Shown here one piece after another: positions 1-64,000 of a stretch of DNA of 64,000 nucleotides; positions within the stretch are counted from its first letter, which is position 1, and each line of letters begins with the position of its first letter. This DNA is from an uncultured Planctomycetia bacterium. Its GTDB lineage: Bacteria > Omnitrophota > Gorgyraeia > Taenaricolales > CAZCCH01. The stretch is taken from contig CAZCCH010000007.1 of assembly GCA_964497315.1 (NCBI GenBank), positions 4,503 through 68,502 on the forward strand. The letters are read 5' to 3'. The position numbers and the translations under genes were made by a program. The notes under the pieces are model-generated. The model made no database searches and was not told the origin of the DNA. It saw nothing but the letters and a program-made list of their open reading frames with translations.

Positions 1-3000
1 ACCCAATTTCTTGAATGCTAGAAAATACAATGTCTTTTCTCTAAGAATAAAATCTGAGCAGGTCAATCCAGATATCGTTTTAAAATTGGAAGACAATGAT
101 GAGGTGCCAGCGCGAAGAATGAGCGTTAACCTGACAGATTATTCTACTGTGGATGGTACTTGGAGGACTATTGACATACCCCTGTCAGATTTTACATATA
201 AAGACTACAGTATTAATGATTTATATTCTGTTGCGTTAATATTTATGAACGCATCAGGGACTATCTATATTGATGACATCATGTTTAAATACGATCCTTC
301 ACTTGAGCCTGTGGACAGCGCGCATCTTCCAACCGTAAAACCGCCAAGTGAGGGAATGGTGCAAATAATAGGTAATAAACTTTGTATTAATGGCCAGCCA
401 TTTTTTGCTAAATCCGTCGGCTATCAGCCGACACCAGTAGGCCAACATGGGGGCAGTTGGGATAAGACGCAATCGGCAATATTCCAAAGGGATTTTCCTC
501 TTATTAAAGCAATGGGTGTGAATACTATAAAAACTTGGTCAGAGGTAAGTTCTGAAATGATGTATGAGGCAACACAGCATGGTCTTATGGTTGTGGCAGG
601 ATTTTACATAGATGGCTCGGAAGATTTTACAGACTCTGGCGTTAAGGATAGAATAAAGACAGCCTTCAGGGAATATGTAAACGATTTTAAAGATAGCCCA
701 AATCTTCTAATATGGTCTGTAGGAAATGAACAGAATAGGGTATATGCTGGAGATGACCTCAGTGACTGGTATTCTTTTGCAAATGAACTTGCCCAAATAG
801 CATATGAAGAAGAAGGAGGGAGCTATCATCCTGTCTTAATAGACAATGCAGGTATTGGATATGTTGGATATGCTCAAAAGGCAGCAGATGATGATTCTTT
901 GACATATGTAGATGTCTGGGGACTTAGTTTTTATAGGCCTCGGGGTGAGAATATTAACTTTGCCTTTGCTGATGTGTTTGAGAAAACCCATAAGCCGGTA
1001 TTCATAACAGAGTTTGGCGTGGATGCTTATGATGATGATACTGGTACTGAGGACCAGAGTGCTCAGGCAGCGTGGGATGGGGACCTATGGAACGATTTAT
1101 CTGTTGCAGAGAATTGCATAGGATGTAGTGTTTTTGAGTATTCAGATGAGTGGTGGAAGTTTTCCAGTGGTTCAGTATCGGAGCATGATGCAGGTGGTTG
1201 GGCGGTTTCCGTTGATGGTGTGGCACCGGATAATTACTCTAATGAAGAATTCTACGGCCTGGTGTTTATTGAAGATAATGGAGATAGTGTGGATAATGTG
1301 CATACGCGACTTGCCTATAATACATTACAGGAAAGATATTACCGTACTGGCCGCTTATTTCTTGAAATTACACGGCCTGCTACGCCAACAAATATCAGTG
1401 CCTCCATCCTATCTGGCAATGACGTTACTTTGACATGGGATGTGGTGAGCGGAGATATCGCCGGTTATAATATTTACCGCAGTCAAGAATCAGGCGGTGG
1501 ATTTATCAGATTAAACAGCTCATCAATAGCTTCCACAAGTTACATTGATACAGGAGTACAAGAAGGTAATACATACTATTATTTGGTGACTGCTGTTAAT
1601 TCAGATCATATTCCTGTTGAGGGAGCGGCTTCTGAAGAAATAGAAATAGATGCAAACCCGAACGAAGCTCCGACAATAATAGGGTTGCCTGATAGGGATT
1701 TAGACGAAGATACAACCGCTAATGATATAACAGACCTGTGGACATATGCACAAGATGACAATGACACTGATGCGCAGATGGTATTTAGCATTACCGCAAA
1801 CACAGAGCCAGACTGTGGCGTGACCATTGATTCAAACCGCTATATAGACATAGCGCCTACGGGAAATTGGTTTGGCACAAGCGAGGTTACTATCCGCGTT
1901 ACTGACAGAGGTGGCCTTTATGATGAGGATATATTTACCATAACCGTGGATTCCGTTAATGACGCACCCACCATTTCATCAGTCTCAATAACTCCAGATC
2001 CGGCCTATACTAACTCTACGCTGACTACCGTAGTTTCCGGCTGGAATGACGCAGAGGGAGCATCTGAAGATTATATATATCAGTGGTGGGAATATGATGG
2101 TGATGAATGGGAAGAGATAGATGACCAAACTTCCAACACCCTGACTGGTTCCTTCTTCCAAAAAGATGACCAGATAAAGATAATCTGCACACCAACAGAC
2201 GGAGAAGATGAGGGAACTTCTCAAGAAGATATAATTACCATATCAAATGCAGTACCAACACCACCAACAGTAGATATAACACCAAGTTCACCTACAACAG
2301 ATGATAACCTAATCTGTGCTATAACAGGTCACAGCACAGACTCAGACAGCGACCCAATCTCATACTCCTATGCCTGGTACAAAGATGGTGAATTACAGGC
2401 AGGCCTTACTACTAATACAGTCTTAGCAACTTTTACATCAAGAAATGAAATCTGGAGATGTGAAGTAAGAGGTGATGATGGGACAGCTTATAGTACAGCT
2501 GGTACAGTTCAGGTCCAGATAGATAACTTTATACCAACGGCATCTAATTTATCCATTACACCATCAAATCCAAAGACAACCGATACCATAAGAGCTGACT
2601 ACACCTACTCTGACCCAGATAGTGACCCAGAAAGCGGTAGCCGAATAAGATGGTATAGAGATGAAGAAGTTCAAGCAGGCTGCAATGACCAGACGACAGT
2701 TCCATCAACTGCTACACAAAAAGGCGAATCTTGGTATTTCACAGTCGAACCCAGTGATGGCGCAAGCTTTGGAACCATGGTTACTTCTAGTACTGTTACA
2801 ATACTTAACTCGACTCCCAATATCACCTCAGTTTCCATCATACCAGTTTTAGCCTTCACAGAAACAGACTTAATTGCTATACCAGCTGGTTGGTATGATG
2901 CAGATGGTGATGATGAAGCTTATTTATACCAATGGCAGGAGAACCAAGGCGGCAGCTGGTATGATATAGAAAGTGCTACATCGAGTACCCTAGACCACGC

Positions 3001-6000
3001 AAACTTCCAAAAAGATAACCAGATAAAGATAATCTGCACACCAACAGATGGAGAAGATGAGGGTACACCAAAAGAAAGTACAATCACAATCTCTAATTCA
3101 CCGCCATCGGTAACATCCGTTTCCATAACTCCAGACCCATCCTATATAGACGATATCTTAACAGCCACCCCCGCAGGCTGGAATGATGTAGATGGAGATG
3201 ATGAAGGTTATTTATATCAGTGGCATAATCAAGATGGAGCTATGGCAGGAGAGACTAATTCAACCTTAACCAATGCAAATTTTGATACCGCAGACCTGAT
3301 ACATTGCATAGTAACTCCTACCGATGGAATTGATACAGGTGAGCCTGAGAGCAGTGATGAGGTATTGATATATGATGTATATATCAGCCAGGGTGCGCAG
3401 TTGCACGACACCGCAGAATGGGAATTGGCTTTGGCCTGGTCGCTTGATAGTACAGAAATTGCATTCATACAACAATTTGCAGAAGGAAGCGAAGCTTTTA
3501 ATGTCTTCATAAAGACCGCTGATGGTTCTGGCCAGCCCGTTCAGGTTACGACTGACTCGGATAATGTAGTTTGGTCTTCTCAATTAAGCTGGGCGTATGA
3601 CGCAAGCAAGGTTGCATTTGTATCCAGGCCTGCAGATAAAGAAAAAATAATGCTGGCAAATGTTGACGGCTCAGGCGTCGAAACACTTTTGAGTGATGAT
3701 GCAATAGATTACAACAATCCATTTTTTGCCTGGATGCAACCTGATGAACAACGCAGGTTATTCTATGCAAAGGATTATGATATATACTGCGTTGCCGTCG
3801 ATACCAACGGCAGTATTGTTGGTGAAGAACTCCGGATAAGTGATTTAAGAGGTACGCATGATCGTTGTGTGGGTATTTCAGTTTCTCCTGATGGAGCAAA
3901 GCTCGCCTTCATAAATGATAGATCAGGCCAGCCAGGGGGGCATCGCGGCGTATATGCAATAGACAATCTCGAAAGTATTATTGATGGTTCAAGAGGAACA
4001 GTTGAACAATGGTCGGATTCTGATTTGATTAAGCTAGCAGACTTTTCTAATGGAAAGCTGGAGACCTCCTGGTCCCGCAGTGGCTCAATGGTCTATTTCA
4101 GCGTAGATTCTAACGATGTCTATGATCCATCTGGATATCCTAATTTGAATACAGTGTATACAGGATGCGATTTTGATGTATATAAGGTAAGCTCAGAAGG
4201 CGGCACAGCTTCTAAGGTTGACGATCAAGATTACAGTCAATGCCATATGCAATATTCGCCTGATGGCAATAGGATTTCCTATTGGAGTGATTTAGACGGA
4301 GACGGTGACATATATATAGTAACGCTTGCTGCGGGCAGTCCGAGTATTGTCCTTAAAGATGTGGTTACCGGTTCAGTTGAATACACCAATTCTCAGACGG
4401 TGAATGTCGAGCTGAGTGTTTTCAATGGAAGTTACTACATGAAAAGCGAAGACTCCAATTTCACAGATGCGGAATGGGTTGCCTCAACATTTCCCACAAC
4501 CGTTACACATACCTTCCTTACAGACACTGATGAAACCAAGACTGTCTATGCTAAGTTTAAAAACGACCTTGATGTTGAAAGTGCCGTAGTCAGTGATACT
4601 ATAGAACTGATTACAGAAATGCCAATTTTAGTTAGTATATCGTTATCTGATCAAAACACAGACTCGACTACAAAGACAAATGACCCTGTAGTAGATGTAG
4701 CTGTAAATGTAAGCGGTTCAGTGGCAGATATGATTTTGTCAGAAAATCCTGATTTTGCCGGCTCAGATTGGCAATTCTTCTTGGAAACAACTACCTTTAC
4801 CTTATCCAGCGGCGATAGAGAAAAGACAGTTTATTGCAAGGTAAGAAATATCGTTCAGAATGAAAGCAATACGGCAAGCGATGCAATCGCTTTAGATAGG
4901 CTAGGGCCCTCAGCAGTGTCTAACCTAATAGCTAACTGTCCTGTTGACAGCCGTGTTGTTAGCCTGGCATGGGAAAACCCGTCAGAGTCAGATTTCGAAA
5001 TGACAATGATAAGAAGGAAAACAGACAGTTATCCATCTGATAGAAATGATGGTACGCAAGTGTATTACGGTTCTGGTACCTCAGTTACAGATACTGTACC
5101 TGAAGAGAAAACCCAGTATTACTATAGGGCCTGGTCTCATGATGATATACAGAATTGGTCAGATGATTATGCCCAAAAAGAGGTAACCAGTGGCGACACA
5201 CAAGACCCGGACCAAATTGTAAACTTTACTGCCACTGCCAGCGATACGGAACTTAGCATAACCCTCAGTTGGGAAAGACCTGTATCTGATGATTATGCAG
5301 GTGTGGTGATTAGAAGAAGCACTGATTCTGCGCCTACGAACATTACTGATGGGGAACTCGTGGTTGATTCATCCCTTACATCTTATGAGGATGAGAGCCT
5401 AAAAGAATATACCCATTACTATTATTCAGCCTTTTCCTATGATGACATCGGCAGATATAGCCCTTCTGTGTCGGCAAATACCAGAACAGGCGATTTTTCT
5501 CTGCCATTTGTTGAAGACTTAAAGCCACAGAACGGGACAGCACAAATACCCTGCGATACAAATATCTTACTGCATATAAAAGATACCCTTAGCGGCGTAG
5601 ATAGAGATTCCATTGTTTTAGAGGTAAACGGTGAGGATATCAACCTGATAAATCCTGAAGTTGTTTTAGAGGAACAACGGGAAGATTTTCAGCCCTATGC
5701 CTTTATAGCAGGAACGCCGCAGGATTATCTGATAGCTTATGACTCACAAGAAGATTTTAATTCTGAGCAAGAAGTAAATGTATCCATTCAGGCAAATGAC
5801 CTTTACTCAATAACCAACCGACTAAGCTATGAATATTCTTTCATAACGCAAATGATGGATATCGGGGGAAATGTTAGGGTTAATGATCCTGCGATTGCAA
5901 CCCCTGATTTAACTACTCAACCTCAGTCCTCAATTGCGATTGGAGGAGGCAATGCCAAAAACATCTATGTTGCATGGGAGGTCAAAGGCGGGACAGGGAA

Positions 6001-7699
6001 TGACTGGGATATCTATTTTGCTAAGTCTATAGATTCAGGTAGCAGTTTTAGTGAGAGTAAAAAGGTATACGAAGACTTGGGAGGGTTTAATCAGAGAAGG
6101 CCTCAGATTGCAATCGACAGTAGAGGCAATATTTTTATAGCGTATCAAGGTCAGGATGAAGGAGGCAATACCAATATTTACCTTACAGCCTCAAGTGATG
6201 GCGGAGAGACATTTGACTCCCCCAGGCTGATAAATGAAAATCTGCTTTTGGCAGAGTCGCCTTCTATAGCCATATCAAACAACAATCGTATACATCTGGC
6301 CTGGACGGAGCACACAGAAGCAGGTAATTGGGTAGTATACTATACTCTGTTAAGAAATTTTTCAGCCAATGCCGGTGAGATAATCAGGGTCGACGATGGA
6401 ACATTTACTAGTTTTAGAGGTACGCCTTTACTTAAACTTACTCAAAGCGGAGATCCGCATGTTGTTTTCTGTGGCAATAAAGGCGCAGGCTTTCATATAT
6501 ACCTTTCAAAACAAGAAGGAAGTGATTTTACTAGCCCTGTGCAAATAGATGCAAGCACAGCAGTCGCTGACTCACCAACCTTTGACATTTCTGCGAATGG
6601 AAGAAATATCTATGTAGCATGGGTGGACACAAGAAGTAGCAAGAAAGATATATGTTTTGCAAAATCCACAGATTCCGGAGCAAACTTTACAGAGACAACC
6701 CAAATTACTGATGATTCACTGCAGTTGGATAAAATATCGCCGCGTCTTTGTATAGACTCTCAACAGAAGGTGTACCTGGCTTGGTCTGACATGAGAAACG
6801 ATGACGGTGATATTTACTTTGCGCAGTCTTTGGACGGCGGTACATCTTTTGGCACCAACATATTAATAAACGATGATGCAGGCAGTGCCTGGCAGGGAAA
6901 TCCAGTTCTGGCAATAGATAATTCAGCAAAACATGTATATTTTATCTGGTCAGATGCCAGAAACGAAAAAATCGAGGTATGCTTTAGCAAGAATTCAACA
7001 GCCGAAGTCCATTCTTCTAACTTAATAGAGCCTGAAGAAGGTGGTTCAGTTACAGTTGAAGAAGGTTCGGATATTGAAGGGACCACTGTAACCATACCGC
7101 AGGGTGCCCTGGAGGTAGATACGAATATTTCTATTGGCCAAGTGGATAGTCCGCCGGAATTCACGACATTGGCCAACATTGCATTCGTCGGTAAAGCAAT
7201 AAGCCTGGGGCCAGGAGGTACAACATTTGGAGCTCCAATAACGATAAGGATTCCATATACGCAGGCAGATTTGGATACAGTTGGTGTACCTGCGGCAAAT
7301 TTAGCGATATATTACTATAACGAGACGACGACAATTTGGGAAAGGTTGCCGAGTGTTGTGTACCCTACGTACGTGGAGGCCCAGATAGAGCATTTCTCAT
7401 TGTTTATCTTAGGCGGTGAGGCTGTATTAGGCGGCCTTTTGTATAACATGGGCCTTGGGAGTTGTTTCATAGCCACCGCTGCCTATGGTACGCCTTTAGC
7501 AGATGAAGTTGGCATCCTTTGCGAATTCAGGGATAGGCATTTATTGAAAAATGAATTAGGCAGAAGATTTGTCAGGTTTTACTACAAGACGAGCCCGCCA
7601 ATCGCAAAGACTATATCGAAAAGCTGGCTGCTGAAGAAAATCGTCCGGTTTTTACTCCGGCCCATAGTGGAGGTTGTAAGCAGATGTATTACAATGTAG
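1..7699 (+). CDS. Giant multidomain secreted/surface glycosidase-like protein (5'-partial, >=2562 aa). Domain order: CBM-like N-terminus; clan GH-A (GH2-type) TIM barrel; FN3; cadherin/Ig-like; ~90-aa tandem repeats; PD40/TolB-like beta-propeller; FN3 x2; BNR/Asp-box beta-propeller; Cys-containing C-terminal tail.
   Basis: ORF 11..7699 opens with TTG and the frame stays open to the window edge, so the 5' end is probably outside. Acid/base-like WSVGNEQN and nucleophile-like ITEFGVDAY match the GH2 pattern (E. coli beta-glucuronidase TEYGVD). FN3 signatures TLTWD..GYNIYR..TYYYLVTAVN and LAWENP..YYYRAWSHDD. PD40-like SPDGAKLAF and YSPDGNRISY. Asp-boxes SIDSGSSF, SSDGGETF, STDSGANF, SLDGGTSF. Tail GSCFIATAAYGTPLADEVGILCEFRDRHLL. 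Confidence 0.8.
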   Translation, partial: PNFLNARKYNVFSLRIKSEQVNPDIVLKLEDNDEVPARRMSVNLTDYSTVDGTWRTIDIPLSDFTYKDYSINDLYSVALIFMNASGTIYIDDIMFKYDPSLEPVDSAHLPTVKPPSEGMVQIIGNKLCINGQPFFAKSVGYQPTPVGQHGGSWDKTQSAIFQRDFPLIKAMGVNTIKTWSEVSSEMMYEATQHGLMVVAGFYIDGSEDFTDSGVKDRIKTAFREYVNDFKDSPNLLIWSVGNEQNRVYAGDDLSDWYSFANELAQIAYEEEGGSYHPVLIDNAGIGYVGYAQKAADDDSLTYVDVWGLSFYRPRGENINFAFADVFEKTHKPVFITEFGVDAYDDDTGTEDQSAQAAWDGDLWNDLSVAENCIGCSVFEYSDEWWKFSSGSVSEHDAGGWAVSVDGVAPDNYSNEEFYGLVFIEDNGDSVDNVHTRLAYNTLQERYYRTGRLFLEITRPATPTNISASILSGNDVTLTWDVVSGDIAGYNIYRSQESGGGFIRLNSSSIASTSYIDTGVQEGNTYYYLVTAVNSDHIPVEGAASEEIEIDANPNEAPTIIGLPDRDLDEDTTANDITDLWTYAQDDNDTDAQMVFSITANTEPDCGVTIDSNRYIDIAPTGNWFGTSEVTIRVTDRGGLYDEDIFTITVDSVNDAPTISSVSITPDPAYTNSTLTTVVSGWNDAEGASEDYIYQWWEYDGDEWEEIDDQTSNTLTGSFFQKDDQIKIICTPTDGEDEGTSQEDIITISNAVPTPPTVDITPSSPTTDDNLICAITGHSTDSDSDPISYSYAWYKDGELQAGLTTNTVLATFTSRNEIWRCEVRGDDGTAYSTAGTVQVQIDNFIPTASNLSITPSNPKTTDTIRADYTYSDPDSDPESGSRIRWYRDEEVQAGCNDQTTVPSTATQKGESWYFTVEPSDGASFGTMVTSSTVTILNSTPNITSVSIIPVLAFTETDLIAIPAGWYDADGDDEAYLYQWQENQGGSWYDIESATSSTLDHANFQKDNQIKIICTPTDGEDEGTPKESTITISNSPPSVTSVSITPDPSYIDDILTATPAGWNDVDGDDEGYLYQWHNQDGAMAGETNSTLTNANFDTADLIHCIVTPTDGIDTGEPESSDEVLIYDVYISQGAQLHDTAEWELALAWSLDSTEIAFIQQFAEGSEAFNVFIKTADGSGQPVQVTTDSDNVVWSSQLSWAYDASKVAFVSRPADKEKIMLANVDGSGVETLLSDDAIDYNNPFFAWMQPDEQRRLFYAKDYDIYCVAVDTNGSIVGEELRISDLRGTHDRCVGISVSPDGAKLAFINDRSGQPGGHRGVYAIDNLESIIDGSRGTVEQWSDSDLIKLADFSNGKLETSWSRSGSMVYFSVDSNDVYDPSGYPNLNTVYTGCDFDVYKVSSEGGTASKVDDQDYSQCHMQYSPDGNRISYWSDLDGDGDIYIVTLAAGSPSIVLKDVVTGSVEYTNSQTVNVELSVFNGSYYMKSEDSNFTDAEWVASTFPTTVTHTFLTDTDETKTVYAKFKNDLDVESAVVSDTIELITEMPILVSISLSDQNTDSTTKTNDPVVDVAVNVSGSVADMILSENPDFAGSDWQFFLETTTFTLSSGDREKTVYCKVRNIVQNESNTASDAIALDRLGPSAVSNLIANCPVDSRVVSLAWENPSESDFEMTMIRRKTDSYPSDRNDGTQVYYGSGTSVTDTVPEEKTQYYYRAWSHDDIQNWSDDYAQKEVTSGDTQDPDQIVNFTATASDTELSITLSWERPVSDDYAGVVIRRSTDSAPTNITDGELVVDSSLTSYEDESLKEYTHYYYSAFSYDDIGRYSPSVSANTRTGDFSLPFVEDLKPQNGTAQIPCDTNILLHIKDTLSGVDRDSIVLEVNGEDINLINPEVVLEEQREDFQPYAFIAGTPQDYLIAYDSQEDFNSEQEVNVSIQANDLYSITNRLSYEYSFITQMMDIGGNVRVNDPAIATPDLTTQPQSSIAIGGGNAKNIYVAWEVKGGTGNDWDIYFAKSIDSGSSFSESKKVYEDLGGFNQRRPQIAIDSRGNIFIAYQGQDEGGNTNIYLTASSDGGETFDSPRLINENLLLAESPSIAISNNNRIHLAWTEHTEAGNWVVYYTLLRNFSANAGEIIRVDDGTFTSFRGTPLLKLTQSGDPHVVFCGNKGAGFHIYLSKQEGSDFTSPVQIDASTAVADSPTFDISANGRNIYVAWVDTRSSKKDICFAKSTDSGANFTETTQITDDSLQLDKISPRLCIDSQQKVYLAWSDMRNDDGDIYFAQSLDGGTSFGTNILINDDAGSAWQGNPVLAIDNSAKHVYFIWSDARNEKIEVCFSKNSTAEVHSSNLIEPEEGGSVTVEEGSDIEGTTVTIPQGALEVDTNISIGQVDSPPEFTTLANIAFVGKAISLGPGGTTFGAPITIRIPYTQADLDTVGVPAANLAIYYYNETTTIWERLPSVVYPTYVEAQIEHFSLFILGGEAVLGGLLYNMGLGSCFIATAAYGTPLADEVGILCEFRDRHLLKNELGRRFVRFYYKTSPPIAKTISKSWLLKKIVRFLLRPIVEVVSRCITM
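2156..2218 (+). repeat. ~62-nt near-identical intragenic direct repeat, partner at 3005..3067, marking ~90-aa tandem protein modules
   Basis: ttccaaaaagat(g/a)accagataaagataatctgcacaccaacaga(c/t)ggagaagatgaggg(a/t)ac at both sites; encodes FQKD(D/N)QIKIICTPTDGEDEGT. Confidence 0.85.
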
Positions 7700-8307
7700 G
7701 CAAACTATGCAAATCGGATATCATATGTAGGTTTATTTTGATTTTGTGCATTGTGCTGATATCTTTTTGTGAATCTGAAGCTAGTGATTCCCATGAGGAA
7801 TGTAGGGATGCATTCTCCAATTTTAAACTCGTCGGCACTGTGATTTGCGAAGAACCGGTAGCGTGTTTTGAAGATGTTAAATCAGATAAGTTAGTTATTT
7901 GTAGGATAGGTGATAGAATAGGCCAGGCATATAAGGTTGCCGAGATAAATAGAGGAGAGGTTATTTTAGAAAGCGAATCAGATAAGGGTGTGTTAACATT
8001 ATGGACAGGCGCGGTTGACATGTATGAACCGAGTTGTTTGTCCTCTTTGGTAAGCATTAAGCCGGAAGTAGACACTGAAACCGGGGATTTCCTCGGGCTT
8101 AAGCTGGAGAAGATTAAACAGAAGCGCATAATTGAAATGGCAGGCATAAAAGAAGGAGACCTGATAAATAATATAAACGGCCAGGAGCTTTCCAGTCTGC
8201 AGAAGACTGTTCAGGTTATAAGGAAGGCCAAGAAGCTAAGCAATCTAAAGATAAGGCTTTTGCGAGACAATGAATCGATAATATTAAAATATGGAGGCGA
8301 AAAATGA
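7684..8307 (+). CDS. Membrane-anchored PDZ-domain protein (GspC-like architecture possible)
   Basis: N-terminal hydrophobic segment ICRFILILCIVLISFC. C-terminal PDZ-like block MAGIKEGDLINNINGQEL. Start overlaps the last 16 nt of the giant ORF. Confidence 0.45.
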   Translation: MYYNVGKLCKSDIICRFILILCIVLISFCESEASDSHEECRDAFSNFKLVGTVICEEPVACFEDVKSDKLVICRIGDRIGQAYKVAEINRGEVILESESDKGVLTLWTGAVDMYEPSCLSSLVSIKPEVDTETGDFLGLKLEKIKQKRIIEMAGIKEGDLINNINGQELSSLQKTVQVIRKAKKLSNLKIRLLRDNESIILKYGGEK

Positions 8308-9101
8308 TAAAATTCCAAACAAAATCTTTTAAGATTTTTATTTTGGTCATTGTATATTTGCTATCGAATATTGTTTGTGATTTATGTTACGCCGCAGAGC
8401 TCGGCAGCTCATTACAAACACTTGAAAATAAAAAATACGATATCGGTATCGGATATAAGTATCTTTTTGAAAAAGACCTCGTTGATAGCAATAAGATAGA
8501 GTCCTATAATGCCGAATATCTAAAACTGGCCTATGGCGTAGAAAATTATGCAAACCTGCACTTTAGGTTAGGAACTGCGAATATGAACACGCAAATAATG
8601 AACGCTGGGGCACTCTATGATGAGGGGTATTCCCATGGTTTTCTGTGGGGTCTTGGAGTTAGTCAATCCTATGATTTCCTGTGGGGTGAGGATATCTGGT
8701 TTGTAGGATATGATCTTGGCTACAATGCCTGGAAAGGTGATTTTGACTCTGTCGCACGGGAAGGCGTAGGCGGCAGCAATCTTCAAGGTGATATTAGCGT
8801 AGATGAACTGGCACTAACAACTTTCTTAGGTAGAGACTTCTATTTTTGGTGGGATTTAGATGAGGTTAAAGTAACCCCGTATGTTGGTCTTGAGGCCTCT
8901 TATCTTGAAATAAATAGAAACGATTTGAGATTTGAGATTTCAGGGACTGATTATCTCAGCAAAGGTTCGACACATTCAGATGACTATTTTGGTATTCTGG
9001 TGGGGTCAAATTTTGAATTTAACGATAAATGGTCAACAAATATCGAAGCGAGATTTCTTTCTGAGACTTCCGTCGGCATTTCTGGCAGGATAAAGTTTTA
9101 A
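8304..9101 (+). CDS. Outer-membrane beta-barrel protein (OmpA-like beta-barrel fold)
   Basis: Signal/anchor at N-terminus. Alternating Tyr/Gly-rich amphipathic strands. C-terminal GISGRIKF ends in aromatic F, as is typical of Omp85-dependent OMPs. 4-nt start/stop overlap with the upstream gene. Confidence 0.55.
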   Translation: MIKFQTKSFKIFILVIVYLLSNIVCDLCYAAELGSSLQTLENKKYDIGIGYKYLFEKDLVDSNKIESYNAEYLKLAYGVENYANLHFRLGTANMNTQIMNAGALYDEGYSHGFLWGLGVSQSYDFLWGEDIWFVGYDLGYNAWKGDFDSVAREGVGGSNLQGDISVDELALTTFLGRDFYFWWDLDEVKVTPYVGLEASYLEINRNDLRFEISGTDYLSKGSTHSDDYFGILVGSNFEFNDKWSTNIEARFLSETSVGISGRIKF

Positions 9102-9120
9102 ATAGTTGCCCTGTTCCCAT

Positions 9121-11184
9121 TTAATATAAGAGGGCGCGGTAGGTAAGGAGAAGGCGGTATTCGTCGGTTTTTGACTCGCCATTCTGATCATCATCTTGGT
9201 CTTGTCTATATAAAACTTCCATACTGATTTTTTGATCTTCCGTAGGAGAGTAACTGCTGTCTAAATTTGCAGTCCATACTGAGCGATCTCTTGTAGAATT
9301 ATCATCTGTAGCTAAGTGATACGATATAAATGGATTAAGAGTAAGCTTCCTATCCCAGCGGTAGGTTCTACTAAAAGGCCATCCAAAGGTAGTAAATAAG
9401 GAATTTCTCTTTGCCTCGGTTTGCGCATCAACAAAATCCTTATCTCGTTCAAAGGCATAACCTAAAGTAAGGTTTGATGTATCCCACAGCCTCATAGAGG
9501 TATTTATGTTGAAATCTTCCTCAATGGCACTTGTAGAATATCTACCATCTTGCTTTTCATCTGAATGATCGTATAAATATGCAAGGTTTAATAAAACCCT
9601 CTCCGAAAGTTCTTTTGCAGCACTCACAGAATATACATCTGAGTAGGTAGCGTATGTTTTTATATTTTCTATCCTTTTTCTGTTTGTATAAGAGGTAGTC
9701 AGGTCAATGCCATAAAGCCTCTTACATAGCTCAAATATAATATCCCTGTCTGAGACATCATCAGAGGTTGATACACTCCCTGGATTAGAACGGGCATTCT
9801 CAAAGTGCGTCCTTATAGAAAATCTCGGCCATCTTGCCTCAGGTGGCGGTATAAGCCGAAGCTCATGTCCGTAGAACATCCTTTCATTTGTCTCCACATC
9901 ACTATCGCTATCAAGATTATTACGCGTCCTTGAGAAAAATAGACTCGTATATATTGAATCAAGGGGATAGTATTCTAAGAAGTTATATATATGTTCTCTG
10001 TCTCCAGTAAGATCTGCATACCAGGTAGTACTGCTTGATATGTCAGCATATGAGCGAAAGTCAGGTTCTATGCGTTCGTATAAATTTACGAGATTAAATT
10101 TAGGCATTCGTATTTGTGATCTGAAATAATGGGCGTAGTCAGAGAGAGTTTCTTCTTTTATAATAATATCTTCATCGGTCCTGTCTTCATCGCTATAGCT
10201 ATAGGCAGTTTCTGTTTTTATCCTCCACATATCAGGTATAACCTCAATTGCCTCATCAAAAGAAATTACATAGTTATTTTTTGGATTATATGCACTGTTT
10301 ATAGTACGTACCCTATTTGAATCTATAAGATGCATCATCGATATTCCCGCAGAGTACCTATCGGAAAATCTACGCTCTCCCCTAAGGCCATAAATACTTC
10401 TTGGATGAATCCACTCTTCAGTATCTGTAAGATATGTTGGTACTGCACCACCGACGAACCTTAAGGCATCTTTATCAGATTTTGTATATAGACTTAAACC
10501 CCTGTAGTAAATTCCCCTCATAACATAACGACTAAAACGAGTAGCCGTGTCCCCCACAATAAAACGCATATCTTGGTTGCTTAAGGCATATGTCCCTCGC
10601 CTCATGCGGCCATCTTCATGATCATTGTCATGATAGCGGATATCTCCAATAAAAGTACTTTGATATCCTGGTACGGTATCATCATCATAGCGGAAGTGTT
10701 CTTCTATAAAATAACCTGAAGGATCAAAGTCTGTATCAGAGCTTGCCTCTGCTTGTTGTCTGCGATAGCCCGTAGAGAAGGTATTGATAAATCTTTCATA
10801 TATTTCATTTCCAGGGATGTAGATATATGGTTTTTCTACGCCTATGTCTATTCTGCTTTGAGCTATTTCAGAACTTATTTTTCCTAGCCTTTCAGGTTTT
10901 TGAGAATTTCTACATTCCTGGGTTTCATAAATTCTTGAGAATATCTTTGATAGATATTCTCTTGCTAAGGGGTTTTGTGGATCCCTGATAAGTACTGTTT
11001 CAATTTGGGTGAGCGCATCATCAAGCTTGCCCATGCTGTAGAAGTGTAGGGCCTTAGCTAGTATGAGCTTTGTCTCTATAGGTTTTGTTTGCCTAGCAAA
11101 ACAGACAGAAGAGGAAAGTATTAATTGGAATACCAAAATGAAAGAAAAAATTCTATAGAGTGTTTTTTTAGTATACGTCATCAT
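9121..11184 (-). CDS. Large secreted outer-membrane-type protein with N-terminal TPR-like segment and beta-barrel-like body
   Basis: Signal peptide MMTYTKKTLYRIFSFILVFQLILSSSVCFA. TPR-like LAKALHFYSMGKLDDALTQIETVLIRDPQNPLAREYL. Long Tyr/Asp/Ser-rich beta-like body ending ..YRALLY. Confidence 0.4.
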   Translation of the reverse strand: MMTYTKKTLYRIFSFILVFQLILSSSVCFARQTKPIETKLILAKALHFYSMGKLDDALTQIETVLIRDPQNPLAREYLSKIFSRIYETQECRNSQKPERLGKISSEIAQSRIDIGVEKPYIYIPGNEIYERFINTFSTGYRRQQAEASSDTDFDPSGYFIEEHFRYDDDTVPGYQSTFIGDIRYHDNDHEDGRMRRGTYALSNQDMRFIVGDTATRFSRYVMRGIYYRGLSLYTKSDKDALRFVGGAVPTYLTDTEEWIHPRSIYGLRGERRFSDRYSAGISMMHLIDSNRVRTINSAYNPKNNYVISFDEAIEVIPDMWRIKTETAYSYSDEDRTDEDIIIKEETLSDYAHYFRSQIRMPKFNLVNLYERIEPDFRSYADISSSTTWYADLTGDREHIYNFLEYYPLDSIYTSLFFSRTRNNLDSDSDVETNERMFYGHELRLIPPPEARWPRFSIRTHFENARSNPGSVSTSDDVSDRDIIFELCKRLYGIDLTTSYTNRKRIENIKTYATYSDVYSVSAAKELSERVLLNLAYLYDHSDEKQDGRYSTSAIEEDFNINTSMRLWDTSNLTLGYAFERDKDFVDAQTEAKRNSLFTTFGWPFSRTYRWDRKLTLNPFISYHLATDDNSTRDRSVWTANLDSSYSPTEDQKISMEVLYRQDQDDDQNGESKTDEYRLLLTYRALLY

Positions 11185-11186
11185 TT

Positions 11187-12194
11187 TTAAGGTGAATATA
11201 TCTCAATAATAAGTTTACACGAGTAATTTCCTTTTACACTTGTAGGGTTTGTTTCTAGTGCTAAATAGGCGCTAAAAGGACTCGCTAAGGTAAAGTCCCC
11301 AGGTGCATTGACATCAGTAGCATATTGACCATCATATATGCTTTCTCCAATTAAGGTCCTCCAGGTGTGCCTATCTGAATTCATTTCACTGAGATCAGGA
11401 ATCCGCTCCCAAGCTATTTTATCATCATAGCGCCTGCCTTCATCTAACATGGGGCCTCTCCAATAGGTGTCATCATCAACAGGGGGTGGACCAGACATAC
11501 CTGAATCCCAACCCATTTCCTGATCATCTGGCGGATAATTTAAGCACCACACCTTTAAGGGAATGGCATATCTTCCATCAGATGAAACAAGACCTGCAGG
11601 GCTTGTTGAGTATATAGATTGCGGTATTGCCTTGTACCTGGAAGAATTATCAGTGTATATACGCATATACCATGGTCTTTGATGGCGAAGGCGGTTGTAT
11701 ATAAAATAATCCCAGGTGATTTCTATTGGCACAGGATGCATATGTCTACCATATGGTAAAACTCCAAAGTCAATTATCGTTGGGAAGACTGAAAGGGTTT
11801 CTGTATTACTTCCCACACGGACCGGCCAGGCACCGTATTCTGTATCTTGTAATCCTCCAATAGAATCTTCATAGACCCTTATAGTAACACTGTATTTTCC
11901 TGATGATACACCTGTGGTATCCCAGGTAGCAGTTAAGGTTCCAGTAGCACCGGCTGCGATATTGACGGCGCTTCCATAGTTTTCTGTGGTAGCTCCTGAT
12001 TTCGTTACAGCAAAAAGTAGATACGGGTCTTTGGCAACGCTTTCTGTGTTCCTGACAGTAGCGGTACAACTAACAGTCTGACCTGTTGTGTAGGCTTGCT
12101 GATAGCTATAGCTTATAATTTCTATTCCAGCAAAGGCCTCGTTTGCTATAGTGATAAATATTATAAAAGCTATAAAGAGAATAGTTTTTTTCAT
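11187..12194 (-). CDS. Secreted protein, paralog A of a pair (possible fimbrial/adhesin-like subunit)
   Basis: Signal peptide MKKTILFIAFIIFITIANEAFA. Conserved block RPWYMRIYTDNSSRYKAIPQSIYSTSPAGLVSSDGRYAIPLKVWCLNY shared with 13053..13709. C-terminus ..KLIIEIYSP. Confidence 0.5.
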   Translation of the reverse strand: MKKTILFIAFIIFITIANEAFAGIEIISYSYQQAYTTGQTVSCTATVRNTESVAKDPYLLFAVTKSGATTENYGSAVNIAAGATGTLTATWDTTGVSSGKYSVTIRVYEDSIGGLQDTEYGAWPVRVGSNTETLSVFPTIIDFGVLPYGRHMHPVPIEITWDYFIYNRLRHQRPWYMRIYTDNSSRYKAIPQSIYSTSPAGLVSSDGRYAIPLKVWCLNYPPDDQEMGWDSGMSGPPPVDDDTYWRGPMLDEGRRYDDKIAWERIPDLSEMNSDRHTWRTLIGESIYDGQYATDVNAPGDFTLASPFSAYLALETNPTSVKGNYSCKLIIEIYSP

Positions 12195-13030
12195 TCTACA
12201 TTAAATTGAATTGTTTTTTGTAAAAGTTCACCCGTACCAATATCTAGGGTAGCTACAGCAGTGTACTTACCCTTTACTGTGGATGCCCATCTTACCGGGA
12301 TTTTTAATCCCCATTCTGAAAATATAGGTAAACACCTGCCAGTTGAAAGCCTTGCTGCAAGATTATTTTTTTGATCTGTGATCACAATTGTTCCTACAGG
12401 GCGTATATGCGCTGTACCTGTATTTTTTATAGTTACTTCAAAATTCACAACCCCACTTTCAGCATCGTATATAGGTTCAAATTCAGTTATTTCAGCAGAG
12501 TATTCAAGAGAGTCTTTTATTGCTACATAAACAGGTATGCTAAAACGCGGAGTAATCTTCACCCTTACTTGGCCTTTAGTAGCAGGGTCCAAGGCTTCAG
12601 TGAGCCTATTTTCATCAACAACAATTGCTGCTACATATTCACCGAATGAATCACTAGGGATATCAATGGTATATTGTATTTCTTCAGTTGAACCAGGTTG
12701 TATTTTAATAAGGTCTGGAGTTAATTTAATCCATTGCTGACAGGAGTCAATGATGGTTGTCTTTTTTATCTCAGGATAAATAATATTTGGTGACATAACA
12801 AACCTATACATCCCCGTTGCAAGAGAGGCCTCAATAGGTTCACTTGAATGATTAGTAAGTTTTAAACTGCCTTCATGAGTTTGAGTGGCGTTTAATTCTA
12901 ACTCCAGCCGCATGGGTTCTATCTCAATAGCATAAGCATATTGACTTATTCCTACCCACAGCCAAAGAATTACCAACCGGATGCAGAATAAGGATATTAT
13001 CTTTTTAATTCTGAAAAGTTCCCATTTCAT
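12191..13030 (-). CDS. Periplasmic two-Ig-fold protein, pilus-chaperone-like (tentative)
   Basis: N-terminal anchor/signal. Beta-rich sequence of about 250 aa sandwiched between the two paralogous secreted proteins. No diagnostic motif recognised; call is by size, context and composition only. Confidence 0.3.
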   Translation of the reverse strand: MKWELFRIKKIISLFCIRLVILWLWVGISQYAYAIEIEPMRLELELNATQTHEGSLKLTNHSSEPIEASLATGMYRFVMSPNIIYPEIKKTTIIDSCQQWIKLTPDLIKIQPGSTEEIQYTIDIPSDSFGEYVAAIVVDENRLTEALDPATKGQVRVKITPRFSIPVYVAIKDSLEYSAEITEFEPIYDAESGVVNFEVTIKNTGTAHIRPVGTIVITDQKNNLAARLSTGRCLPIFSEWGLKIPVRWASTVKGKYTAVATLDIGTGELLQKTIQFNVE

Positions 13031-13052
13031 AATTTAGTCCTCATAAATAAAA

Positions 13053-13709
13053 CTAGGGTGCTGGCACAATTTCAATATAGAGATTGGCCGTATAGTTTGC
13101 CTTAACACTGCTTGCGTCAAAATTTGCTTTAAATTTTATATCAAAGGGTGTTGCCAGAGCAGTATACCCGAGAATATTATCATCATTGTCAAACAGAATC
13201 CTATTCCCGCCTGAGACCCAATCTGTATTTCTGGGGTCAATTCCCATTATGATGCAATCCGTATATATACTTTGGATTTCTGGTGTAGAAGGCAGGTAGT
13301 TTCTGTAATTGGGTTGGTTTATATCGGGTATAGTGCGCCATTCGCTCTTTGCAAAATTTGGACAATGCACCTTAAGCGGTATGACAAAGCGCCCGTCTGT
13401 TGAAATAAGACCTGCGGGGTTTTGAGATCTAATACTTCCAGCAATACCTGTGTAATTTACATTGTCTGTATAAACTCGCATTATCCATGGGTATTCTCCG
13501 TTATATGCACCTTCGACTGTTATTGTTCCGATAACCTGCTCGCCAGCATAAGGTATTTCATTATTAATTGAACCCTCATAAGAATAGCTGCCAAATGTTT
13601 CTACCTTTGCTGAAGTATAAATGCTGACACGCTTAGCCAGACATATATTAGTACATAATACAACGCTTACTGTAATGATGCATACTACTAAAATGATTTT
13701 TGTTTTCAT
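13053..13709 (-). CDS. Secreted protein, paralog B of the pair
   Basis: Block YPWIMRVYTDNVNYTGIAGSIRSQNPAGLISTDGRFVIPLKVHCPNF and C-terminus ..NLYIEIVPAP parallel 11187..12194. Start moved to the internal Met (MKTKIIL, with GGTGGTGA RBS) to avoid overlap with the downstream HAD gene; the ORF track extends to 13784. Confidence 0.5.
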   Translation of the reverse strand: MKTKIILVVCIITVSVVLCTNICLAKRVSIYTSAKVETFGSYSYEGSINNEIPYAGEQVIGTITVEGAYNGEYPWIMRVYTDNVNYTGIAGSIRSQNPAGLISTDGRFVIPLKVHCPNFAKSEWRTIPDINQPNYRNYLPSTPEIQSIYTDCIIMGIDPRNTDWVSGGNRILFDNDDNILGYTALATPFDIKFKANFDASSVKANYTANLYIEIVPAP

Positions 13710-13726
13710 AATTATCACCACCAAAT

Positions 13727-14404
13727 TTAAATGTGTAGTTGAGTGTAGTCTTCCACATCCAGCGTAACTTGTTGCGCTAGACATTCGCGTATATCAAAGA
13801 AATTGTGAAATGGTATATGCGCTATTTTTTCTTTTCTGCAGTATTGCTCAAGTTCGCCTTTAGCAAACAACAAGTCTGCAAATTTAGCCGGACATCTATC
13901 TGTAGTGCTGTCTCCAATATAAATTATAACATTGCCTTGCGATCTAAATTTTCTAAGGTGCATAGTTTTGCAATTGCCGCACTCTTTACATTCTTCTGCT
14001 GAATATGGGTATTCAATCTCAAGGCCTGTGCTTTTGAAATTTAAAGTATTTGCAAAATAGGGAATATCCTTTATGCCATATTTTTTTAAAACTGTATCTA
14101 TACATAAAGAAAACCCCCCGCTTAGAATATTAAATTGATACCCGTCTCTATTACAAAATTCCAAGAAAGATTTAAAACCTGGGTCTATTTCAATCTCATC
14201 TGTAAGAACTTTGACAATCTCTTCCTTTGAGGGGTTACATAGAGAAAATTCTTTTTTTAACCCGATTCTGTTTCCAAATTCTTCTCGTTTTATACTTTCT
14301 TCAATCCTATGCCAGGAGGGGCCAGCAAATGTATTTAGAATTTTAACAAGTGTATCTTCAACAGTTATAGTACCATCAAAGTCAGATAGAATCATTTTAG
14401 ACAT
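13727..14404 (-). CDS. HAD-superfamily phosphatase, MtnX-like (2-hydroxy-3-keto-5-methylthiopentenyl-1-phosphate phosphatase family)
   Basis: HAD motif I DFDGTIT at the N-terminus. Cys cluster CKECGNCK. Motif IGDSTTD near the C-terminus. About 225 aa. Confidence 0.6.
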   Translation of the reverse strand: MSKMILSDFDGTITVEDTLVKILNTFAGPSWHRIEESIKREEFGNRIGLKKEFSLCNPSKEEIVKVLTDEIEIDPGFKSFLEFCNRDGYQFNILSGGFSLCIDTVLKKYGIKDIPYFANTLNFKSTGLEIEYPYSAEECKECGNCKTMHLRKFRSQGNVIIYIGDSTTDRCPAKFADLLFAKGELEQYCRKEKIAHIPFHNFFDIRECLAQQVTLDVEDYTQLHI

Positions 14405-14749
14405 CTAAATTGCTCCTTCTTAAAAAAAATTAACCCAGCACTAATTTCTAAAAAGTCTTAGATTGATAAAAGCTAGTGCTGGGTCGGGGCCATCTTTATC
14501 AATATAACCATAGGTGTATGCTTATTTTAAGTGTTAATATTATATATTGCCCAATGTATAAAGTCAAGAAAAAACACGCTTATTTTTACATAACTATTTT
14601 GTATTATTGGAGTTATGATAAAGGAGTGTTAGGACCTAGAACATTGGCTCCCCAGGTTTTCCCAGGCATGGCTGCATTCTAGACTTATCCTAAATCATCC
14701 TACCCGGCTTAAGTTTACCCATGCCGCTGTAATAAAATCAAACAAACAC

Positions 14750-14778
14750 TTGACATATTATCATACATGTGGTATACT
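14750..14778 (+). promoter_or_regulatory. Sigma70-type promoter TTGACA-17 nt-TATACT upstream of the antitoxin gene
   Basis: TTGACA at 14750-14755, 17-nt spacer, TATACT at 14773-14778. AGGAGG RBS at 14794-14799 and ATG at 14808. Confidence 0.5.
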
Positions 14779-14807
14779 TTAAGTAACCTTAAAAGGAGGT
14801 GCTGAAG

Positions 14808-15602
14808 ATGGATGTCTTCTATAAAGAACTATCAAAGAAGATAAAGGTAATTAGAGAGAAATTAGGTCTTTCGCAGGAAGCCCTTGCTAAGCAATTGGGC
14901 ATCAGCAGGGTCGCAATCTCTCAAATAGAAAATGGCGATAGAAAGATAAGCGCTGAGGAGATTGCAAAATTATCCAATATTTTTAACATGCCTACGGATG
15001 TGCTTCTCAGCTTAGATAAGGATATTGAAGTGGTGCTGGAAAAAGGCCTCAGATCGAAGCCAAAGGAAAAAACCGGCATTAGGATAAATGTTCCACAGAA
15101 AAATCTTGAGAAGTTTAAAGAGGTTTTGCTTTATATTTTAGGGAAAGTTGGCTCTAAGCCTAATGTAGGGCAGACCGTTTTATATAAGCTCCTTTATTAC
15201 ATCGATTTTGACTTTTATGAAAGATATGAAGAACAACTTATAGGCGCGACATATATGAAAAATCATCACGGGCCTACTCCAAAAGAATTTATAAAGATAG
15301 TGGAAGAAATGGAAGGCGAGGATTTGATCAGGGTTGACGATGAATATTTTAAATATCCTCAAACTAAATATCTGCCAAAGAGAAAACCGGATCTTACAAA
15401 ATTAAAGGCTCATGAAATAAAGATGATAGACGAGGTGATTGAAAGGTTATCCGACCTTAACGCTACTGAGATTAGGGAGTATTCTCATAACGATGTTCCT
15501 TGGCAAACAACGGAAGAAGGCGAAGTCATAGATTATGAATCAGTATTCTATCGCACCCCGCCCTATTCAGTGAGGGATTACAGTGACAAAGATCTTCAAT
15601 GA
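14808..15602 (+). CDS. XRE-family HTH fused to a Panacea (DUF4065/SocA-like) domain; predicted type II antitoxin
   Basis: HTH LGLSQEALAKQLGISRVAISQIENG. C-terminal block NVGQTVLYKLLYYIDFDFYERYEEQLIGATYMKNHHGPTPKEF matches the Panacea consensus (KLqKLLYya...G.pl....y.aw.hGPv). ATG 14808 with AGGAGG RBS is preferred over the GTG at 14799 used by the ORF track. Confidence 0.65.
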   Translation: MDVFYKELSKKIKVIREKLGLSQEALAKQLGISRVAISQIENGDRKISAEEIAKLSNIFNMPTDVLLSLDKDIEVVLEKGLRSKPKEKTGIRINVPQKNLEKFKEVLLYILGKVGSKPNVGQTVLYKLLYYIDFDFYERYEEQLIGATYMKNHHGPTPKEFIKIVEEMEGEDLIRVDDEYFKYPQTKYLPKRKPDLTKLKAHEIKMIDEVIERLSDLNATEIREYSHNDVPWQTTEEGEVIDYESVFYRTPPYSVRDYSDKDLQ

Positions 15603-15975
15603 CATACGTAAACTCGCTGAATTCGAAAAGGATTTTAAGAAACTTGTTAAAAAGTTCAGAACGCTTGACGAAGATCTAAATGCCTTTATCGTTAATCAGC
15701 TAAAGCTTGCCCATAAATTAGACATTGATAATAAAGGCGTTGTCAGAATATCCGATCTCGGCATTGAACACCCAAAGATATATAAAGCCAGAAAATTTGC
15801 TTGCAAGACATTAAAAGGTAGAGGTGCCGTAAGCGGTATCCGTATTATATATGCATATTATGAGCAGGATGATGTTATCGAATTTGTGGAAATTTATTAC
15901 AAGGGAAATAAAGACAATGAAGACAAGGAAAGAATTTTAAAATACTATAAAAAGAGAGGTCAAAATGGCAACTAA
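15583..15975 (+). CDS. RelE/ParE-superfamily-like toxin (tentative)
   Basis: 130 aa. C-terminal pattern GAVSGIRIIYAYYEQDDVIEFVEIYYKGNKDN resembles the RelE/ParE beta-sheet core (RiiY..d...v.i..i..H). Overlaps the antitoxin gene end by 20 nt. Confidence 0.4.
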   Translation: MTKIFNDIRKLAEFEKDFKKLVKKFRTLDEDLNAFIVNQLKLAHKLDIDNKGVVRISDLGIEHPKIYKARKFACKTLKGRGAVSGIRIIYAYYEQDDVIEFVEIYYKGNKDNEDKERILKYYKKRGQNGN

Positions 15976-16240
15976 AAAAGTAAATTTTAATCAAAAGGGC
16001 ATTGAAAAACTTCCAAATGATAAGCCTGTATTATATAAAATACAAACGCTATCTGGTGGAACAAATTATGCTGGTATTGCACAAAAAGGTGGGGTTCGAG
16101 AAAGGCTTCAAAAACATTTGGATAAAATTCCAGGTGCTAAGGTTAAGATTGAGCAGTTTCATAGCATAAGAGAAGCTGCCAAGAAAGAGAAAACTACAAT
16201 AAAAAGAAGCCAGCCGAAATATAATAAAAAGGGTAAATAA
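15965..16240 (+). CDS. Mini GIY-YIG nuclease-domain protein (91 aa)
   Basis: PVLYKIQTLSGGTNYAGIAQKGGVRERLQKH fits GIY-(10-11 aa)-YIG followed by the conserved Arg and His. Confidence 0.5.
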   Translation: MATKKVNFNQKGIEKLPNDKPVLYKIQTLSGGTNYAGIAQKGGVRERLQKHLDKIPGAKVKIEQFHSIREAAKKEKTTIKRSQPKYNKKGK

Positions 16241-16332
16241 GATTTATTAACGAAAAAGACCAAATTTGGCAAAATAAATCTAATTTGCCTTTAACGTATT
16301 TGCACTTATTAACTAAAATAAAAGGTGAATTT

Positions 16333-17085
16333 ATGAATTGGAATCAAATTGTTGAAAAAACTAAACCATATATTGTAAAAATTAGAACGCCAGCAGGAAG
16401 TGGCACAGGCTTTCTTTGCCTTTATGATGAAGCCAAAAAATGGTGCGGTATAGCAACTGCCTTGCATGTCGTAGAGGATGCAGATGAATGGCGACAACCT
16501 ATCAAGATAATACATCAAGAATCGCCTGAACAATTTTTTTTAAACGATCCAGACAGAGTTATATTTTCAGATTGGAAAACAGATTCAGCAATTATTTTCT
16601 TCCCAAAACCCAAAGGATCTCGATTGCCGGATAGCCTCATTCCTTTACGCCCTCTAGATAATTCATTAGATATTGGGTCCGAAGTGGGATGGATGGGTTT
16701 TCCGTACCTTGAACCGCATACGTTATGTTTCTTTTCCGGCTGTATTAGTGCTCGGAGAGAATATAGGAAAGCTTATCTTATTGATGGCGTTTCAATTAAT
16801 GGTGTAAGCGGTGGTCCCGTGGTACATTCAGTAGAAACAGAAAAAATAGAAATCATAGGGATCATTTCTGCCTATGTAGCAAACAAGGCAACTGGAGCAA
16901 CATTACCAGGATTGTCTATTGCACAAGATGTCACCCATCTTCACAGCGTGGTCCAAACTATAAAATCTATAGAGGAAGCAAGGAGAAAGAAGCAACAATT
17001 GAAAGAAAAAGAAAAGAACGGTAAAACAGCTATTCAACACCCAAAGCCTAACCCCGAGACTCCTGAAAACGCAACAGATCGGTGA
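16333..17085 (+). CDS. Trypsin-like (S1 family) serine peptidase
   Basis: His block GTGFLCLYDEAKKWCGIATALHVV. Ser block GVSINGVSGGPVV (GxSGG). Start set at ATG 16333 (MNWNQ...); the ORF track begins at 16285. Confidence 0.6.
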   Translation: MNWNQIVEKTKPYIVKIRTPAGSGTGFLCLYDEAKKWCGIATALHVVEDADEWRQPIKIIHQESPEQFFLNDPDRVIFSDWKTDSAIIFFPKPKGSRLPDSLIPLRPLDNSLDIGSEVGWMGFPYLEPHTLCFFSGCISARREYRKAYLIDGVSINGVSGGPVVHSVETEKIEIIGIISAYVANKATGATLPGLSIAQDVTHLHSVVQTIKSIEEARRKKQQLKEKEKNGKTAIQHPKPNPETPENATDR

Positions 17086-17300
17086 ATTTAAGTATCGCGC
17101 CAAAGCCCCTCGCCAAAAATGCCTCCCACAGCAGATAATTTTCAAAAAGACTGCTTTGTTGCGCCAAGTCGGATCGAGGAGGGTTTATTGAATTGCCTCT
17201 ATTGCTATTTCGGTAAGGCCTTTTCATTTTTGCTGATAAGGAAGTTTAGCCCCCATTCTTTAACCTTATATACAAGCATATTCTATAATCTGTCTTTTTC

Positions 17301-17329
17301 TTGACATTATTGCCCACTTATAGTATGTT
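17301..17329 (+). promoter_or_regulatory. Candidate sigma70 promoter (TTGACA-17-TATGTT) upstream of the sugar ABC transporter genes
   Basis: TTGACA at 17301-17306, TATGTT at 17324-17329. A TATAAT also sits at 17284-17289. Confidence 0.35.
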
Positions 17330-17393
17330 ATTAGAGCATAAAGAGAACGTTAATTACTTATAAAAACCAATTTTTTTAAAAACTTAGGTATTT

Positions 17394-19640
17394 ATGAGAA
17401 GAAAGTTTTCGATAATCTTACTTTTATGTTTGGTCTTTGCGGGGTTTTCAGCGCACAGTACTTTTGCTGAACAATCACAAGAAGCCAAAGAGCCTGTTGT
17501 GTTGAATTTTTGGGAGCTTAGTGTAGGTGAAGAGCTTATGCGCGAGCTTTTGGATAAGTTTGAAAAAGAAAACCCGCACATTAAAGTAAGACTCCAGCAG
17601 CTTTCATGGGATTATGGTTTTGATAAGATAATACTTTCTATTGCAGCTGGTAATGCCCCTGATGTATGCGAGCTAGGTACAGACTGGGTGCCGAAGTTTT
17701 CATCAAGTGGTGTCCTTTTGGATATAACAGACGATGTCCAGGAGATAAAAGACGACTACCTCCTATGGGAACCCACCTACTACAAAGACAGAATTTATGG
17801 AGCCCCCTGGCTTGCTGGCACGAGGGTCATGTTTTACAACAGAGACCTTTTTTTTAAAGCAGGCCTAGACCCAGATAAACCCCCTACGACATGGGATGAG
17901 TTATTAAAGGCCGCAAGAAAAATACACAAACTAGGACCTGATGTCTATGGTTTTGGGATGTTTGCTGCTGAACCTTATGCACCCTGGCAGCAGTTTTTAC
18001 CGTTTGCCTGGGGAAACGGGGGAAGTGTTTTAAGTAAGGATTTATCAAAGGTAACAATAAACTCTCCTGAGGTTACAGAGGCCCTCCAGTTTTACAACAA
18101 GCTAAGGGATTACTCCATAGTTGACCGCCAACCCCAGATAAATACTATGTTTGCTCAAGAAAAGGTAGGTATACAGATATCAGGGTTTTGGAATTTTAAA
18201 CTTATCCCTAGGTTTAACCCTAAACTAAATTTCGGTGTTGCCCTCCTTCCGAAGCCCTCCTTATATAAAGGTTTTAGGGCAGCATTCGCAGGTGGGGAAA
18301 TTTTTGTAGTACTAAAAAATACAAAATACCCTAAAGAAGCACTAAAACTTATAAAGTTTTTAATAAAAGAAGAACATACCTTAGAGATAGTAAAGGTTCA
18401 GCATAATGTAGTGCCTACAAGTAAAACTTCATTAGATCATCCCTATTATAGAGCCCACCCGAATGAAAAGATTTTCTTCAAGCAAATGCTTACTGCCGTA
18501 GCCCCCCCAAATCATCCAGACTGGGTTTCCATACAGGAGGAGGTTACAAAACTCATAGAAGAGGTCATAATAGGTAACAAGCCTGTTAAAGAGGCCCTAG
18601 ATAGCGCTGCTTTTCGTATCGATGGGATATTAAAAAGAGAAAAGGTAACGGGACGCCTTACTGATAAATTGATAGCGCTTATAATTTGTATATTGGCACT
18701 CCTTTTAATAGTTGGTACATATATCACAAGAAAGATAAAAAAGAAAAAGTCCCAGATGCAGTTTTCTTTAAGGAAGCACTATACAACCCTGATATTTTTA
18801 TCGCCCTGGGTTGTGACATTTTTGGTTTTTGGAATTTATCCATTAGTTTACTCTGTAATAATAAGTTTGTGTAAATACAATCTTTTGAGTTCCCAGCTTA
18901 CATTTGCAGGATTAAGTAACTTTATAAGTGTTTTAAAAGACGTAGAATTCAGGCGCGCCGTGTGGCATACAATATATTTTGCTGCTGGCACCATACCATT
19001 TACAATGGCAATGGCGCTTTTTTGCGCGGTGTTGATAAATCAAAAAATACCTTTTAAGCAGCTTTACCAGGCAGGTCTTTTTATACCGGTTGCCACTTCA
19101 GTAATAGTTATAGCAACTATCTTTAGTTTTATCTATTCACCAGGGGGGCTTTTAAATGCAACTTTAGCAAAATTACAACTACCGTTTCCCAAGCCTAGCT
19201 GGCTTATGAATATAAAGTGGGCCTTACCTTCTATTATGTTTATGAATGTATGGGCAAGTTTTGGATACTACATGGTATTATTTTTAGCAGGCCTTCAGAC
19301 AATACCAAGCTCCTTGTATGAAGCAGCTTCTATAGATGGCGCAAATGAATGGCAACAATTCTGGCATATTACCTTGCCGCAGTTACGACCCATAATGCTT
19401 TTTGCAATGGTAATAAATACAATACGTACCTTCCAGGTGTTCCCTGAAATATTTGCTATGACAAGAGGAGGGCCTCTTGGGTCTACTACAACAATAGTTT
19501 ACTATCTATATGAAAAAGGCTTCCATAAATTCCAGATGGGCGAAGCGGCAGCTGTTGCGTATCTATTGTTTTTCATGATATTGGGATTTTCTCTTATACA
19601 GATGAAGTTTTTTAAGATGGGAGAGCAGACGGCAGAATGA
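17394..19640 (+). CDS. Fusion protein: carbohydrate ABC-transporter solute-binding protein (family 1) + ABC permease (MalF/UgpA-like)
   Basis: Signal peptide, then about 430 aa of SBP-like sequence. Linker TM, then a permease with EAA loop EAASIDGANEWQQFWHITLPQLRP. 748 aa in total. Confidence 0.7.
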   Translation: MRRKFSIILLLCLVFAGFSAHSTFAEQSQEAKEPVVLNFWELSVGEELMRELLDKFEKENPHIKVRLQQLSWDYGFDKIILSIAAGNAPDVCELGTDWVPKFSSSGVLLDITDDVQEIKDDYLLWEPTYYKDRIYGAPWLAGTRVMFYNRDLFFKAGLDPDKPPTTWDELLKAARKIHKLGPDVYGFGMFAAEPYAPWQQFLPFAWGNGGSVLSKDLSKVTINSPEVTEALQFYNKLRDYSIVDRQPQINTMFAQEKVGIQISGFWNFKLIPRFNPKLNFGVALLPKPSLYKGFRAAFAGGEIFVVLKNTKYPKEALKLIKFLIKEEHTLEIVKVQHNVVPTSKTSLDHPYYRAHPNEKIFFKQMLTAVAPPNHPDWVSIQEEVTKLIEEVIIGNKPVKEALDSAAFRIDGILKREKVTGRLTDKLIALIICILALLLIVGTYITRKIKKKKSQMQFSLRKHYTTLIFLSPWVVTFLVFGIYPLVYSVIISLCKYNLLSSQLTFAGLSNFISVLKDVEFRRAVWHTIYFAAGTIPFTMAMALFCAVLINQKIPFKQLYQAGLFIPVATSVIVIATIFSFIYSPGGLLNATLAKLQLPFPKPSWLMNIKWALPSIMFMNVWASFGYYMVLFLAGLQTIPSSLYEAASIDGANEWQQFWHITLPQLRPIMLFAMVINTIRTFQVFPEIFAMTRGGPLGSTTTIVYYLYEKGFHKFQMGEAAAVAYLLFFMILGFSLIQMKFFKMGEQTAE

Positions 19641-20932
19641 AACGCTCCTCGATTATAATAACAAGTTGCATAGTTATTCTAACCATTGTCTTAATATTGA
19701 CTATGGTCCCACTTATATTGATGTTTCATACATCCATTAAGACAGGTGGAACCCTTTTTGAGAACGTGGACCAAATTTTAGTTGCAGATTTTGATAGGGG
19801 TACAACTAACTCTATAGGTGGGCCTATTGCTGTAAATGTAGGCGTACCTTCCTGGGTGAATTTTTCATTTTTAGAAGATACAGCAAAGGGTGGTCGATTT
19901 GTTCAGATAGATTTCTTTAAAGAAACACAAGGTGAAGCAATATGGTGGACAAGGCTTGGACAAGATATGCGCAGGTTCTCAAGGCTTGAGGTGTTAGTTA
20001 GGGGTTTAAGTGGAGACGAAAGCTTTAGCTTGGGCTTTAGGGATGTTAAGGGGCGAAAGACACTTTTACCTATTTCAAATTATACAAAGGATGGCTTAAA
20101 GGATGTCTGGCAAAAAATAGTAATCCCAACGAGGGATTTTGATTTTTCTTTAATAAACCCCAAGTTTAGAGAAAAGTCTGCAGAAGATTTTATTATAAGC
20201 TTTAATAAGCCATCAAGTGGCGCTATCCAAATTGACGATGTCAGACTTTATTTTCGTCCTTTTACCTTAGATAATTATGTAGATGTATTAATAAGTGGAC
20301 CATTTGGAAGGTATTTCTTTAATAGTGCCTTTATTGCATTTATAGTTGTCGGGGGAAATCTATTATTTAGTTCAATGGTAGGTTATGCCTTTGCCAGGAG
20401 AGATTTCCCATGGAAGAACCTTTTATTTATTTTGATATTAGGTTCTTTAATGATACCGCCACAGGTTTTCATGGTACCTGTTTTTATTTTAATGAAAAAC
20501 CTAAACTGGTTAAATACATATTGGGCCTTGACTTTGCCTACTTTGGTAACGCCATTCAATGTATTTTTAATGCGCCAATATATAAGTAAACTTCCTACAT
20601 CATTAGAAGACGCAGCCAGAATAGACGGTGCAAATGATTTTCAAATATTTTTTAAAGTGATAATGCCACTGGCCACACCTGCATTAGCAGTTGTTGGCAT
20701 AAATACTTTTATGGGCACCTGGAATACCTTCCTGTATCCGTTTATCTTAACAAATACCCCTCAAATGAGAACATTGCCAGTAGGTTTGGCTTTGTACAAA
20801 AGTCTGCAAGGTGTTGACTGGGTTCACCTAATGGCTGGTTCAGGTATTACCGCCATTCCTGTAATAATAGTCTTTTTGGCCTTTCAAAGGTATATCATAG
20901 CAGGACTTACCGCCGGATCTACTAAAGGATAA
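19637..20932 (+). CDS. Carbohydrate ABC-transporter permease (MalG/UgpE-like) with a ~190-aa CBM-like extracytoplasmic insert after TM1
   Basis: EAA loop EDAARIDGANDFQIFFKVIMPLATPAL. Insert residues about 40-210 end in GAIQIDDVRLYF, resembling the tails in the giant ORF (GTIYIDDIMF) and the Wzy-like fusion (GSMYIDEFEFF). Confidence 0.7.
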   Translation: MKRSSIIITSCIVILTIVLILTMVPLILMFHTSIKTGGTLFENVDQILVADFDRGTTNSIGGPIAVNVGVPSWVNFSFLEDTAKGGRFVQIDFFKETQGEAIWWTRLGQDMRRFSRLEVLVRGLSGDESFSLGFRDVKGRKTLLPISNYTKDGLKDVWQKIVIPTRDFDFSLINPKFREKSAEDFIISFNKPSSGAIQIDDVRLYFRPFTLDNYVDVLISGPFGRYFFNSAFIAFIVVGGNLLFSSMVGYAFARRDFPWKNLLFILILGSLMIPPQVFMVPVFILMKNLNWLNTYWALTLPTLVTPFNVFLMRQYISKLPTSLEDAARIDGANDFQIFFKVIMPLATPALAVVGINTFMGTWNTFLYPFILTNTPQMRTLPVGLALYKSLQGVDWVHLMAGSGITAIPVIIVFLAFQRYIIAGLTAGSTKG

Positions 20933-20936
20933 AAAA

Positions 20937-21935
20937 ATGAAACTAGGTGTTAGCTATTTTGGAAATAGGATGCCGCAGTCTGTAGAAGAGGACATGAAAA
21001 AAATCAAAGACAACGGCTGTAATTTTATTGTGCACACATTTAGTGAAACAGACCTTGAGTATTACCCAGGCACAATGGAGAAAATAGTTAACTCTTCTAA
21101 AAAATGCGGCCTTGAGGTATGGCTTGATCCCTGGGGGGTTGGTAGGGTATGGGGCGGCGAGAGTTATTCTGAACTTATTGCAAAAGATTTAGATGTACGC
21201 CAGATTAATGCAGAGGGCCATTCTTTACCTATAGCCTGTTTAAACAACCCTAGTTTTGTAGAATTTATGAAAAAATGGACAGACGCTGCCTTACAATGCG
21301 GGGCTGATGTGTTGTTTTGGGATGAACCGCATTTTTATATTTATCCTGAGGATGAAGGTTGCAGGGCGTGGGCGTGTAAATGTAAACACTGCCAAAAATT
21401 ATTCAAAAAAAGATTTAGCGAAGCTATGCCATCTCTTTTAAATGACAACCTAAGAGAGTTTAAGGAAGATTCAATAGTAGACTTTTTGACTAAGCTCTGT
21501 GATTATGCCAAAAAGAAAAACGTTATAAATAGTATGTGTTTTTTACCTTTTGAGAATTCCAGTACAGTCAATAATTGGGAGAAGGTGGCCAAGATAAAGA
21601 ATTTGGATATCATAGGTAGTGATCCATATTGGCGAAAAGGCCAGAGCGAAGAAGAGATAATAGAGCGCGTTGGTAGTTTTTCAAAGAGGATTCAAGATTT
21701 ATCTTTGAAGCATAACAAAGAAGGTCAGATTTGGATACTGAACTTCGCTATAGAAAAAGGAAAAGAATCAGATATAGAGTTAGCTGTTGAGACTGCATAC
21801 AAAGAAGGAATAAGAGATATTGCTGCATGGAGCTATTATGGCACCGCACAGATGTCGTCATTAGCCTGTGATGACCCTGAAACTACATGGAAGACATTAG
21901 GAAAGGTTTATAAAAGGTTAAGCAAATTGCCTTGA
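20937..21935 (+). CDS. Hypothetical protein; TIM-barrel hydrolase/epimerase-like guess, with CxCxHC cluster
   Basis: 332 aa, no signal peptide. Motifs GVSYFGN, WLDPWG, FWDEPHF, CKCKHC. Function not recognisable from sequence alone. Confidence 0.25.
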   Translation: MKLGVSYFGNRMPQSVEEDMKKIKDNGCNFIVHTFSETDLEYYPGTMEKIVNSSKKCGLEVWLDPWGVGRVWGGESYSELIAKDLDVRQINAEGHSLPIACLNNPSFVEFMKKWTDAALQCGADVLFWDEPHFYIYPEDEGCRAWACKCKHCQKLFKKRFSEAMPSLLNDNLREFKEDSIVDFLTKLCDYAKKKNVINSMCFLPFENSSTVNNWEKVAKIKNLDIIGSDPYWRKGQSEEEIIERVGSFSKRIQDLSLKHNKEGQIWILNFAIEKGKESDIELAVETAYKEGIRDIAAWSYYGTAQMSSLACDDPETTWKTLGKVYKRLSKLP

Positions 21936-22006
21936 CATGCCCAATAAGGCGTGGTAAAATCATTTAAAATTAAATTGTAAAGTTTAGAATAAAGTCGAGG
22001 GAAAAA

Positions 22007-23212
22007 ATGAAAAACCCTAATGTAGATAATCATAATTTTTCCGATAAAGAACGGAAAAACCTGGCTGTTTTGGAGTCAATAAAAAGAAATGGCCCAATAA
22101 GCAAGGCTGACATCTCCAAGATGACCAAGTTAAACATAGTTACAGTTTCAAATTATGTTAACACCTTTATTGAAAAAGGGTTAGTAATTGAAAAAGGCTT
22201 AGATGTTTCAAGTGGTGGACGCAGGCCAACAATGGTAGAACTAAGTCCTAAGGCCAATTATGTCATTGGCATAGACTTGGGTGTTAATAATATTATAGGT
22301 ATCCTTGGTGATTTGGATGCAAAGGTAATTCGCAAAGAAAAAGCAAAGAGGCCAAAGGACAGCGCAGAAAAGGTAATAAATACTATTGTTGAAATCATAG
22401 GCAAACTAATAAAGACCCCTGATGTAGACTCTAATAAGATAGCAGGTGTCTGTATAGGTGCCTCTGGAGTAATAGATAAAGAAGCAGGTACAGTCCGCTG
22501 TACAGAAGGTGTAGCAAGTATTTATGTGCCTATAAACAATATCCTAGAGCAAAAATTCGGTATTTCTACATTTATAGAGCATGATGCCACAGCAGCTGCT
22601 TATGGCGAGTGGTCATTAGGCTTAGGTGCTGAGGCAAGGGTTATGCTATATATGTATTCAGGTGTTGGCTGTGGGATTATAATAAACGGTGAGATATATC
22701 ATGGTGTCAGTGGAACTGCAGGTGAGGTAAGCCTTAAGGATTTGGTAGATTATTCATCTCACTGGGCCACTGAAACAGAGATATTAAAACCTTGGGCATT
22801 GCATTTAGGTCTACCAGATGCTGCAAAAAAGATCCTAGAAGAAAAGGGTTCTGACTCAAAGATATTCAAAGAAGCAGGTGGAGACCCCACAAAGATAACC
22901 ACAGATATAATATTCAGGGCTGCTAAAGAGAATGATAAACTCGCAGTTGAGCTTTTAAAAAAGGCAGGTGAGAGGCTTGGCGTGAGAATTTCATTTTTAG
23001 TAAATCTTCTAAATCCAGGTGTTGTGATTATCGGTGGTGGCATAGAACAAGCTGGCCCACCGCTTTTAGATACAATAAAGCAGATGATTAAGGCTTGCTG
23101 CTTTGAAGAAATGGCCGAGGCTGTAAAGATTATCCCAGCCCGGCTTGGGGAAGATGCCGTAGCCTTAGGCTCAGCGAGTCTTGTTATAAGAAGTGTTTTT
23201 GCACAGGCATAA
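22007..23212 (+). CDS. ROK-family transcriptional regulator (NagC/Mlc-like)
   Basis: N-terminal winged HTH LAVLESIKRNGPISKADISKMTKLNIVTVSNYVN. ROK sugar-kinase fold motifs GIDLGVNNIIG and HGVSGTAGEV. Confidence 0.7.
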   Translation: MKNPNVDNHNFSDKERKNLAVLESIKRNGPISKADISKMTKLNIVTVSNYVNTFIEKGLVIEKGLDVSSGGRRPTMVELSPKANYVIGIDLGVNNIIGILGDLDAKVIRKEKAKRPKDSAEKVINTIVEIIGKLIKTPDVDSNKIAGVCIGASGVIDKEAGTVRCTEGVASIYVPINNILEQKFGISTFIEHDATAAAYGEWSLGLGAEARVMLYMYSGVGCGIIINGEIYHGVSGTAGEVSLKDLVDYSSHWATETEILKPWALHLGLPDAAKKILEEKGSDSKIFKEAGGDPTKITTDIIFRAAKENDKLAVELLKKAGERLGVRISFLVNLLNPGVVIIGGGIEQAGPPLLDTIKQMIKACCFEEMAEAVKIIPARLGEDAVALGSASLVIRSVFAQA

Positions 23213-23298
23213 AATAGAATAAATAGTCTTAAGCCTACCTGATTAACCCCTAGAAAACATAAAGATAGAAATTGAAATGGTAATAAAGGAGGATACGT

Positions 23299-25662
23299 AT
23301 GCAATACGGTCATTTTTCAGAAGATAGAATGGAGTATATAATTACTAGACCAGATACGCCCAAACCATGGTTTAATTATTTGTTTAATAATTCCTATCAT
23401 GCACTTATCTCACAAACCGGAGGTGGTTTTAGTTATTATAAAGACCCGAAGTTTTATAGATTTTCAAGATACGATCACCTTTCAACCGACAGACCCGGTC
23501 GGTATTGTTTTATAAGAGATACAAAGACAAAAGATGCATGGAGTATTAATTGGCAGCCTGTTAGAAAAAAATTACAGAGCTGGCAATGTAGGCATGGGCT
23601 AGGCTACACAACGATAAATGCAAAAAATAAAGGGATATCTTCTGAATTGAGTTATATCGTTACACTTAAAGACCCCGCAGAATTATGGAAGGTAAAACTT
23701 ACAAACAATTCTAAAACTAAAAGGCGCTTAAAATTATTTCCCATGCTTGAGCTTATATGCGGGGATGTAGCCCTTGAGATACACTACAAAAACATCCTTA
23801 TGCTTTACAACCAGGCTAACTTTAATAAAAAACTTAAGGCAATAGTTGCATTTAAACATACATTTATCGCTGGGAAAGATTTTGGATTTGGGTTTATGGC
23901 GACAGATCAAGAGATAGAGAATTTTGATACAGTCCGTGATGCCTTCTGGGGTCCTTACAATGACTGCGGTATTCCTTTAGCTGTCTCAAATGGCAAATGC
24001 TCCAATAGCGAATGCCGCGGAGAAGAAATGTTATCCGCCTTAGAGATAGACGTAGAGTTAGAGGTTGGCGAAAGCAAGGAAATTGTTTTAGTAACGGGTT
24101 ATGCTGAAAAACAAGCAGATATTGAAAAGTTAATTGATAAATATGGTTCTGTAAAAAAGTTTGATGCAGAACTTGGAAAAATTAAAAAACACTGGAAGGC
24201 TGAAGTTGAAAGGCTTTATGTAAAAACCCCTGATGATGATTTTAACACAATGGTAAATATATGGGGTAAGTACCAGCTTTTTGCAATAACCCACTGGCGT
24301 GGGACTTCACACTATCATGGCGTAGAAGGAGGCTTGGGTTACAGGGATACCGCTCAAGATGCCGAGGGGCTTTTTTCACAAGATGCAAAGCTTGCAAAGG
24401 AAAAGCTAGAGAAGATTTTGTATTATCAGTATAATTGCGGGCATGCAGTCAGCGGGTTTTCAGATATTGAAGGTACCTGGGAGAAGATGGGCCAGGCAGG
24501 CCTTGTAATGAAGGCCGATGTAGCAGTATGGCTTCCCTATGCTGTTGTCTCATATCTTAAAGAAACAGGAGATTTTGATTACCTTGATAAAGTGGTACCT
24601 TTCCATGATGGCGGAGAGGCGACAGTCTATGAACATGTTTTAAGAGCAATAAGGTATCTATTTTCTGCTGTTGGCAAACACGGACTTCCTTTAATAGGAA
24701 AAGCTGATTGGAATGATGCCTATGATGCAGTTGGTATAAAAGGAAAAGGTGAAAGCATCTGGCTTGGTATGGCATTATGCCGGGCATGCAAACAGGTTGC
24801 AGAACTTGCAGATTATATCGGTGACTCGCATATAGCTGATGAGATGATGAAGATGTATGAAAAGATGCGCAAGGCTGTAAATAAAGCAGGTTGGGATGGC
24901 GATTGGTACCTGGCTGCATTTAATGATGAGGGCCTCAAGATCGGTTCAAAGCAAAATAAGGAAGGAAAAGTACCTTTAAATAGTCAGACATGGGCGATAT
25001 TAAGTGATGTGGTTACAAAAGAGAGACTTCCAAAGATATTACGCAAGATAGATAAATATCTTGATACGGATTTCGGACCGGCGCTATTTTTACCATCTTA
25101 CACCTCTTACAACCCAGGCATAGGCCGTGTTACTGCCTTTGCCGAAGGGACAAAAGAAAACGCCGCTGTATTTTCACATGCCTGTGCCTTTAAGATTGTA
25201 TCTGATTGTACACTTAAAAGAGCAAAAGAGGCCTTTGATACATACAAAAAGCTTTGCCCGATGAATAAGGCAAAACACGACCACGAAAAGTACAAGGTAG
25301 AGCCTTATGTCTGGTCAGAGTATGTCGTAGGCCCCGGCTCTAAGCATAGATTTGGAGAGGGTGCTTTTACATGGAACACAGGTACTTCTCCTTGGATGTT
25401 TACTGCTGCAACAGAGTGGATTCTAGGTGTGCGCAGAGAATTTAAAGGGCTTTTGATTGATCCATGCATACCAAGTAAATGGAAGGAATGTTTTATTAGA
25501 AGACCATTCAGAGGGGCAGTATATGAAGTTACAATAAAAAATCCCAAGGGCAGCACTCACGGTGTAAAGATAGTTTTAGTAGATGGTAAGGTGCAGACTT
25601 CAAATTTGATAATTCCTCATAGAGATGGAAAAACGCACAGAGTAGAAGTAGTAATGAAATAG
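23299..25662 (+). CDS. GH94 family glycoside phosphorylase (cellobiose/chitobiose/cellodextrin phosphorylase-like)
   Basis: 787 aa. N-terminus YGHFSEDRMEYIITRPDTPKPWFNYLFN..ALISQTGGGFSY matches the conserved GH94 N-terminal region. RBS AAGGAGG upstream. Confidence 0.7.
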   Translation: MQYGHFSEDRMEYIITRPDTPKPWFNYLFNNSYHALISQTGGGFSYYKDPKFYRFSRYDHLSTDRPGRYCFIRDTKTKDAWSINWQPVRKKLQSWQCRHGLGYTTINAKNKGISSELSYIVTLKDPAELWKVKLTNNSKTKRRLKLFPMLELICGDVALEIHYKNILMLYNQANFNKKLKAIVAFKHTFIAGKDFGFGFMATDQEIENFDTVRDAFWGPYNDCGIPLAVSNGKCSNSECRGEEMLSALEIDVELEVGESKEIVLVTGYAEKQADIEKLIDKYGSVKKFDAELGKIKKHWKAEVERLYVKTPDDDFNTMVNIWGKYQLFAITHWRGTSHYHGVEGGLGYRDTAQDAEGLFSQDAKLAKEKLEKILYYQYNCGHAVSGFSDIEGTWEKMGQAGLVMKADVAVWLPYAVVSYLKETGDFDYLDKVVPFHDGGEATVYEHVLRAIRYLFSAVGKHGLPLIGKADWNDAYDAVGIKGKGESIWLGMALCRACKQVAELADYIGDSHIADEMMKMYEKMRKAVNKAGWDGDWYLAAFNDEGLKIGSKQNKEGKVPLNSQTWAILSDVVTKERLPKILRKIDKYLDTDFGPALFLPSYTSYNPGIGRVTAFAEGTKENAAVFSHACAFKIVSDCTLKRAKEAFDTYKKLCPMNKAKHDHEKYKVEPYVWSEYVVGPGSKHRFGEGAFTWNTGTSPWMFTAATEWILGVRREFKGLLIDPCIPSKWKECFIRRPFRGAVYEVTIKNPKGSTHGVKIVLVDGKVQTSNLIIPHRDGKTHRVEVVMK

Positions 25663-25671
25663 GTTAAAGCT

Positions 25672-26997
25672 ATGTCATTAAAAGTAGGTGTTTCAGGGGT
25701 TAGGGGAATATTTGGAAAATCTTTGACGAAAAATATAGCAGAGGTTTTTGCCTATGCCTTCGGTAAGTTTTGTAAAGGTAGAAAGATTTTAATAGGAAGT
25801 GACACACGTATAAGCGGACCACAAGTAAAAAAAGCCGTTATAAAAGGCCTTTTAAAATCAGGTGCAAAAATAATAGATTTGGGAATTTGCTCAACACCTA
25901 CAGTTTTATTTATGACAAGGAAGCTAAAGGCCGCAGGCAGCATTATAATAACCGCAAGTCATAATCCCAGGGAATGGAATGGTTTGAAGTTTGTAAGATG
26001 TGACGGTACATTTTTAAATGCTTCTGAGGCAAAAAAATTCTATGATATCTATTACAAAACAAAACCAATTCCTAAAAAACCAACCCCTAAAAGAAAAATC
26101 AACTTCCAAAAGAATGCAATAGATTTACATATAAAAGAAGTCTTGAAGCATTTAGATGTAAAATCCATAAGAACTAGAAAATTTAAAGTTGCTATTGATT
26201 ATTGCAATGGCACAGGCGCTGTAAGCACACCTAAGTTTTTAAAAAAACTAGGTTGTAAGGTTTTTCCAATAAATACAAAACCCGACGGTAAATTTGCACA
26301 TAATCCAGAACCTACTCCAAAAAATTTAGCACAGCTTTCTAAATTAGTTAAAAGAACTAAGGCAGATGTAGGTTTTGCACAAGACCCTGATGCAGATAGA
26401 CTTGCTGTTGTATCAGAGGCGGCAAAACCAATAGGTGAAGAAAATACACTCACACTTGCAGTTAAATATGTATTGTCAGGTTCAAAAAAGCAAAGAGTTG
26501 TTGTAAATCTATCTACTTCTCGTATGATAGATGATATCGCAAAAGAGTTTAGTGCGAAAGTTTACAGAACTGCAGTAGGGGAAACAAACGTTGTCAATAA
26601 AATGCGCAAGATTAATGCTATTATAGGTGGCGAGGGAAACGGTGGTGTGATTTATCCTGCTGTAAATTTTGGCAGGGATAGTTTTGTAGCAATGGGTCTA
26701 ATCTTACAATATATGGCTGCATCAAAAGAAAAAATTTCAAAATTAGTTAGTTTAATTCCACAATATAAAATGGTTAAGGTAAAATTTGAATGCAGTGCAG
26801 GAAAGACACCTGCAATTATTTCTAGAGTTAAAAAGAAATTTGGACATCAAAAGATTAATTACTTAGATGGTGTAAGAATTGATTGGCCAGATAGCTGGGT
26901 GCATATAAGGCCATCAAATACAGAGCCGATTATAAGAATTATCGCAGAGGCAAAAAGCATAAACAAGGCAAGACAATTAGCGAAAGAAGTTTTTTAG
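25672..26997 (+). CDS. Phosphoglucomutase/phosphomannomutase (alpha-D-phosphohexomutase superfamily)
   Basis: Active-site Ser loop IITASHNPREWNGLKF. Metal-binding DPDADRLAV. Sugar-binding GGEGNGG. Confidence 0.8.
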   Translation: MSLKVGVSGVRGIFGKSLTKNIAEVFAYAFGKFCKGRKILIGSDTRISGPQVKKAVIKGLLKSGAKIIDLGICSTPTVLFMTRKLKAAGSIIITASHNPREWNGLKFVRCDGTFLNASEAKKFYDIYYKTKPIPKKPTPKRKINFQKNAIDLHIKEVLKHLDVKSIRTRKFKVAIDYCNGTGAVSTPKFLKKLGCKVFPINTKPDGKFAHNPEPTPKNLAQLSKLVKRTKADVGFAQDPDADRLAVVSEAAKPIGEENTLTLAVKYVLSGSKKQRVVVNLSTSRMIDDIAKEFSAKVYRTAVGETNVVNKMRKINAIIGGEGNGGVIYPAVNFGRDSFVAMGLILQYMAASKEKISKLVSLIPQYKMVKVKFECSAGKTPAIISRVKKKFGHQKINYLDGVRIDWPDSWVHIRPSNTEPIIRIIAEAKSINKARQLAKEVF

Positions 26998-27009
26998 TAA
27001 CTTTTTTTC

Positions 27010-27038
27010 TTGACTATATCTTAAAATTGTATTATTAT
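27010..27038 (+). promoter_or_regulatory. Candidate sigma70 promoter (TTGACT-17-TATTAT)
   Basis: TTGACT at 27010-27015 and TATTAT at 27033-27038, about 200 nt upstream of the PilZ gene. Confidence 0.3.
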
Positions 27039-27235
27039 TAACTTGTAATATAGTAAGTTAAAGATGGAGGAAAGAATTAAATTTAACGGTGGTTAGAGGG
27101 GAGTAATTTGTGGGTAAAACAAGGCATGTAAGATTGCCGCTAACTACCCCGACATTTATAGAATGGTCTAAATCAAAGGATCAGGCTAAAAGGATTTATT
27201 TTCTAAAATTCTAATGCTTGATCTTTTTTATTGCC

Positions 27236-27655
27236 ATGATAAAGAGAAAAAGAGTAGTTGAAACAAGGGCTTTTCCCAGAATAGATGTGCATCACCTTGT
27301 AAAATATAGGGTTAAAAGTGATGCAAACTTTAAAGCCGTTATAGCAGGTGTTATAAATATAAGCGGAAATGGTATATTGTTCAAGGCTTCAAAACAGATA
27401 CCAAAAGACACAGAGTTGGAGCTGGAAGTAAACTTTCCAGGCCTTGAGAGACCATTTCAAGTAATTGCCAGGGTAGTAAGGAATCAGGTTAGGGACAAGG
27501 GTGGCTTTAAAGTTGCAGCGCACTTTACTGAAATAAAAGAGACCGAAAGAACCCAACTTGTAAGAAAGATAGATTTTGTCTTAAAAAAACTCAAAGAAAG
27601 AAAATCTTTCTTAATGCAGCTGAAAAAGAAAATAAAGAAGTTATTCGGCAGGTAG
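27236..27655 (+). CDS. PilZ-domain protein (c-di-GMP receptor-like)
   Basis: RKRVVETRAFPRIDV (RxxxR-like) followed by NISGNGILF (D/NxSxxG). About 140 aa. First gene of the codirectional EPS array. Start set at ATG 27236 (the ORF track has TTG 27218). Confidence 0.6.
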   Translation: MIKRKRVVETRAFPRIDVHHLVKYRVKSDANFKAVIAGVINISGNGILFKASKQIPKDTELELEVNFPGLERPFQVIARVVRNQVRDKGGFKVAAHFTEIKETERTQLVRKIDFVLKKLKERKSFLMQLKKKIKKLFGR

Positions 27656-27682
27656 AATTTGCATTAAAGGGGGGCAGGGAAG

Positions 27683-27859
27683 ATGAAAAAGATGGCAGTA
27701 GCGTGTCTTGTTGTAGCAATACTTAGTTTTTTGGTCGCTGTGTTAAAATCAGGTGTGAATGTAAATGAACTTAGACCTAATGACTGGTTAAAAGTTGCCA
27801 ACACAATGGCATTTCTTAGTATAGCCATAGGTATTATAGCAACATTGAAAAAGAAGTAG
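27683..27859 (+). CDS. Small membrane protein (58 aa, two predicted TM helices)
   Basis: Not in the ORF track (under 60 aa). ATG 27683 to TAG 27857-27859. Translation MKKMAVACLVVAILSFLVAVLKSGVNVNELRPNDWLKVANTMAFLSIAIGIIATLKKK. Confidence 0.3.
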   Translation: MKKMAVACLVVAILSFLVAVLKSGVNVNELRPNDWLKVANTMAFLSIAIGIIATLKKK

Positions 27860-27891
27860 AGGTAAAAAACTTTTAAAGGGGTGGAAAGGTT

Positions 27892-29055
27892 TTGAAAAGC
27901 TTTCGAGCTTTATTGCAAAAACAAAGCAAATGCGCCTTTGTAATAATAATATTTTTGTCTATCGAAATGCTTTATTGCCCTCAGGCGAAGGCAGGCATAG
28001 AAATGGGTTCTTGTAAGCTTTATCCAAGCATCGAGGTAAAAGAGACTTATTACGATAATTATTATTTAAGCGCTACAGAGTGCAAAGAGGATTTTGTGAC
28101 AGTTGTTACACCTGAAGTTTATTTTGAAAGTACCGGGGGGGATGATGAATTCGGCTTTAGATATAAATTACCATTGACTTACTATGCATACCAGTTGCAT
28201 GAAGTTATCCACAAGCAGGAGGTTTCCACCTTTTTAAATTTAAAAGGCTCAAAACACTATTTAGAGTTAGAAGAAGACTTTAAAGAGGTTAATTATGTTA
28301 CTAGCTATGGCAGCGAACATTCTGAGTACAATGTAAATACTTTCACATCAATATTTGGCGCAGAATTTAACCACTTGGGCTATGAGTTAACTTGGAAAAA
28401 TACAGATTATGCACATGGAGATAGTCCTAACAGTGATTACACTAAGAATGCGTGGACTCTAACTGGTAGCTATCGCATATTGCCAAAGACAAAAACCTTG
28501 CTTGAATATACCTACGAAAGGCTAAGATACGATAGAAACTTAACAAATGATGGAGATTCCGACGAGTTTAAAATCGGCATTGAAGGTAATTTAACTGCAA
28601 AACTGACAGGAATTATAAAAGTAGGACGTGCAGGAAAAGACTATAAGGAGAAGAAAGACTGGGAAGGCGAGACTTTATATGTAAATTTGACAGAAGAGTT
28701 TTCACCTAGAACTTCACTGACATTGGCAATGCAACGGAGTACGGAAGTTTCTAGCTACACAACTGAGAATTACTATGAGACAAATAAGGTTTCTATTGAC
28801 CTCATACAGAAGATAACAGGTAAAACAGAAGCAGATATAGGTGTAACTTATAAGAAGGATGATTATCCTGAAGTTTCTGATGACACAGATCCAAGAGAAG
28901 ATGATTTTTGGCAGTTTGACATAGGACTTAGCTGGCCGGTGAGAAATTGGCTTGAGTCAGATATAACATATACATTCATGAAACGAAATTCAAGTAACGC
29001 TACTTACGACTATGAGAGTAATGTTACATCAATAGCATTCAAGGCAGATTTTTAA
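27892..29055 (+). CDS. Outer-membrane beta-barrel protein of the EPS locus
   Basis: Signal peptide ending AKA. Tyr/Thr-rich alternating strands. C-terminal SIAFKADF ends in F. Confidence 0.5.
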   Translation: MKSFRALLQKQSKCAFVIIIFLSIEMLYCPQAKAGIEMGSCKLYPSIEVKETYYDNYYLSATECKEDFVTVVTPEVYFESTGGDDEFGFRYKLPLTYYAYQLHEVIHKQEVSTFLNLKGSKHYLELEEDFKEVNYVTSYGSEHSEYNVNTFTSIFGAEFNHLGYELTWKNTDYAHGDSPNSDYTKNAWTLTGSYRILPKTKTLLEYTYERLRYDRNLTNDGDSDEFKIGIEGNLTAKLTGIIKVGRAGKDYKEKKDWEGETLYVNLTEEFSPRTSLTLAMQRSTEVSSYTTENYYETNKVSIDLIQKITGKTEADIGVTYKKDDYPEVSDDTDPREDDFWQFDIGLSWPVRNWLESDITYTFMKRNSSNATYDYESNVTSIAFKADF

Positions 29056-29069
29056 TTTAGAGTGTAGAT

Positions 29070-31688
29070 ATGATTTATAAAAAATTGAACTTAAAAACAG
29101 TAAGTTTTATTGTGACTTTTATGATTTTATGCCTGCAAGTTAATGCAATTGCCCTGGCGGCACAACAGGAAGATAGGATTTTTAAAAAGATAAAGACGTT
29201 AAAAGAAAATGAACAAACCTGCCAATTTGAAATAAATACACTAAAAGGCGATATCAAAAGAATAGAAACCTCCCTTGCTGAAATTGCACAGCAAGGACCA
29301 GATATATCTAAGTCTATTTCAGAAAAAGAAGTGGAACTTGTACAGGCCGAAGGATTATTGAAAGAATTACAGCTTGAACAAAAAGATTTATCCAAGATGC
29401 GCAAAGAGTTTGTTTCCGAGAAAAAAGAAGCTAATTCTCTGCGGCCTCAAGTAGAAAACTACGTTAGGAAGAAGAAAGCCCTACAAGAACTTTTATCAGA
29501 TAAGCAAGAAAGCATTAAAGAGTTACAAGCTTTATTGAAAGAAACCTTTAACAAAATAGATGAACTAGAAAAAGAAAAGGCTAAGCTTACCTTGCAAGAA
29601 GAAATGCAGGAGGAGTTAGACCCAGAGATGTTCAGGCTTCAGAGGGAAATGATGGTACTACAGGGAGAGCTTTCTAAGGTTGAACAGCAGAAGAAACAAG
29701 AAAGGGCAAAGATTTATAAGATAAAATCAGACCTTGCATTTTTTCAGAATGCCCTTGGGCAGATAGATGAAGGTTTTAACCAGCTGCAAAAAGAACAAGC
29801 CAAACTGGTAGGCCTTGAACATACAGCTTCAATTGCCCAAAAGCAAAAACAGATGTCTGAGGAGGCAAATAGGCTGGAGAGCCAAATAAAAATATATACT
29901 AAAAATTGCACTGTTGCCTATGAAGATTTAACCACAGCGCAAAATATACTAAAAGACTTAGAAGGAAAGTCCGAGGGTTTAGTTAAAGGGCTAAAGCAGA
30001 AGGTGGCAGGGTTTATCGAAAAAGAAGACAAAATCAGTGAGGATAAAAAAGAAACTATTGCTAAAAAGTGCAAAGGAATAGATAATAAAATAGCAAATTT
30101 TGAGAATAAAAAATTATCCACAGATAAAAGAATAAATAAACTAAAAGTTGAAATAACAGAACACAAAGAAGAAATTCTGACCTTAGAAAGAGAAATCACA
30201 AGTATTGGCCAAAAAGGTGTTTTTGAAAAACTGGATTCTCAAATTAAAAAGATTAAAAGACAGGAAGAGGCCACAGCCAAGTCCATAAATGATACAATTG
30301 AAAAAAGAGAATTGCTAAAAAAGGATTTATCACAATTAAAGCAGCTTCTTTCGCAAATATCCAAGAATGGGGAAGAAAAAAAGAAGCAGCTATCAAAAAA
30401 TATACCAAAGCTTTCCAAGATGGAGCAAAAGTATAAACAACTATGCTCCAAAATAGAAAGACTCAAAACTGAATTGGCAACTATTGATACAGCAAAATCT
30501 AAGGAGTTCAGCTCCTTGGAAGCTAAGCTCCGGGAGTCAAGTGAGGTTATTTCTATATTAGGAAAGCAGAAAGATCTTTTAGAAACAAAGATAGAAAAGC
30601 TCACTAAAAGAACTGCCTCTGTGAGTGGAGTGTCTATAAAGGCATTATCAGCGCAACCTTCCTCAGAAGTTAAAGAAACAACTACCGGCTATACAATATT
30701 ACCAAATGATGTGTTGGAAATTACTGTTTACGGTGCGCCGGATTTAACTACAACAGTAAGAGTAGCAGACGACGGTAGCATTTCATATCCGCTTTTAGGT
30801 AGGGTTAAAGTTATAAACCTAACACCTGCACAATTAGAAGAAATTTTAGCGCAAAAGCTAAGTGAGGGTTATATTGTAAATCCTCAAGTTAGCGTTTTTG
30901 TACAGAAGTTTGCCAAGATTACCATGTTAGGTGAAATAAATATCGCAGGGACTCTTGAATTAGAAGAACAGATGACAATCCTAGACGCAATTGCAAAGGC
31001 AGGCGGCTTTACCGATGCAGCTGATGTAGATGCGATAAGGATTATCAGAGTTGTAGATGGTAAGCCAGCAGCCATAAATATACGTATTACAGACATAACC
31101 AAGAAGGGTGATAGGAGTAAAAACATCCGCTTACTGCCACAAGATATAGTATATATGCCCAAATTGCCGGAAATCAATGTATTGGGAGAGGTGGGCATAC
31201 CGGGTACCTTCTCGTTAAAAGGTCAAATGACTATATTAGACGCCATAGCTAAAGCAGGAGGTTTTACTGATATGGCAAATATAGATACAACAAAGATTAT
31301 AAGAGTTATTGACGGCAAAGAGACCTCTATCAAAGTGAAAGTTACAGGCATAAGCAAAAATGGTGATGACAAAGCCGAAAATATTTGTTTGTTACCAGGA
31401 GATACAATACATGTATCTAAATTTGACAAAATTACTGTATTAGGAGAAGTGGAAGCCCCAGGTGTTTTTGATTTAAAAGAAAACATGACAGCCTTGGACG
31501 CAATTGCTCTAGCAGGAGGCTTTACTGATGAAGCCGCCCCAAATAGGACCAAGATTATTCGCGGAAGAGGTAAGGGTAAAAAATATATAAGAGCTAAGTT
31601 GCATGATGTACTTACAAAAGGCGACAGAACCAAAGATGCGCTATTGGAACCAGATGACATACTTTCTGTTCCCGAGAGCTTTTTTTAA
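29070..31688 (+). CDS. Polysaccharide export protein (Wza/KpsD/GumB family: Poly_export + three SLBB domains) with a ~500-aa N-terminal coiled-coil extension
   Basis: Poly_export-like YTILPNDVLEITVYGAPDL..DGSISYPLLGRVKV..NPQVSVFV. Three SLBB repeats of the form G.TLELEEQMTILDAIAKAGGFTD. Residues about 30-520 are Lys/Glu/Gln heptad-rich. Confidence 0.75.
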   Translation: MIYKKLNLKTVSFIVTFMILCLQVNAIALAAQQEDRIFKKIKTLKENEQTCQFEINTLKGDIKRIETSLAEIAQQGPDISKSISEKEVELVQAEGLLKELQLEQKDLSKMRKEFVSEKKEANSLRPQVENYVRKKKALQELLSDKQESIKELQALLKETFNKIDELEKEKAKLTLQEEMQEELDPEMFRLQREMMVLQGELSKVEQQKKQERAKIYKIKSDLAFFQNALGQIDEGFNQLQKEQAKLVGLEHTASIAQKQKQMSEEANRLESQIKIYTKNCTVAYEDLTTAQNILKDLEGKSEGLVKGLKQKVAGFIEKEDKISEDKKETIAKKCKGIDNKIANFENKKLSTDKRINKLKVEITEHKEEILTLEREITSIGQKGVFEKLDSQIKKIKRQEEATAKSINDTIEKRELLKKDLSQLKQLLSQISKNGEEKKKQLSKNIPKLSKMEQKYKQLCSKIERLKTELATIDTAKSKEFSSLEAKLRESSEVISILGKQKDLLETKIEKLTKRTASVSGVSIKALSAQPSSEVKETTTGYTILPNDVLEITVYGAPDLTTTVRVADDGSISYPLLGRVKVINLTPAQLEEILAQKLSEGYIVNPQVSVFVQKFAKITMLGEINIAGTLELEEQMTILDAIAKAGGFTDAADVDAIRIIRVVDGKPAAINIRITDITKKGDRSKNIRLLPQDIVYMPKLPEINVLGEVGIPGTFSLKGQMTILDAIAKAGGFTDMANIDTTKIIRVIDGKETSIKVKVTGISKNGDDKAENICLLPGDTIHVSKFDKITVLGEVEAPGVFDLKENMTALDAIALAGGFTDEAAPNRTKIIRGRGKGKKYIRAKLHDVLTKGDRTKDALLEPDDILSVPESFF

Positions 31689-31700
31689 TATAGGAGAAAG

Positions 31701-33539
31701 ATGTTACCTTCAAGCAAAAAGGAAGAATTTAATATAGCAGACTACTGGCAGGTTATCCAGAAAAGAAAATGGGTTATTATAGCTAGTTTTTTAACCTTTT
31801 TTACAATCGTTGCCATTTATACTTTCAGAATGGTTCCTATCTATAGAGCCACAGCTGTGATTTTAATAGAAAGGCAGCGTCCAAAGGTAGCGCCAGTACA
31901 GGGAATGTATAACGTTAGGCTGATAGATAGAGAGTTCTACCAAACCCAATATCGAATATTGAAATCTAGATCTTTGGTAAAATTGCTATTTGAAGAGTTG
32001 AATTTGTATATAGATCCCGAATTTGCTGATTTAGATGATTCTATAGGCAGCTTCCTTAACAGGGTAACAGTAGAACCAGTAAAAAAAAGCAAATTAGTAG
32101 ACTTGAGCTTTGACGGCCCTGATCCTAATAAGGTTACTAAGATAGTCAATACCTTAGCAGGGCAATACATAAAGCAGGATGTGGAAAATGCAGCCAAGGT
32201 TTCCAGAAGCGCGGTAGAATGGCTATTAGGCCAAGTAGATACTCTAAAGGAGAGAGTAAGAGAGTCGGAAGAGGCACTCCAGAAATTCAGGGAAGAACAA
32301 AAAATAGTTATTACGCCAGAGTCTGAAAGAGAAATGACTACATTGATAGAGGTTTTAAAGAAGAAAGAAGCGCAGCTAGTAATAGAACTATCAGAGTTCT
32401 CTGAGAAATATGGCAAGAAACATCCTAAGATGATTATGCTGGAATCGGAATTGACATCTGTGAGAGCGAAGTTGGATCTTGAAACCAAAAAAGCCATTAC
32501 TATAGGCCAGGCAGGTATACAATTTAATGTACTGCAACGTGAAATGGAAAGCAATAAGCGACTATATGAAGCTCTTCTGAAGAAAGCGAAAGAAACAGGA
32601 GTAACAGAAGAATTACAAGTTAGCCAGATTAGGATTGTGGATAAAGCAGAAATACCTAAAAGTCCTATAAAGCCTGATAGAAAAATGAACCTCGGATTAG
32701 GTGCTTTTATGGGACTTGCGTTAGGTATTGCTCTGGTTATGTTCCTGGAATACATGGATAATACACTTAAAAATCCAGAAGACGTAGAGCAATGTTTAGA
32801 ACTTCCATTTCTTGGGTATATTCCTTCTAGCAAAAAAGAGGCAAAGAATGTCAACAAAATAGATTTGCTAGTACATCAACAATCCAAATCTGTAGTTTCA
32901 GAAGCCTATAGAGCCATAAGGACTGCTATGATTTTTGCCTTTGCGGATAAATCTACCAAGAGTATATTGATTACTAGCGCAGGACCACAGGAAGGCAAAA
33001 CTACCGTCAGTATAAATTTGGCTACTATTATGACCCAGGCTGGAGATAAGGTGCTTTTGATTGATGCAGATATGCGGTGTCCAAGAGTGCATAAGAGTTT
33101 TGAACTTGATATCAACAATGGCCTGAGCGAAATTCTGGTAGGAAAGATAAGCTTGGATTCTGCCATAAAGAAGACAGAGATTCCGAACCTTAGCGTTATT
33201 ACCTGTGGTTCCATACCTCCAAACCCTGCTGAACTCTTGGGTACTCAGAAAATGAAGGACTTTCTAAATGAAGTAAGCAGTAAATTTGACAGGGTTATAT
33301 TTGATTCTCCTCCCATCATAACTGTTACAGACTCCTCCATATTGGCCAATATAGTAGATGGTGTTGCCTTTGTAATCCAAGGAGGAAAAACTGCTATCGA
33401 ACTCGCATTACGGGCGAAGCAGAGATTGCAGAATGCCAAAGCCAATGTATTAGGAATAATATTAAATAATGTAGACATGGCTAAAGAGAGCTACTATTAT
33501 TACTATTATTCCTACGGATCCGATACCAAAAAGACCTAA
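31701..33539 (+). CDS. Polysaccharide co-polymerase with C-terminal BY-kinase (Wzc/EpsB-type tyrosine autokinase)
   Basis: Two TMs flank a periplasmic coiled-coil Wzz-like domain. Walker A SAGPQEGKTTVSINLA, Walker A' VLLIDADMR, Walker B VIFDSPPI. C-terminal Tyr cluster YYYYYYSYGS. Confidence 0.85.
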   Translation: MLPSSKKEEFNIADYWQVIQKRKWVIIASFLTFFTIVAIYTFRMVPIYRATAVILIERQRPKVAPVQGMYNVRLIDREFYQTQYRILKSRSLVKLLFEELNLYIDPEFADLDDSIGSFLNRVTVEPVKKSKLVDLSFDGPDPNKVTKIVNTLAGQYIKQDVENAAKVSRSAVEWLLGQVDTLKERVRESEEALQKFREEQKIVITPESEREMTTLIEVLKKKEAQLVIELSEFSEKYGKKHPKMIMLESELTSVRAKLDLETKKAITIGQAGIQFNVLQREMESNKRLYEALLKKAKETGVTEELQVSQIRIVDKAEIPKSPIKPDRKMNLGLGAFMGLALGIALVMFLEYMDNTLKNPEDVEQCLELPFLGYIPSSKKEAKNVNKIDLLVHQQSKSVVSEAYRAIRTAMIFAFADKSTKSILITSAGPQEGKTTVSINLATIMTQAGDKVLLIDADMRCPRVHKSFELDINNGLSEILVGKISLDSAIKKTEIPNLSVITCGSIPPNPAELLGTQKMKDFLNEVSSKFDRVIFDSPPIITVTDSSILANIVDGVAFVIQGGKTAIELALRAKQRLQNAKANVLGIILNNVDMAKESYYYYYYSYGSDTKKT

Positions 33540-36004
33540 TGACCCTATCCATTGAGAATATTTGTAATTTTTTGATCCAATCTTCATTAATTTTCCTTAT
33601 AATTTTTCTACCACTTGCCTTTGGTGCAGTTGAGGTGTGGTCAATAACAATAATGGAGTTGTTTGTTTTGTTTACAGTTTCCCTCTGGTTTTTCAGGATG
33701 GTTAACCAGAGGAACGTACGTTTTTTTAATACCGCCTTAAATCTTCCGATATTCGTATTTATAGCCTTTTGCCTGTTAACCTTCAACTTGTCTGTTTATA
33801 AGTACGCTACCAAAGTGGAATTATCTAAGCTGCTAGCCTTTACAGCCGTTTTTCTCACTATAGTAAATAACATCCAGACAAGGAGAAGGATAAACCTAAT
33901 GGTTGGGTCTATAATTGTCAGTGGGTTTATAGTGGCAGTGCTGGGTTTGGTTGTTGGATATGGAGAAGCAGGGAAGATATATTGGTTGAAGAGTAATAGC
34001 GGAATAATAAGCTCTTTGGGTCTTTACGTAAATAGGAATAATTTTGCAGGACTTATGCTAATGACAATTCCACTGGCCATGGGAGCAATGTTGACTAATA
34101 CAGAGATGGTAAGGAAGTTTCTATATGGGTTTATGGCTATTGTTATGTCAACGGCGCTTTTTTTAAGCCGGTCCAGAAGTGGTATGATAAGTTTTTTGGC
34201 CTGCCTTTGTTTTATAACGTTAATGTCGAAAGCGTCAAAAACCCTCCGTAAGAAAAACATCGTGATTATAACGTGGATATTGCTTGGGATGCTTGCTATA
34301 GGATTGGCAGCAAAAAATGTGGTTGTAGAGCGCTTGACAACTATATTAAACCCAAAACAGGCCATATCTTTACGTTGGGATACTTGGAGTGACACAGCAA
34401 AGATGGTAAAGGATTTTCCTGTTTTTGGTACAGGACTGGGTACGTTCCCACACGTATTCCCGCAATATAAAACTATGAGGCGAGATGTGTTCTTTACACA
34501 TGCCGAAAATGAATACATTCAAATTTTATCAGAAACCGGCATTTTGGGGTTCTCATTATTTTTATGGATAGTTCTGGTATTTTTCAAAAAGGTATTTTAC
34601 GAGCCATTTTGGCCTTTTTCGCATAAAACAAGAAAGGATCCTTATGTGTTAGGTCTGGGCCTGGGATGCTTAACCAGTGTATTTGCATTGAGCATCCATA
34701 ACCTTATGCATTTCGATTTGCACATTCCCTCAAATGCCTTCGTGCTTACTTCCATTATGGGCCTGACGATAGCTATAATCTATAACCGGATATATGAAGG
34801 CAGGGAGAGCAGCTTGTTGACTGAAAAAAGGTGGAATATCCCAAAAGGAATACCTCAAAAAATAGGATATTTTTCAGTGGCAGTGTTTTTGATAAGTGCC
34901 ATTATTCCCATAGGCAGGTTTTACATAGCTGATAGTAATGCCAGAGAGGTTGAATGGCTTTTGGCAGATAGGGAAAGCATTGTAAGCTTAACTGACATTG
35001 AAAAGCTGAAATTGGCGGCATACCTGGAACCAGGTTGCAGCTTTTACCATTATCTTTTGGGCATAGCATACGAAAGGGCATTGCAGATAAATCCTCTTCC
35101 CTACGAAAAGGCCATTATGCAGGAACCAATGAATGCAAAATATCATTTGAGGCTGGCGTTAATTTATGAGAAATTGGCAAACGCCGGAAATGAAGAATAT
35201 TTCAGTAAGGCAGAAAAAGAATATGTGAAGGCTGCAAGCCTTAGAGAAAATGAAGCCATTTATCAATATTATGCGTCCCGCTCTCATTTAGAAAGAGGGC
35301 ACAAAGATAGAATGATAGAGCGAGTTAAGAAAATGATAGAGTTGAGCGAATACGAATATATGGTTCGTTTTATCTTTGACGCAATAAAAATTAATGAAGG
35401 ATACCTTGGTGCGGTAGCGGATATTATAAATAGCATAACGCCAGGCAGGGTAAGAATTACAGATGATGAGGTTACTATTTTGCTTGAGGATTTTGAGAGC
35501 ACAAATGGCACAGGAATGGTTAAGTGGGCTGGTAATGCGGACTATGAAGTTAGAGAGCATAAAAAAATAAATACAGTTTCGTTTAGAGGCGAGCAATCTG
35601 AAATGCTAAAAATCTGCTATAAAGAAAGAGGCCAGCGTGATTACTGGAGGATTTTTACGGTAGACATTCCTTTGCTGTCACAGAGAAGAGCGGGGTTAAG
35701 GTTTCACATTAACTGCGAGGGCAATTTTGAAGGAAGGATAGTAGCAAATGTTTGCTATAAGGATGCAGAAGGAGATGTTGTTCGAACAGCAACTTTTAAT
35801 TCTCAGCAGAGAAGAGAGCTCGCTGGCAATTGGCTGCAATTTGAGATTGACGATATATATGGCAGGGCAAACGAATATGCTATTTCTCAGGGTTTAGGAA
35901 TCAATAAAATGGCGGTCAACTTCGTAGGGATTGACACAAGGGGATATTCAGGATCTATGTATATAGATGAATTTGAATTTTTTATAGAGAGACAAAGTGA
36001 ATAA
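33539..36004 (+). CDS. Wzy/O-antigen-ligase-like polymerase domain fused to TPR region and C-terminal CBM-like beta-sandwich
   Basis: About 430 aa polytopic with the Wzy_C-type loop FLSRSRSGMISFLA. TPR-like YHYLLGIAYERA, LRLALIYEKLAN. C-terminal domain ..WLQFEIDDIYG..GSMYIDEFEFF. Confidence 0.65.
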   Translation: MTLSIENICNFLIQSSLIFLIIFLPLAFGAVEVWSITIMELFVLFTVSLWFFRMVNQRNVRFFNTALNLPIFVFIAFCLLTFNLSVYKYATKVELSKLLAFTAVFLTIVNNIQTRRRINLMVGSIIVSGFIVAVLGLVVGYGEAGKIYWLKSNSGIISSLGLYVNRNNFAGLMLMTIPLAMGAMLTNTEMVRKFLYGFMAIVMSTALFLSRSRSGMISFLACLCFITLMSKASKTLRKKNIVIITWILLGMLAIGLAAKNVVVERLTTILNPKQAISLRWDTWSDTAKMVKDFPVFGTGLGTFPHVFPQYKTMRRDVFFTHAENEYIQILSETGILGFSLFLWIVLVFFKKVFYEPFWPFSHKTRKDPYVLGLGLGCLTSVFALSIHNLMHFDLHIPSNAFVLTSIMGLTIAIIYNRIYEGRESSLLTEKRWNIPKGIPQKIGYFSVAVFLISAIIPIGRFYIADSNAREVEWLLADRESIVSLTDIEKLKLAAYLEPGCSFYHYLLGIAYERALQINPLPYEKAIMQEPMNAKYHLRLALIYEKLANAGNEEYFSKAEKEYVKAASLRENEAIYQYYASRSHLERGHKDRMIERVKKMIELSEYEYMVRFIFDAIKINEGYLGAVADIINSITPGRVRITDDEVTILLEDFESTNGTGMVKWAGNADYEVREHKKINTVSFRGEQSEMLKICYKERGQRDYWRIFTVDIPLLSQRRAGLRFHINCEGNFEGRIVANVCYKDAEGDVVRTATFNSQQRRELAGNWLQFEIDDIYGRANEYAISQGLGINKMAVNFVGIDTRGYSGSMYIDEFEFFIERQSE

Positions 36005-37376
36005 AATAGGTATCCCAATTTTTTTAATTTTAATTTGTATCCTCAGCCTCGGAATGCTGTTTACGGGAACTTCGGCAGAACATGCCCTATCTTTTGTTAT
36101 CACAGCATTAATTTGCATAATTTCCGGGTTGTTCCTTGCAGGCCGTTCCACCGGGGAGGAAAAAAAGTTTCTTGTTGGAATATTTATTTATGCATTTCTA
36201 TTGAGAGTATCTCTGGCCTTAATTTATTTTTTCTATTTAAAAGCACAAACCGGAGGAGGGTTTGTTCCCGGAGGAGACAGTGCGGTATATGATGCGGTTG
36301 GAGGATACATAGCACAGGCTTGGTCAGAGGGACGGCCATATCTTGGGCGCATAGGCAGCCACCCAGGTTATTATTATTTTTTGGGCTGCGCATACTTTCT
36401 CGGGGGACACCAGCCCTTAAATGCGATTATGCTCAATTGCCTTTTGGGGGCGCTCACATGTATCTATGCTTACAAAATCGCGAAGTTAATATACGATGAG
36501 AGAATAGCGAAAATTACAGCCAAACTGATATGCTTTTTCCCAAATCTAATATTTTGGTCTATTGTTATCTTAAAGGATATGCCTATAGTATTCTCCGTAA
36601 CTTTTATTATCTGGCAGGTTTTAAATTTAAATAATAGATTGAACTTGTCCCGAATTTTTTTAGTTTTTATTTTTGGTCTTTTTCTATTTCTATTCAGGAG
36701 AGTTACGGCAGCCTTTTTAATTTTACTTGTAATTAACCACCTAATATTTTCAAAAACGCAAAACTTTAAATTAAAACGGATATTGACTGCGATTATTGTT
36801 TTGGCCTGCCTGGGGATTGTATTTGGCCAATACGGCTATGGTTTTTTGGGAATAGATACCCTGCTTATTGCTCCAGAGAGAACAGAGAGAATCCAGAGCA
36901 GCTTGTATGCAATGGCCTCTTTTACTGAAAGAGAAAGTTCGTTGATTCTTGCCATTATGAACAAGCCTCTATATTTGAAAATACCGGCCAGTTTTGTATA
37001 TACCCTCATAATGCCGTTTCCGCCATGGAAAGTATTTGCAATTCCGGGAATTTTTGGGATAACAAAAGCGACTGCTTTGGGAAATTTAATATGGTATATA
37101 CTAATCCCGTTGACAATTATTGGCGTGCTTTATTCTTCCGGCCAGAAAAATAAAGATCATAGGCTTCTTTTGCACATGATATTTTTTATTATCATTGCTA
37201 TTTCAACGGCGTACCTGGGGGCTGGAGCCAGATATAGAGCTCAGGTCATGCCTTTGTGTTTAATTTTTACTGCAGTGGGATTGACCCAATACAAGAAATA
37301 CCGGTTTATTTCCCTTATTTATTACGCAACTTTTGGGGCTGGCGTCCTTCTCTATGCTTGCTTAAAGTATTTTTAA
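35997..37376 (+). CDS. Polytopic membrane protein, possible GT-C fold glycosyltransferase (GT39/GT83-like)
   Basis: At least 10 predicted TMs. First large loop GGDSAVYDAVGGYIAQAWSEGRPYLGRIGSHPGYYYF. No soluble domain. Confidence 0.35.
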   Translation: MNKIGIPIFLILICILSLGMLFTGTSAEHALSFVITALICIISGLFLAGRSTGEEKKFLVGIFIYAFLLRVSLALIYFFYLKAQTGGGFVPGGDSAVYDAVGGYIAQAWSEGRPYLGRIGSHPGYYYFLGCAYFLGGHQPLNAIMLNCLLGALTCIYAYKIAKLIYDERIAKITAKLICFFPNLIFWSIVILKDMPIVFSVTFIIWQVLNLNNRLNLSRIFLVFIFGLFLFLFRRVTAAFLILLVINHLIFSKTQNFKLKRILTAIIVLACLGIVFGQYGYGFLGIDTLLIAPERTERIQSSLYAMASFTERESSLILAIMNKPLYLKIPASFVYTLIMPFPPWKVFAIPGIFGITKATALGNLIWYILIPLTIIGVLYSSGQKNKDHRLLLHMIFFIIIAISTAYLGAGARYRAQVMPLCLIFTAVGLTQYKKYRFISLIYYATFGAGVLLYACLKYF

Positions 37377-37388
37377 GGAGATATTGGT

Positions 37389-38093
37389 TTGTCAAAGGTT
37401 TTTTATAAACCTAAAGTTATCAGAGCTGAGCAAATTCATTATGACGAAGCAGCAAAGCGGTACAGGGAGTCTGATGAAACCATAGATAATCAAGAGCAAT
37501 TTGATATTTTGCGCAATGAGAGCTTGTTACTTAACCCGGAAAACATTGTCTTGGATTTAGGTTGCGGCACAGGAAGATATTTTCATTGTTTGCCGGGGGT
37601 GCAGAGATTAATAGGAGTGGATTGTTCCGGAAGCATGTTGTTAGAGGCAAAAAATCCCTATATGCAGGAAGAAATAAAAGCCATGAAAATAGATTTAGTC
37701 AGGGCCGATATAAATAAACTTCCTTTCAAGAAAGATATTTTTAACTTCGCATATTCTATTGGTGTATTGGGGGAGCATGCTATTTTTGATAGTCATATAG
37801 CTAATGAAGTATACAGGGTTGCCAGGGTCGGCGCCAAATTTTTATTTACAACAAAACCAGTTCCAAAAAGGACTTTTATTCAAAAAATTAAACATTCTCT
37901 GGGAAATATATTGCGTTTGTTGTTAGCTTATTCGCTAAGTAAGAAGTTAGGTTTGAAGATATTTTTTGGCGCGTTTTATGCCGATGCTTCTAAGATAGAA
38001 AATACGCTAAAAAGAGCCGGATTTAAGACCCAGTATATTAAAGAGATATTGAAGGATATTCATTTGCACAATCTTACTTTAGCAGAGAAGTAA
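37389..38093 (+). CDS. Class I SAM-dependent methyltransferase
   Basis: Motif I VLDLGCGTGRY. Confidence 0.6.
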   Translation: MSKVFYKPKVIRAEQIHYDEAAKRYRESDETIDNQEQFDILRNESLLLNPENIVLDLGCGTGRYFHCLPGVQRLIGVDCSGSMLLEAKNPYMQEEIKAMKIDLVRADINKLPFKKDIFNFAYSIGVLGEHAIFDSHIANEVYRVARVGAKFLFTTKPVPKRTFIQKIKHSLGNILRLLLAYSLSKKLGLKIFFGAFYADASKIENTLKRAGFKTQYIKEILKDIHLHNLTLAEK

Positions 38094-38098
38094 ATAAG

Positions 38099-38911
38099 AT
38101 GAAATTTGCTATTAGAGATGACGATATAAATTATTTTACAAGGCCTGCGGATTTGGAAAAGATTTATAGCACTATTTGGGATAAATGTCCGGTTTGCTTA
38201 GCAACGATTCCCTTTGTTTCTTCTGAAGCAGATGTTCCGATACCGCCTGAATACAGAAATACAAATCAGGTTTTTCCCTTGGGTGATAATGAGCGATTGG
38301 TGCAGTTTTTGAAAAACAAGATTAAGGAGAAAAAAATATCAATTATGCTCCACGGCTATCATCATGAAAAGTATGCCGGAGGCTATGAATTTATAGCTGG
38401 AAAAGATCTTTGCGCAAAGATAGCCAGGGGAAAAAGCCATCTGGAAGAATTGTTTGATATTAAAATAAATACATTCGTTGCCCCGCATACCAGTTTGTCT
38501 AAAGAAGGGCTGGATGCTGTCATCGGGAATGGTTTAAGTTTATTGGGTCCGGGATCCTTATTGCGTCCAAGCAGGCGTTCTTTTCATATCCAAAACATTA
38601 CCCCGTTTGTAAAGTGTAAATGGTATAAATTGCGATATAAAATGAATTACCCTTATGTAATAGATATATCGGGGCATTTGGAATTATATTGCCATGGCCT
38701 TGTGCCGCATGTCAGCATAGATAGCCTTAAAAAAGAATTTGATTTTTGCTATAAGAAAAAGGGTATTTTTTGTTTGAATACCCACTATTGGGAATTTTTT
38801 AAAGATAATAACATGCGGAAGGTCTTTAATGAGCTTTGGCAATATATAGATGGATTCGACAGCTTGAAATTCACGAGTGTAGACAATATTTTTTTATCTT
38901 TTAACAAATAG
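38099..38911 (+). CDS. DUF2334-like polysaccharide deacetylase-family protein (tentative)
   Basis: N-terminus MKFAIRDDDINYFT recalls the xIRDDDxxxFT opening I associate with DUF2334. His-rich block MLHGYHHEKY. Confidence 0.4.
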   Translation: MKFAIRDDDINYFTRPADLEKIYSTIWDKCPVCLATIPFVSSEADVPIPPEYRNTNQVFPLGDNERLVQFLKNKIKEKKISIMLHGYHHEKYAGGYEFIAGKDLCAKIARGKSHLEELFDIKINTFVAPHTSLSKEGLDAVIGNGLSLLGPGSLLRPSRRSFHIQNITPFVKCKWYKLRYKMNYPYVIDISGHLELYCHGLVPHVSIDSLKKEFDFCYKKKGIFCLNTHYWEFFKDNNMRKVFNELWQYIDGFDSLKFTSVDNIFLSFNK

Positions 38912-38938
38912 GATGATTCACATTTATAAGCCAAAGAG

Positions 38939-40063
38939 ATGAGTAAGATGAGAATCAAATTTATAAATCGCAATATGGGGATGATTAGAGGTGGAGGAGA
39001 AACCTTTAATTTAGAAATAGCCAGGGCGTTGCAGGAACTGGGTTGTGAAATAAGTTTCATTATTGGCAGTCCGGTATTTGGAAGGATAAAATATCCCGTT
39101 ACTGAGTTTAGAACCGATTATTGCAGGTCACCTTATTTAAGAAATATTGCCATGAGATTGATTAGAGGCGCTGGAAAGTTAGCCTCTATTGATGCCGCGG
39201 TTTTTGAGAATGCAGCATACAGACTTTTAAGTAAGATGAAAGACTATGATATTATTCAGCTTTGCGGCTGCCCTAACTTGGGCGCAAGAATAGCTAGAGA
39301 TTTAAGAAAGAAAATTGTGCTGTTTATGCCCGGTCCGTCAACTTCTGAGCGTGATGCAGACATAAGGTCATGTAATGTTATCATATCTCACGGAGATGCA
39401 CTGACGCAATTGCGGAATAGGCTGAAAGACAAAAAAGAAATTTTTGAAATCCTTCCTGAAATAAACAGAGAGTTTTTTAAATCAACAGAGACTAATATCA
39501 GAAGAAAATATCAAATTAATGATGACAAATTATTGCTATTCGTTGGCAGGTTTGTGCCTTACAAAAACCTTATATTCTTAATTAGAGTTTTTAAAGAGAC
39601 GCTCAAAGAACATCCGGGAATAAGATTGATGTTGGTTGGAGAAGGTCCTTTTGAAAAAAGGATAAAGAAGGAAGTTAAGAAGCTCAATCTTGCCAAAAAT
39701 GTAGTTTTTACCGGCAATATTCCCCATAATTCCATAGCGCAATATTATTGGTCGGCGGATGCCTTAGTTTTGCCAAGTTCTTATGAATCATTTCCACTTG
39801 TTGTTATTGAGGCTATGGCCTGTGGTTTGCCCGTAGTGGCTGCAAAGGTCGGAGGGATACCTCTCATTGTGGAACATGGCAAAAATGGATTTCTTGCGAA
39901 TAACAATGACGTAGAGGGATTTAAAAATGCAATCATTGCTTTAATAAGCAACAAAAAATTATGCGGGGAAATGGGCAGGAGAAACAGAGAAGAAGTCTTA
40001 GTTAAATACGACTGGATGGAAAGTGCCAGGAAATTAAAAAAAATATACGAGACGCTTATATAA
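38939..40063 (+). CDS. GT4 family glycosyltransferase (copy a)
   Basis: EX7E region LPSSYESFPLVVIEAMACGLPVVAAKVGGIPLIV. The last ~110 nt are nearly identical to the 3' end of 42047..43174. Confidence 0.8.
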   Translation: MSKMRIKFINRNMGMIRGGGETFNLEIARALQELGCEISFIIGSPVFGRIKYPVTEFRTDYCRSPYLRNIAMRLIRGAGKLASIDAAVFENAAYRLLSKMKDYDIIQLCGCPNLGARIARDLRKKIVLFMPGPSTSERDADIRSCNVIISHGDALTQLRNRLKDKKEIFEILPEINREFFKSTETNIRRKYQINDDKLLLFVGRFVPYKNLIFLIRVFKETLKEHPGIRLMLVGEGPFEKRIKKEVKKLNLAKNVVFTGNIPHNSIAQYYWSADALVLPSSYESFPLVVIEAMACGLPVVAAKVGGIPLIVEHGKNGFLANNNDVEGFKNAIIALISNKKLCGEMGRRNREEVLVKYDWMESARKLKKIYETLI

Positions 40064-40069
40064 AATGAA
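39959..40069 (+). repeat. ~110-nt near-identical direct repeat with 43069..43180 (3' ends of the two GT4 paralogs, running through stop to the next ATG)
   Basis: ttatgcggg.aaatgggcaggagaaa.agagaagaagtcttagttaaatacgactggatggaaagtgccaggaaattaaa...atatacgag.cgcttatataaaatgaa, with about 6 mismatches. Confidence 0.85.
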
Positions 40070-40074
40070 TCATA

Positions 40075-40109
40075 TTGAAATTCATGAGTGTAGACAATAT
40101 TTTTTTATC
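40075..40109 (+). repeat. 35-nt copy (1 mismatch) of 38872..38906, fused to a 9-nt copy of the flippase start (ATGAAtCAT): a tandem-duplication junction remnant
   Basis: ttgaaattca(c/t)gagtgtagacaatatttttttatc is present at both sites. Remnant ORF 40065..40121 reads MNHIEIHECRQYFFIMEK. Confidence 0.8.
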
Positions 40110-40121
40110 ATGGAGAAATAA

Positions 40122-40973
40122 GTGACCTGGTTTTCGCACTTAGTATGCCCGTATTGCAGAAAGGGTTTGGATAGGCAGAGTCGGGCTTTGACCTGTACGT
40201 CTTGTGGACGTCTTTATTCGTTGATAGATGGTATACCAATCTTTGCTGATGAGCAGGATTGTAAGCGCTGGGATTTTCGGCAAGTAACTGTAGACACCCC
40301 TCTTTTATTATCCCCTAATAGAGCGAATTATAGAGAGGATGTATTAAAGAATAAGCACACTTATCTGTCCGCTCCGATTAGGGAGCATACTGGCTATATG
40401 CATTATGCAGAATCTTGGAATAGAATTTTGGATTTAGGTTGCGGAGATGGCATTTATTCAGCGCCCTTATCTGAAACGAGCGAAGAAATTTATTGCGTGG
40501 ATGCATCTTTATTAGCTTTAAAAAGACTCAAGAAACGAAATAAAAGAAATATGTTCCCTGTAAATGCCTCCGGATTCAAACTGCCTTTTAAAAATAATTT
40601 TTTTGATGGTGTTTTTTATATTTATGTGATAGAGCATATTGACAGGCCATTGGAAATGTTAGATGAAATTCATCGGGTATTAAAACCTGAAGGTACCCTT
40701 TTGATAGTTACGGATTCAAAGCATTTTTATCAGTGTATCAGGATAATGATAGAATTTTTCAAGTATAGGAGATTTAGGCCAAACGATCCAACCCATATCA
40801 ACTTAATGACGCCTCGTGAGATGAGAGAAATTATCAATAAAAGTAAATTCATTAGCAAGAAGGAAGAATTGCATTATTATCTGCGACAAAGCAGATATAA
40901 ATATGTACCTAAAATCTTGGCCGAACTTTTTTTAACCAGTAGCATGGTTCATACTTGTAAACCAGATAAATAA
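40122..40973 (+). CDS. Trm112-like zinc-ribbon + class I SAM-dependent methyltransferase
   Basis: CPYCRKGL..CTSCGRLYSLIDGIPIF, then ILDLGCGDGIYS. GTG start with GGAG RBS. Confidence 0.6.
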   Translation: MTWFSHLVCPYCRKGLDRQSRALTCTSCGRLYSLIDGIPIFADEQDCKRWDFRQVTVDTPLLLSPNRANYREDVLKNKHTYLSAPIREHTGYMHYAESWNRILDLGCGDGIYSAPLSETSEEIYCVDASLLALKRLKKRNKRNMFPVNASGFKLPFKNNFFDGVFYIYVIEHIDRPLEMLDEIHRVLKPEGTLLIVTDSKHFYQCIRIMIEFFKYRRFRPNDPTHINLMTPREMREIINKSKFISKKEELHYYLRQSRYKYVPKILAELFLTSSMVHTCKPDK

Positions 40974-42062
40974 ATGATGAATAAATTATCGAGTTTCTTT
41001 ATCGTGCTTAAAAAAGGTTTGCTTTTCTGGATGGCCAAAAAGAATAGAGTTTTTTGTAAAGCGCTAAATCCAAAGCCAAACAGTGCAAGTTTCAGGATAA
41101 CGGAACGCTGTAATTTACGGTGCATAATGTGCGGAATTTGGAAGAAACAAACTGGCGATGAGCTGACCACTGAACAGGCAAAGATTATTATAAAACAGAT
41201 TGCGGATATAGGCGTTAGGCAGTTAAGTTTTACTGGCGGAGAGCCGTTTACAAGGCCGGATATATACGATTTAGTCCTGTATTCAAAAAATATGGGGCTT
41301 GAAGTTGGGCTTGGCACTAATGGCCTGTTAATCAACGAGGATAATGCCACAAGGCTTTTGGAATGCGGCTTGAATACAATCGCGATATCGATCGATGGCC
41401 AAAAGATAAACCATGATTATATAAGAGGGGAAGGTTCTTTTGAAAAATCCTTAGCCAGTTTAAAATTATTAAGTACCCTGCGCAACAAATATAGTTTTAA
41501 TTTAAAAGCTTCATTTACAATAATGCAAAGAAATCTAGATGATATCTTGCCTTGCGTGCATTTATTAACCGCTATTAAAAATGTAACCGTGCATTTCAAT
41601 CTCCTGGATTTCACTCCTTATCATTTTAGGCACAGCAAAAATGAGGATTTGATTCTTAATGATTTCAAAAAGTTAGATAACATTTTAGATAACTTGTTGA
41701 TTTTAAAAATGCAAAAACATTTTTTACTTGATATTAATCGCACTTTTATAGACTTCGCAAAAAGATATTTCAGAGATCATAGACAGCAAAAAATTCCATG
41801 TTGCTTGGGATATCTGCGGCTTCATATTGACAGTTCCGGTCAGCTGTTGCCCTGCTGGGCTATGCCGCCAGTGGCTGATTTGAAAACAAAATCATTGAAA
41901 AAAGTATTAAGGGGCAGGTTTTACAAAGATTATTTATTTCAAATGCTTAACAAAAAATGCCCGGGGTGTTCATGCGCAACTGTCAATAATGCAGCACACT
42001 ATTTACCCGGGGTGTTTGAAAGAAATATGAGGCTATTATTCAAAACATGGAAAAGCCGTTAA
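40974..42062 (+). CDS. Radical SAM protein with SPASM/twitch-like C-terminal Cys cluster
   Basis: CNLRCIMCG (CX3CX2C). C-terminal CCLGYLRLHIDSSGQLLPCW...CPGCSC. Confidence 0.7.
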   Translation: MMNKLSSFFIVLKKGLLFWMAKKNRVFCKALNPKPNSASFRITERCNLRCIMCGIWKKQTGDELTTEQAKIIIKQIADIGVRQLSFTGGEPFTRPDIYDLVLYSKNMGLEVGLGTNGLLINEDNATRLLECGLNTIAISIDGQKINHDYIRGEGSFEKSLASLKLLSTLRNKYSFNLKASFTIMQRNLDDILPCVHLLTAIKNVTVHFNLLDFTPYHFRHSKNEDLILNDFKKLDNILDNLLILKMQKHFLLDINRTFIDFAKRYFRDHRQQKIPCCLGYLRLHIDSSGQLLPCWAMPPVADLKTKSLKKVLRGRFYKDYLFQMLNKKCPGCSCATVNNAAHYLPGVFERNMRLLFKTWKSR

Positions 42063-43174
42063 GGATAAAATTTATAAGTCGCAGGATGGGAGCGGCCAGA
42101 GGTGGCGGGGAAACTTTTGATTTAGAGATTGCAAAGAGGCTTAGGCATTTGGGTTGCGAAGTGAATTTTATTACCGCTAGGCACTTTTTTGGAAACATAA
42201 AACATAAAGTTGAAGGTTTTGAAACGACCTATTGCAGAATACCGTATCTTGTAGACCTGGCTATGGCTATTCCTAAAGGTAGCAGTATACTAATGTTTTT
42301 AGATAACTGGCTTTTCGAGTCACAAGTGTTGAGATTATTAAAGAGGAAGAATGAATATGATATAGCTCAGATTTGCTCTTGTCCCAATTTAGGCTATAGA
42401 ACGGTAAGGGAACTAAACAAACCTGCTGTTGTAAGAATGCCGGGGCCAGGATCATTAAAGCTCAATTACAAGCTTAGAGGGTGCAATGCTACTGTAGCCA
42501 GCGGAGATGCGTTTAAAAAGTTAAGAGAAGTTCTTGGGAAAAATGCCCATTATATTTCTAATGGTATAGATGGAGATCTTTTTAAAAGAGTAAAAAGCAA
42601 TAATTTGCGATTAACTTACGGAATTAAAAAAAATGAAAAGATATTGCTATTTGTAGGTAGATTTGTTCCGTATAAGAATCTCCCGTTTCTAATATCTGTC
42701 TTTAGAGAAACGTTAAAAGAAGATTGCAGAATCAAATTGGTACTAATAGGTGAAGGAGCCTTATTTGCTAAGATCAAAAAGTTAACTCGAATTTACAAAA
42801 TTGCCGACAGAGTTATTTTTACAGGTCATATACAACGTGCCGCTCTTGCACAGCATTATTCATTGGCAGATTTGTTTATTTTAGGTTCAAGTTATGAGAG
42901 TTTTCCAAATGCAGTTTTAGAAGCAATGGCCTGTGAATTACCCGTAGTTGCGACGAGAGTTGGAGGAGTCCCCATTATTGTCAAACACGAAAAGAATGGC
43001 CTGCTTGTTAAAAATAATGATGTCGGAGGATTTAAAAACGCTATCTTTACTTTTTTGAACGACAAAGGCTTATGCGGGAAAATGGGCAGGAGAAATAGAG
43101 AAGAAGTCTTAGTTAAATACGACTGGATGGAAAGTGCCAGGAAATTAAAGGAAATATACGAGGCGCTTATATAA
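42047..43174 (+). CDS. GT4 family glycosyltransferase (copy b; paralog of 38939..40063)
   Basis: LGSSYESFPNAVLEAMACELPVVATRVGGVPIIV. C-terminal RRNREEVLVKYDWMESARKLKEIYEALI versus ..KKIYETLI in copy a. The nt block 43069-43180 nearly equals 39959-40069. Confidence 0.8.
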   Translation: MEKPLRIKFISRRMGAARGGGETFDLEIAKRLRHLGCEVNFITARHFFGNIKHKVEGFETTYCRIPYLVDLAMAIPKGSSILMFLDNWLFESQVLRLLKRKNEYDIAQICSCPNLGYRTVRELNKPAVVRMPGPGSLKLNYKLRGCNATVASGDAFKKLREVLGKNAHYISNGIDGDLFKRVKSNNLRLTYGIKKNEKILLFVGRFVPYKNLPFLISVFRETLKEDCRIKLVLIGEGALFAKIKKLTRIYKIADRVIFTGHIQRAALAQHYSLADLFILGSSYESFPNAVLEAMACELPVVATRVGGVPIIVKHEKNGLLVKNNDVGGFKNAIFTFLNDKGLCGKMGRRNREEVLVKYDWMESARKLKEIYEALI

Positions 43175-43175
43175 A

Positions 43176-44696
43176 ATGAACCATGCAAACCAGGTGATAA
43201 GAAGAGGCGGCGGGTTGTTTGGTGCGCGCTTTCTGGTAGCTGTTTTTTCTATTGCATTTGCCGGTATATTCGCCCGCTTATTAACCAAAGAAGAGATGGC
43301 GGCGTTTGTTGTGTTGTTGCTATTGACCAGTTTAACAAGCGCCTTCAAGGAATTAGGCCTATCTACCTCGGCAATAAAATTGGTGCCGGAATTAATAAGC
43401 AGCGATAAAAAAAGTGAAGCGCTAAGCGTTATTAGAACAACGTTCATTGCTCAAGTTTTTGCTGCTGCAGCGCTGGCAACGGCCATTTATATTTTTTCTA
43501 ACCGAATATCAGAATTGTTTTTAAAGACCGGCGAATTTGCGTATTTAATAAAAATTTCCGCCGGTATTGTATTGCTTGATTGTATTTCCGGAAGCCTGGG
43601 AGCGCTATTGCGAGCCGTACAAAAATTCAGAGCCGTTAGCATTATCACGGTTGTTATGGATTTGTCTCAGAGGCTATTGGCGCTGTGCCTGTTTTTGCTT
43701 TTAGGAATAAAAGGTTTCTTTGCCGGTTTTTGCTTCGGTAGCTTTTTACGCCTATTTCTGTCGGTTTATTTTATGCGGAAATATCTATTTGTAAGCTGTT
43801 CCTGGCATCCTTTCTGGAAATTTGCCAGGTTTTCTTTGCCCTATTATGGAGGGAGTATCTGCAGGGTTCTATTGATGCGCCTGGACCAGTTAGCAATAGG
43901 TTTGTTTCTTGCTCCGAGCAGCCTGGCGTTATATTTTGTGTCCAGAAAATTGGTATCTTTTGTTGGAATGGGAATAGAAGCCTTTTTTGAGCCCATTATT
44001 CCGAAAATAGCAGAACTTAAAGCAAGCGGTATTAAAAAAATCGAAGGTGCCTTTAATAAAAACTCAAGATACCTTTCATTTGTGCTCCTGCCGTTAGTTT
44101 TTCTTATAGCCTCTCTGTCTCGCTTTCTTATTCGACTGATAGGCGGGTTAAAATATGCAGATGGAGGTGCGCTGGTGGCTATTTTATGTTTTGCTGTATT
44201 AACGTATGGTTACTTTTCGTTGTACCTTATCTATGTATACGTTATTGGAAAGCCGATTTTCAGGTTAAAGTTGGAACTTTTTGCAACAATTGGTTATTTA
44301 ATACTATGCGGGATTTTGATATATACGTTTAAAGAAATAGGCGTGGCTATAGCGAAATTTGTTACTTTTGGATTAGCTGCTCTATATGCAGGCACCTTGC
44401 TTAAGAAGCAATGCAGGGCGGTGTTTGACAAAGAGGCATTGCGGAATACACTGTTTGCTTCTTTTATTATGTTTTTGGTGTTGGTTGGATTGCAGCTAAT
44501 GTGCTATCGGTTATTTCTTATTCCGATTTATATCTTAATAGGCATTACTGTCTTTATGTTTCCATTCTGTCGAAACTTGAAGAAAAAAGACATTCAATTG
44601 GCAGAACAGCTATTACCAAGAAACTTTTTTTGGATAATTAAAGTTTTTTTCTTTTTTGGAGGCAGTAAACTAAAAGTGGAAATGGCATCGGCATGA
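43176..44696 (+). CDS. Wzx-type oligosaccharide flippase (polysaccharide biosynthesis protein, MOP superfamily)
   Basis: 506 aa with about 12-14 TMs. Position directly after the GT genes. Arg-rich N-terminus MNHANQVIRRGGG. Confidence 0.6.
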   Translation: MNHANQVIRRGGGLFGARFLVAVFSIAFAGIFARLLTKEEMAAFVVLLLLTSLTSAFKELGLSTSAIKLVPELISSDKKSEALSVIRTTFIAQVFAAAALATAIYIFSNRISELFLKTGEFAYLIKISAGIVLLDCISGSLGALLRAVQKFRAVSIITVVMDLSQRLLALCLFLLLGIKGFFAGFCFGSFLRLFLSVYFMRKYLFVSCSWHPFWKFARFSLPYYGGSICRVLLMRLDQLAIGLFLAPSSLALYFVSRKLVSFVGMGIEAFFEPIIPKIAELKASGIKKIEGAFNKNSRYLSFVLLPLVFLIASLSRFLIRLIGGLKYADGGALVAILCFAVLTYGYFSLYLIYVYVIGKPIFRLKLELFATIGYLILCGILIYTFKEIGVAIAKFVTFGLAALYAGTLLKKQCRAVFDKEALRNTLFASFIMFLVLVGLQLMCYRLFLIPIYILIGITVFMFPFCRNLKKKDIQLAEQLLPRNFFWIIKVFFFFGGSKLKVEMASA

Positions 44697-44709
44697 TGGA
44701 GCAAATGCT

Positions 44710-45843
44710 ATGAGGGATTCAGGAGCTACTAAGGTATTGATGGTTGTGGGTACTTTGAACTTAGGTGGATTAGAAATACTTGTAGCCGATTTAGCAAAAA
44801 TTCTTAAAAGAAGATTCAGCTTCCACATCTTATGCATAACCGCGAGAGGAAAATTGTCCAGCCAGTTAGAAGAAGCGGGTATACCGGTTACCTTGATTGA
44901 ATACAAACGGCCTAACATCGCAGCCTTTGCGTTTAAGTTATTCAAATTTTTTAAAAATGAAAATTTCCATGTAGTACATGTCCACTTTCATATTACATCT
45001 CTCTGGGTTATTATCGCCGCTAGATTAGCCGCAGTGCCTGCAGTGGTTACTCACATACACAATACCTATTTTCACAGAGGTTTTCAGGCGTTTAAGGTTC
45101 GAACATATGAAAAGGTTATTTCGTTTTTAGCCGATAAAGAAATAGCTGTTTCAAATGCTGTAAAAGATTTTGTAATAAGGAATTATAAAAAAAAATTCCA
45201 CAAAATACAGGTTATTTACAATGGGATTGATTTGAAAAATTTTTCTGGTAAAGATACATCAGGCATTGAAAGGCAGGAAATTCAGATAGAAGATGGGGCA
45301 CGAATTATCGGTACGGTAGCCAGCCTTACTTTCCAGAAAGGGCACGAATATCTGTTAAGGGCTATGCCTATCATTTTAGAAAGCTGTCCAAAATGCCGGC
45401 TTTTATTAATTGGCAAAGGGTCTTTGGAGCAAACCCTTAAACAGTTAACTAAAGAGCTTGGATTAGAGAAAAAAGTTACTTTTCTTGGCGTAAAAGAAAA
45501 TATTTCTTTGTGGCTAAAAACTATAGATATCTTTGTTTTGCCTTCATTGTGGGAAGGATTGCCTATAGCGTTAATTGAGGCCATGGCTTGTGTTAAGCCG
45601 ATAGTGGCTACTAATGTTGGAGGTATTCCAGAAGTAGTTGAGGATGGCAAAACAGGTATTTTGGTGCCGCCTGGAAATTCGGTCGCTTTAGCCAATGCAA
45701 TACTTTCAATTCTGATTGACAGCAAAAAATCTGATCAGATGGGACAAGCTGGGAAGGCAAGGGCGAATAAACATTTTAGCATAGAAAAAACAGCTTTTCA
45801 AATTGAAAGGCTTTATGCTGAACTGCTTAAAAAGAAATGTTAA
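44710..45843 (+). CDS. GT4 family glycosyltransferase
   Basis: LPSLWEGLPIALIEAMACVKPIVATNVGGIPEVV. Confidence 0.8.
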   Translation: MRDSGATKVLMVVGTLNLGGLEILVADLAKILKRRFSFHILCITARGKLSSQLEEAGIPVTLIEYKRPNIAAFAFKLFKFFKNENFHVVHVHFHITSLWVIIAARLAAVPAVVTHIHNTYFHRGFQAFKVRTYEKVISFLADKEIAVSNAVKDFVIRNYKKKFHKIQVIYNGIDLKNFSGKDTSGIERQEIQIEDGARIIGTVASLTFQKGHEYLLRAMPIILESCPKCRLLLIGKGSLEQTLKQLTKELGLEKKVTFLGVKENISLWLKTIDIFVLPSLWEGLPIALIEAMACVKPIVATNVGGIPEVVEDGKTGILVPPGNSVALANAILSILIDSKKSDQMGQAGKARANKHFSIEKTAFQIERLYAELLKKKC

Positions 45844-47021
45844 AAGACAAAACATTAGCTATATTTTCCCTGCGGACATTTTTAAAGACACGAGATGGAT
45901 ATCTGTCTTCAAGCCCCATGGGGGAGTATTTGGAGAAATATTGTTCTTATTTCAAGGAAGTCCTATTATATGCCCCTGTGGTAAATAAAGATATTTTTGG
46001 AAAATACGATTTTAAATTCAGCAAGCCAAATCTGACTTTTCGTTGCATTCAGCAATGTCCTGTTTCAGGGCCGCACAAGATAGCGAAGTATGCCAAGTTT
46101 ACTTTTTTTATTATCAGGGATATTAGGCGCTGGGATGTAGGATTGATTTTCTTCCCCGGTTTTTTGGGCCTCCTGGCTTTTGTTCTGTCGAAGGTCTTTT
46201 CAAAGAAAACGGTGCTATACATAGCAGGGGATTGGGGAGAAAGCATCAGGGCAGAATCGCTGCAAACAAAAAAGGTGCCGGCATTACTGAAGGAGCTTTT
46301 AGCAAATTTTTATTTTATTATTTCTAAATTTGTGGTGAAATGTTCTCATGTGACCCTGGTTGCCGGGATGGCGCTATATGAGCGATATTGGGCTGAAGGA
46401 AAACTAATCGCTAGGCGTTTTCCAATAATGAAAATAACGCCAGAGAATTTTTATTATCGGCAAGATAGCTGTCTTGAAAAAGAAATAGCGCTGCTTTACG
46501 TGGGCCCTATTATTGCCAGAAAAGGAATAAGGTATTTGTTGGAAGCAGTGAGCGCGTTGCGAAAAGAAAGGATAGCGGTTAACTTAGAGCTTGTCGGCCA
46601 GGGAGTCGACAACGATTATTTTAAAAAATATGTTCAAGATTTGGAAATTTCAAAATATTGCCGGTTTGTCAATTATATTTCAAATGGCGAGAAGCTTTTT
46701 AACGTATATCGAAAGTCCGATGTATTTATCTTGCCTACTTTGACAGAAGGAGAACCAAGAGTTTTATATGAAGCAATGAGCCAGGGGTTGCCGATTATAT
46801 GCACGGCTATTGGAGGGATACCAGGTTTGGTAAAAAATCAGGAGAATGGATTATTATTGCCTCCGCGGTCGGCAATTTCAATATCAACAGCCATCAAGCG
46901 GATTATTAGCGGCAAGGCTCTAAGGATGAAGATAATAGCAAACAACTACAAGGTAGTTAGTGAGGCTTGCGATAAAGATCCGGTTTTACAGGTCGTTGAG
47001 CTCATACAAAAACACCTGTAA
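45837..47021 (+). CDS. GT4 family glycosyltransferase
   Basis: LPTLTEGEPRVLYEAMSQGLPIICTAIGGIPGLV. Confidence 0.75.
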   Translation: MLKDKTLAIFSLRTFLKTRDGYLSSSPMGEYLEKYCSYFKEVLLYAPVVNKDIFGKYDFKFSKPNLTFRCIQQCPVSGPHKIAKYAKFTFFIIRDIRRWDVGLIFFPGFLGLLAFVLSKVFSKKTVLYIAGDWGESIRAESLQTKKVPALLKELLANFYFIISKFVVKCSHVTLVAGMALYERYWAEGKLIARRFPIMKITPENFYYRQDSCLEKEIALLYVGPIIARKGIRYLLEAVSALRKERIAVNLELVGQGVDNDYFKKYVQDLEISKYCRFVNYISNGEKLFNVYRKSDVFILPTLTEGEPRVLYEAMSQGLPIICTAIGGIPGLVKNQENGLLLPPRSAISISTAIKRIISGKALRMKIIANNYKVVSEACDKDPVLQVVELIQKHL

Positions 47022-47055
47022 AAATCCGCGTTAATGAAGAAATAAGGAGGCGCTA

Positions 47056-48147
47056 ATGTTTTTGAATTTGCATGATTTGTTAACTTTAAAAATTGTAAAT
47101 TGCCCTGAAGCATTTAAAAAATTTATTTGTGATAATTTTCAATTTCAGATTTATGAAAACTCGGGACAAAAAGGGCCTTCATTGGAGTTTGTTGACAAAC
47201 TGCCGGTCCAGAAACCTGTTTATTGCCTAACCGCAGACACTGGTTACTACGCAGACAACTTTTTCATTATTGACTATAATAACAATAAGCTTGTAGTCCC
47301 CTTTGATTTGGATATTTGTAACTGGTGTTTGAAGTGCGAGAAGGATTTTGACCCGTTACGGCTTTATAATTTAATTGATGCCCTTGTTTTTCAATTTACT
47401 TTGTTTGAATGCAACTGCGCCTTTGTTCATGCCTCCTCGTGCGTAGTTAAGGGAAAGGGGGTGGCCATAAGCGGATGGAAAAAAACCGGTAAGACAGCTA
47501 TTGTGCTAAAGTACTTGTTTCAGGGCGCACAATTTATTTCGGATGATCATTGCATTGTTTCAAAGCAGGGCGAGATGTTTTCTTATTTGAGGCCGACATA
47601 TATACCATATGCCGCCTTGGACGATTTCCCACAATTAAAAAGAAAGATTCCTTTTCGCCTTCAGGCTAAAATCCCTATCAAGAAAATATGGGATCAGGCC
47701 TATAGATGTATGCCCAGAGGCAAGACGGTGGCAACGAAAATGTCTGATGTATTCAACAATTTGGCGCAGTTGCACTCGAATATCCCTATAAATTTTAAAA
47801 CGCTGTTTCCAAATTCGCTTACAGCGACTAAATTTGATCTACAGCTGTTTTTCTATATCAAAAAGTGGAATGGAGAAGATATATATTGTCAGAAGGTTGA
47901 TAAGCGGGTGCTTTCCGGGCGCCTTGCCCATTCAAGCAGATATGAATACAGGAGTTTTTTTGATTATTATCAAATATATCGTACCGCATTTCCTGACAGG
48001 GATAATGTCATGTTCAGAGAGTATGAATCTCGAATTGCCAATATCAGTTACGAGGCGCTTAAAAAGGCAGATTGTTACGATGTGCATATTCCGGCAGACG
48101 GCAATATTATTGAAGTAGCGGATTATCTTTACGAGAAGTTTCTATAA
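47056..48147 (+). CDS. HprK-related (HPr kinase C-terminal-like) protein with degenerate P-loop, embedded in the GT cluster
   Basis: CAFVHASSCVVKGKGVAISGWKKTGKTAIVLKYLFQGAQFISDDHCIV parallels HprK HA..v...g.GvLi.G.SG.GKS..al.L...G..lvaDD. Confidence 0.5.
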   Translation: MFLNLHDLLTLKIVNCPEAFKKFICDNFQFQIYENSGQKGPSLEFVDKLPVQKPVYCLTADTGYYADNFFIIDYNNNKLVVPFDLDICNWCLKCEKDFDPLRLYNLIDALVFQFTLFECNCAFVHASSCVVKGKGVAISGWKKTGKTAIVLKYLFQGAQFISDDHCIVSKQGEMFSYLRPTYIPYAALDDFPQLKRKIPFRLQAKIPIKKIWDQAYRCMPRGKTVATKMSDVFNNLAQLHSNIPINFKTLFPNSLTATKFDLQLFFYIKKWNGEDIYCQKVDKRVLSGRLAHSSRYEYRSFFDYYQIYRTAFPDRDNVMFREYESRIANISYEALKKADCYDVHIPADGNIIEVADYLYEKFL

Positions 48148-48163
48148 AAGAGGGAGCATCTAG

Positions 48164-49354
48164 GTGAAAATTTGCATTGCGGTTGAGCCGTATAATCTCA
48201 TATCCGGACATTGTAGACTGGCCGTAGAACTGGCCGGCCAACTGGTCAAAATGAACCATGAAGTTGTATTATTAACAACGCGCCCGACGGATGCCGTAGA
48301 GAACCTCAACAAACAACTCGCGGCTGATGTTTCTTTAAGTGGTGTAGAAATCCTGGCGCCTTTTCATTCTTCTTCCGACCCATTGACAGATAAAACGAAA
48401 TCTGTGATACGGGCATCTTTAAAAGGCGTTGATCTTGTTCACGGTTTTAATTTTAGAATTACGAACTTGATTATGTCATTATACGGCGCCGAGAGGGATT
48501 TTTTTGTTGTTTACCATTTATCCGGTCAAGCTAAATGGAGATGGAGAGATTTATTAAAAGCAGGGCCTTCCAGTTTTCTTATTCTGACAAGGCTTATTCA
48601 TATATACAAGCTTTTATCTCCTGCCGGAAAATTTAAAAAGATTTTGATGCGGTATGACAAAATCACAGTGGGATGCAATTTTTTGGCAGAATTAGTAAAA
48701 TGTATGGGGATTGACAGAGAGAGGATAGAAGTGGTTCCATGGGGCCTGGATATGAAGAGATTCACCGATGTTTCCAGCCAGCCATTCCCCGCACGGCAGA
48801 ATTTTCTTTATTTTGGATGGGGTTCATCTATAAGGGGAGTCCCGGATGTGCTTGAGGCATTTAAACTCTTATTAAGAAATGACCCCAGCGTCAGATTGAC
48901 ACTTTGTTTCCCAGGTTTTCACGGACTTGAAGAAGAATTTCTTAAATTTTCTATTAGAAAAATGAAAATCTCCGAATCTGTGTCATTAAAGAGTTTTGTG
49001 CCGGATATTTTGAAGATGATAGCGGATAGCAGCGTTGTTATTTTACCTTTTCGCTCAACAGCGGGTTTTCCTCACCCTCCTTTAGCGATTTTGGAAGCCA
49101 TGGCAGTTGGCAGGGTAGTTATATCGACATTGACAGGCTCAATCCCGGAGATAATTTGCGATAATAAAACAGGTTTTTTGGTGCCACCAAGGGATCCCAG
49201 TTCTTTGTATAAGAAGATGTTATTGACCTATAACACTCAATTGCGGCGGGAGATTGGAGAAAGGTCGAGAGAGTATATTGCTCTTGCGCATAGCTGGGAG
49301 TACGCGTTACCCAAAATTCTTAACGTGTATAAACAAATACAGAAAAAGGGTTAA
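48164..49354 (+). CDS. GT4-like glycosyltransferase (divergent)
   Basis: C-terminal ILPFRSTAGFPHPPLAILEAMAVGRVVISTLTGSIPEII. GTG start with GAGGGAG RBS. Confidence 0.6.
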   Translation: MKICIAVEPYNLISGHCRLAVELAGQLVKMNHEVVLLTTRPTDAVENLNKQLAADVSLSGVEILAPFHSSSDPLTDKTKSVIRASLKGVDLVHGFNFRITNLIMSLYGAERDFFVVYHLSGQAKWRWRDLLKAGPSSFLILTRLIHIYKLLSPAGKFKKILMRYDKITVGCNFLAELVKCMGIDRERIEVVPWGLDMKRFTDVSSQPFPARQNFLYFGWGSSIRGVPDVLEAFKLLLRNDPSVRLTLCFPGFHGLEEEFLKFSIRKMKISESVSLKSFVPDILKMIADSSVVILPFRSTAGFPHPPLAILEAMAVGRVVISTLTGSIPEIICDNKTGFLVPPRDPSSLYKKMLLTYNTQLRREIGERSREYIALAHSWEYALPKILNVYKQIQKKG

Positions 49355-49355
49355 G

Positions 49356-50108
49356 ATGGGAAAATATGATTATGGGCCGAAAAAGGCCTATTCTAATTCA
49401 GGGCTTGTTGCGCGTTACGATCTTGATAGGTTTTCTTCGCCAGCGGGAAAGTTGATCGGTTCTATTGAAGAGGATATTGTCCTGGCAAGCATCCCGATAA
49501 AAGAGCTGGCTGATGGAAATAAAATTATTCTTGATATGTGCACGGGTACAGGCAGATTTGCCGTTGAATGCGCGAAACTAAGATTAAATGTTATCGGTTG
49601 CGATGCATCATTGCCTATGCTGCGCACGGCCCTTCAAAAAGCAGCAACTTTGAATTTATCCCGAAATACGGATTTCGTATCTGGAGATATATACAATTTA
49701 CCTTTTAAAGATGGGAAATTCTCGCATGTTATTTGCATAAGGCTTATTAACCAGTTACAGGGAAAAGATTCCAAGGAAAGGGCCATAAAAGAATTATGCA
49801 GGGTTTGCGGTGAAGGAGGGACATTCCTTTTTGATTTCGTAAATGCCAGCAGCATTTCCCTGGTTAGAGGCCGTTTACATAGGTCACGTTTAGTGTCTTT
49901 CGCTGATATAGAAAAGATAGTATCAGCTATCCCGGGCGTTAGAATAAAAAGTTTTACGGGAAGGTTCATAATTTCACAAACTATCTTAATGCATATCCCC
50001 CGCTATCTTTTGAAAATAATGACGAAATTAGACGCGGCTTTGTCCCGCCTTTTCTATGGGTATGCGATTAAAGGGTATGTTGTTATTGAAAGGTCAAGGA
50101 AATCTTAA
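49356..50108 (+). CDS. Class I SAM-dependent methyltransferase
   Basis: ILDMCTGTGRFAVECAKLRLNVIGCDAS. ATG directly after the upstream stop; the ORF track start 49254 overlaps the upstream gene. Confidence 0.6.
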   Translation: MGKYDYGPKKAYSNSGLVARYDLDRFSSPAGKLIGSIEEDIVLASIPIKELADGNKIILDMCTGTGRFAVECAKLRLNVIGCDASLPMLRTALQKAATLNLSRNTDFVSGDIYNLPFKDGKFSHVICIRLINQLQGKDSKERAIKELCRVCGEGGTFLFDFVNASSISLVRGRLHRSRLVSFADIEKIVSAIPGVRIKSFTGRFIISQTILMHIPRYLLKIMTKLDAALSRLFYGYAIKGYVVIERSRKS

Positions 50109-51278
50109 ATGAAAATTTTGATTAATGGGATTGGCTCTAAATTTGGAGGCAGCGCCGCCGATTTTATAAACATTATCTGGAGCTTTACGGATTTGGCCAA
50201 GGACGATGAGTATTTTATATATGCCTCAAGGGCTCTTGCCAAAGAATTTGATGGACTGCCGGAGAATTTTCACATACTATCTTCCGCGTTTGCTGAAGCT
50301 AATTGGATTTTTAGGTTTTTATTTGACCAGGTTGTTATTCCTTTATTTATCGCGAGCAAAGGGATAAAGGTATTTATTGGATTTTTTAACTTCGCGGTTT
50401 TTATTTCACCGGTTAAGCAGGTTATACGTATAACCAACGACCTTTGTTTTTCTGGGATTGCGTTGCGAAGGGCGAAATTTCTAAATGCGGCGTATTTTGC
50501 CAGGGTTACCATGCTGCGGTATTTAATTGTTCTTTCAATCAAAAAAGCCGATAGGGTTATATTTCTTTCCAATGCCCTTAAGGCGGATGTCGCGCGCTAT
50601 TTTAAAAAAGATATACCGGCGGAAAAATGCCTGGTTTCATATAATGGGATAAATGAGGGGCGTTTTGCAATAGAGGAAAGCTTAAGTGATGAACTCAAAC
50701 AGAAGATGTCGCCTGTCTCTGGAAAAAATCCTTTTTATATTCTCTATCCAGCGTACTATTATTTCCATAAAAACTTTGACACCTTATTTAAGGCATTGCC
50801 CGATTTTAAAAGAAGCATCCATGGGGAATTCAAGTTGGTTCTCACAATTTATATAGATAAAGCGCTTGGAGGATCTTATGGATGGGATAATGCAGTAAAG
50901 CTTATGGAGGATTTATCCATAGCGGAAGACATTATTTTTTTGGGGAATATCCCATATTCAAAAATGCACCTTATCTACAAGGCCTGCCAGATGGTAGTAT
51001 TTCCTTCTTCGACCGAAGCTTGCCCTAATCCTTTATTGGAAGCAATGTTTCACGGGTTGCCCATTGTTGCGTCTGATATTCCTGCGCATAAAGAGCTTTG
51101 TCAGAATGCGGCTTTATATTTTAAGGTATTTGATCCTCAGGATCTTGCGCAGAAATTGGCGTTGGTAGCAAAGGATAAGGAGCTATATAACCGGTTTGCC
51201 AAAGAGGGGAAGAACAGGTGTTCACGATTTTCATGGCGCGTGCATGCAGAAAAACTTTATCATGCTATAGAAAATTGA
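50109..51278 (+). CDS. GT4 family glycosyltransferase
   Basis: VFPSSTEACPNPLLEAMFHGLPIVASDIPAHKEL. Confidence 0.7.
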   Translation: MKILINGIGSKFGGSAADFINIIWSFTDLAKDDEYFIYASRALAKEFDGLPENFHILSSAFAEANWIFRFLFDQVVIPLFIASKGIKVFIGFFNFAVFISPVKQVIRITNDLCFSGIALRRAKFLNAAYFARVTMLRYLIVLSIKKADRVIFLSNALKADVARYFKKDIPAEKCLVSYNGINEGRFAIEESLSDELKQKMSPVSGKNPFYILYPAYYYFHKNFDTLFKALPDFKRSIHGEFKLVLTIYIDKALGGSYGWDNAVKLMEDLSIAEDIIFLGNIPYSKMHLIYKACQMVVFPSSTEACPNPLLEAMFHGLPIVASDIPAHKELCQNAALYFKVFDPQDLAQKLALVAKDKELYNRFAKEGKNRCSRFSWRVHAEKLYHAIEN

Positions 51279-51314
51279 TATAAATCCGATATTTGATAAA
51301 GAAAGGCACTAAAG

Positions 51315-52262
51315 ATGAAATTGCTGATGTTACTTTTAAAACTTTTTCCAAAAAGAGCGCAGGTTGAAATAACTACCCGGTGCAATTTAGATTGCAAGAT
51401 GTGCCCGCGCTCAAGATATGGCATAAAACCGATGGATATGTCATTGGGAGCGTTTAAGAAGATACTGGATAAGCTTTCTTCCGTAAAAGAGATTACGATA
51501 TCCGGATGGGGTGAGCCGTTACTTCATCCCGATCTTGAAAAAGTAATAGATTATTGCTTGGAGGAAGGTAAGAAAATTAAGCTGACTACCAATGGGTTGT
51601 TGATTAATGATGCAAATTTAAAATATTTGATAAAGATAGATGAGATTACATTTTCCATAGACCAACTGGATGATGATAAACATTTAACCTTAGGGCATTG
51701 TCAGAAGATAGCGATTGAGAATATAAGAAAGCTTGCAGGGCAGAGAATTGGCAAAAAACTGCATATCAGGATACAATCGGTATATTACAGGGAGAATAAG
51801 AGAGATATTCTGGAAATAATCAAAATGGCAAAAGAATTGGGAATTGATTCTGTCAAGGTGATGCGAATTAACCCGCGCTACGGCCCGCCCGGGGCTTTTC
51901 CAAATATTTCACGAAATGAGCTTTTAGAATTTTATGGAGAAGCGAATAAATTCGCAAAGGCGTTAAAAATGAGAGTAGACTTCGTAAACTATGCCTTTTT
52001 CAAAGGTGCAGCAAGGATTATACACAAAATAAGCATGTTTTTTATCCTCCCGGCTTTAAAAATTTACTGCACAAGGGTTCTCAATTTTATTTATGTAAGA
52101 GTGGATGGGAAGGTAAGCCCCTGCGGCGGGATACGCGATTACATCATTGGCGATTTGTCAAAAGAAGACCTTGGGGCTATATATAAGAGCGAGAAAGTTC
52201 AGGATTATAGAAAGAATTATTTGGAGATTTGCAAAGGTTGTAGTTTTATGATTGACCACTAA
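51315..52262 (+). CDS. Radical SAM protein with twitch/SPASM-like C-terminus
   Basis: CNLDCKMCPRSRY. C-terminal SPCGGIRDY...CKGCSFM. Confidence 0.65.
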   Translation: MKLLMLLLKLFPKRAQVEITTRCNLDCKMCPRSRYGIKPMDMSLGAFKKILDKLSSVKEITISGWGEPLLHPDLEKVIDYCLEEGKKIKLTTNGLLINDANLKYLIKIDEITFSIDQLDDDKHLTLGHCQKIAIENIRKLAGQRIGKKLHIRIQSVYYRENKRDILEIIKMAKELGIDSVKVMRINPRYGPPGAFPNISRNELLEFYGEANKFAKALKMRVDFVNYAFFKGAARIIHKISMFFILPALKIYCTRVLNFIYVRVDGKVSPCGGIRDYIIGDLSKEDLGAIYKSEKVQDYRKNYLEICKGCSFMIDH

Positions 52263-53019
52263 AATGGCAAAAGATATGAAAATTCCTATAGTATTCTATC
52301 ATTCGCTTTGTGAAGAAAAAAGCGGCAATAAGTATTGCCTTGATAAAGATAAGTTTGAAAGCCAAATTTCCTATTTGGCCAAACACAGTATTGAGGTTCT
52401 ATCGGTATATGATGCGATGAATCTAAATAAGGCGCCTTTGAGCACCAACCCTGCTGTTATGGTTGCGTTTGACGATGGATGCGCAAGCCTGTTTAATTAT
52501 GCCTATGCGATTTTGAACAAATTTAACTTTAAAGCCCATATATTTATCGCGACAGACTTCATAGGCAAAGAAGGATATCTACAATGGGACCAGATTGTAA
52601 AATTGCATAAAGATGGCTTTATAATAGGTTCACATGGCCATTCGCATAGAAATCTCGCGACCTTGGGGAGTGAAGATATTTGCCGCGAATTACAAATTTC
52701 CAAATCGTTGTTGCAAGAAAAGCTGAATGTGAATATAGACATAGTTTCGCTTCCTCACGGAGGTTTCGATAAACATGTACTGGAGGCTATTGAGGAGACC
52801 GGTTTTAAAGCTGCTTTTACTTCAGTTCCTACGTATGGCATTTCTTGCGAAAATCTTTATGTATTTGGAAGATTTGCGATTCTTGCCAATACTAGCCAGG
52901 CTAAATTTGAAGCAATCGTGAATCACCGTCTGCGGGTTTTTGTTGCGGAGAACTGTTTTTATAGGATGAAAAAGCTTATTAAGCCGGTTTTGAAAATACT
53001 TAAAAGAGGACAAATATGA
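52252..53019 (+). CDS. Polysaccharide deacetylase (CE4/NodB homology domain)
   Basis: VMVAFDDGCASL (Asp-Asp metal motif) and IIGSHGHSHRNL (His-His). Confidence 0.8.
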   Translation: MTTKMAKDMKIPIVFYHSLCEEKSGNKYCLDKDKFESQISYLAKHSIEVLSVYDAMNLNKAPLSTNPAVMVAFDDGCASLFNYAYAILNKFNFKAHIFIATDFIGKEGYLQWDQIVKLHKDGFIIGSHGHSHRNLATLGSEDICRELQISKSLLQEKLNVNIDIVSLPHGGFDKHVLEAIEETGFKAAFTSVPTYGISCENLYVFGRFAILANTSQAKFEAIVNHRLRVFVAENCFYRMKKLIKPVLKILKRGQI

Positions 53020-54464
53020 AGATAACATTTTTGGTGCCTCCGATTTTACAGGGTACGAGAATAGCCGAAAGAGTAGCCGGTTGTTCTTATGTCCTTTATG
53101 ATGTCCCAAATATTTTCATGGTTTTGTTCGCTGCGGTTGCCAGAGATGCTGGCCATGAGGTTTCATATGTAGATTTTCCTGTGATGAAGAAAAGAAGAGA
53201 TGATTTTTTAAATTTCTTGAAAAATGATGATAGCCATGTTTATTTCATTTTTACAGTTGAGCTATCTGTGCAGACAGATATTCTGGCGCATCAATTGATA
53301 CGGCAAACAAGAGGAAATATCCCTTTGATATTCGCGGGCCCGGCCCCTTCACATCGTCCGGAGACGTTTTTGAAAGATGCCTATACCTATATTGTAAGAG
53401 GAGAGCCGGAGCGAACCATGATAGAGTTATTGGTTACCCTGGATACAAAGGGCGATTTTAGTCAGGTCAAAGGATTAAGTTTTATTAAAGACAGAGAAGT
53501 TGTTCATAACCTTCCGCGGGAATTAATAAAAAATTTAGACGATTTGCCGTTTCCTGCCAGAGATTTGGTGGATAAAAGTAAAGGCATGTATTTTAACCCA
53601 AAATTAAGAATTAGGCCGGTTACTTTAGTGCTAGGATCGAGGAATTGTTCCTATAGATGCATCTATTGCGTACCGTGCGCGTTAACTTTTGCGATAGAGA
53701 TAGAATATAAACGTTATTTTAAAAAGAAACCACCGGTGAGGCTTAGAAGTGCTCAAAATATTATTTCAGAGTTTAATTTGCTGAAGAAACAAGGGTACAA
53801 GGCAGTTGTTTTTCAGGATGACATTTTTATTTGGGAAAAACAGAGAACCATCGAATTCTGCCGCGGAATTAAAAATGTGGGCATAGTCTGGGGTTGCCAG
53901 GCGAGGGCAGATCATCTTTCCGAAGACTTGCTGAAGGAGATGGCTCAATCTGGGTGTAGGTATATTGATATCGGCATTGAATCATTCAATCAGGAAATAT
54001 TGGATGCTGTGAGAAAAGATTTAAAGGTGGAGGACTCTATCAGAGCCATAAAACTTATCAAGAAATATGGCATAGACGCGAAGATAAATATCATATTCGG
54101 AGCCACGCCACTGGAGACAAAGAAGACGATAAACCATACCAGAAAGATGGTAAAGAAGCTTAAGGTGAGTCAAGTCATGTATTCAGCATGTGCGCCATGG
54201 CCCGGCACTGAACTTTACGATATAGCCAAGAAGCAAGGATGGTTTGTTGATGGCGACTATAGGCCAAGCGATGGAGATAGAGAATCCATCATACAATTTC
54301 CCCATTTATCCAAAAAAGAGCTGGAATCTTTATTGAAAAAGGCAAATTTGGAATTCTTTTTAAATATTCGATTTATAATGAGAAATATTTTCAAAACCGG
54401 CTTGTTCAATGTCGCCAACCTTGTGGATTCTGTTAAGGCCGTATTCAGGAAAATAAGATGGTAA
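53016..54464 (+). CDS. Class B (cobalamin-binding) radical SAM enzyme, likely C- or O-methyltransferase-type
   Basis: N-terminal Rossmann-like B12-binding region. CSYRCIYCVP cluster. 482 aa. Confidence 0.7.
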   Translation: MKITFLVPPILQGTRIAERVAGCSYVLYDVPNIFMVLFAAVARDAGHEVSYVDFPVMKKRRDDFLNFLKNDDSHVYFIFTVELSVQTDILAHQLIRQTRGNIPLIFAGPAPSHRPETFLKDAYTYIVRGEPERTMIELLVTLDTKGDFSQVKGLSFIKDREVVHNLPRELIKNLDDLPFPARDLVDKSKGMYFNPKLRIRPVTLVLGSRNCSYRCIYCVPCALTFAIEIEYKRYFKKKPPVRLRSAQNIISEFNLLKKQGYKAVVFQDDIFIWEKQRTIEFCRGIKNVGIVWGCQARADHLSEDLLKEMAQSGCRYIDIGIESFNQEILDAVRKDLKVEDSIRAIKLIKKYGIDAKINIIFGATPLETKKTINHTRKMVKKLKVSQVMYSACAPWPGTELYDIAKKQGWFVDGDYRPSDGDRESIIQFPHLSKKELESLLKKANLEFFLNIRFIMRNIFKTGLFNVANLVDSVKAVFRKIRW

Positions 54465-55477
54465 AATTAGTCAGGATTTCTGATGAGTTAGCTTGTAGAT
54501 GGGATTCTTTAATAGGGAATTATTCCAGTAAAAGATTATTCCACAACATGGCGTGGCTGAATTACCTGGAGAAGAGCCAAAATGGTAAAAAACTGATTTT
54601 TGAAATAAGAGACAACAGTAGATTGGTCGGTTACTTTTGCGCTTTGAGTATAAAAAAGGGACCCTTTAAGATACTTGGAAGCCCGCTACGCGGGTGGAAT
54701 ACATTTGAGATGGGACCTATAATGAATAGAAATCTCAACCAGATTGATGTTGTTCAGGCAATAAGTGATTATGCGAAAAACAATGAATATTCTGTATTGG
54801 AGTTGAGTAATTCATTATTAGAGCCGAAGGTTATGAGGGCAGCAGGTTTTAGTTTTTACAAAAAGTACACATATGTTGTTAAGCTTATGCCGGGTGAAAA
54901 AGAGAGGATGTTCGAAAATTTAACAAGTGTTTGCCGTAATAGAATACGCAAAGGAGTCAATAATAAGTTATCTGCGAAGGATATCAGTCATCCAATTGTA
55001 GCCGAGCGATATTATACCCTGTTAAAAAAGGTATTTTTCAAAAAATGGTTAGCACCCCCGTATAAAAAAACGAAAGTAAATTTACTTTTTGAAATACTTA
55101 AACCGGTAGGAATGCTGATCTCCATGCAGGTAAGTACTTTAGCAGGTGAAATTATTGCCATAGGGCTGTATCCTCATGATAATCGAACGTTGTTTTTTTA
55201 TGGTGGAGCCAGTAAGGGCACGCGCAACCATCTTTATCCCAATGAACTATTGCATTGGTCTGCTATGTTGGAAGCATCCAATATGGGAATAGAATCTTAT
55301 GATATGGGTGGTGTGACGTCAAAAGAGAAAAGCGGTATAGATAAATTCAAGCGTAAGTTCGAAGGCAGAAAGGAAGAGATTTTGCATTGGCAAAAATTTT
55401 ATTCACCCGTTGCCAAAGCGGCATATTCTTCATATAGGGCGTTAATATTTTTAAGGCAAAAAATATTTTTTATATAA
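54458..55477 (+). CDS. FemAB-like / GNAT-fold acyl- or aminoacyl-transferase (tentative)
   Basis: HNMAWLNYLEKSQNGK. About 340 aa two-lobed architecture of the kind common in EPS loci. Confidence 0.4.
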   Translation: MVKLVRISDELACRWDSLIGNYSSKRLFHNMAWLNYLEKSQNGKKLIFEIRDNSRLVGYFCALSIKKGPFKILGSPLRGWNTFEMGPIMNRNLNQIDVVQAISDYAKNNEYSVLELSNSLLEPKVMRAAGFSFYKKYTYVVKLMPGEKERMFENLTSVCRNRIRKGVNNKLSAKDISHPIVAERYYTLLKKVFFKKWLAPPYKKTKVNLLFEILKPVGMLISMQVSTLAGEIIAIGLYPHDNRTLFFYGGASKGTRNHLYPNELLHWSAMLEASNMGIESYDMGGVTSKEKSGIDKFKRKFEGRKEEILHWQKFYSPVAKAAYSSYRALIFLRQKIFFI

Positions 55478-55478
55478 G

Positions 55479-56432
55479 ATGAAATTTTCTATAATTATCC
55501 CTGTATATAACAATGAAAAATACATCGCTGAATGCACAAAATCCCTTTTGTCGTTAGAATACCCAGACAAGGAAATAATTATTGTAAACGACGGCTCAAC
55601 GGATTGCACAGCACAGATATTAAAAAAATTTGCAGCAAGAAAACTTAAGATAATTAACCTTAAACAGCGCAGTGGAATAATATGCGCATCAAATAGAGGT
55701 CTGTCTGTAGCAAGCGGCGATATCATTATCAGAACAGATGGGGATACTATTGTAAATAAAGATTGGCTCAATCGTTTTAGTAGTTATTTTCGTGATAAGG
55801 ATATTATGGCAGTCGGGGGTTCATATAAGTGCCTGAATGATAGTTCGATAGTTGCATTGTGTACCAGCACAATAGATGCTATCTTCGTTAATCTATTGCG
55901 GAGGAAATTGCTGTTTAATAGGCTGCCTGGTGCCAATAGGGCAATGAGGAAGGATGCCTTTTTGTCTGTAAATGGATTTGGTCAAGGGATTGACTTTAGT
56001 GAAGACATTGGCACGTATTTGAAATTAAAAAGCCTAGGCAAGATAGTATTCGACCCAGAAATTATTGTCGCGACTCACTATCCAGAGAATCTACAGCAAT
56101 TATGGAAGCGTCATTATTTTAATGGATATGGGATAGCCTCATGCCTAAAATCGCCGAAGGCATGGATTAGGCCAATTTTAATGCTTGGGTTTTATCTTAC
56201 GATTATGACCGCGTTTATGAATGTATTTCTATTTACCGAGATAAGGTTGCTGAGCGGTATTTCTATGATGTTTTACTCATCTATATTTATTGCGATCGCT
56301 ATACTTAGCTTGTTTGCGCTCCACAAGAAGAGATTTCTTTTTTTAATTGTACCGTTGATTTTTATAATTCAGAATACAGCCTATCTATGCGGTATAGCGA
56401 GGACTTTATTATCGAAGAGATTAAAGAGGTGA
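55479..56432 (+). CDS. GT2 family glycosyltransferase with C-terminal TM helices
   Basis: FSIIIPVYNNEKYIAECTKSLLSLEYPDKEIIIVNDGSTD. DGDT motif. C-terminal hydrophobic segments. Confidence 0.75.
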   Translation: MKFSIIIPVYNNEKYIAECTKSLLSLEYPDKEIIIVNDGSTDCTAQILKKFAARKLKIINLKQRSGIICASNRGLSVASGDIIIRTDGDTIVNKDWLNRFSSYFRDKDIMAVGGSYKCLNDSSIVALCTSTIDAIFVNLLRRKLLFNRLPGANRAMRKDAFLSVNGFGQGIDFSEDIGTYLKLKSLGKIVFDPEIIVATHYPENLQQLWKRHYFNGYGIASCLKSPKAWIRPILMLGFYLTIMTAFMNVFLFTEIRLLSGISMMFYSSIFIAIAILSLFALHKKRFLFLIVPLIFIIQNTAYLCGIARTLLSKRLKR

Positions 56433-56438
56433 GAGAGC

Positions 56439-57038
56439 TTGATTAGAGTAAATTTGGCATTAAAGAGGTTTTTCGATATTCTGTTTTCTCTATTTGGTTT
56501 AATGGTTTCTTCGATGTTATGGATCATTATTTCAATGGCCATTTATATAGAGGATGGCGGACCCGTGCTTTTTGCAGATATGCGCGTAGGTAAAGATAGG
56601 CGATTGTATAGACATTTTAAATTTCGGACTATGAAGAAGGAAGCAGAGAGGACAACTGGGCCAATTTGGTCGACAAAAGAAGATAGGCGAATAATAAAAG
56701 TAGGGCGGTTTCTAAGAGCTACAGCTATAGATGAACTACCACAGTTGATAAATATCCTAAAAGGGGATATGAGTTTTGTTGGACCAAGGCCTGAGAGGGA
56801 ACATTTTGTAAATAAATTCACAAAAGAAATCCCAGGTTATCAAAGACGATTTTGCATTAGACCGGGACTGACCGGCATGGCCCAAGTTTATGGTAAGCAT
56901 GATAGTTTACCAGAGAAGAAGTTGAAGTATGATTTGGAATACATAGATAGACAGAGCGTTCCCCTGGATCTTAAATTGATATTTTTATCATTTCTAATAA
57001 CGTCCAAAGCAGGGTGGGAAAAATTTGAAAAGACTTAA
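56439..57038 (+). CDS. Priming phosphoglycosyltransferase (small bacterial sugar transferase, WcaJ/EpsB C-terminal-type)
   Basis: RFFDILFSLFGLM..., MRVGKDRRLYRHFKFRTM, DELPQLINILKGDMSFVGPRPE. Confidence 0.85.
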   Translation: MIRVNLALKRFFDILFSLFGLMVSSMLWIIISMAIYIEDGGPVLFADMRVGKDRRLYRHFKFRTMKKEAERTTGPIWSTKEDRRIIKVGRFLRATAIDELPQLINILKGDMSFVGPRPEREHFVNKFTKEIPGYQRRFCIRPGLTGMAQVYGKHDSLPEKKLKYDLEYIDRQSVPLDLKLIFLSFLITSKAGWEKFEKT

Positions 57039-57326
57039 TCAGAAATATTGATTCTGGGTTTAAACTTATAAGAAAAGAAGTAATCGATGATGTTTTGGAT
57101 GATGTAGTGAAAATGAAACACTGTGTAATGTCAGAGTTTATTTTAAAGACGTATCTTATATGAGAGAAACAGAATAAAATCTATAAAAGAATTAAAAACT
57201 TCAAAACCAGCATTTATTGTTATTTCACGAAGCCATTTTGTATCATCTCATGCTGATGAACGAAAGTCTTTTCCAGAATTTTTTGGCTTTGTAGAAGAGC
57301 ATTGCCATTTATCTAAAACCATAGGC

Positions 57327-58475
57327 TTGTTGGATATATACGAGAATAACAAGAGGAAGAGCAGAATAGTGAAAAGGGTTTCTAACATTGTTATCATTGG
57401 AGCTGGTCCGATAGGCTGCTATACTGCACAATTACTAAAGAGAAAAGGTATTAACCCTGTTCTAATTGAAGAGCATAAGCAGATAGGCAGACCTGTTCAT
57501 TGTGCCGGAGTATTAGGTAGTCAGGTATTTAGCAATATGCAATTGCCCATACCTGAGAAATCTATCAAAAATAGAATCGATGGAGCTATAATTGCCCATG
57601 ATAAGAAGAGCTTTGAAATTAAGAGAAAAGGCGTAGCATTTGTAGTTGACAGGGAAGTATTTGATAAAGAGCTTGGAAAAGGATTGGATGTTAATTTTGA
57701 AACCAAATTTATTGGCTTTGAAAAGAATAAAAAAGGTTATTTGATAGAAACAGACAAAGGAGAGTTTAAAGCAGATATATTGATAGGTGCTGACGGTGCA
57801 AGGTCTCACGTCAGAGAGGTAGGAAATTTCAAGGCGAACATTACTTATAAAAGAGGGGTTCAATTTAGAATAAAAACCAAATTGGACCTAGGGAGTTTCG
57901 TTGAAGTTCACTTAAGGAAACCATATTTTTCATGGCTTATACCTGAAGGCAAGGGAATAGTCAAGGCAGGTATTATTTCTGACAACCCCTACCACGACCT
58001 TGTAGAATTTCTAGATAAACGCAAGATTAAAGGTAAGATATTGAATAAATTTGGTGGTCTTGTACCCAGAGGTAACTGTCAGACTACAGATGGGAGCGTT
58101 GCCCTGATTGGTGATGCTGCTTGCCAGGTCAAGCCTTTGAGTCAGGGTGGTATTTATTATGGGATGAAATGCGCAGAGATTTTAGTGCACTGCATAAAGA
58201 ATGGCAGGTTAGGTGATTATGATAAAGAATGGAAAAAGCAGTTTGGCAGAGAGATGCAGATTAGCTCGAAGATTAAAAAGTTTTATGAAGGTTTAAATGA
58301 TGGCGATCTTGAGCAGGTATTTGATTTGATTAGAGAAAATTCAGGTACGATAGAAAAATTAGGGAATTTCGAGAATCATTCTTTTGTTATATTGAAAATA
58401 ATGAAAAATCCAAAAACGCAAAAAAAGATCGGTGTTATATTATGGAATTTAATGAAGAAGAGAATGCTGGGATAA
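57327..58475 (+). CDS. FAD-dependent oxidoreductase (geranylgeranyl-reductase / flavin-dependent dehydrogenase family)
   Basis: Rossmann VIIGAGPIGCYTAQLL. GDAACQVKPLSQGGIYYGM. Separated from the EPS array by a 288-nt gap. Confidence 0.65.
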   Translation: MLDIYENNKRKSRIVKRVSNIVIIGAGPIGCYTAQLLKRKGINPVLIEEHKQIGRPVHCAGVLGSQVFSNMQLPIPEKSIKNRIDGAIIAHDKKSFEIKRKGVAFVVDREVFDKELGKGLDVNFETKFIGFEKNKKGYLIETDKGEFKADILIGADGARSHVREVGNFKANITYKRGVQFRIKTKLDLGSFVEVHLRKPYFSWLIPEGKGIVKAGIISDNPYHDLVEFLDKRKIKGKILNKFGGLVPRGNCQTTDGSVALIGDAACQVKPLSQGGIYYGMKCAEILVHCIKNGRLGDYDKEWKKQFGREMQISSKIKKFYEGLNDGDLEQVFDLIRENSGTIEKLGNFENHSFVILKIMKNPKTQKKIGVILWNLMKKRMLG

Positions 58476-59548
58476 TCGTAGCAGAGAAAAAGAACCCAAG
58501 GCTTTCAATTATATATGTCTACCTTATGAATAGCTGCAACCTTAACTGTATCCATTGTTGGGTTAATCCATCCTTTACAAGAGAAAAAGAGAAAAAAAAT
58601 CACCTAAGTATTACAAAGTTTAAGAAGATATTTGACCAAGCAGTTAAATTAGGCTTAAAGAAGGTAAAATTGACTGGTGGAGAGCCACTCATATACCCGC
58701 ATTTCGTAGAACTTGTTGAGTACTTGAAGGAACAAAAAATCAATATCACTATGGAAACCAATGGTACGCTTATAACTGAGAAGATTGCAGATGCAATTAG
58801 AGATTCCAGTTTTTACCACGTAGCTGTTAGTTTAGATGGGGCAGGGCCTAAGACCCATGAGAGGGTACGTCGTGTAAAGGGTGCGTTTAATAAAACATTA
58901 GAGGGGGTCAAGAGATTGACATCCAGGAAAATTCCTACCCAGATAATCATGTGTGTATATAAAGATAATATGCAAGACATAGAGGCTGTAGCGAAACTAG
59001 CTCAGGATATAGGCGCCAATACTTTGAAGTTAAACTACATAAATATTCTGGGGCGCGGTAGGTTTATGAAAGAAGAGGGCGAGCTTCTTTCTGTTAAAGA
59101 AATAATAGAACTTGACCGTCACATCATGGAAAAGGTTTCTGAAAAATATAAAATTGGCTTTTATTCAAATACTCCTATGGCATTCGAATCCTTAAGGGAT
59201 CTTAGGCGAAGACATGGCACATGCCATATCCAGAACATATTGGGCATATTGGCAGATGGCAAGGTATCAATCTGTGGCATAGGAGAGGAGGTTAAAGAAT
59301 TGGTTCTGGGTGATGCTACAAAAACTCTCTTGACGGAAATATGGAGTCAGAATTCTATTCTGCATTATATAAGAGAAAATATCCCCAATCAGCTGGAAGG
59401 TGTATGTAGCAGATGTATTTTTAAAAGAAAATGCCTAGGTTGTTGTATTGCCGAGACTTATACCAGAACAGGAGATTTCAAAAGCCCTTTCTATTTTTGT
59501 CAAAAGGCCTATGAGGAGGGTGTTTTCCCGCAGTCGAGGTTGGTGTGA
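58442..59548 (+). CDS. Radical SAM/SPASM-domain enzyme (peptide-maturase / anSME-like architecture)
   Basis: CNLNCIHCW. Auxiliary clusters CGIGEE and CSRCIFKRKCLGCCIAETY. 368 aa. Confidence 0.75.
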   Translation: MEFNEEENAGIIVAEKKNPRLSIIYVYLMNSCNLNCIHCWVNPSFTREKEKKNHLSITKFKKIFDQAVKLGLKKVKLTGGEPLIYPHFVELVEYLKEQKINITMETNGTLITEKIADAIRDSSFYHVAVSLDGAGPKTHERVRRVKGAFNKTLEGVKRLTSRKIPTQIIMCVYKDNMQDIEAVAKLAQDIGANTLKLNYINILGRGRFMKEEGELLSVKEIIELDRHIMEKVSEKYKIGFYSNTPMAFESLRDLRRRHGTCHIQNILGILADGKVSICGIGEEVKELVLGDATKTLLTEIWSQNSILHYIRENIPNQLEGVCSRCIFKRKCLGCCIAETYTRTGDFKSPFYFCQKAYEEGVFPQSRLV

Positions 59549-59557
59549 GGCGATAAA

Positions 59558-59851
59558 ATGTTAACTGCAAAAAGATATATCCGGATTAACAAGAATATGC
59601 TTGAAGTTGGATTTTCTAAAGAGAAGATTATTGGAAAGGTTGTCAGGAATAGATTTTGTTCACCGTGCCTTTTGAATTACACATCCAGACTTATATGGGA
59701 TGAGCTAAAGAGACCTTGCGCAATCGAAAGACTGGCAGAGAAACTAAAGAGAAGGTTTTTAATCAGCAGAAAAACAGCTATAGATGATACAAAAAGGACA
59801 ATCAATATATTGGAAAAAAGAGGTTTTGTAAGGGAGTGCAACAGAAAATAG
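59558..59851 (+). CDS. PqqD-family protein (RiPP recognition element-like), copy 1
   Basis: 97 aa. RLIWDELKRPCAIERLAEKLKRRFLISRKTAIDDTKRTINILEKRGFV fits the PqqD pattern (W..l.g..tv.ei...l...y.v......Dv..fl..L...gli). Confidence 0.6.
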   Translation: MLTAKRYIRINKNMLEVGFSKEKIIGKVVRNRFCSPCLLNYTSRLIWDELKRPCAIERLAEKLKRRFLISRKTAIDDTKRTINILEKRGFVRECNRK

Positions 59852-59863
59852 GAGGCAGCTATT

Positions 59864-60136
59864 ATGGATAAAGCCATAAGACCTAGAAGAAAACCGAATA
59901 TAATCTCAAGACAAGATGAAGAAAGGCTTTTATGTAATACTGAAAATGGTGACATTAAAGTTTTGAACAGCACAGGTGCTTTAATGTGGGATTTGTGTGA
60001 TGGAGAACATGCAATGGGTGACATTTTAGACGAAATAACCAAGAAATTCAAGGTTAAAAAAGAAGTTGCCGAGACAGATTTGAAAGAATTTCTTGAAGCA
60101 CTAGAGAAACTGAATTTTATAAATATGGGAGGATAA
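59864..60136 (+). CDS. PqqD-family protein (RiPP recognition element-like), copy 2
   Basis: 90 aa. VLNSTGALMWDLCDGEHAMGDILDEITKKFKVKKEVAETDLKEFLEALEKLNFI. Confidence 0.7.
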   Translation: MDKAIRPRRKPNIISRQDEERLLCNTENGDIKVLNSTGALMWDLCDGEHAMGDILDEITKKFKVKKEVAETDLKEFLEALEKLNFINMGG

Positions 60137-60140
60137 TTAT

Positions 60141-61193
60141 TTGAAACTGCACGCCCCCTTGTCAATTTGCCTATGTATAACTAATAAGTGCAACCTTTCC
60201 TGTAAACACTGCTTTGTCGGGGACAGGCCTGATGCTGAACCTGATCTTACGCGCCAAGAGATGCTGGACTTGATAGATGAGTTTGGCAAATACAAGGTTT
60301 TTGGTACTACCGTCTTTGGCGGAGAACCATTCACCAGTCCTTATATATATGAATATATGGATGCTTTAAAAAAATATAAGATAAAATTGGGACTGAATAC
60401 TAACGCGACGCTTATTAAAAGAAAAGATGCACAAAAGCTGAAGCACGAGTATGGTGTTGAAAACATATGCGTTAGCCTTGATGGTTCCTCGCCTGATATT
60501 ATGGATAAGACGAGAGGGGCAGGTTCTTTCAATAGGGTATTGAGAGGTATAAAGCTTTTAATAAGTGAAGGCCATGAGATATTATTAGGTACGACCATAA
60601 CAAAACTTAACTACATGGATGCAGAAAATATAGTTAAACTCGCCAAAGATATAAATGCCAAAGGAGTACGTTTTAACCATGTATTCTTTACCGGGAATGC
60701 AAGCTGTTTTATGAAAGAAGTATACCTTGACCTAAAAGATGAAGTTCAAATCTTAGATAGAGTTTATAATCTATACAAAAAATATGGAAATTTTATCACA
60801 GGATCTTACCTGTCCCAGAGGAAAAAACTCATGAAGCTGGAAAAGTTTCCACCCAAGCATGATAAAATTAAAGTTTCACCTTGCGGGGCAGGAAAGACAA
60901 GATATGTCATAAGGGCTGACGGTTGGGTTGTACCGTGTGAGATCTTATGGAATGTAAAAGTAGGCAATGTCAGAAAGCAATCCCTGCGCGAAATCTGGTT
61001 TTCTAAAGGCATGGAGGAATTTCGTAAGCCTCTTACTATAGATCTTGAGGATATGCCTGAGTGCAAAGGATGTAAATATCAATATATGTGTTTCCATGGA
61101 CATCGTTGCTGGCCATATTATTATCCTAATGGCATGGAAGATAGAAAGCTACATTGCTGGAAGAGGTTAAATGAAGAAACCGTTCTATGTTAA
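60141..61193 (+). CDS. Radical SAM/SPASM-domain enzyme, second copy
   Basis: TTG start with GGAGGA RBS. CNLSCKHCF. Auxiliary CGAGKTRYVIRADGWVVPCE and CKGCKYQYMCFHGHRC. Confidence 0.75.
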   Translation: MKLHAPLSICLCITNKCNLSCKHCFVGDRPDAEPDLTRQEMLDLIDEFGKYKVFGTTVFGGEPFTSPYIYEYMDALKKYKIKLGLNTNATLIKRKDAQKLKHEYGVENICVSLDGSSPDIMDKTRGAGSFNRVLRGIKLLISEGHEILLGTTITKLNYMDAENIVKLAKDINAKGVRFNHVFFTGNASCFMKEVYLDLKDEVQILDRVYNLYKKYGNFITGSYLSQRKKLMKLEKFPPKHDKIKVSPCGAGKTRYVIRADGWVVPCEILWNVKVGNVRKQSLREIWFSKGMEEFRKPLTIDLEDMPECKGCKYQYMCFHGHRCWPYYYPNGMEDRKLHCWKRLNEETVLC

Positions 61194-62166
61194 TATTGCA
61201 GAGATGACATTAAAGGTGGAGGGTGAGTATCCCCGGTATTTACTCAATGCATATGAGGCCTTTATGGCCACTTCCGCAATTAATAAGCCTTTTATATTAG
61301 AATATGTCGATTGGCAAAGAAAGCCAAAATACCAGGGCCATCAAAATTTAGAAACAATAAATACCACTTTGCATAAAAACCTTGAAGGAATTTCAAGTGC
61401 TCCAATTAAAAATAGACTAAAAAAAACACAATTTCTCCTGCCACTTTTAGCTGAAAACTCCATTATGTGGAACAGATACAGTCGTCTTCCTGCTTCGAAA
61501 AAGAAATCATTGCTGATCAGCAAATTTCTTTTTACATATAATAAGAATAATTTCTCTTTTTATCGATGGGGAGCCGGGAGTTTATTCATAGACCATTATT
61601 TGCGGCAGGCAAAATTTGTTATATTTGAGCATAGTGAATATCGCAAAGCCATGGGTATCCCCATGAAGGTTATAGTGAGGGATATGCTTGGTGGAAAAGG
61701 GTTTTTGCTGCATGCAGCAGGCCTGTTACAAGATAACAATGCGTATATTTTTGCAGGTAATTCAGGTGAAGGTAAATCTACCATAACTAACATACTAGCC
61801 CATAAATGCATCTTGAGCGATGAAACCATCATAGTTAAAAAAAGAGAGGGAGTTTATATTGGCCATTCAACCCCCTGGAACAGTCAAGGTCGCTTTAATC
61901 ACGTAAGTGCCAGCGGGCCAATTAAGGCGTGCTTTTTTATAAAAAAGTCCAGAAGGGTATATTTTAAGAGTATTTCACCGGCCAATACGTTTTTGAGATT
62001 AGCGGATAATATGACACATATTCCAGCGAAAAGTAGGACTCAACTGAAGACCCGATTAAACATGCTTGCAGATTTTAGCAAGAAGACTTGCTTTTACCAA
62101 ATGTATTTTAGAAAAGATGATTATTTCTGGACCAAACTCAAAAAACAGGTCATAGATGCAAGATAA
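61171..62166 (+). CDS. HprK-related kinase-like protein (HPr kinase C-terminal-domain fold, intact P-loop)
   Basis: GFLLHAAGLLQDNNAYIFAGNSGEGKSTITNILAHKCILSDETIIV. Confidence 0.6.
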   Translation: MKKPFYVNIAEMTLKVEGEYPRYLLNAYEAFMATSAINKPFILEYVDWQRKPKYQGHQNLETINTTLHKNLEGISSAPIKNRLKKTQFLLPLLAENSIMWNRYSRLPASKKKSLLISKFLFTYNKNNFSFYRWGAGSLFIDHYLRQAKFVIFEHSEYRKAMGIPMKVIVRDMLGGKGFLLHAAGLLQDNNAYIFAGNSGEGKSTITNILAHKCILSDETIIVKKREGVYIGHSTPWNSQGRFNHVSASGPIKACFFIKKSRRVYFKSISPANTFLRLADNMTHIPAKSRTQLKTRLNMLADFSKKTCFYQMYFRKDDYFWTKLKKQVIDAR

Positions 62167-64000
62167 AGAAAAAGATATTTTAAATAGCTCAAAGTATCTA
62201 CGTTTTTACATAACAACGGCCAGTATGTACCCCGCATTGCAGGTTGGGGATATAGTAATAGTAAGAAAGACATCACTCAGAGAGATTAAAAAAGGAGATA
62301 TAATTACCTTCAATGCAAAGAATAAAACGACTAAATTGACACACAGGGTGATAGGTGTAAAAAAGGGCGAAGGCATATTGAAGTTGCATACCAAAGGAGA
62401 CAGTGCTATTAGTGAAGACTCTTGTCCTGTGACTGAAGATAGTTTAGAGGGTAAGGTTATAGCAGTAATCAGGAAAAATAGCATAATAGAAGTAGGTACT
62501 AGAGGTCAGCGCAGAAAGGCCTGCGTATCTGAAAACCTACAACTGCTAAAAAAGCTTAAGCATCAGCTGTCAGACCAAATTAGAAAGCTTGTATTTATTA
62601 TATTTTTTGGCCTTTTGGTAAGCTTGACAGCTGCCTTCCTGCCTTATCTGTCGAAGCCAATGATTGATATAGGTTATGGCGATAAAAATATCAAGATGGT
62701 TTTAATAATAGCTGCTTTAGCGACAGCAGCCTTTATCTTAAATGCAGTCCTTAAGTCAACTTTTCAGTTTCTTTCCAGCCGCTTGCAGCAAAAGTTGTTA
62801 TTTGAATTTGACCAGGCATATATACAAAAATTATATTTTTTGCCTGTTTCTTATTTTACCACAACCTCTACTGGAGAACAGCTATATAGACTCAATAGTA
62901 ATGCAAGCGCGCTATCAGGTCTTATTGCCTCTAAATTTCCAAAGTTGCTGACCGTGGCTTCAAAGACACTTTTTTATTTAATGCTTGCGTTTGCAATTAA
63001 TTTCAAACTAGCTCTTTTGTTAGTACTATTTTTACCGCTTTTTATCTGGAGGTCCGCGTATTTTCGGAGGAAAGGTTTGGCTGAATATAAGAGATCAGTT
63101 TATTTATCCCAGGGTGTCTCCAAAAAAATGCAGGATGTTTTATCTAAGATCTATCTTATGAAGGCATTGGGTGCCGAAGAGCATGAGAGGAGGAATTATG
63201 CCGACCTATTAAGACGCAAGGTCCAATTAAACCTGAAAATTGCCAGTTTGCGGGTACTAAATACATTAACATCAACTTTTTTAAGTAGAGCAGCCTTAAC
63301 TATTTTGGGCCTAGTGGGTATGTTATTGGTTATAAAAGAGGTTATGACTTTAGGCAGCCTTACTGCTTTTATAGCTTATTGTGGCCTGTTTTTGTCAGCT
63401 ACTATGAGCCTAACTAATAGTATTGAAAATATTTCTAAAGACAGTGTTCATGTAAGCAGATATTTTGAGATTATGGATATGGATGCAGGGGCAAAAGAGA
63501 AAGCAGGAGCTAAGTACATTTACCCGTTCAAAGGCAAGATAGAATTTCAGGATGTGTCTTTTGGCTATGATAAAGACAAGTTGATCCTGGAGAATTTTAA
63601 TATGCAAATTCAACCAGGCAGTTGGGTATTGATAAAAGGAACCTCTGGTTGCGGCAAGACTACCTTACTAAAATTAATTTTAAGGTTTTATGACCCCAAG
63701 AAAGGAAAGGTCCTTATAGATGATATAGACATTCAGGATATAAAGGTTCGTTCGTTGAGGGATAATATTGCTATTGCGATCCAGGATGTAATGCTTCTGA
63801 ATGAAAGCGTGAGAGATAATATAACTTATGGACTATCAAATAAGACGTTGGAGGACATAAGAGACGTTGCACGGGCGGCCTGCATAGACTCGTTTATTCA
63901 AACGCTTCCAGATGGATATGATACAATGGTGGGTGAAAATGGGGCATGCCTTTCAAAGGGACAGAAACAAAGAATTTGTCTGGCGAGAGCACTAATCCGA
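62156..64000 (+). CDS. SipW/Sec11-type (S26B, Ser-His) signal-peptidase domain fused to an ABC exporter (TMD + NBD); 3'-partial
   Basis: Absent from the ORF track because no stop occurs in the window. ATG 62156 overlaps the upstream stop. Peptidase boxes TASMYPALQVGDIVIV, THRVIGV, LHTKGDSAISEDSCPV parallel B. subtilis SipW SGSMEP..GD, THRI, TKGDNN..D..V. Six-TM region follows. Walker A GTSGCGKTTLLKLI and signature LSKGQKQRICLARALI. Confidence 0.75.
   Translation, partial: MQDKEKDILNSSKYLRFYITTASMYPALQVGDIVIVRKTSLREIKKGDIITFNAKNKTTKLTHRVIGVKKGEGILKLHTKGDSAISEDSCPVTEDSLEGKVIAVIRKNSIIEVGTRGQRRKACVSENLQLLKKLKHQLSDQIRKLVFIIFFGLLVSLTAAFLPYLSKPMIDIGYGDKNIKMVLIIAALATAAFILNAVLKSTFQFLSSRLQQKLLFEFDQAYIQKLYFLPVSYFTTTSTGEQLYRLNSNASALSGLIASKFPKLLTVASKTLFYLMLAFAINFKLALLLVLFLPLFIWRSAYFRRKGLAEYKRSVYLSQGVSKKMQDVLSKIYLMKALGAEEHERRNYADLLRRKVQLNLKIASLRVLNTLTSTFLSRAALTILGLVGMLLVIKEVMTLGSLTAFIAYCGLFLSATMSLTNSIENISKDSVHVSRYFEIMDMDAGAKEKAGAKYIYPFKGKIEFQDVSFGYDKDKLILENFNMQIQPGSWVLIKGTSGCGKTTLLKLILRFYDPKKGKVLIDDIDIQDIKVRSLRDNIAIAIQDVMLLNESVRDNITYGLSNKTLEDIRDVARAACIDSFIQTLPDGYDTMVGENGACLSKGQKQRICLARALIR

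Follow-up and report, generated by a model that had tools for sequence, protein, structure and literature searches.

Which of the genes at the end of this stretch of DNA belong together, and what do they act upon? In the window, by which we mean the whole 64,000 nucleotides analysed here, positions 57327-64000 hold seven codirectional, tightly packed ORFs. The first-pass annotation had read all seven as one cassette for the modification and export of a peptide, with no visible precursor, joined to an exopolysaccharide locus. The packing and the shared direction are as it described, but the first of the seven, a flavoprotein gene, goes with the polysaccharide genes. The other six encode a ScmF-like protein, two PqqD proteins, a ScmE-like protein, a ScmC-like protein, and a fusion of an S26 peptidase with an ABC exporter. 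We conclude that positions 58442-64000, together with about 400 bp past the window's end, very probably form a divergent SynChlorMet (SCM)-type RiPP cassette, that is, an ordinary RiPP cluster, of a kind that is known though uncharacterised, whose exporter fusion is unusual.

SynChlorMet is a widespread family known only from its in silico definition (TIGR04248-04252), which consists of the precursor ScmA (TIGR04252), ScmC (TIGR04249, and also Pfam PF27840), ScmD (TIGR04248), ScmE (TIGR04250) and ScmF (TIGR04251); a literature search found no experiment on any SCM cassette. When the window proteins are compared with the NCBIfam profiles, the best-matching family of every enzyme comes from the SCM set. 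None of the SCM models reaches its curated cutoff, and the ScmA model has no match at the window cassette.

The ScmF-like radical-SAM/SPASM maturase (58442..59548, plus strand) scores 363.7 bits against TIGR04251 (cutoff 400), with the next family at 154 bits, and it has more than 1000 homologues, many of which bear the ScmF or SCM name. It contains the motif CNLNCIHC followed by CX9-15GX4C and CX2CX5CX3-5C, and the Cys columns are invariant in its alignment (A1). For the ScmE-like maturase (60141..61193, plus strand) the best family is TIGR04250, at 163.9 bits against a cutoff of 400; the protein is 66% identical to its homologue in L090 and 52% identical to that in L097. Both radical-SAM proteins carry CX3CX2C, CX9-15GX4C and CX2CX5CX3-5C, with the SPASM Cys motifs intact, and both exceed the PF13186 SPASM gathering score of 21.5 (29.9 bits for the ScmF-like and 51.6 bits for the ScmE-like protein). 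Between them on the plus strand lie two PqqD-family genes, the first encoding an RRE-type protein (59558..59851) and the second a ScmD-like one (59864..60136), which score 30.1 and 54.4 bits against PF05402 (gathering score 23.4). The second also scores 37.1 bits against the TIGR04248 ScmD model, whose cutoff is 100. Tandem PqqD pairs are shared with the nearest relatives (L090, L097, L062). Thus, both the two radical-SAM/SPASM enzymes and the two tandem PqqD proteins named by the first-pass annotation are borne out.

The gene that follows (61171..62166, plus strand) had been described as HprK-related and kinase-like. It encodes a putative peptide kinase, a P-loop protein of the HprK/PEPCK type; the P-loop and a weak HprK_rel_A match (29.6 bits, cutoff 200) agree with that description, but ScmC fits better, with 36.9 bits against TIGR04249 (cutoff 125) and a precomputed PF27840 ScmC match. 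The HPr-rel-A naming that had been suggested for such systems likewise gives way to the SynChlorMet cassette, which is the better match. A profile of 49 ScmC sequences, compared with the PDB, finds the P-loop cores of PEPCK and HPr kinase at E values of about 1e-6. In the ScmC-like protein H181, G201 and K202 are invariant, and T204 and D217 nearly so; its structure model has a pLDDT of 33 and is unusable. The HprK-like kinases of lasso-peptide clusters phosphorylate precursor peptides, and a His-Lys-Asp-Asp motif has been reported for them (PMC9266682); the conserved His, Lys and Asp of ScmC agree with that motif.

The last gene (62156..64000, plus strand) is cut by the window's end; in full it runs to window-equivalent 64222 and codes for a protein of 688 aa (L001 10986-13052). 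It joins an S26 peptidase of the SipW/archaeal type to an ABC exporter, with the domains Peptidase_S26 (PF10502), ABC_membrane (PF00664) and ABC_tran (PF00005). Residues 1-135 score 80.6 bits against TIGR02228 (cutoff 51.85), and for the ABC part the TIGR01193 and TIGR03796 models give 228-280 bits, below their cutoffs. The S26 residues S23, H63 and D82 recur in P0245, a second, partial peptidase-exporter fusion from another organism, which is 45% identical through TM1-2. No hydrophobic segment was found before residue 141 of the window fusion, and predicted TM segments are absent in 43 of 46 SCM-linked S26 proteins. Since no membrane anchor stands ahead of the S26 domain, which lies N-terminal to the exporter's TM1, the domain is predicted to be on the cytoplasmic side.

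We compared 80 genome loci, and used the 36 in which ScmF has 5 kb or more of sequence on either side to count partners. Among these 36 loci, ScmE and PqqD are each found in 32, ScmA and an S26 peptidase each in 29, ScmC in 28, and an ABC exporter in 24, while NTP_transf_5 (PF14907) is found in 20 (and in 32 of all 80). Given these counts, the pairing of S26 peptidase with ABC exporter is normal for the SCM family, and only the fusion is rare. Of the novelty that had been seen in a signal-peptidase/ABC partner, therefore, only the fusion is left.

What, then, is the substrate? A search of the window with a profile of cassette-linked precursors reaches E=1.9 at best, in keeping with the earlier statement that no precursor is visible there. 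However, 169 bp past the window's end lies a ScmA-like precursor gene of 76 aa (window-equivalent 64169-64399, minus strand; L001 12999-13229), with the sequence MKEEKQEYIPPKIEGLFPLSKSIAQCMLGEIGDALCDEGEAPDGGPCGGGSVPPTQPTCSPGDIAEACGDGYTVTE. The precursor profile matches this ORF at E=1.2e-7 and 29.6 bits, the next best segment scoring 6.5 bits. The TIGR04252 ScmA model has no match to it, and members of the small-ORF family match that model weakly. The gene converges on the exporter gene, with a 54-bp overlap of the two 3' ends; a precursor lies on the opposite strand in only 5 of 75 cases. It has a start codon, an AAGGA-type ribosome-binding site and, upstream, a promoter-like site TTGACA-17-TAAACT, it is identical across L001, L002 and L003, and public records annotate it as a gene (P0397; L003). 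Immediately past it, an ISNCY transposase adjoins the cassette.

Precursors of this family have the leader consensus K-YE[KP]PxLxxLG, with 18-22 residues from the leader Tyr to the first Cys and with Gly/Ala prevailing at -2 and -4 before that Cys; 84% of core Cys are in CxxG (against an 18% Gly background), and the mode of the Cys spacing is 10. The ScmA-like ORF conforms to every one of these family rules. It carries the family leader as EYIPPKIEGL and a cleavage-like site SIA/QC (the stroke marking the cut), and all five of its Cys are in CxxG, at spacings of 10, 11, 12 and 9 residues. Among 2139 six-frame segments, it alone has more than one CxxG unit chained. Similar precursors are found in the nearest relatives (L097 9572-9910, L089 7843-8151, L022), that of L089 having CSGGEAPDPG-type units. 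Of the readings first offered, that of a RiPP with its precursor off-window is upheld. In the relatives the cassette comes with a defined small precursor related to neither surface nor EPS genes, the finding that had been named in advance as the mark of an ordinary RiPP cluster, and here the precursor is just off-window.

A proper ScmA-type precursor adjoining the cassette also bears on another of those readings, in which the substrate of the enzymes is not a small peptide but a large protein, for example the giant surface protein (11-7699) with its Cys tail. Radical-SAM/SPASM enzymes can indeed act on proteins (anaerobic sulfatase maturase, QhpD), and the giant protein has Cys in its conserved tail. 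However, a CFI-box-CTERM domain (NF041770, 97.6 bits) makes up that tail, which shows neither a precursor-profile match nor CxxG periodicity, and the giant protein is about 50 kb away; we regard maturation of a large protein as extremely improbable. The locus might instead be a rearranged, non-functional remnant of transposition beside the ISNCY element, as the transposase past the precursor, the atypical gene order, the inverted precursor and the absence of NTP_transf_5 (which 20 of the 36 loci have) would suggest. Yet five assemblies, made from different samples and 99.9% identical, carry every cassette ORF undamaged, and the catalytic motifs (radical-SAM/SPASM Cys, P-loop, S26 Ser/His/Asp) are intact. 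The order ScmF-PqqD-PqqD-ScmE-ScmC is shared with L090, a 65% identical relative, and the fusion is kept at 45% identity in another organism. A decayed locus is thus very unlikely, and we retain the SCM-type RiPP cassette.

Upstream of the cassette, a priming polyprenyl-phosphate sugar transferase (56439..57038, plus strand; TIGR03025 EPS_sugtrans, 256 bits; PF02397 Bac_transf) is the last glycosyltransferase of the polysaccharide locus and stands outside the peptide cassette. As the first-pass annotation stated, that locus contains three further radical-SAM genes and an HprK-like gene, the latter a weak HprK_rel_B match (33.9 bits, cutoff 200). The flavoprotein (57327..58475, plus strand) is a geranylgeranyl-reductase-family FAD protein (TIGR02032, 164.4 bits, cutoff 158.8). 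Its homologues, at 49-73% identity, lie inside polysaccharide loci without Scm genes in five contig contexts (L093/L094, L095/L096, L100, L101, L102), and a GGR-like match is near only 2 of the 80 SCM loci, and weak. Judged by these sequence neighbourhoods, the flavoprotein is a gene of the polysaccharide locus and not a member of the cassette.

Might the two nevertheless be functionally coupled, with the modified peptide, for example, attached to the polymer or co-secreted with it as a matrix component? The start codon of ScmF falls 34 nt within the flavoprotein gene, the last of the polysaccharide locus, so co-transcription is possible, and no terminator-like site was found between the two genes. 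The HprK_rel_B-like and radical-SAM genes of the polysaccharide locus also speak for coupling, as do the few other SCM loci near polysaccharide genes (Wzz-type in 8-9, GT2 in 5-6). Conversely, only 3-8 of the 80 SCM loci have nearby homologues of the window's proteins for polysaccharide export and priming (Poly_export 6, Wzz 8, GT2 6, Bac_transf 3). The bridging flavoprotein closes or sits in Scm-less polysaccharide loci in the five contexts above, L093 has a different gene at the same docking position, the cassette encodes an exporter itself, and a separate promoter-like site precedes its precursor. On these comparisons the link looks like one of neighbourhood and not of shared function, and the suggested coupling to polysaccharide export is unlikely.

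For the SCM-type cassette, we infer the peptide chemistry, kinase activity, cleavage site and topology as follows. The PqqD proteins would bind the short leader (EYIPPKIEGL) and present the core to both radical-SAM enzymes, which would modify each C-x-x-G unit of about 10 residues, most likely yielding an intramolecular Cys-derived crosslink of the sacti/ranthipeptide thioether type. By analogy with the HprK-like kinases in lasso-peptide clusters, ScmC would use ATP, probably phosphorylating the peptide. The S26 domain, on the cytoplasmic side, would cut the leader at the small-x-small site that precedes the first Cys by one residue (SIA/QC), after which the ABC part would export the product. 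The logic would resemble that of a peptidase-containing ABC transporter (PCAT), with a Ser/His S26 protease replacing the C39 Cys protease. Upstream, the flavoprotein and the polysaccharide locus would be neighbours, probably transcribed together with the cassette, and not functional parts of it.

How does this cassette compare with known systems? With other SCM cassettes it shares the best-matching family for each enzyme, a precursor built alike (a short YE[KP]P leader and CxxG repeats of about 10 residues), and, as in most related loci, an accessory S26 peptidase and ABC exporter. It differs in that no score reaches its curated equivalog cutoff, two PqqD genes stand where the others have one, and the order is ScmF-PqqD-PqqD-ScmE-ScmC instead of the common ScmD-ScmE-ScmF-ScmA-ScmC. 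In addition, its precursor is convergent, with an acidic, Pro-rich core instead of a Ser/Thr/Ala-rich one, its peptidase is fused to the exporter, and NTP_transf_5 is absent. The sactipeptide, ranthipeptide and related radical-SAM/SPASM maturases with recognition of the PqqD type (AlbA, PapB, QhpD, PqqE/PqqD) likewise combine a radical-SAM core and full SPASM signature with a separate RRE protein and a repetitive, Cys-rich core peptide. The homology, however, is weak (PapB 76-80, AlbA 68-93 and QhpD 74 bits, far under those families' cutoffs), and the window cassette holds two paralogous maturases.

ScmC resembles the lasso-cluster HprK-like kinases (PadeK/ThcoK, PsmK/PsmN) in its P-loop GxxGxGKS/T, in its conserved His, Lys and Asp, and in the fit of its profile to the HPr kinase core; PF14907 at 32 of 80 SCM loci recalls the nucleotidyltransferase that accompanies the lasso kinase. 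In contrast, its kinase activity is only putative, and the window has neither lasso cyclase or protease genes in the cassette nor a nucleotidyltransferase at the locus. HPr-rel-A systems (TIGR04352/04353) share the PqqD partner, but ScmC falls far from the HprK_rel_A cutoff (29.6 against 200 bits). The peptidase domain passes the model cutoff for SipW/archaeal-type signal peptidase I (TIGR02228) and has its SM(Y)P Ser, HRV His and GD(S) Asp motifs, but it is without an N-terminal membrane anchor, is predicted to be cytoplasmic, and is joined to an ABC exporter and serves a single peptide. Finally, the fusion is like the PCATs (TIGR01193 bacteriocin_ABC, TIGR03796 NHLP exporter) in having a protease domain N-terminal to TM1 of a type-I ABC exporter, and presumably in coupling leader removal to export; it differs from them in using a Ser/His protease of the S26 signal-peptidase type instead of a C39 Cys protease, and a small-x-small leader site instead of a double glycine.

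The last seven genes of the window are codirectional and tightly packed, as had been described in the first-pass annotation and as we find from the ORF list together with a three-frame translation of the window end, and Pfam and NCBIfam scans bear out the domain naming of every gene. The series opens with an FAD flavoprotein of the geranylgeranyl-reductase (GGR) family (57327-58475, +; TIGR02032 at 164.4 bits, cutoff 158.8). It is followed by a radical-SAM/SPASM protein (58442-59548, +) whose top match is ScmF at 363.7 bits (NCBIfam equivalog cutoff 400), the next family scoring 154 bits; by two PqqD-family proteins (59558-59851, +, and 59864-60136, +), both above the Pfam gathering score and the second matching ScmD at 37.1 bits (cutoff 100); and by a second radical-SAM/SPASM protein (60141-61193, +) whose top match is ScmE at 163.9 bits (cutoff 400), the next family scoring 119 bits. 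The last two genes encode a P-loop protein that weakly resembles HprK-related proteins (61171-62166, +; ScmC at 36.9 bits, cutoff 125) and a protein combining Peptidase_S26, ABC_membrane and ABC_tran domains (62156 to beyond 64000, +). Since both radical-SAM proteins carry the CX3CX2C motif along with the SPASM motifs CX9-15GX4C and CX2CX5CX3-5C, the worry that the PqqD and SPASM assignments might fail on closer inspection falls away.

The best NCBIfam match of every cassette enzyme belongs to a single family set, SynChlorMet (SCM; TIGR04248-04252), represented here by ScmF, ScmE, ScmD and ScmC. None of the four scores reaches its curated equivalog cutoff, and the model of the SCM precursor ScmA (TIGR04252, cutoff 35 bits) has no match. 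Because all scores lie under the cutoffs, the cassette is a divergent SCM relative and not an equivalog member by NCBI criteria. ScmF has more than 1000 homologues at E≤1e-20, many of them named ‘SynChlorMet cassette radical SAM/SPASM protein ScmF’. A literature search on SynChlorMet, the Scm genes, the TIGR accessions and PF27840 returned nothing relevant and no experimental paper, and the review and genome-mining literature that we examined does not mention the SCM cassette. Judged by its sequence, the locus is a variant of a known, in-silico-defined RiPP cassette that is uncharacterised by experiment.

The comparison covers 80 genome loci containing ScmF homologues; the window proteins served as queries against these loci, and the leftover ORFs were clustered. 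The sampled loci include Omnitrophota, Desulfobacterota, Chloroflexota, Chlorobi, Planctomycetota, Acidobacteriota, methanogens and others. Partners were counted only where ScmF has at least 5 kb of sequence on either side, which leaves 36 loci. In this set ScmE and PqqD proteins each occur near ScmF in 32 loci, a small-ORF family (ScmA) and an S26 peptidase each in 29, ScmC in 28, an ABC exporter in 24, an NTP_transf_5 protein (PF14907) in 20, and a GGR-like protein in one. Given these counts, the pairing of an S26-type protease with an ABC exporter, which had been taken as a novelty of this locus, is the norm for SCM cassettes.

A metagenome scan with an S26-TM alignment found no relatives, and a second scan yielded one useful relative, L097, a close one whose gene order is S26, ScmF, ScmA, ScmE, PqqD, PqqD, ScmC, ABC. 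Of the other closest relatives, L022 has the same gene set with only one PqqD, and in L089 two precursors with CSGGEAPDPG-type units adjoin ScmC. L090, whose ScmF is 65% identical to ours, shares the order ScmF-PqqD-PqqD-ScmE-ScmC with the present cassette, at which point its contig stops. The ScmF-like ORF of L097 (7045-9570) is about 840 aa long by the longest-ORF rule, which may reflect an N-terminal fusion or an upstream in-frame start. In four loci a protein with HTH and sulfotransferase domains (PF17784/PF13469; for example L036 11443-12444) adjoins the SCM cassette, and it could be a further tailoring enzyme.

The first-pass annotation reported no plausible precursor ORF in the window. 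This stands: a profile of our own, made from 48 small ORFs linked to SCM cassettes, finds no precursor there (best E=1.9), the gap at 57039-57326 holds neither a precursor-like ORF by that profile nor an RNA family by Rfam, and an Rfam scan of 56800-64000 gives no match. Just past the window end, the same profile detects a ScmA-like ORF (L001 12999-13229, equivalent to window positions 64169-64399, minus strand) with E=1.2e-7 and 29.6 bits, the runner-up segment scoring 6.5 bits. Its sequence is MKEEKQEYIPPKIEGLFPLSKSIAQCMLGEIGDALCDEGEAPDGGPCGGGSVPPTQPTCSPGDIAEACGDGYTVTE. The ORF follows all the rules of its family. The family leader motif is present, the leader Tyr stands 19 residues before the first Cys, and a cleavage-like site reads SIA/QC. 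All five Cys are in CxxG units, at spacings of 10, 11, 12 and 9, and the last is followed by an eight-residue tail. No other segment of the 2139 obtained by six-frame translation of the window and L001 has two or more CxxG units in a chain. An AAGGA ribosome-binding site lies 7 nt 5' of the ORF, which also has a promoter-like TTGACA-17-TAAACT site and is called as a gene by independent gene callers. The gene is convergent with the exporter gene, their 3' ends overlapping by 54 bp; such opposite-strand precursors form a minority of the ScmA-like family (5/75). The source contig, from a metagenome, is 70.5 kb long, and its sequence recurs at 99.9% identity in four further assemblies. Because a ScmA-like ORF lies just outside the window and relatives carry comparable precursors, the suggestion of a RiPP with an off-window precursor was right, and the cluster is an ordinary RiPP cluster. 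The ‘missing precursor’ is a window-edge artefact, and this is the chief lesson of the locus for the genome scan.

Right past the precursor gene lies an ISNCY-family transposase (L001 13354-14682, minus strand, equivalent to 64524-65852; 388.8 bits), after which L002, another locus holding the precursor, shows a further giant gene (>1546 aa) on the minus strand.

The small-ORF family comprises 76 matches in 57 loci. Its members have a short leader with the consensus K-YE[KP]PxLxxLG, a distance of 18-22 residues from the leader Tyr to the first Cys, and core units of the form C-x-x-G-[STGN]-[STGA]-[AP]-x3. Gly occupies position +3 of 84% of core Cys, against a Gly background of 18%; Cys-Cys spacing peaks sharply at 10 (range 9-12), five is the commonest number of Cys per peptide, and the peptides terminate 5-9 residues past the last Cys. 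Several members match TIGR04252 at 16-21 bits, below the cutoff, and the family is a broader form of the known predicted ScmA precursor family. Gly and Ala predominate at -2 and -4 before the first Cys. Type I signal peptidases show a cleavage-site preference known as the -1/-3 rule, and the pattern would be that rule if the cut leaves one residue ahead of the first Cys. In L067, a 318-aa open reading segment (3709-4662) matches the precursor profile at E=1.8e-6, and may be either several precursors fused in a row or one long protein of CxxG repeats.

The Cys tail of the giant protein at 11-7699 (at least 2562 aa) had been offered as an alternative substrate. We reject this reading: the tail consists of a CFI-box-CTERM domain (NF041770, 97.6 bits), unrelated to ScmA. 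The next gene after it (7684-8307) encodes a GspC-like PDZ protein (NF041515, 64 bits, below cutoff).

It had also been proposed that the cassette is coupled to polysaccharide export, and here the flavoprotein marks the boundary. Homologues of 49-73% identity are numerous, several of them being named as Omnitrophota proteins, and in five independent contig contexts the homologue lies inside a polysaccharide locus with no Scm genes nearby. That is, it lies directly 3' of a priming transferase with a 4-nt overlap (L093 7411-9098/L094; L095 7432-9098/L096), after Wzz-Wzy_C-TPR (L100 4001-5092; L102 4001-5104), or after sugar epimerases (L101 4001-5119). Because of these Scm-free contexts we take the flavoprotein gene to be the one that closes the polysaccharide locus; in the window, the priming phosphoglycosyl transferase and flavoprotein genes together span 56439-58475. 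We considered it as a RiPP tailoring enzyme (QhpG-like, 37.8 bits) and rejected that candidate, its close homologues being polysaccharide-locus genes without Scm neighbours. In Omnitrophota-like contigs, polysaccharide loci conserve a GGR-family flavoprotein gene, which often overlaps the gene before it by 4 nt. As an idea only, the enzyme could reduce a polyprenyl lipid carrier to a dolichol-like saturated one.

The flavoprotein gene contains a start codon in its 3'-terminal 34 nt, ATG here (58442-58475, opening ScmF) and GTG in L093 (9065-9098), where a 658-aa methyltransferase begins at this homologous internal position, 34 nt before the flavoprotein stop. Since the L093 methyltransferase uses the homologous start, different downstream modules evidently dock at the flavoprotein 3' end, which looks like a reusable site for translational coupling. 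We found no terminator-like site between the polysaccharide genes and the cassette and, because the genes also overlap, co-transcription with the polysaccharide operon is likely. A functional coupling is not supported: of the 80 SCM loci, only 3-8 have nearby homologues of the window's polysaccharide-export and priming proteins (Poly_export, Wzz-kinase, GT2, Bac_transf), and the flavoprotein belongs to the polysaccharide side. The link is one of adjacency. The earlier observation is real and beyond chance, and its interpretation was right in part.

The Wzx/Wzy-type polysaccharide locus does contain, as stated earlier, three further radical-SAM genes, one of the SPASM type and one of a B12-binding type similar to HpnJ, and an HprK-like gene, which encodes a weakly HprK_rel_B-like P-loop protein (33.9 bits); a FemAB-family protein is also present (the five genes lie at 40974-42062, 47056-48147, 51315-52262, 53016-54464 and 54458-55477). 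This is uncommon tailoring content for a polysaccharide locus. By BLASTP, the similarity of its HprK-like protein to ScmC is not significant (E=0.26). In the related contig L093, a separate trio of PqqD, S24/S26-like peptidase and radical-SAM genes (14702-16603) follows another polysaccharide locus at a distance of a few kb.

The ScmC-like protein has a precomputed Pfam match to ScmC (PF27840) and aligns with 48 cassette-linked ScmC proteins, with His181, Gly201 and Lys202 invariant and Thr204 and Asp217 nearly so. Searched against the PDB, a profile of the 49 sequences matches PEP carboxykinase and HPr kinase over 50-80 residues of their P-loop cores (E~1e-6). TIGR04352 (HPr-rel-A), the family named in the first-pass annotation, scores 29.6 bits (cutoff 200). 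A word-indexed homologue search gave two distant relatives only, and an AlphaFold2 model from a three-sequence alignment was unusable (pLDDT 33). The His, Lys and first Asp of a His-Lys-Asp-Asp set are conserved in ScmC, the second Asp being Glu in this locus. ScmC is a putative peptide kinase.

The unusual feature of the locus is its peptidase-exporter fusion, in which the S26 domain and the exporter form one 688-aa protein. The S26 domain passes TIGR02228 (SipW/archaeal-type signal peptidase I; 80.6 bits, cutoff 51.85), and its Ser23, His63 and Asp82 motifs are intact. We looked at the 150 relatives closest to the S26 domain in a set of 1.84 billion representative proteins. Only one of the 150 is another S26::ABC fusion: a partial protein, P0245, whose S26 domain and first two transmembrane helices are 45% identical to ours and which conserves S23, H63 and D82; the remaining long relatives among the 150 show no ABC fusion. 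By Kyte-Doolittle scan only, the fusion has no hydrophobic segment ahead of residue 141, and 43 of 46 SCM-linked S26 proteins lack a predicted transmembrane segment. Because such segments are almost always absent, the SCM-linked S26 proteins look like soluble leader peptidases. The N-terminus of type I ABC exporters is cytoplasmic, and the protease of the fusion should therefore face the cytoplasm. In some SCM loci S26 is fused to NTP_transf_5 instead of the exporter: long NTP_transf_5 ORFs in L075 (17512-19548) and L083 (10280-11959) bear an N-terminal S26/S24-type peptidase domain. In a 515-aa ORF of L086 (7349-8896, minus strand) Pfam detects NTP_transf_5 only.

Taken together, the leader would be bound by the PqqD proteins, ScmE and ScmF would modify each CxxG unit, ScmC would spend ATP on the peptide, and the S26::ABC protein would cut the leader at SIA/Q and export the product. 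In sacti- and ranthipeptides, radical-SAM enzymes put in thioether crosslinks from Cys sulfur to carbon, and Cys-derived crosslinks would be the most plausible modification here. We advance only tentatively, and consider rather unlikely, the fuller proposal that S26::ABC proteins are a new class of leader-cleaving exporter, functionally analogous to peptidase-containing ABC transporters (PCATs) with a cytoplasm-facing Ser/His signal-peptidase domain in place of C39; that SCM peptides are a new RiPP class with one radical-SAM crosslink per 10-residue CxxG unit; and that the peptide is expressed from the tail of the polysaccharide operon and contributes to the cell envelope or matrix.

SCM cassettes are widespread, given the many ScmF homologues and a sample spanning many anaerobic bacterial phyla and methanogens. 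Their precursors offer testable rules: the leader carries YE[KP]P, CxxG units recur every 10 residues, and a small-x-small cleavage site precedes the first Cys by one residue. The cassettes are usually accompanied by an S26 peptidase in soluble form, by NTP_transf_5 and by an ABC exporter. The present locus adds a compact variant with peptidase and exporter in one polypeptide, which is therefore a handy construct for testing the coupling of cleavage to export.

Among known systems, the HprK-like kinases of lasso-peptide clusters have a His-Lys-Asp-Asp motif, act on precursor peptides by phosphorylating them, and are found together with a nucleotidyltransferase homologue (PMC9266682). The frequent NTP_transf_5 partner of SCM loci fits this precedent, whereas the present locus differs in having no NTP_transf_5. 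Unlike SipW/archaeal-type signal peptidase I, the fusion has no N-terminal anchor that would put its catalytic domain outside the cytoplasm. Its S26 domain should instead face the cytoplasm, as the C39 domain of PCATs does; however, this N-terminal domain is of the Peptidase_S26/TIGR02228 type and not a C39 papain-like peptidase, and the leader ends in SIAQ rather than in a double glycine. On these features the S26::ABC fusion would work like a PCAT, without being a member of that group.

Follow-up and report, generated by a model that had tools for sequence, protein, structure and literature searches.

The last gene in the stretch of 64,000 nucleotides analysed here (the window) was read by a first-pass annotation as an ABC exporter whose N-terminus carries a signal peptidase domain of the SipW/Sec11 type in place of a C39 peptidase. 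This raises the questions of whether peptidase and exporter are truly one protein, what chemistry and location the peptidase has, and whether leader removal is coupled to export.

A single gene for a peptidase and an ABC exporter

Translation of the frame gives 615 codons with zero stops (Table 1), and its ATG is the earliest possible start because an in-frame TAG (62153-62155) lies immediately 5' of it. The program-made list of open reading frames omits the gene, as had been pointed out, since the frame runs past the window end. The rest of the gene was read from a complete protein of 688 aa (P0002), the first 615 residues of which are identical to those encoded in the window, and from four metagenome loci (L001-L004); the full-length sequence that the annotation had called for is thus available.

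The exporter part has the architecture first described for it, six transmembrane helices followed by a nucleotide-binding domain (NBD) with Walker A and LSKGQ motifs: Pfam ABC_membrane (PF00664) matches aa 145-414 at 89.9 bits, six long helices are present in the AF2 model, and ABC_tran (PF00005) matches at 92.1 bits. A basic linker (9 K/R versus 2 D/E in aa 113-146) joins it to the peptidase, and in the full-length AF2 model (pLDDT 92) a helix of residues 116-137 continues directly into TM1 (H139-176). Foldseek matches of the exporter model include TM287/288, TmrAB, PCAT1 and MsbA, and the best HMM matches of the whole protein are generic models of the TAP/MsbA type; the exporter is presumably a half-size, homodimeric one. 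The NBD departs from the usual motifs in having Gln for the H-loop His (Q655) and LSKGQ for LSGGQ, substitutions that may lower its ATPase activity.

Table 1 Coordinates of the fusion gene, the cassette upstream of it and the adjoining candidate precursor (window positions unless a locus is named)
Feature	Position	Strand	Basis
ScmF-like radical SAM/SPASM enzyme	58442..59548	+	TIGR04251 363.7 bits, E=1e-108, cutoff 400
Second, diverged PqqD-like protein	59558..59851	+	Pfam PqqD 30.1 bits, cutoff 23.4
PqqD-family peptide chaperone (ScmD-like RRE)	59864..60136	+	Pfam PqqD 54.4 bits
ScmE-like radical SAM/SPASM enzyme	60141..61193	+	TIGR04250 163.9 bits, best match, cutoff 400
ScmC-like P-loop protein (HprK-related)	61171..62166	+	TIGR04249 ScmC 36.9 bits, cutoff 125
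S26B-like peptidase/ABC exporter fusion gene (aa 1-615 of 688)	62156..64000	+	Pfam and NCBIfam domain matches
Anchorless S26B-like peptidase core, beta-rich (aa 14-112)	62195..62491	+	TIGR02228, AF2, Foldseek, no TM
Ser23 codon AGT, predicted nucleophile, ASMYP box	62222..62224	+	Alignment with SEC11A
His63 codon CAC, predicted general base, THRV box	62342..62344	+	Alignment with SEC11A
Asp82 to Asp88, TKGDSAISED box	62399..62419	+	Alignment with SEC11A
Basic linker/elbow helix joining peptidase to TM1 (aa 116-139)	62501..62572	+	AF2, charge count
Type IV ABC exporter TMD, six long helices (aa 140-440)	62573..63475	+	Pfam, hydropathy, AF2/Foldseek
NBD, N-terminal part (aa 460-615)	63533..64000	+	Pfam ABC_tran, motifs
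Walker A GTSGCGKT (aa 495-502)	63638-63661	+	Motif position
Signature LSKGQ (aa 599-603)	63950-63964	+	Motif position
Candidate precursor, 76 aa, Cys-rich	L001 7404-7634	minus	Leader motif, Cys-rich small ORF

Family and catalytic residues of the peptidase domain

Residues 1-115 match the NCBIfam family sigpep_I_arch (TIGR02228) at 80.6 bits (E=1.1e-22; cutoff 51.85), and Pfam Peptidase_S26 (PF10502) matches the same domain at 34-37 bits (cutoff 22.9); the family and domain matches of the fusion protein are far beyond chance. The Pfam scan gave no match to the C39 cysteine peptidase (PF03412) at E<=1. The three boxes named in the first-pass annotation are in place (SMYPAL, aa 23-28; THRVIG, aa 62-67; TKGDSAISED, aa 79-88), with the Ser in an S-M-x-P motif, the general base His in H-R-[VIL] and an Asp box, as in S26B peptidases. 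They stand in register with the human enzymes SEC11A/C: Ser23, His63, Asp82 and Asp88 align with Ser56, His96, Asp116 and Asp122 of SEC11A, the SEC11A chain of 9rjb having Ala at the position of Ser23. Among 54 homologues, His63 and Asp88 are invariant and Ser23 and Asp82 are at least 90% conserved; Ser23 is invariant within the anchorless set (A3). The AF2 model of the domain (pLDDT 92.6) has the S24/S26 beta-barrel fold, with SEC11C and SEC11A as the best PDB matches in Foldseek (7p2q_A and 7p2p_A, E ~1e-4, TM 0.55-0.58), followed by SipA, LexA and SPase I. We conclude that this is a peptidase domain of the S26B (Sec11/SipW) lineage, with a putative Ser/His(/Asp) catalytic site. The SipW comparison therefore stands for the family and for the Ser/His chemistry; it does not extend to orthology, which is rejected by the SipW equivalog model (NF046067, 49 bits; cutoff 190), or to the membrane anchors.

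Gene context and a candidate precursor

The fusion gene is the last of a SynChlorMet-like cassette of ScmF-, PqqD-, PqqD-, ScmE- and ScmC-like genes, which lie on one strand with overlaps; the stop of the ScmC-like gene overlaps the start of the fusion gene by 11 nt, and the fusion gene is translationally coupled to this RiPP-type cassette of radical SAM/SPASM, PqqD and ScmC genes. The ScmD-like chaperone scores 43.5 bits with the lasso PqqD model and 37.1 bits with ScmD (cutoff 100); the ScmE-like product has the Pfam domains Radical_SAM and SPASM; and the ScmC-like product (331 aa) has a precomputed match to Pfam ScmC (PF27840) and a match to HprK_rel_A at 29.6 bits, under its cutoff. Because the SynChlorMet models (TIGR04248-TIGR04251) are the best matches and yet no member rises above its equivalog cutoff, the cassette is related to the SynChlorMet type rather than a member of it.

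No Cys-rich small ORF is found in the intergenic gaps of the window, and the only match there to the leader motif described below is a chance one inside a large gene. Beyond the window end by about 170-400 nt, convergent to the fusion gene, lies a candidate precursor with the leader motif Y-I-P-P-K-I-E-G-L; it lies on the opposite strand, overlapping the ABC gene at the 3' end of the latter, with a transposase-like gene next to it. The general form of the motif, [WY]xx[PF][EK]Ixx[ILV], is shared by small Cys-rich peptides in related loci and has just two occurrences in 140,726 six-frame codons, the candidate included. Members of a larger peptide family, present in dozens of copies per genome, have the leader W-x-x-[PF]-E-I-x-[KR]-[IV]-[KR]-L-NPEQAVLSCC and a C-terminal Ser-Ser; the 76-aa candidate has neither the NPEQAVLSCC box nor the Ser-Ser. 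That box occupies the place where a double-Gly leader would end in the related peptides, and the candidate has no GG, GA or GS leader end before its first Cys. There is also no clear site of the Ala-x-Ala type common to all leader subfamilies, S-I-A|Q-C being a candidate cleavage site, and the candidate peptides match no family in Pfam or NCBIfam. An S26-like gene occurs within the contig in 2 of the 57 metagenome loci with related peptides; most are without one.

Proposed function

On this context we favour, as the probable though by no means certain reading, a leader-cleaving exporter that resembles the C39-bearing peptidase-containing exporters (PCATs) and uses Ser/His chemistry, the last gene product of a SynChlorMet-like RiPP operon; we infer its substrate, its catalytic activity, the position at which it cuts and the coupling of this step to export. 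In the proposed scheme, the PqqD-like proteins would bind the N-terminal leader of a small Cys-rich precursor, such as the 76-aa candidate, and the two radical SAM/SPASM enzymes, perhaps also the ScmC-like protein, would modify the precursor; the modified form would be passed to the exporter, where the S26-like domain would cut off the leader at the cytoplasmic face and the ABC core would translocate the core peptide. The coupling of leader removal to export that the first-pass annotation envisaged is supported by context, in the coupled RiPP-type cassette, the adjoining Cys-rich candidate and the related loci with peptidase and exporter as two genes (below); cleavage and export themselves stay at the level of prediction.

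The operon sits inside a polysaccharide locus of ~30 kb, in which Wza/Wzc/Wzy genes, many glycosyltransferase genes, a sugar-phosphate transferase gene and a FemAB-like gene precede the cassette, and a cargo other than the cassette peptide is therefore conceivable. The exporter might serve this envelope locus or carry something else, while the peptidase acts on an unrelated protein or, like LexA, as a self-cleaving regulator; GT9, KDO-pathway and NTP_transf_5 genes in related loci, the generic TAP/MsbA-type models that best match the protein and a weak Pfam S24 (LexA-like) match of 24 bits could all be taken in this sense. We regard such a role as unlikely, because the overlap with the ScmC-like gene and the conserved order of ScmC and S26 genes tie the fusion to the peptide cassette, and Cys-rich, precursor-like peptides are found in the same loci. 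Ser/Lys chemistry of the LexA type is rejected, the predicted general base being His, as it is in S26B, where S24/LexA has Lys.

In HlyB-type exporters, the C39-like domain binds the substrate and does not cleave it, and the S26-like domain could likewise be a docking or chaperoning module, with any leader removal taking place elsewhere. There are S26 homologues that do not catalyse, one of which, SipA of S. pyogenes, appears in the fold matches; no cleavage site is definable in the candidate precursors, and one related protein, an S26-GNAT fusion at locus L082, has a degenerate TKGD box (TRPD). Degenerate peptidase-like domains such as that of HlyB have lost a catalytic residue, however, whereas Ser23, His63, Asp82 and Asp88 are all kept in this fusion and in its second copy (L005) and hardly vary, if at all, across the family, which makes a purely docking role quite improbable.

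Absence of a membrane anchor and predicted location

Signal peptidases I of family S26B have an N-terminal transmembrane anchor; in canonical homologues the catalytic Ser comes after 40-120 residues, which include a segment with a hydropathy above 2.4. The fusion protein has no such anchor: only 22 residues, hydrophilic ones, precede Ser23, and because the N-terminus is so short and hydrophilic and hydropathy over 19-residue stretches of aa 1-140 peaks at 1.14, the domain has neither a transmembrane segment nor a signal peptide. The 'IPxxG' element of canonical enzymes is replaced by a basic beta-hairpin, and their C-terminal transmembrane segment is also replaced. Since there is no membrane anchor, the domain should face the cytoplasm, as C39 domains do, a location that the topology of ABC exporters likewise predicts; this is the orientation that the annotation had wished to see checked.

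A conventional signal peptidase fused to the ABC protein and active, like SipW and Sec11, on the outer side of the membrane would agree with the membership of the domain in the archaeal/ER-type signal peptidase I family. It is very unlikely on all the above features and on the position of the domain ahead of the elbow helix and TM1, the N-terminus being cytoplasmic in all solved homologues of the exporter; a canonical periplasmic enzyme is accordingly rejected. Sec signal peptides are not expected to be substrates of the domain, its predicted cytoplasmic location arguing against them. Of the 54 sequences, 13 are anchorless S26-like peptidases and make up a class of their own, and because the domain belongs to this subgroup, the analogy with SipW and its substrate TasA is one of chemistry only.

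Other copies and separate-gene relatives

Among the matches listed from 1.84 billion representative proteins, the fusion recurs just once, 46% identical and on a 1.1-kb contig (L005), so that the search which the annotation had suggested does yield a second example. It has the same order of an ScmC gene followed by the S26-ABC gene and keeps all the catalytic residues. An in-frame TAG in this copy, at a contig coverage of 2x, is the one observation that might suggest two genes joined through assembly or sequencing error; there is practically no chance of this, because the same unbroken 688-aa frame is encoded on nine metagenome contigs (the four places shown being JGI and ENA assemblies from four different samples), the peptidase-to-TM1 junction of L005 is unbroken with the TAG falling later, within the TMD, and AF2 gives one continuous helix over the junction. 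With peptidase and ABC exporter in one open frame on nine contigs, the frameshift that would have separated the two genes is rejected, and the fusion is real.

A word-indexed homologue search with aa 1-210 returned one ordinary S26 protein only; an exhaustive search gave P0002 and P0003. A search for related loci with the alignment of the two fusions found nothing in genome and metagenome contigs, its patterns matching unrelated DNA only, and no further S26-ABC fusion is present in the best 150 of 7,423 matches of the N-terminal domain, among 99 full-length matches, in the 120 best matches of a profile of the anchorless class or at 94 loci with the related peptide motif. The next best ABC protein among the full-length matches is 36% identical, has a bPH_3 domain and lies in an unrelated context. 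The fusion is thus rare; a literature search found no paper on S26 or S24 domains fused to ABC transporters, nor on SynChlorMet, ScmC or the NPEQAVLSCC motif, and the fusion is apparently undescribed.

Elsewhere, anchorless S26-like peptidases are standalone or, as at L100 and L082, fused to a GNAT domain. They are found beside ScmC, radical SAM, PqqD and NTP_transf_5 genes at L006, L007, L009, L010, L015, L050-52, L082 and L100, and the adjacency of an ScmC (HprK-like) gene followed by an S26 gene is kept in the window, L005, L007 and L052. Two of these loci have a separate ABC exporter related to that of the fusion (32% identity at L009; 34% at L010, gapless over 494 aa), so that in related loci a peptidase of the anchorless type and a related exporter belong to one system as two genes. 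The context of a further protein, P0011 (L008), consists of housekeeping genes only. The GT9, KDO-pathway and NTP_transf_5 genes mentioned above are a further feature of the related loci.

Comparison with known systems

The fusion shares with the PCATs (PCAT1, ComA, LagD, LahT) a single chain in which an N-terminal peptidase is followed by a six-helix type IV TMD and an NBD; its AF2 model aligns with PCAT1 across about 650-680 columns; both have peptide maturases and a precursor (here a candidate one) encoded alongside; and leader cleavage with export of the core is the presumed common logic. It differs in having a beta-barrel of the Ser/His S26B type where PCATs have a papain-like C39 Cys protease, and in the lack of a double-Gly motif in its candidate leader; the PCAT models score well under their cutoffs (TIGR03796, 225.4 against 853.3; TIGR01193, 191.3 against 523.85). 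To our knowledge, the bifunctional protease-exporters for ribosomal peptides all combine a C39 cysteine protease with double-glycine leaders. We suggest, tentatively and at slightly less than even odds, that anchorless S26B-like peptidases are a class, so far unrecognised, of RiPP leader peptidases acting in the cytoplasm and serving an extensive, as yet undescribed family of Cys-rich peptides that radical SAM/SPASM enzymes and ScmC mature in Omnitrophota, Saganbacteria, WOR-3 and relatives, and that the window gene is the PCAT principle independently re-invented with serine-protease chemistry. If so, the cleave-and-export design arose more than once, the RiPP toolbox gains a leader peptidase of different specificity, and there is a handle on the precursor and product of cassettes of the SynChlorMet type. 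Together, the fusion and its separate-gene versions link peptidase, exporter and Cys-rich peptides in one testable pathway of uncultivated phyla.

With the ER and archaeal signal peptidases I (SEC11A/C, archaeal SPase I, SipW), the domain shares family, fold and the Ser/His/Asp boxes; it differs in its lack of N- and C-terminal anchors, its fusion to a transporter and its predicted cytoplasmic location. SodX (TIGR02754), the nickel superoxide dismutase maturation protease, is a small anchorless S26 enzyme whose task is the cytoplasmic removal of an N-terminal propeptide. The likeness lies in a short anchorless S26-type domain for the N-terminal extension of one dedicated substrate, and the SodX model matches the fusion over all its 90 positions at 26.5 bits (E=7e-6); this is below the family cutoff of 63.25, and SodX has another gene context and no transporter fusion.

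The SynChlorMet cassette has the same gene types, its models being the best ones for both radical SAM enzymes and for the ScmC-like protein, and differs in that every member in the window falls below the curated equivalog cutoffs. As far as we know, an S26 peptidase and an ABC exporter are both missing from descriptions of that cassette, and no precursor has been named for it. In lasso-type clusters (paeninodin, pseudomycoidin), tailoring enzymes of the HPr-kinase-like and NTP_transf_5 kinds accompany a PqqD RRE and an ABC exporter. These clusters resemble the present system in the PqqD-like RRE, the HprK-like P-loop protein and the ABC exporter, in the NTP_transf_5 neighbour found at L009, L050, L051 and L105, and in the Ser-Ser end of the related peptides, which matches the phosphorylation of a C-terminal Ser in those clusters. 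In place of a lasso cyclase and a transglutaminase-like B2 protease, both absent here, the present system has radical SAM/SPASM enzymes, Cys-rich cores and an S26-like protease.

A peptidase-exporter fusion

In the window product of the fusion gene, Pfam recognises a Peptidase_S26 domain at aa 16-68, ABC_membrane at aa 145-414 and ABC_tran at aa 478-614, without any C39 match, in agreement with the first-pass annotation of an ABC exporter with a signal-peptidase domain in place of C39. We favour, with moderate confidence, a bifunctional exporter akin to the peptidase-containing ABC transporters (PCATs): the cytoplasmic S26B-like domain would remove the leader of a radical SAM (rSAM)-modified peptide, and the ABC core would export the cleaved product. 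The fusion would work as PCATs do, although their defining C39 and double-glycine features are absent here. No paper describing an S26-ABC fusion, or an anchorless S26-like peptidase within a RiPP cluster, turned up in the searchable literature, whose coverage is incomplete; the main value of the fusion is that it links a previously unrecognised class of peptidases to a family of peptides that is itself undescribed.

Features of the fusion protein (P0002, complete; aa numbering), its locus and related loci (window coordinates unless a contig, L, is named)
Feature	Location	Strand	Remarks
Wza/Wzc/Wzy genes	29070-36004		polysaccharide locus
Glycosyltransferases	up to 51278		polysaccharide locus
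rSAM/SPASM	51315-52262		polysaccharide locus
B12-rSAM	53016-54464		polysaccharide locus
ScmF-like rSAM/SPASM	58442-59548	+	363.7 bits, cutoff 400
PqqD-like	59558-59851	+	Pfam PqqD
PqqD-like (ScmD-like)	59864-60136	+	Pfam PqqD
ScmE-like rSAM/SPASM	60141-61193	+	163.9 bits
ScmC/HprK-like P-loop protein	61171-62166	+	weak NCBIfam matches; Pfam PF27840 ScmC on record
Walker A GTSGCGKT	aa 495-502	+	NBD motif
ABC signature LSKGQ (vs LSGGQ)	aa 599-603, 63950-63964	+	NBD motif
Walker B ILILDE	aa 619-624		NBD motif, beyond window
H-loop, Gln for His (TTIVVAQKSS)	aa 655		NBD motif, beyond window
76-aa six-Cys candidate precursor	L001 7404-7634 (window-equivalent 64169-64399)	-	beyond window end
HTH_28 gene, transposase-like	L001 7759-9087	-	
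Precursor-like peptides	L006 864-1040, L006 1752-1937, L009 12987-13190, L010 444-641		
ScmC, rSAM, peptidase	L006/L019		Ca. Saganbacteria MAG
ScmC, peptide, peptidase	L007		
ScmC, peptidase	L052		
Peptide, peptidase, rSAM x2, ScmC, ABC exporter	L010-12		
ABC exporter, NTP_transf_5, rSAM remnant, peptidase ... rSAM, PqqD, peptide	L009		
rSAM, peptidase, rSAM, PqqD, peptide, rSAM x2	L015		WOR-3
Peptidase adjoining NTP_transf_5	L050, L051		
NTP_transf_5 genes	L009 4800-5981, L050 686-1240, L051 1923-3125, L105 5985-7229	L051: -	
S26-GNAT fusion	L100 1740-2591	+	C-terminal Acetyltransf_1, 50.9 bits
S26-GNAT fusion	L082 9205-10158	-	C-terminal Acetyltransf_1, 28 bits

Gene neighbourhood

The five genes upstream share a strand with the fusion gene, tightly packed or overlapping, and on sequence grounds make up a SynChlorMet (SCM)-like RiPP cassette akin to the curated SCM families; their scores against those families are under the cut-offs, which weakens the PCAT-like reading. 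The cassette lies at the end of a ~30-kb polysaccharide locus that also includes rSAM/SPASM, deacetylase, B12-rSAM, FemAB-like, GT2, sugar-phosphate transferase and flavoprotein genes. That the fusion serves this surrounding locus, or performs LexA-like self-cleavage, is unlikely: proximity and a weak Pfam S24 (LexA-like) match speak for it, and the overlap with ScmC and a predicted general base that is His, not the Lys of S24/LexA, against it. A second HprK-related P-loop protein (window 47056-48147, +; TIGR04355 HprK_rel_B 33.9 bits, below cutoff) is encoded among the glycosyltransferases, ~13 kb upstream of ScmC; together with the rSAM/SPASM (51315-52262) and B12-rSAM genes, it raises the possibility of a single larger pathway that takes in both the peptide cassette and the sugar genes.

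The peptidase domain

Residues 1-135 score 80.6 bits (E=1.1e-22; curated cutoff 51.85) against NCBIfam TIGR02228 (archaeal/ER-type signal peptidase I) and 49 bits, below the cutoff of 190, against the SipW equivalog model, so that the annotated Ser/His ER/archaeal type stands and SipW orthology is rejected. Residues 16-88 align with human SEC11C and SEC11A (phmmer, PDB sequences; E=1e-5), placing Ser23 (ASMYP) on SEC11A Ser56 (Ala in the SEC11A chain of 9rjb), His63 (THRV) on His96, and Asp82 and Asp88 (TKGDSAISED) on Asp116 and Asp122, SEC11A numbers being obtained by counting along the alignment; the catalytic roles of these SEC11A residues we take to be those in the SPC structure paper. Among 54 aligned homologues, M24, P26, H63, R64, G81 and D88 are invariant and S23, D48, T79, D82 and G99 at least 90% conserved, the Ser and His of the annotated boxes being among these positions. 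An AlphaFold2 model from this alignment (pLDDT 92.6, pTM 0.82) has a beta-rich core (aa 14-112), to which a long helix (aa 116-139) is joined; in a Foldseek search of the PDB, SEC11C and SEC11A come top, ahead of SipA, the C-domain of LexA, SPase I of E. coli and SpsB. Residue alignment, conservation and SEC11-like fold together indicate a predicted S26B chemistry (Ser/His/Asp), not S24 or S26A (Ser/Lys). A non-catalytic docking domain, for which the existence of non-catalytic S26 homologues such as SipA speaks, is distinctly improbable beside this retention of the predicted catalytic set.

Real S26B enzymes have a membrane anchor at the N-terminus and in many cases also at the C-terminus. The fusion domain shares the sequence, catalytic residues and fold of S26B signal peptidases but not their anchor: the 22 residues before the predicted catalytic Ser are hydrophilic, and the highest 19-residue hydropathy of aa 1-140 is 1.14; the six TM helices starting at aa 145 exceed 2. 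The 54 sequences fall into two classes. Anchored members (41, including fragments) have 40-120 residues ahead of Ser, with a hydrophobic segment, and, after the conserved GKV, 'xxxIPxxG' and a second hydrophobic segment. Anchorless members (13, including the window protein and P0003, a second fusion protein) have at most 38 residues and no hydrophobic segment ahead of Ser and, after GKV, a basic hairpin with the pattern 'GKVxxxx[RK]xxxxxxL'. By these sequence features the window's peptidase domain is a member of the anchorless class.

Exporter core and topology

In the full-length AlphaFold model (64 sequences; pLDDT 92.0, pTM 0.83), helix 116-137 passes without a break into TM1 (aa 139-176), after which come long helices and the NBD. 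The closest PDB folds are TM287/288, TmrAB, PCAT1 (aligned over about 650-680 columns), MsbA and TAP, in line with the annotated six-TM exporter and NBD. All of these exporters have a cytoplasmic N-terminus and elbow helix, which argues that the peptidase domain faces the cytoplasm, like C39 domains; the linker between peptidase and TM1 is basic (9 K/R vs 2 D/E). A conventional external signal peptidase fused to an ABC protein, which family membership alone would suggest, is highly improbable on this topology. The NBD keeps an intact Walker A, Walker B and catalytic Glu; Gln for His in the H-loop weakens the PCAT-like reading and, with LSKGQ, may slow or alter the ATPase cycle.

Integrity and rarity of the fusion

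The gene (window 62156..64000, +) translates as 615 codons without a stop, its frame continuing past the window end, and was for lack of a stop there missing from the ORF list, as the annotation said. An in-frame TAG (62153-62155) directly 5' of ATG 62156 fixes the N-terminus, and the gene begins inside its upstream neighbour, with an 11-nt overlap at the latter's stop. An exhaustive search with HMMER through 1.84 billion representative proteins retrieved P0002 (688 aa), identical to the window product over all 615 residues and encoded on nine contigs, the four places shown being from JGI and ENA assemblies of four samples. The same complete protein on nine contigs shows the fusion to be real and no frameshift artefact, and an assembly artefact can safely be dismissed.

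P0003, 46% identical, is encoded on a 1.1-kb, 2x-coverage contig (L005), behind a ScmC-like gene that it overlaps to the same extent as in the window; an in-frame TAG after its residue 209 (L005 965-967, inside the TMD), beyond which the frame resumes as ABC TMD, could at 2x coverage be a sequencing error, pseudogene or recoding. No further S26-ABC fusion occurs among the best 150 of 7,423 N-domain matches, 99 full-length matches, the 120 best matches of the anchorless-class profile or 94 loci with the related peptide motif. The fusion is rare: the proposed search for it elsewhere added one lineage, making two among the 1.84 billion proteins, within the matches listed.

Anchorless S26-like peptidases recur as separate genes in similar systems; an S26-like gene is not seen on most contigs with related peptides, which weakens the PCAT-like reading. 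The ABC part of P0002 has 34% identity to the separate exporter of L010, in a gapless alignment of 494 aa, and 32% to that of L009, which places both among its closest relatives; the L010 exporter also shares with P0002 the idiosyncratic motifs PYL[SA]K, SGCGKTT (Walker A) and LSxGQKQR. Peptidase and exporter are thus two components of one system type, separate in related loci and joined here, and gene fusion of this kind is a classic sign that two proteins are functionally linked. GNAT fusions are a third architecture of the anchorless domain, besides standalone and ABC-fused; they would fit a late-stage processing role and, speculatively, may acetylate the N-terminus that leader removal exposes. 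NTP_transf_5 genes repeatedly neighbour an anchorless S26-like peptidase or ScmC, and sugar genes are also nearby (KDO-pathway in L009, GT9 in L006). Some lasso peptides are tailored by phosphorylation and glycosylation, which these genes and the peptides' C-terminal Ser-Ser resemble.

Candidate precursor peptides

Related loci encode small Cys-rich peptides; the window contains no Cys-rich precursor ORF of this type. A degenerate DNA pattern for NPEQAVL[ST]CC matched 37 stretches of GTDB representative genomes (L013-L049), nearly all Ca. Omnitrophota MAGs and the rest Ca. Saganbacteria, WOR-3 and Schekmanbacteria, and 57 in metagenomes (L054-L110). One Ca. Omnitrophota MAG (STF1_137) has more than 30 NPEQAVLSCC-type copies, and most copies are scattered, away from maturase genes. 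The 58 distinct peptides extracted from a subset of the loci have a Lys-rich N-terminus, a leader W-x-x-[PF]-E-I-x-[KR]-[IV]-[KR]-L-NPEQAVLSCC, a hypervariable stretch that contains 'QC' plus one or more other Cys, and a nearly invariant C-terminal Ser-Ser. Pfam and NCBIfam scans of candidate peptides gave no model matches and the literature search found no paper on the motif; judged by their sequences, they are apparently a large undescribed precursor-like family.

All four contigs fetched for the window organism encode a 76-aa candidate (MKEEKQEYIPPKIEGLFPLSKSIAQCMLGEIGDALCDEGEAPDGGPCGGGSVPPTQPTCSPGDIAEACGDGYTVTE) with an RBS-like GGAAAGGA upstream of its gene, which is convergent with the fusion gene, overlaps its 3' end and is followed by the transposase-like HTH_28 gene and a gene of >1,500 aa; this atypical position and orientation beside a transposase-like gene weakens the PCAT-like reading. 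The segment Y-I-P-P-K-I-E-G-L of the candidate corresponds to the leader motif found both in the L007 peptide (Y-E-P-P-K-I-Y-E-L) and in the large family, and [WY]..P[EK]I..[ILV] occurs only twice in the 140,726 six-frame codons of window and downstream DNA. S26 enzymes follow a small -1/-3 residue rule, by which possible cleavage sites are S-I-A/Q-C in the 76-aa peptide, D-Q-A/R in L007, and E-Q-A/V or V-L-S/C in the large family.

Elsewhere in the window, a giant 2,562-aa ORF (11-7699, +), whose single Pfam match is one fn3 domain, probably encodes a surface protein. A 748-aa ORF (17394-19640, +) combines SBP_bac_1 with the importer permease BPD_transp_1, a fusion unusual for a sugar importer, and lies upstream of a GH94 phosphorylase (23299-25662) and a phosphoglucomutase.
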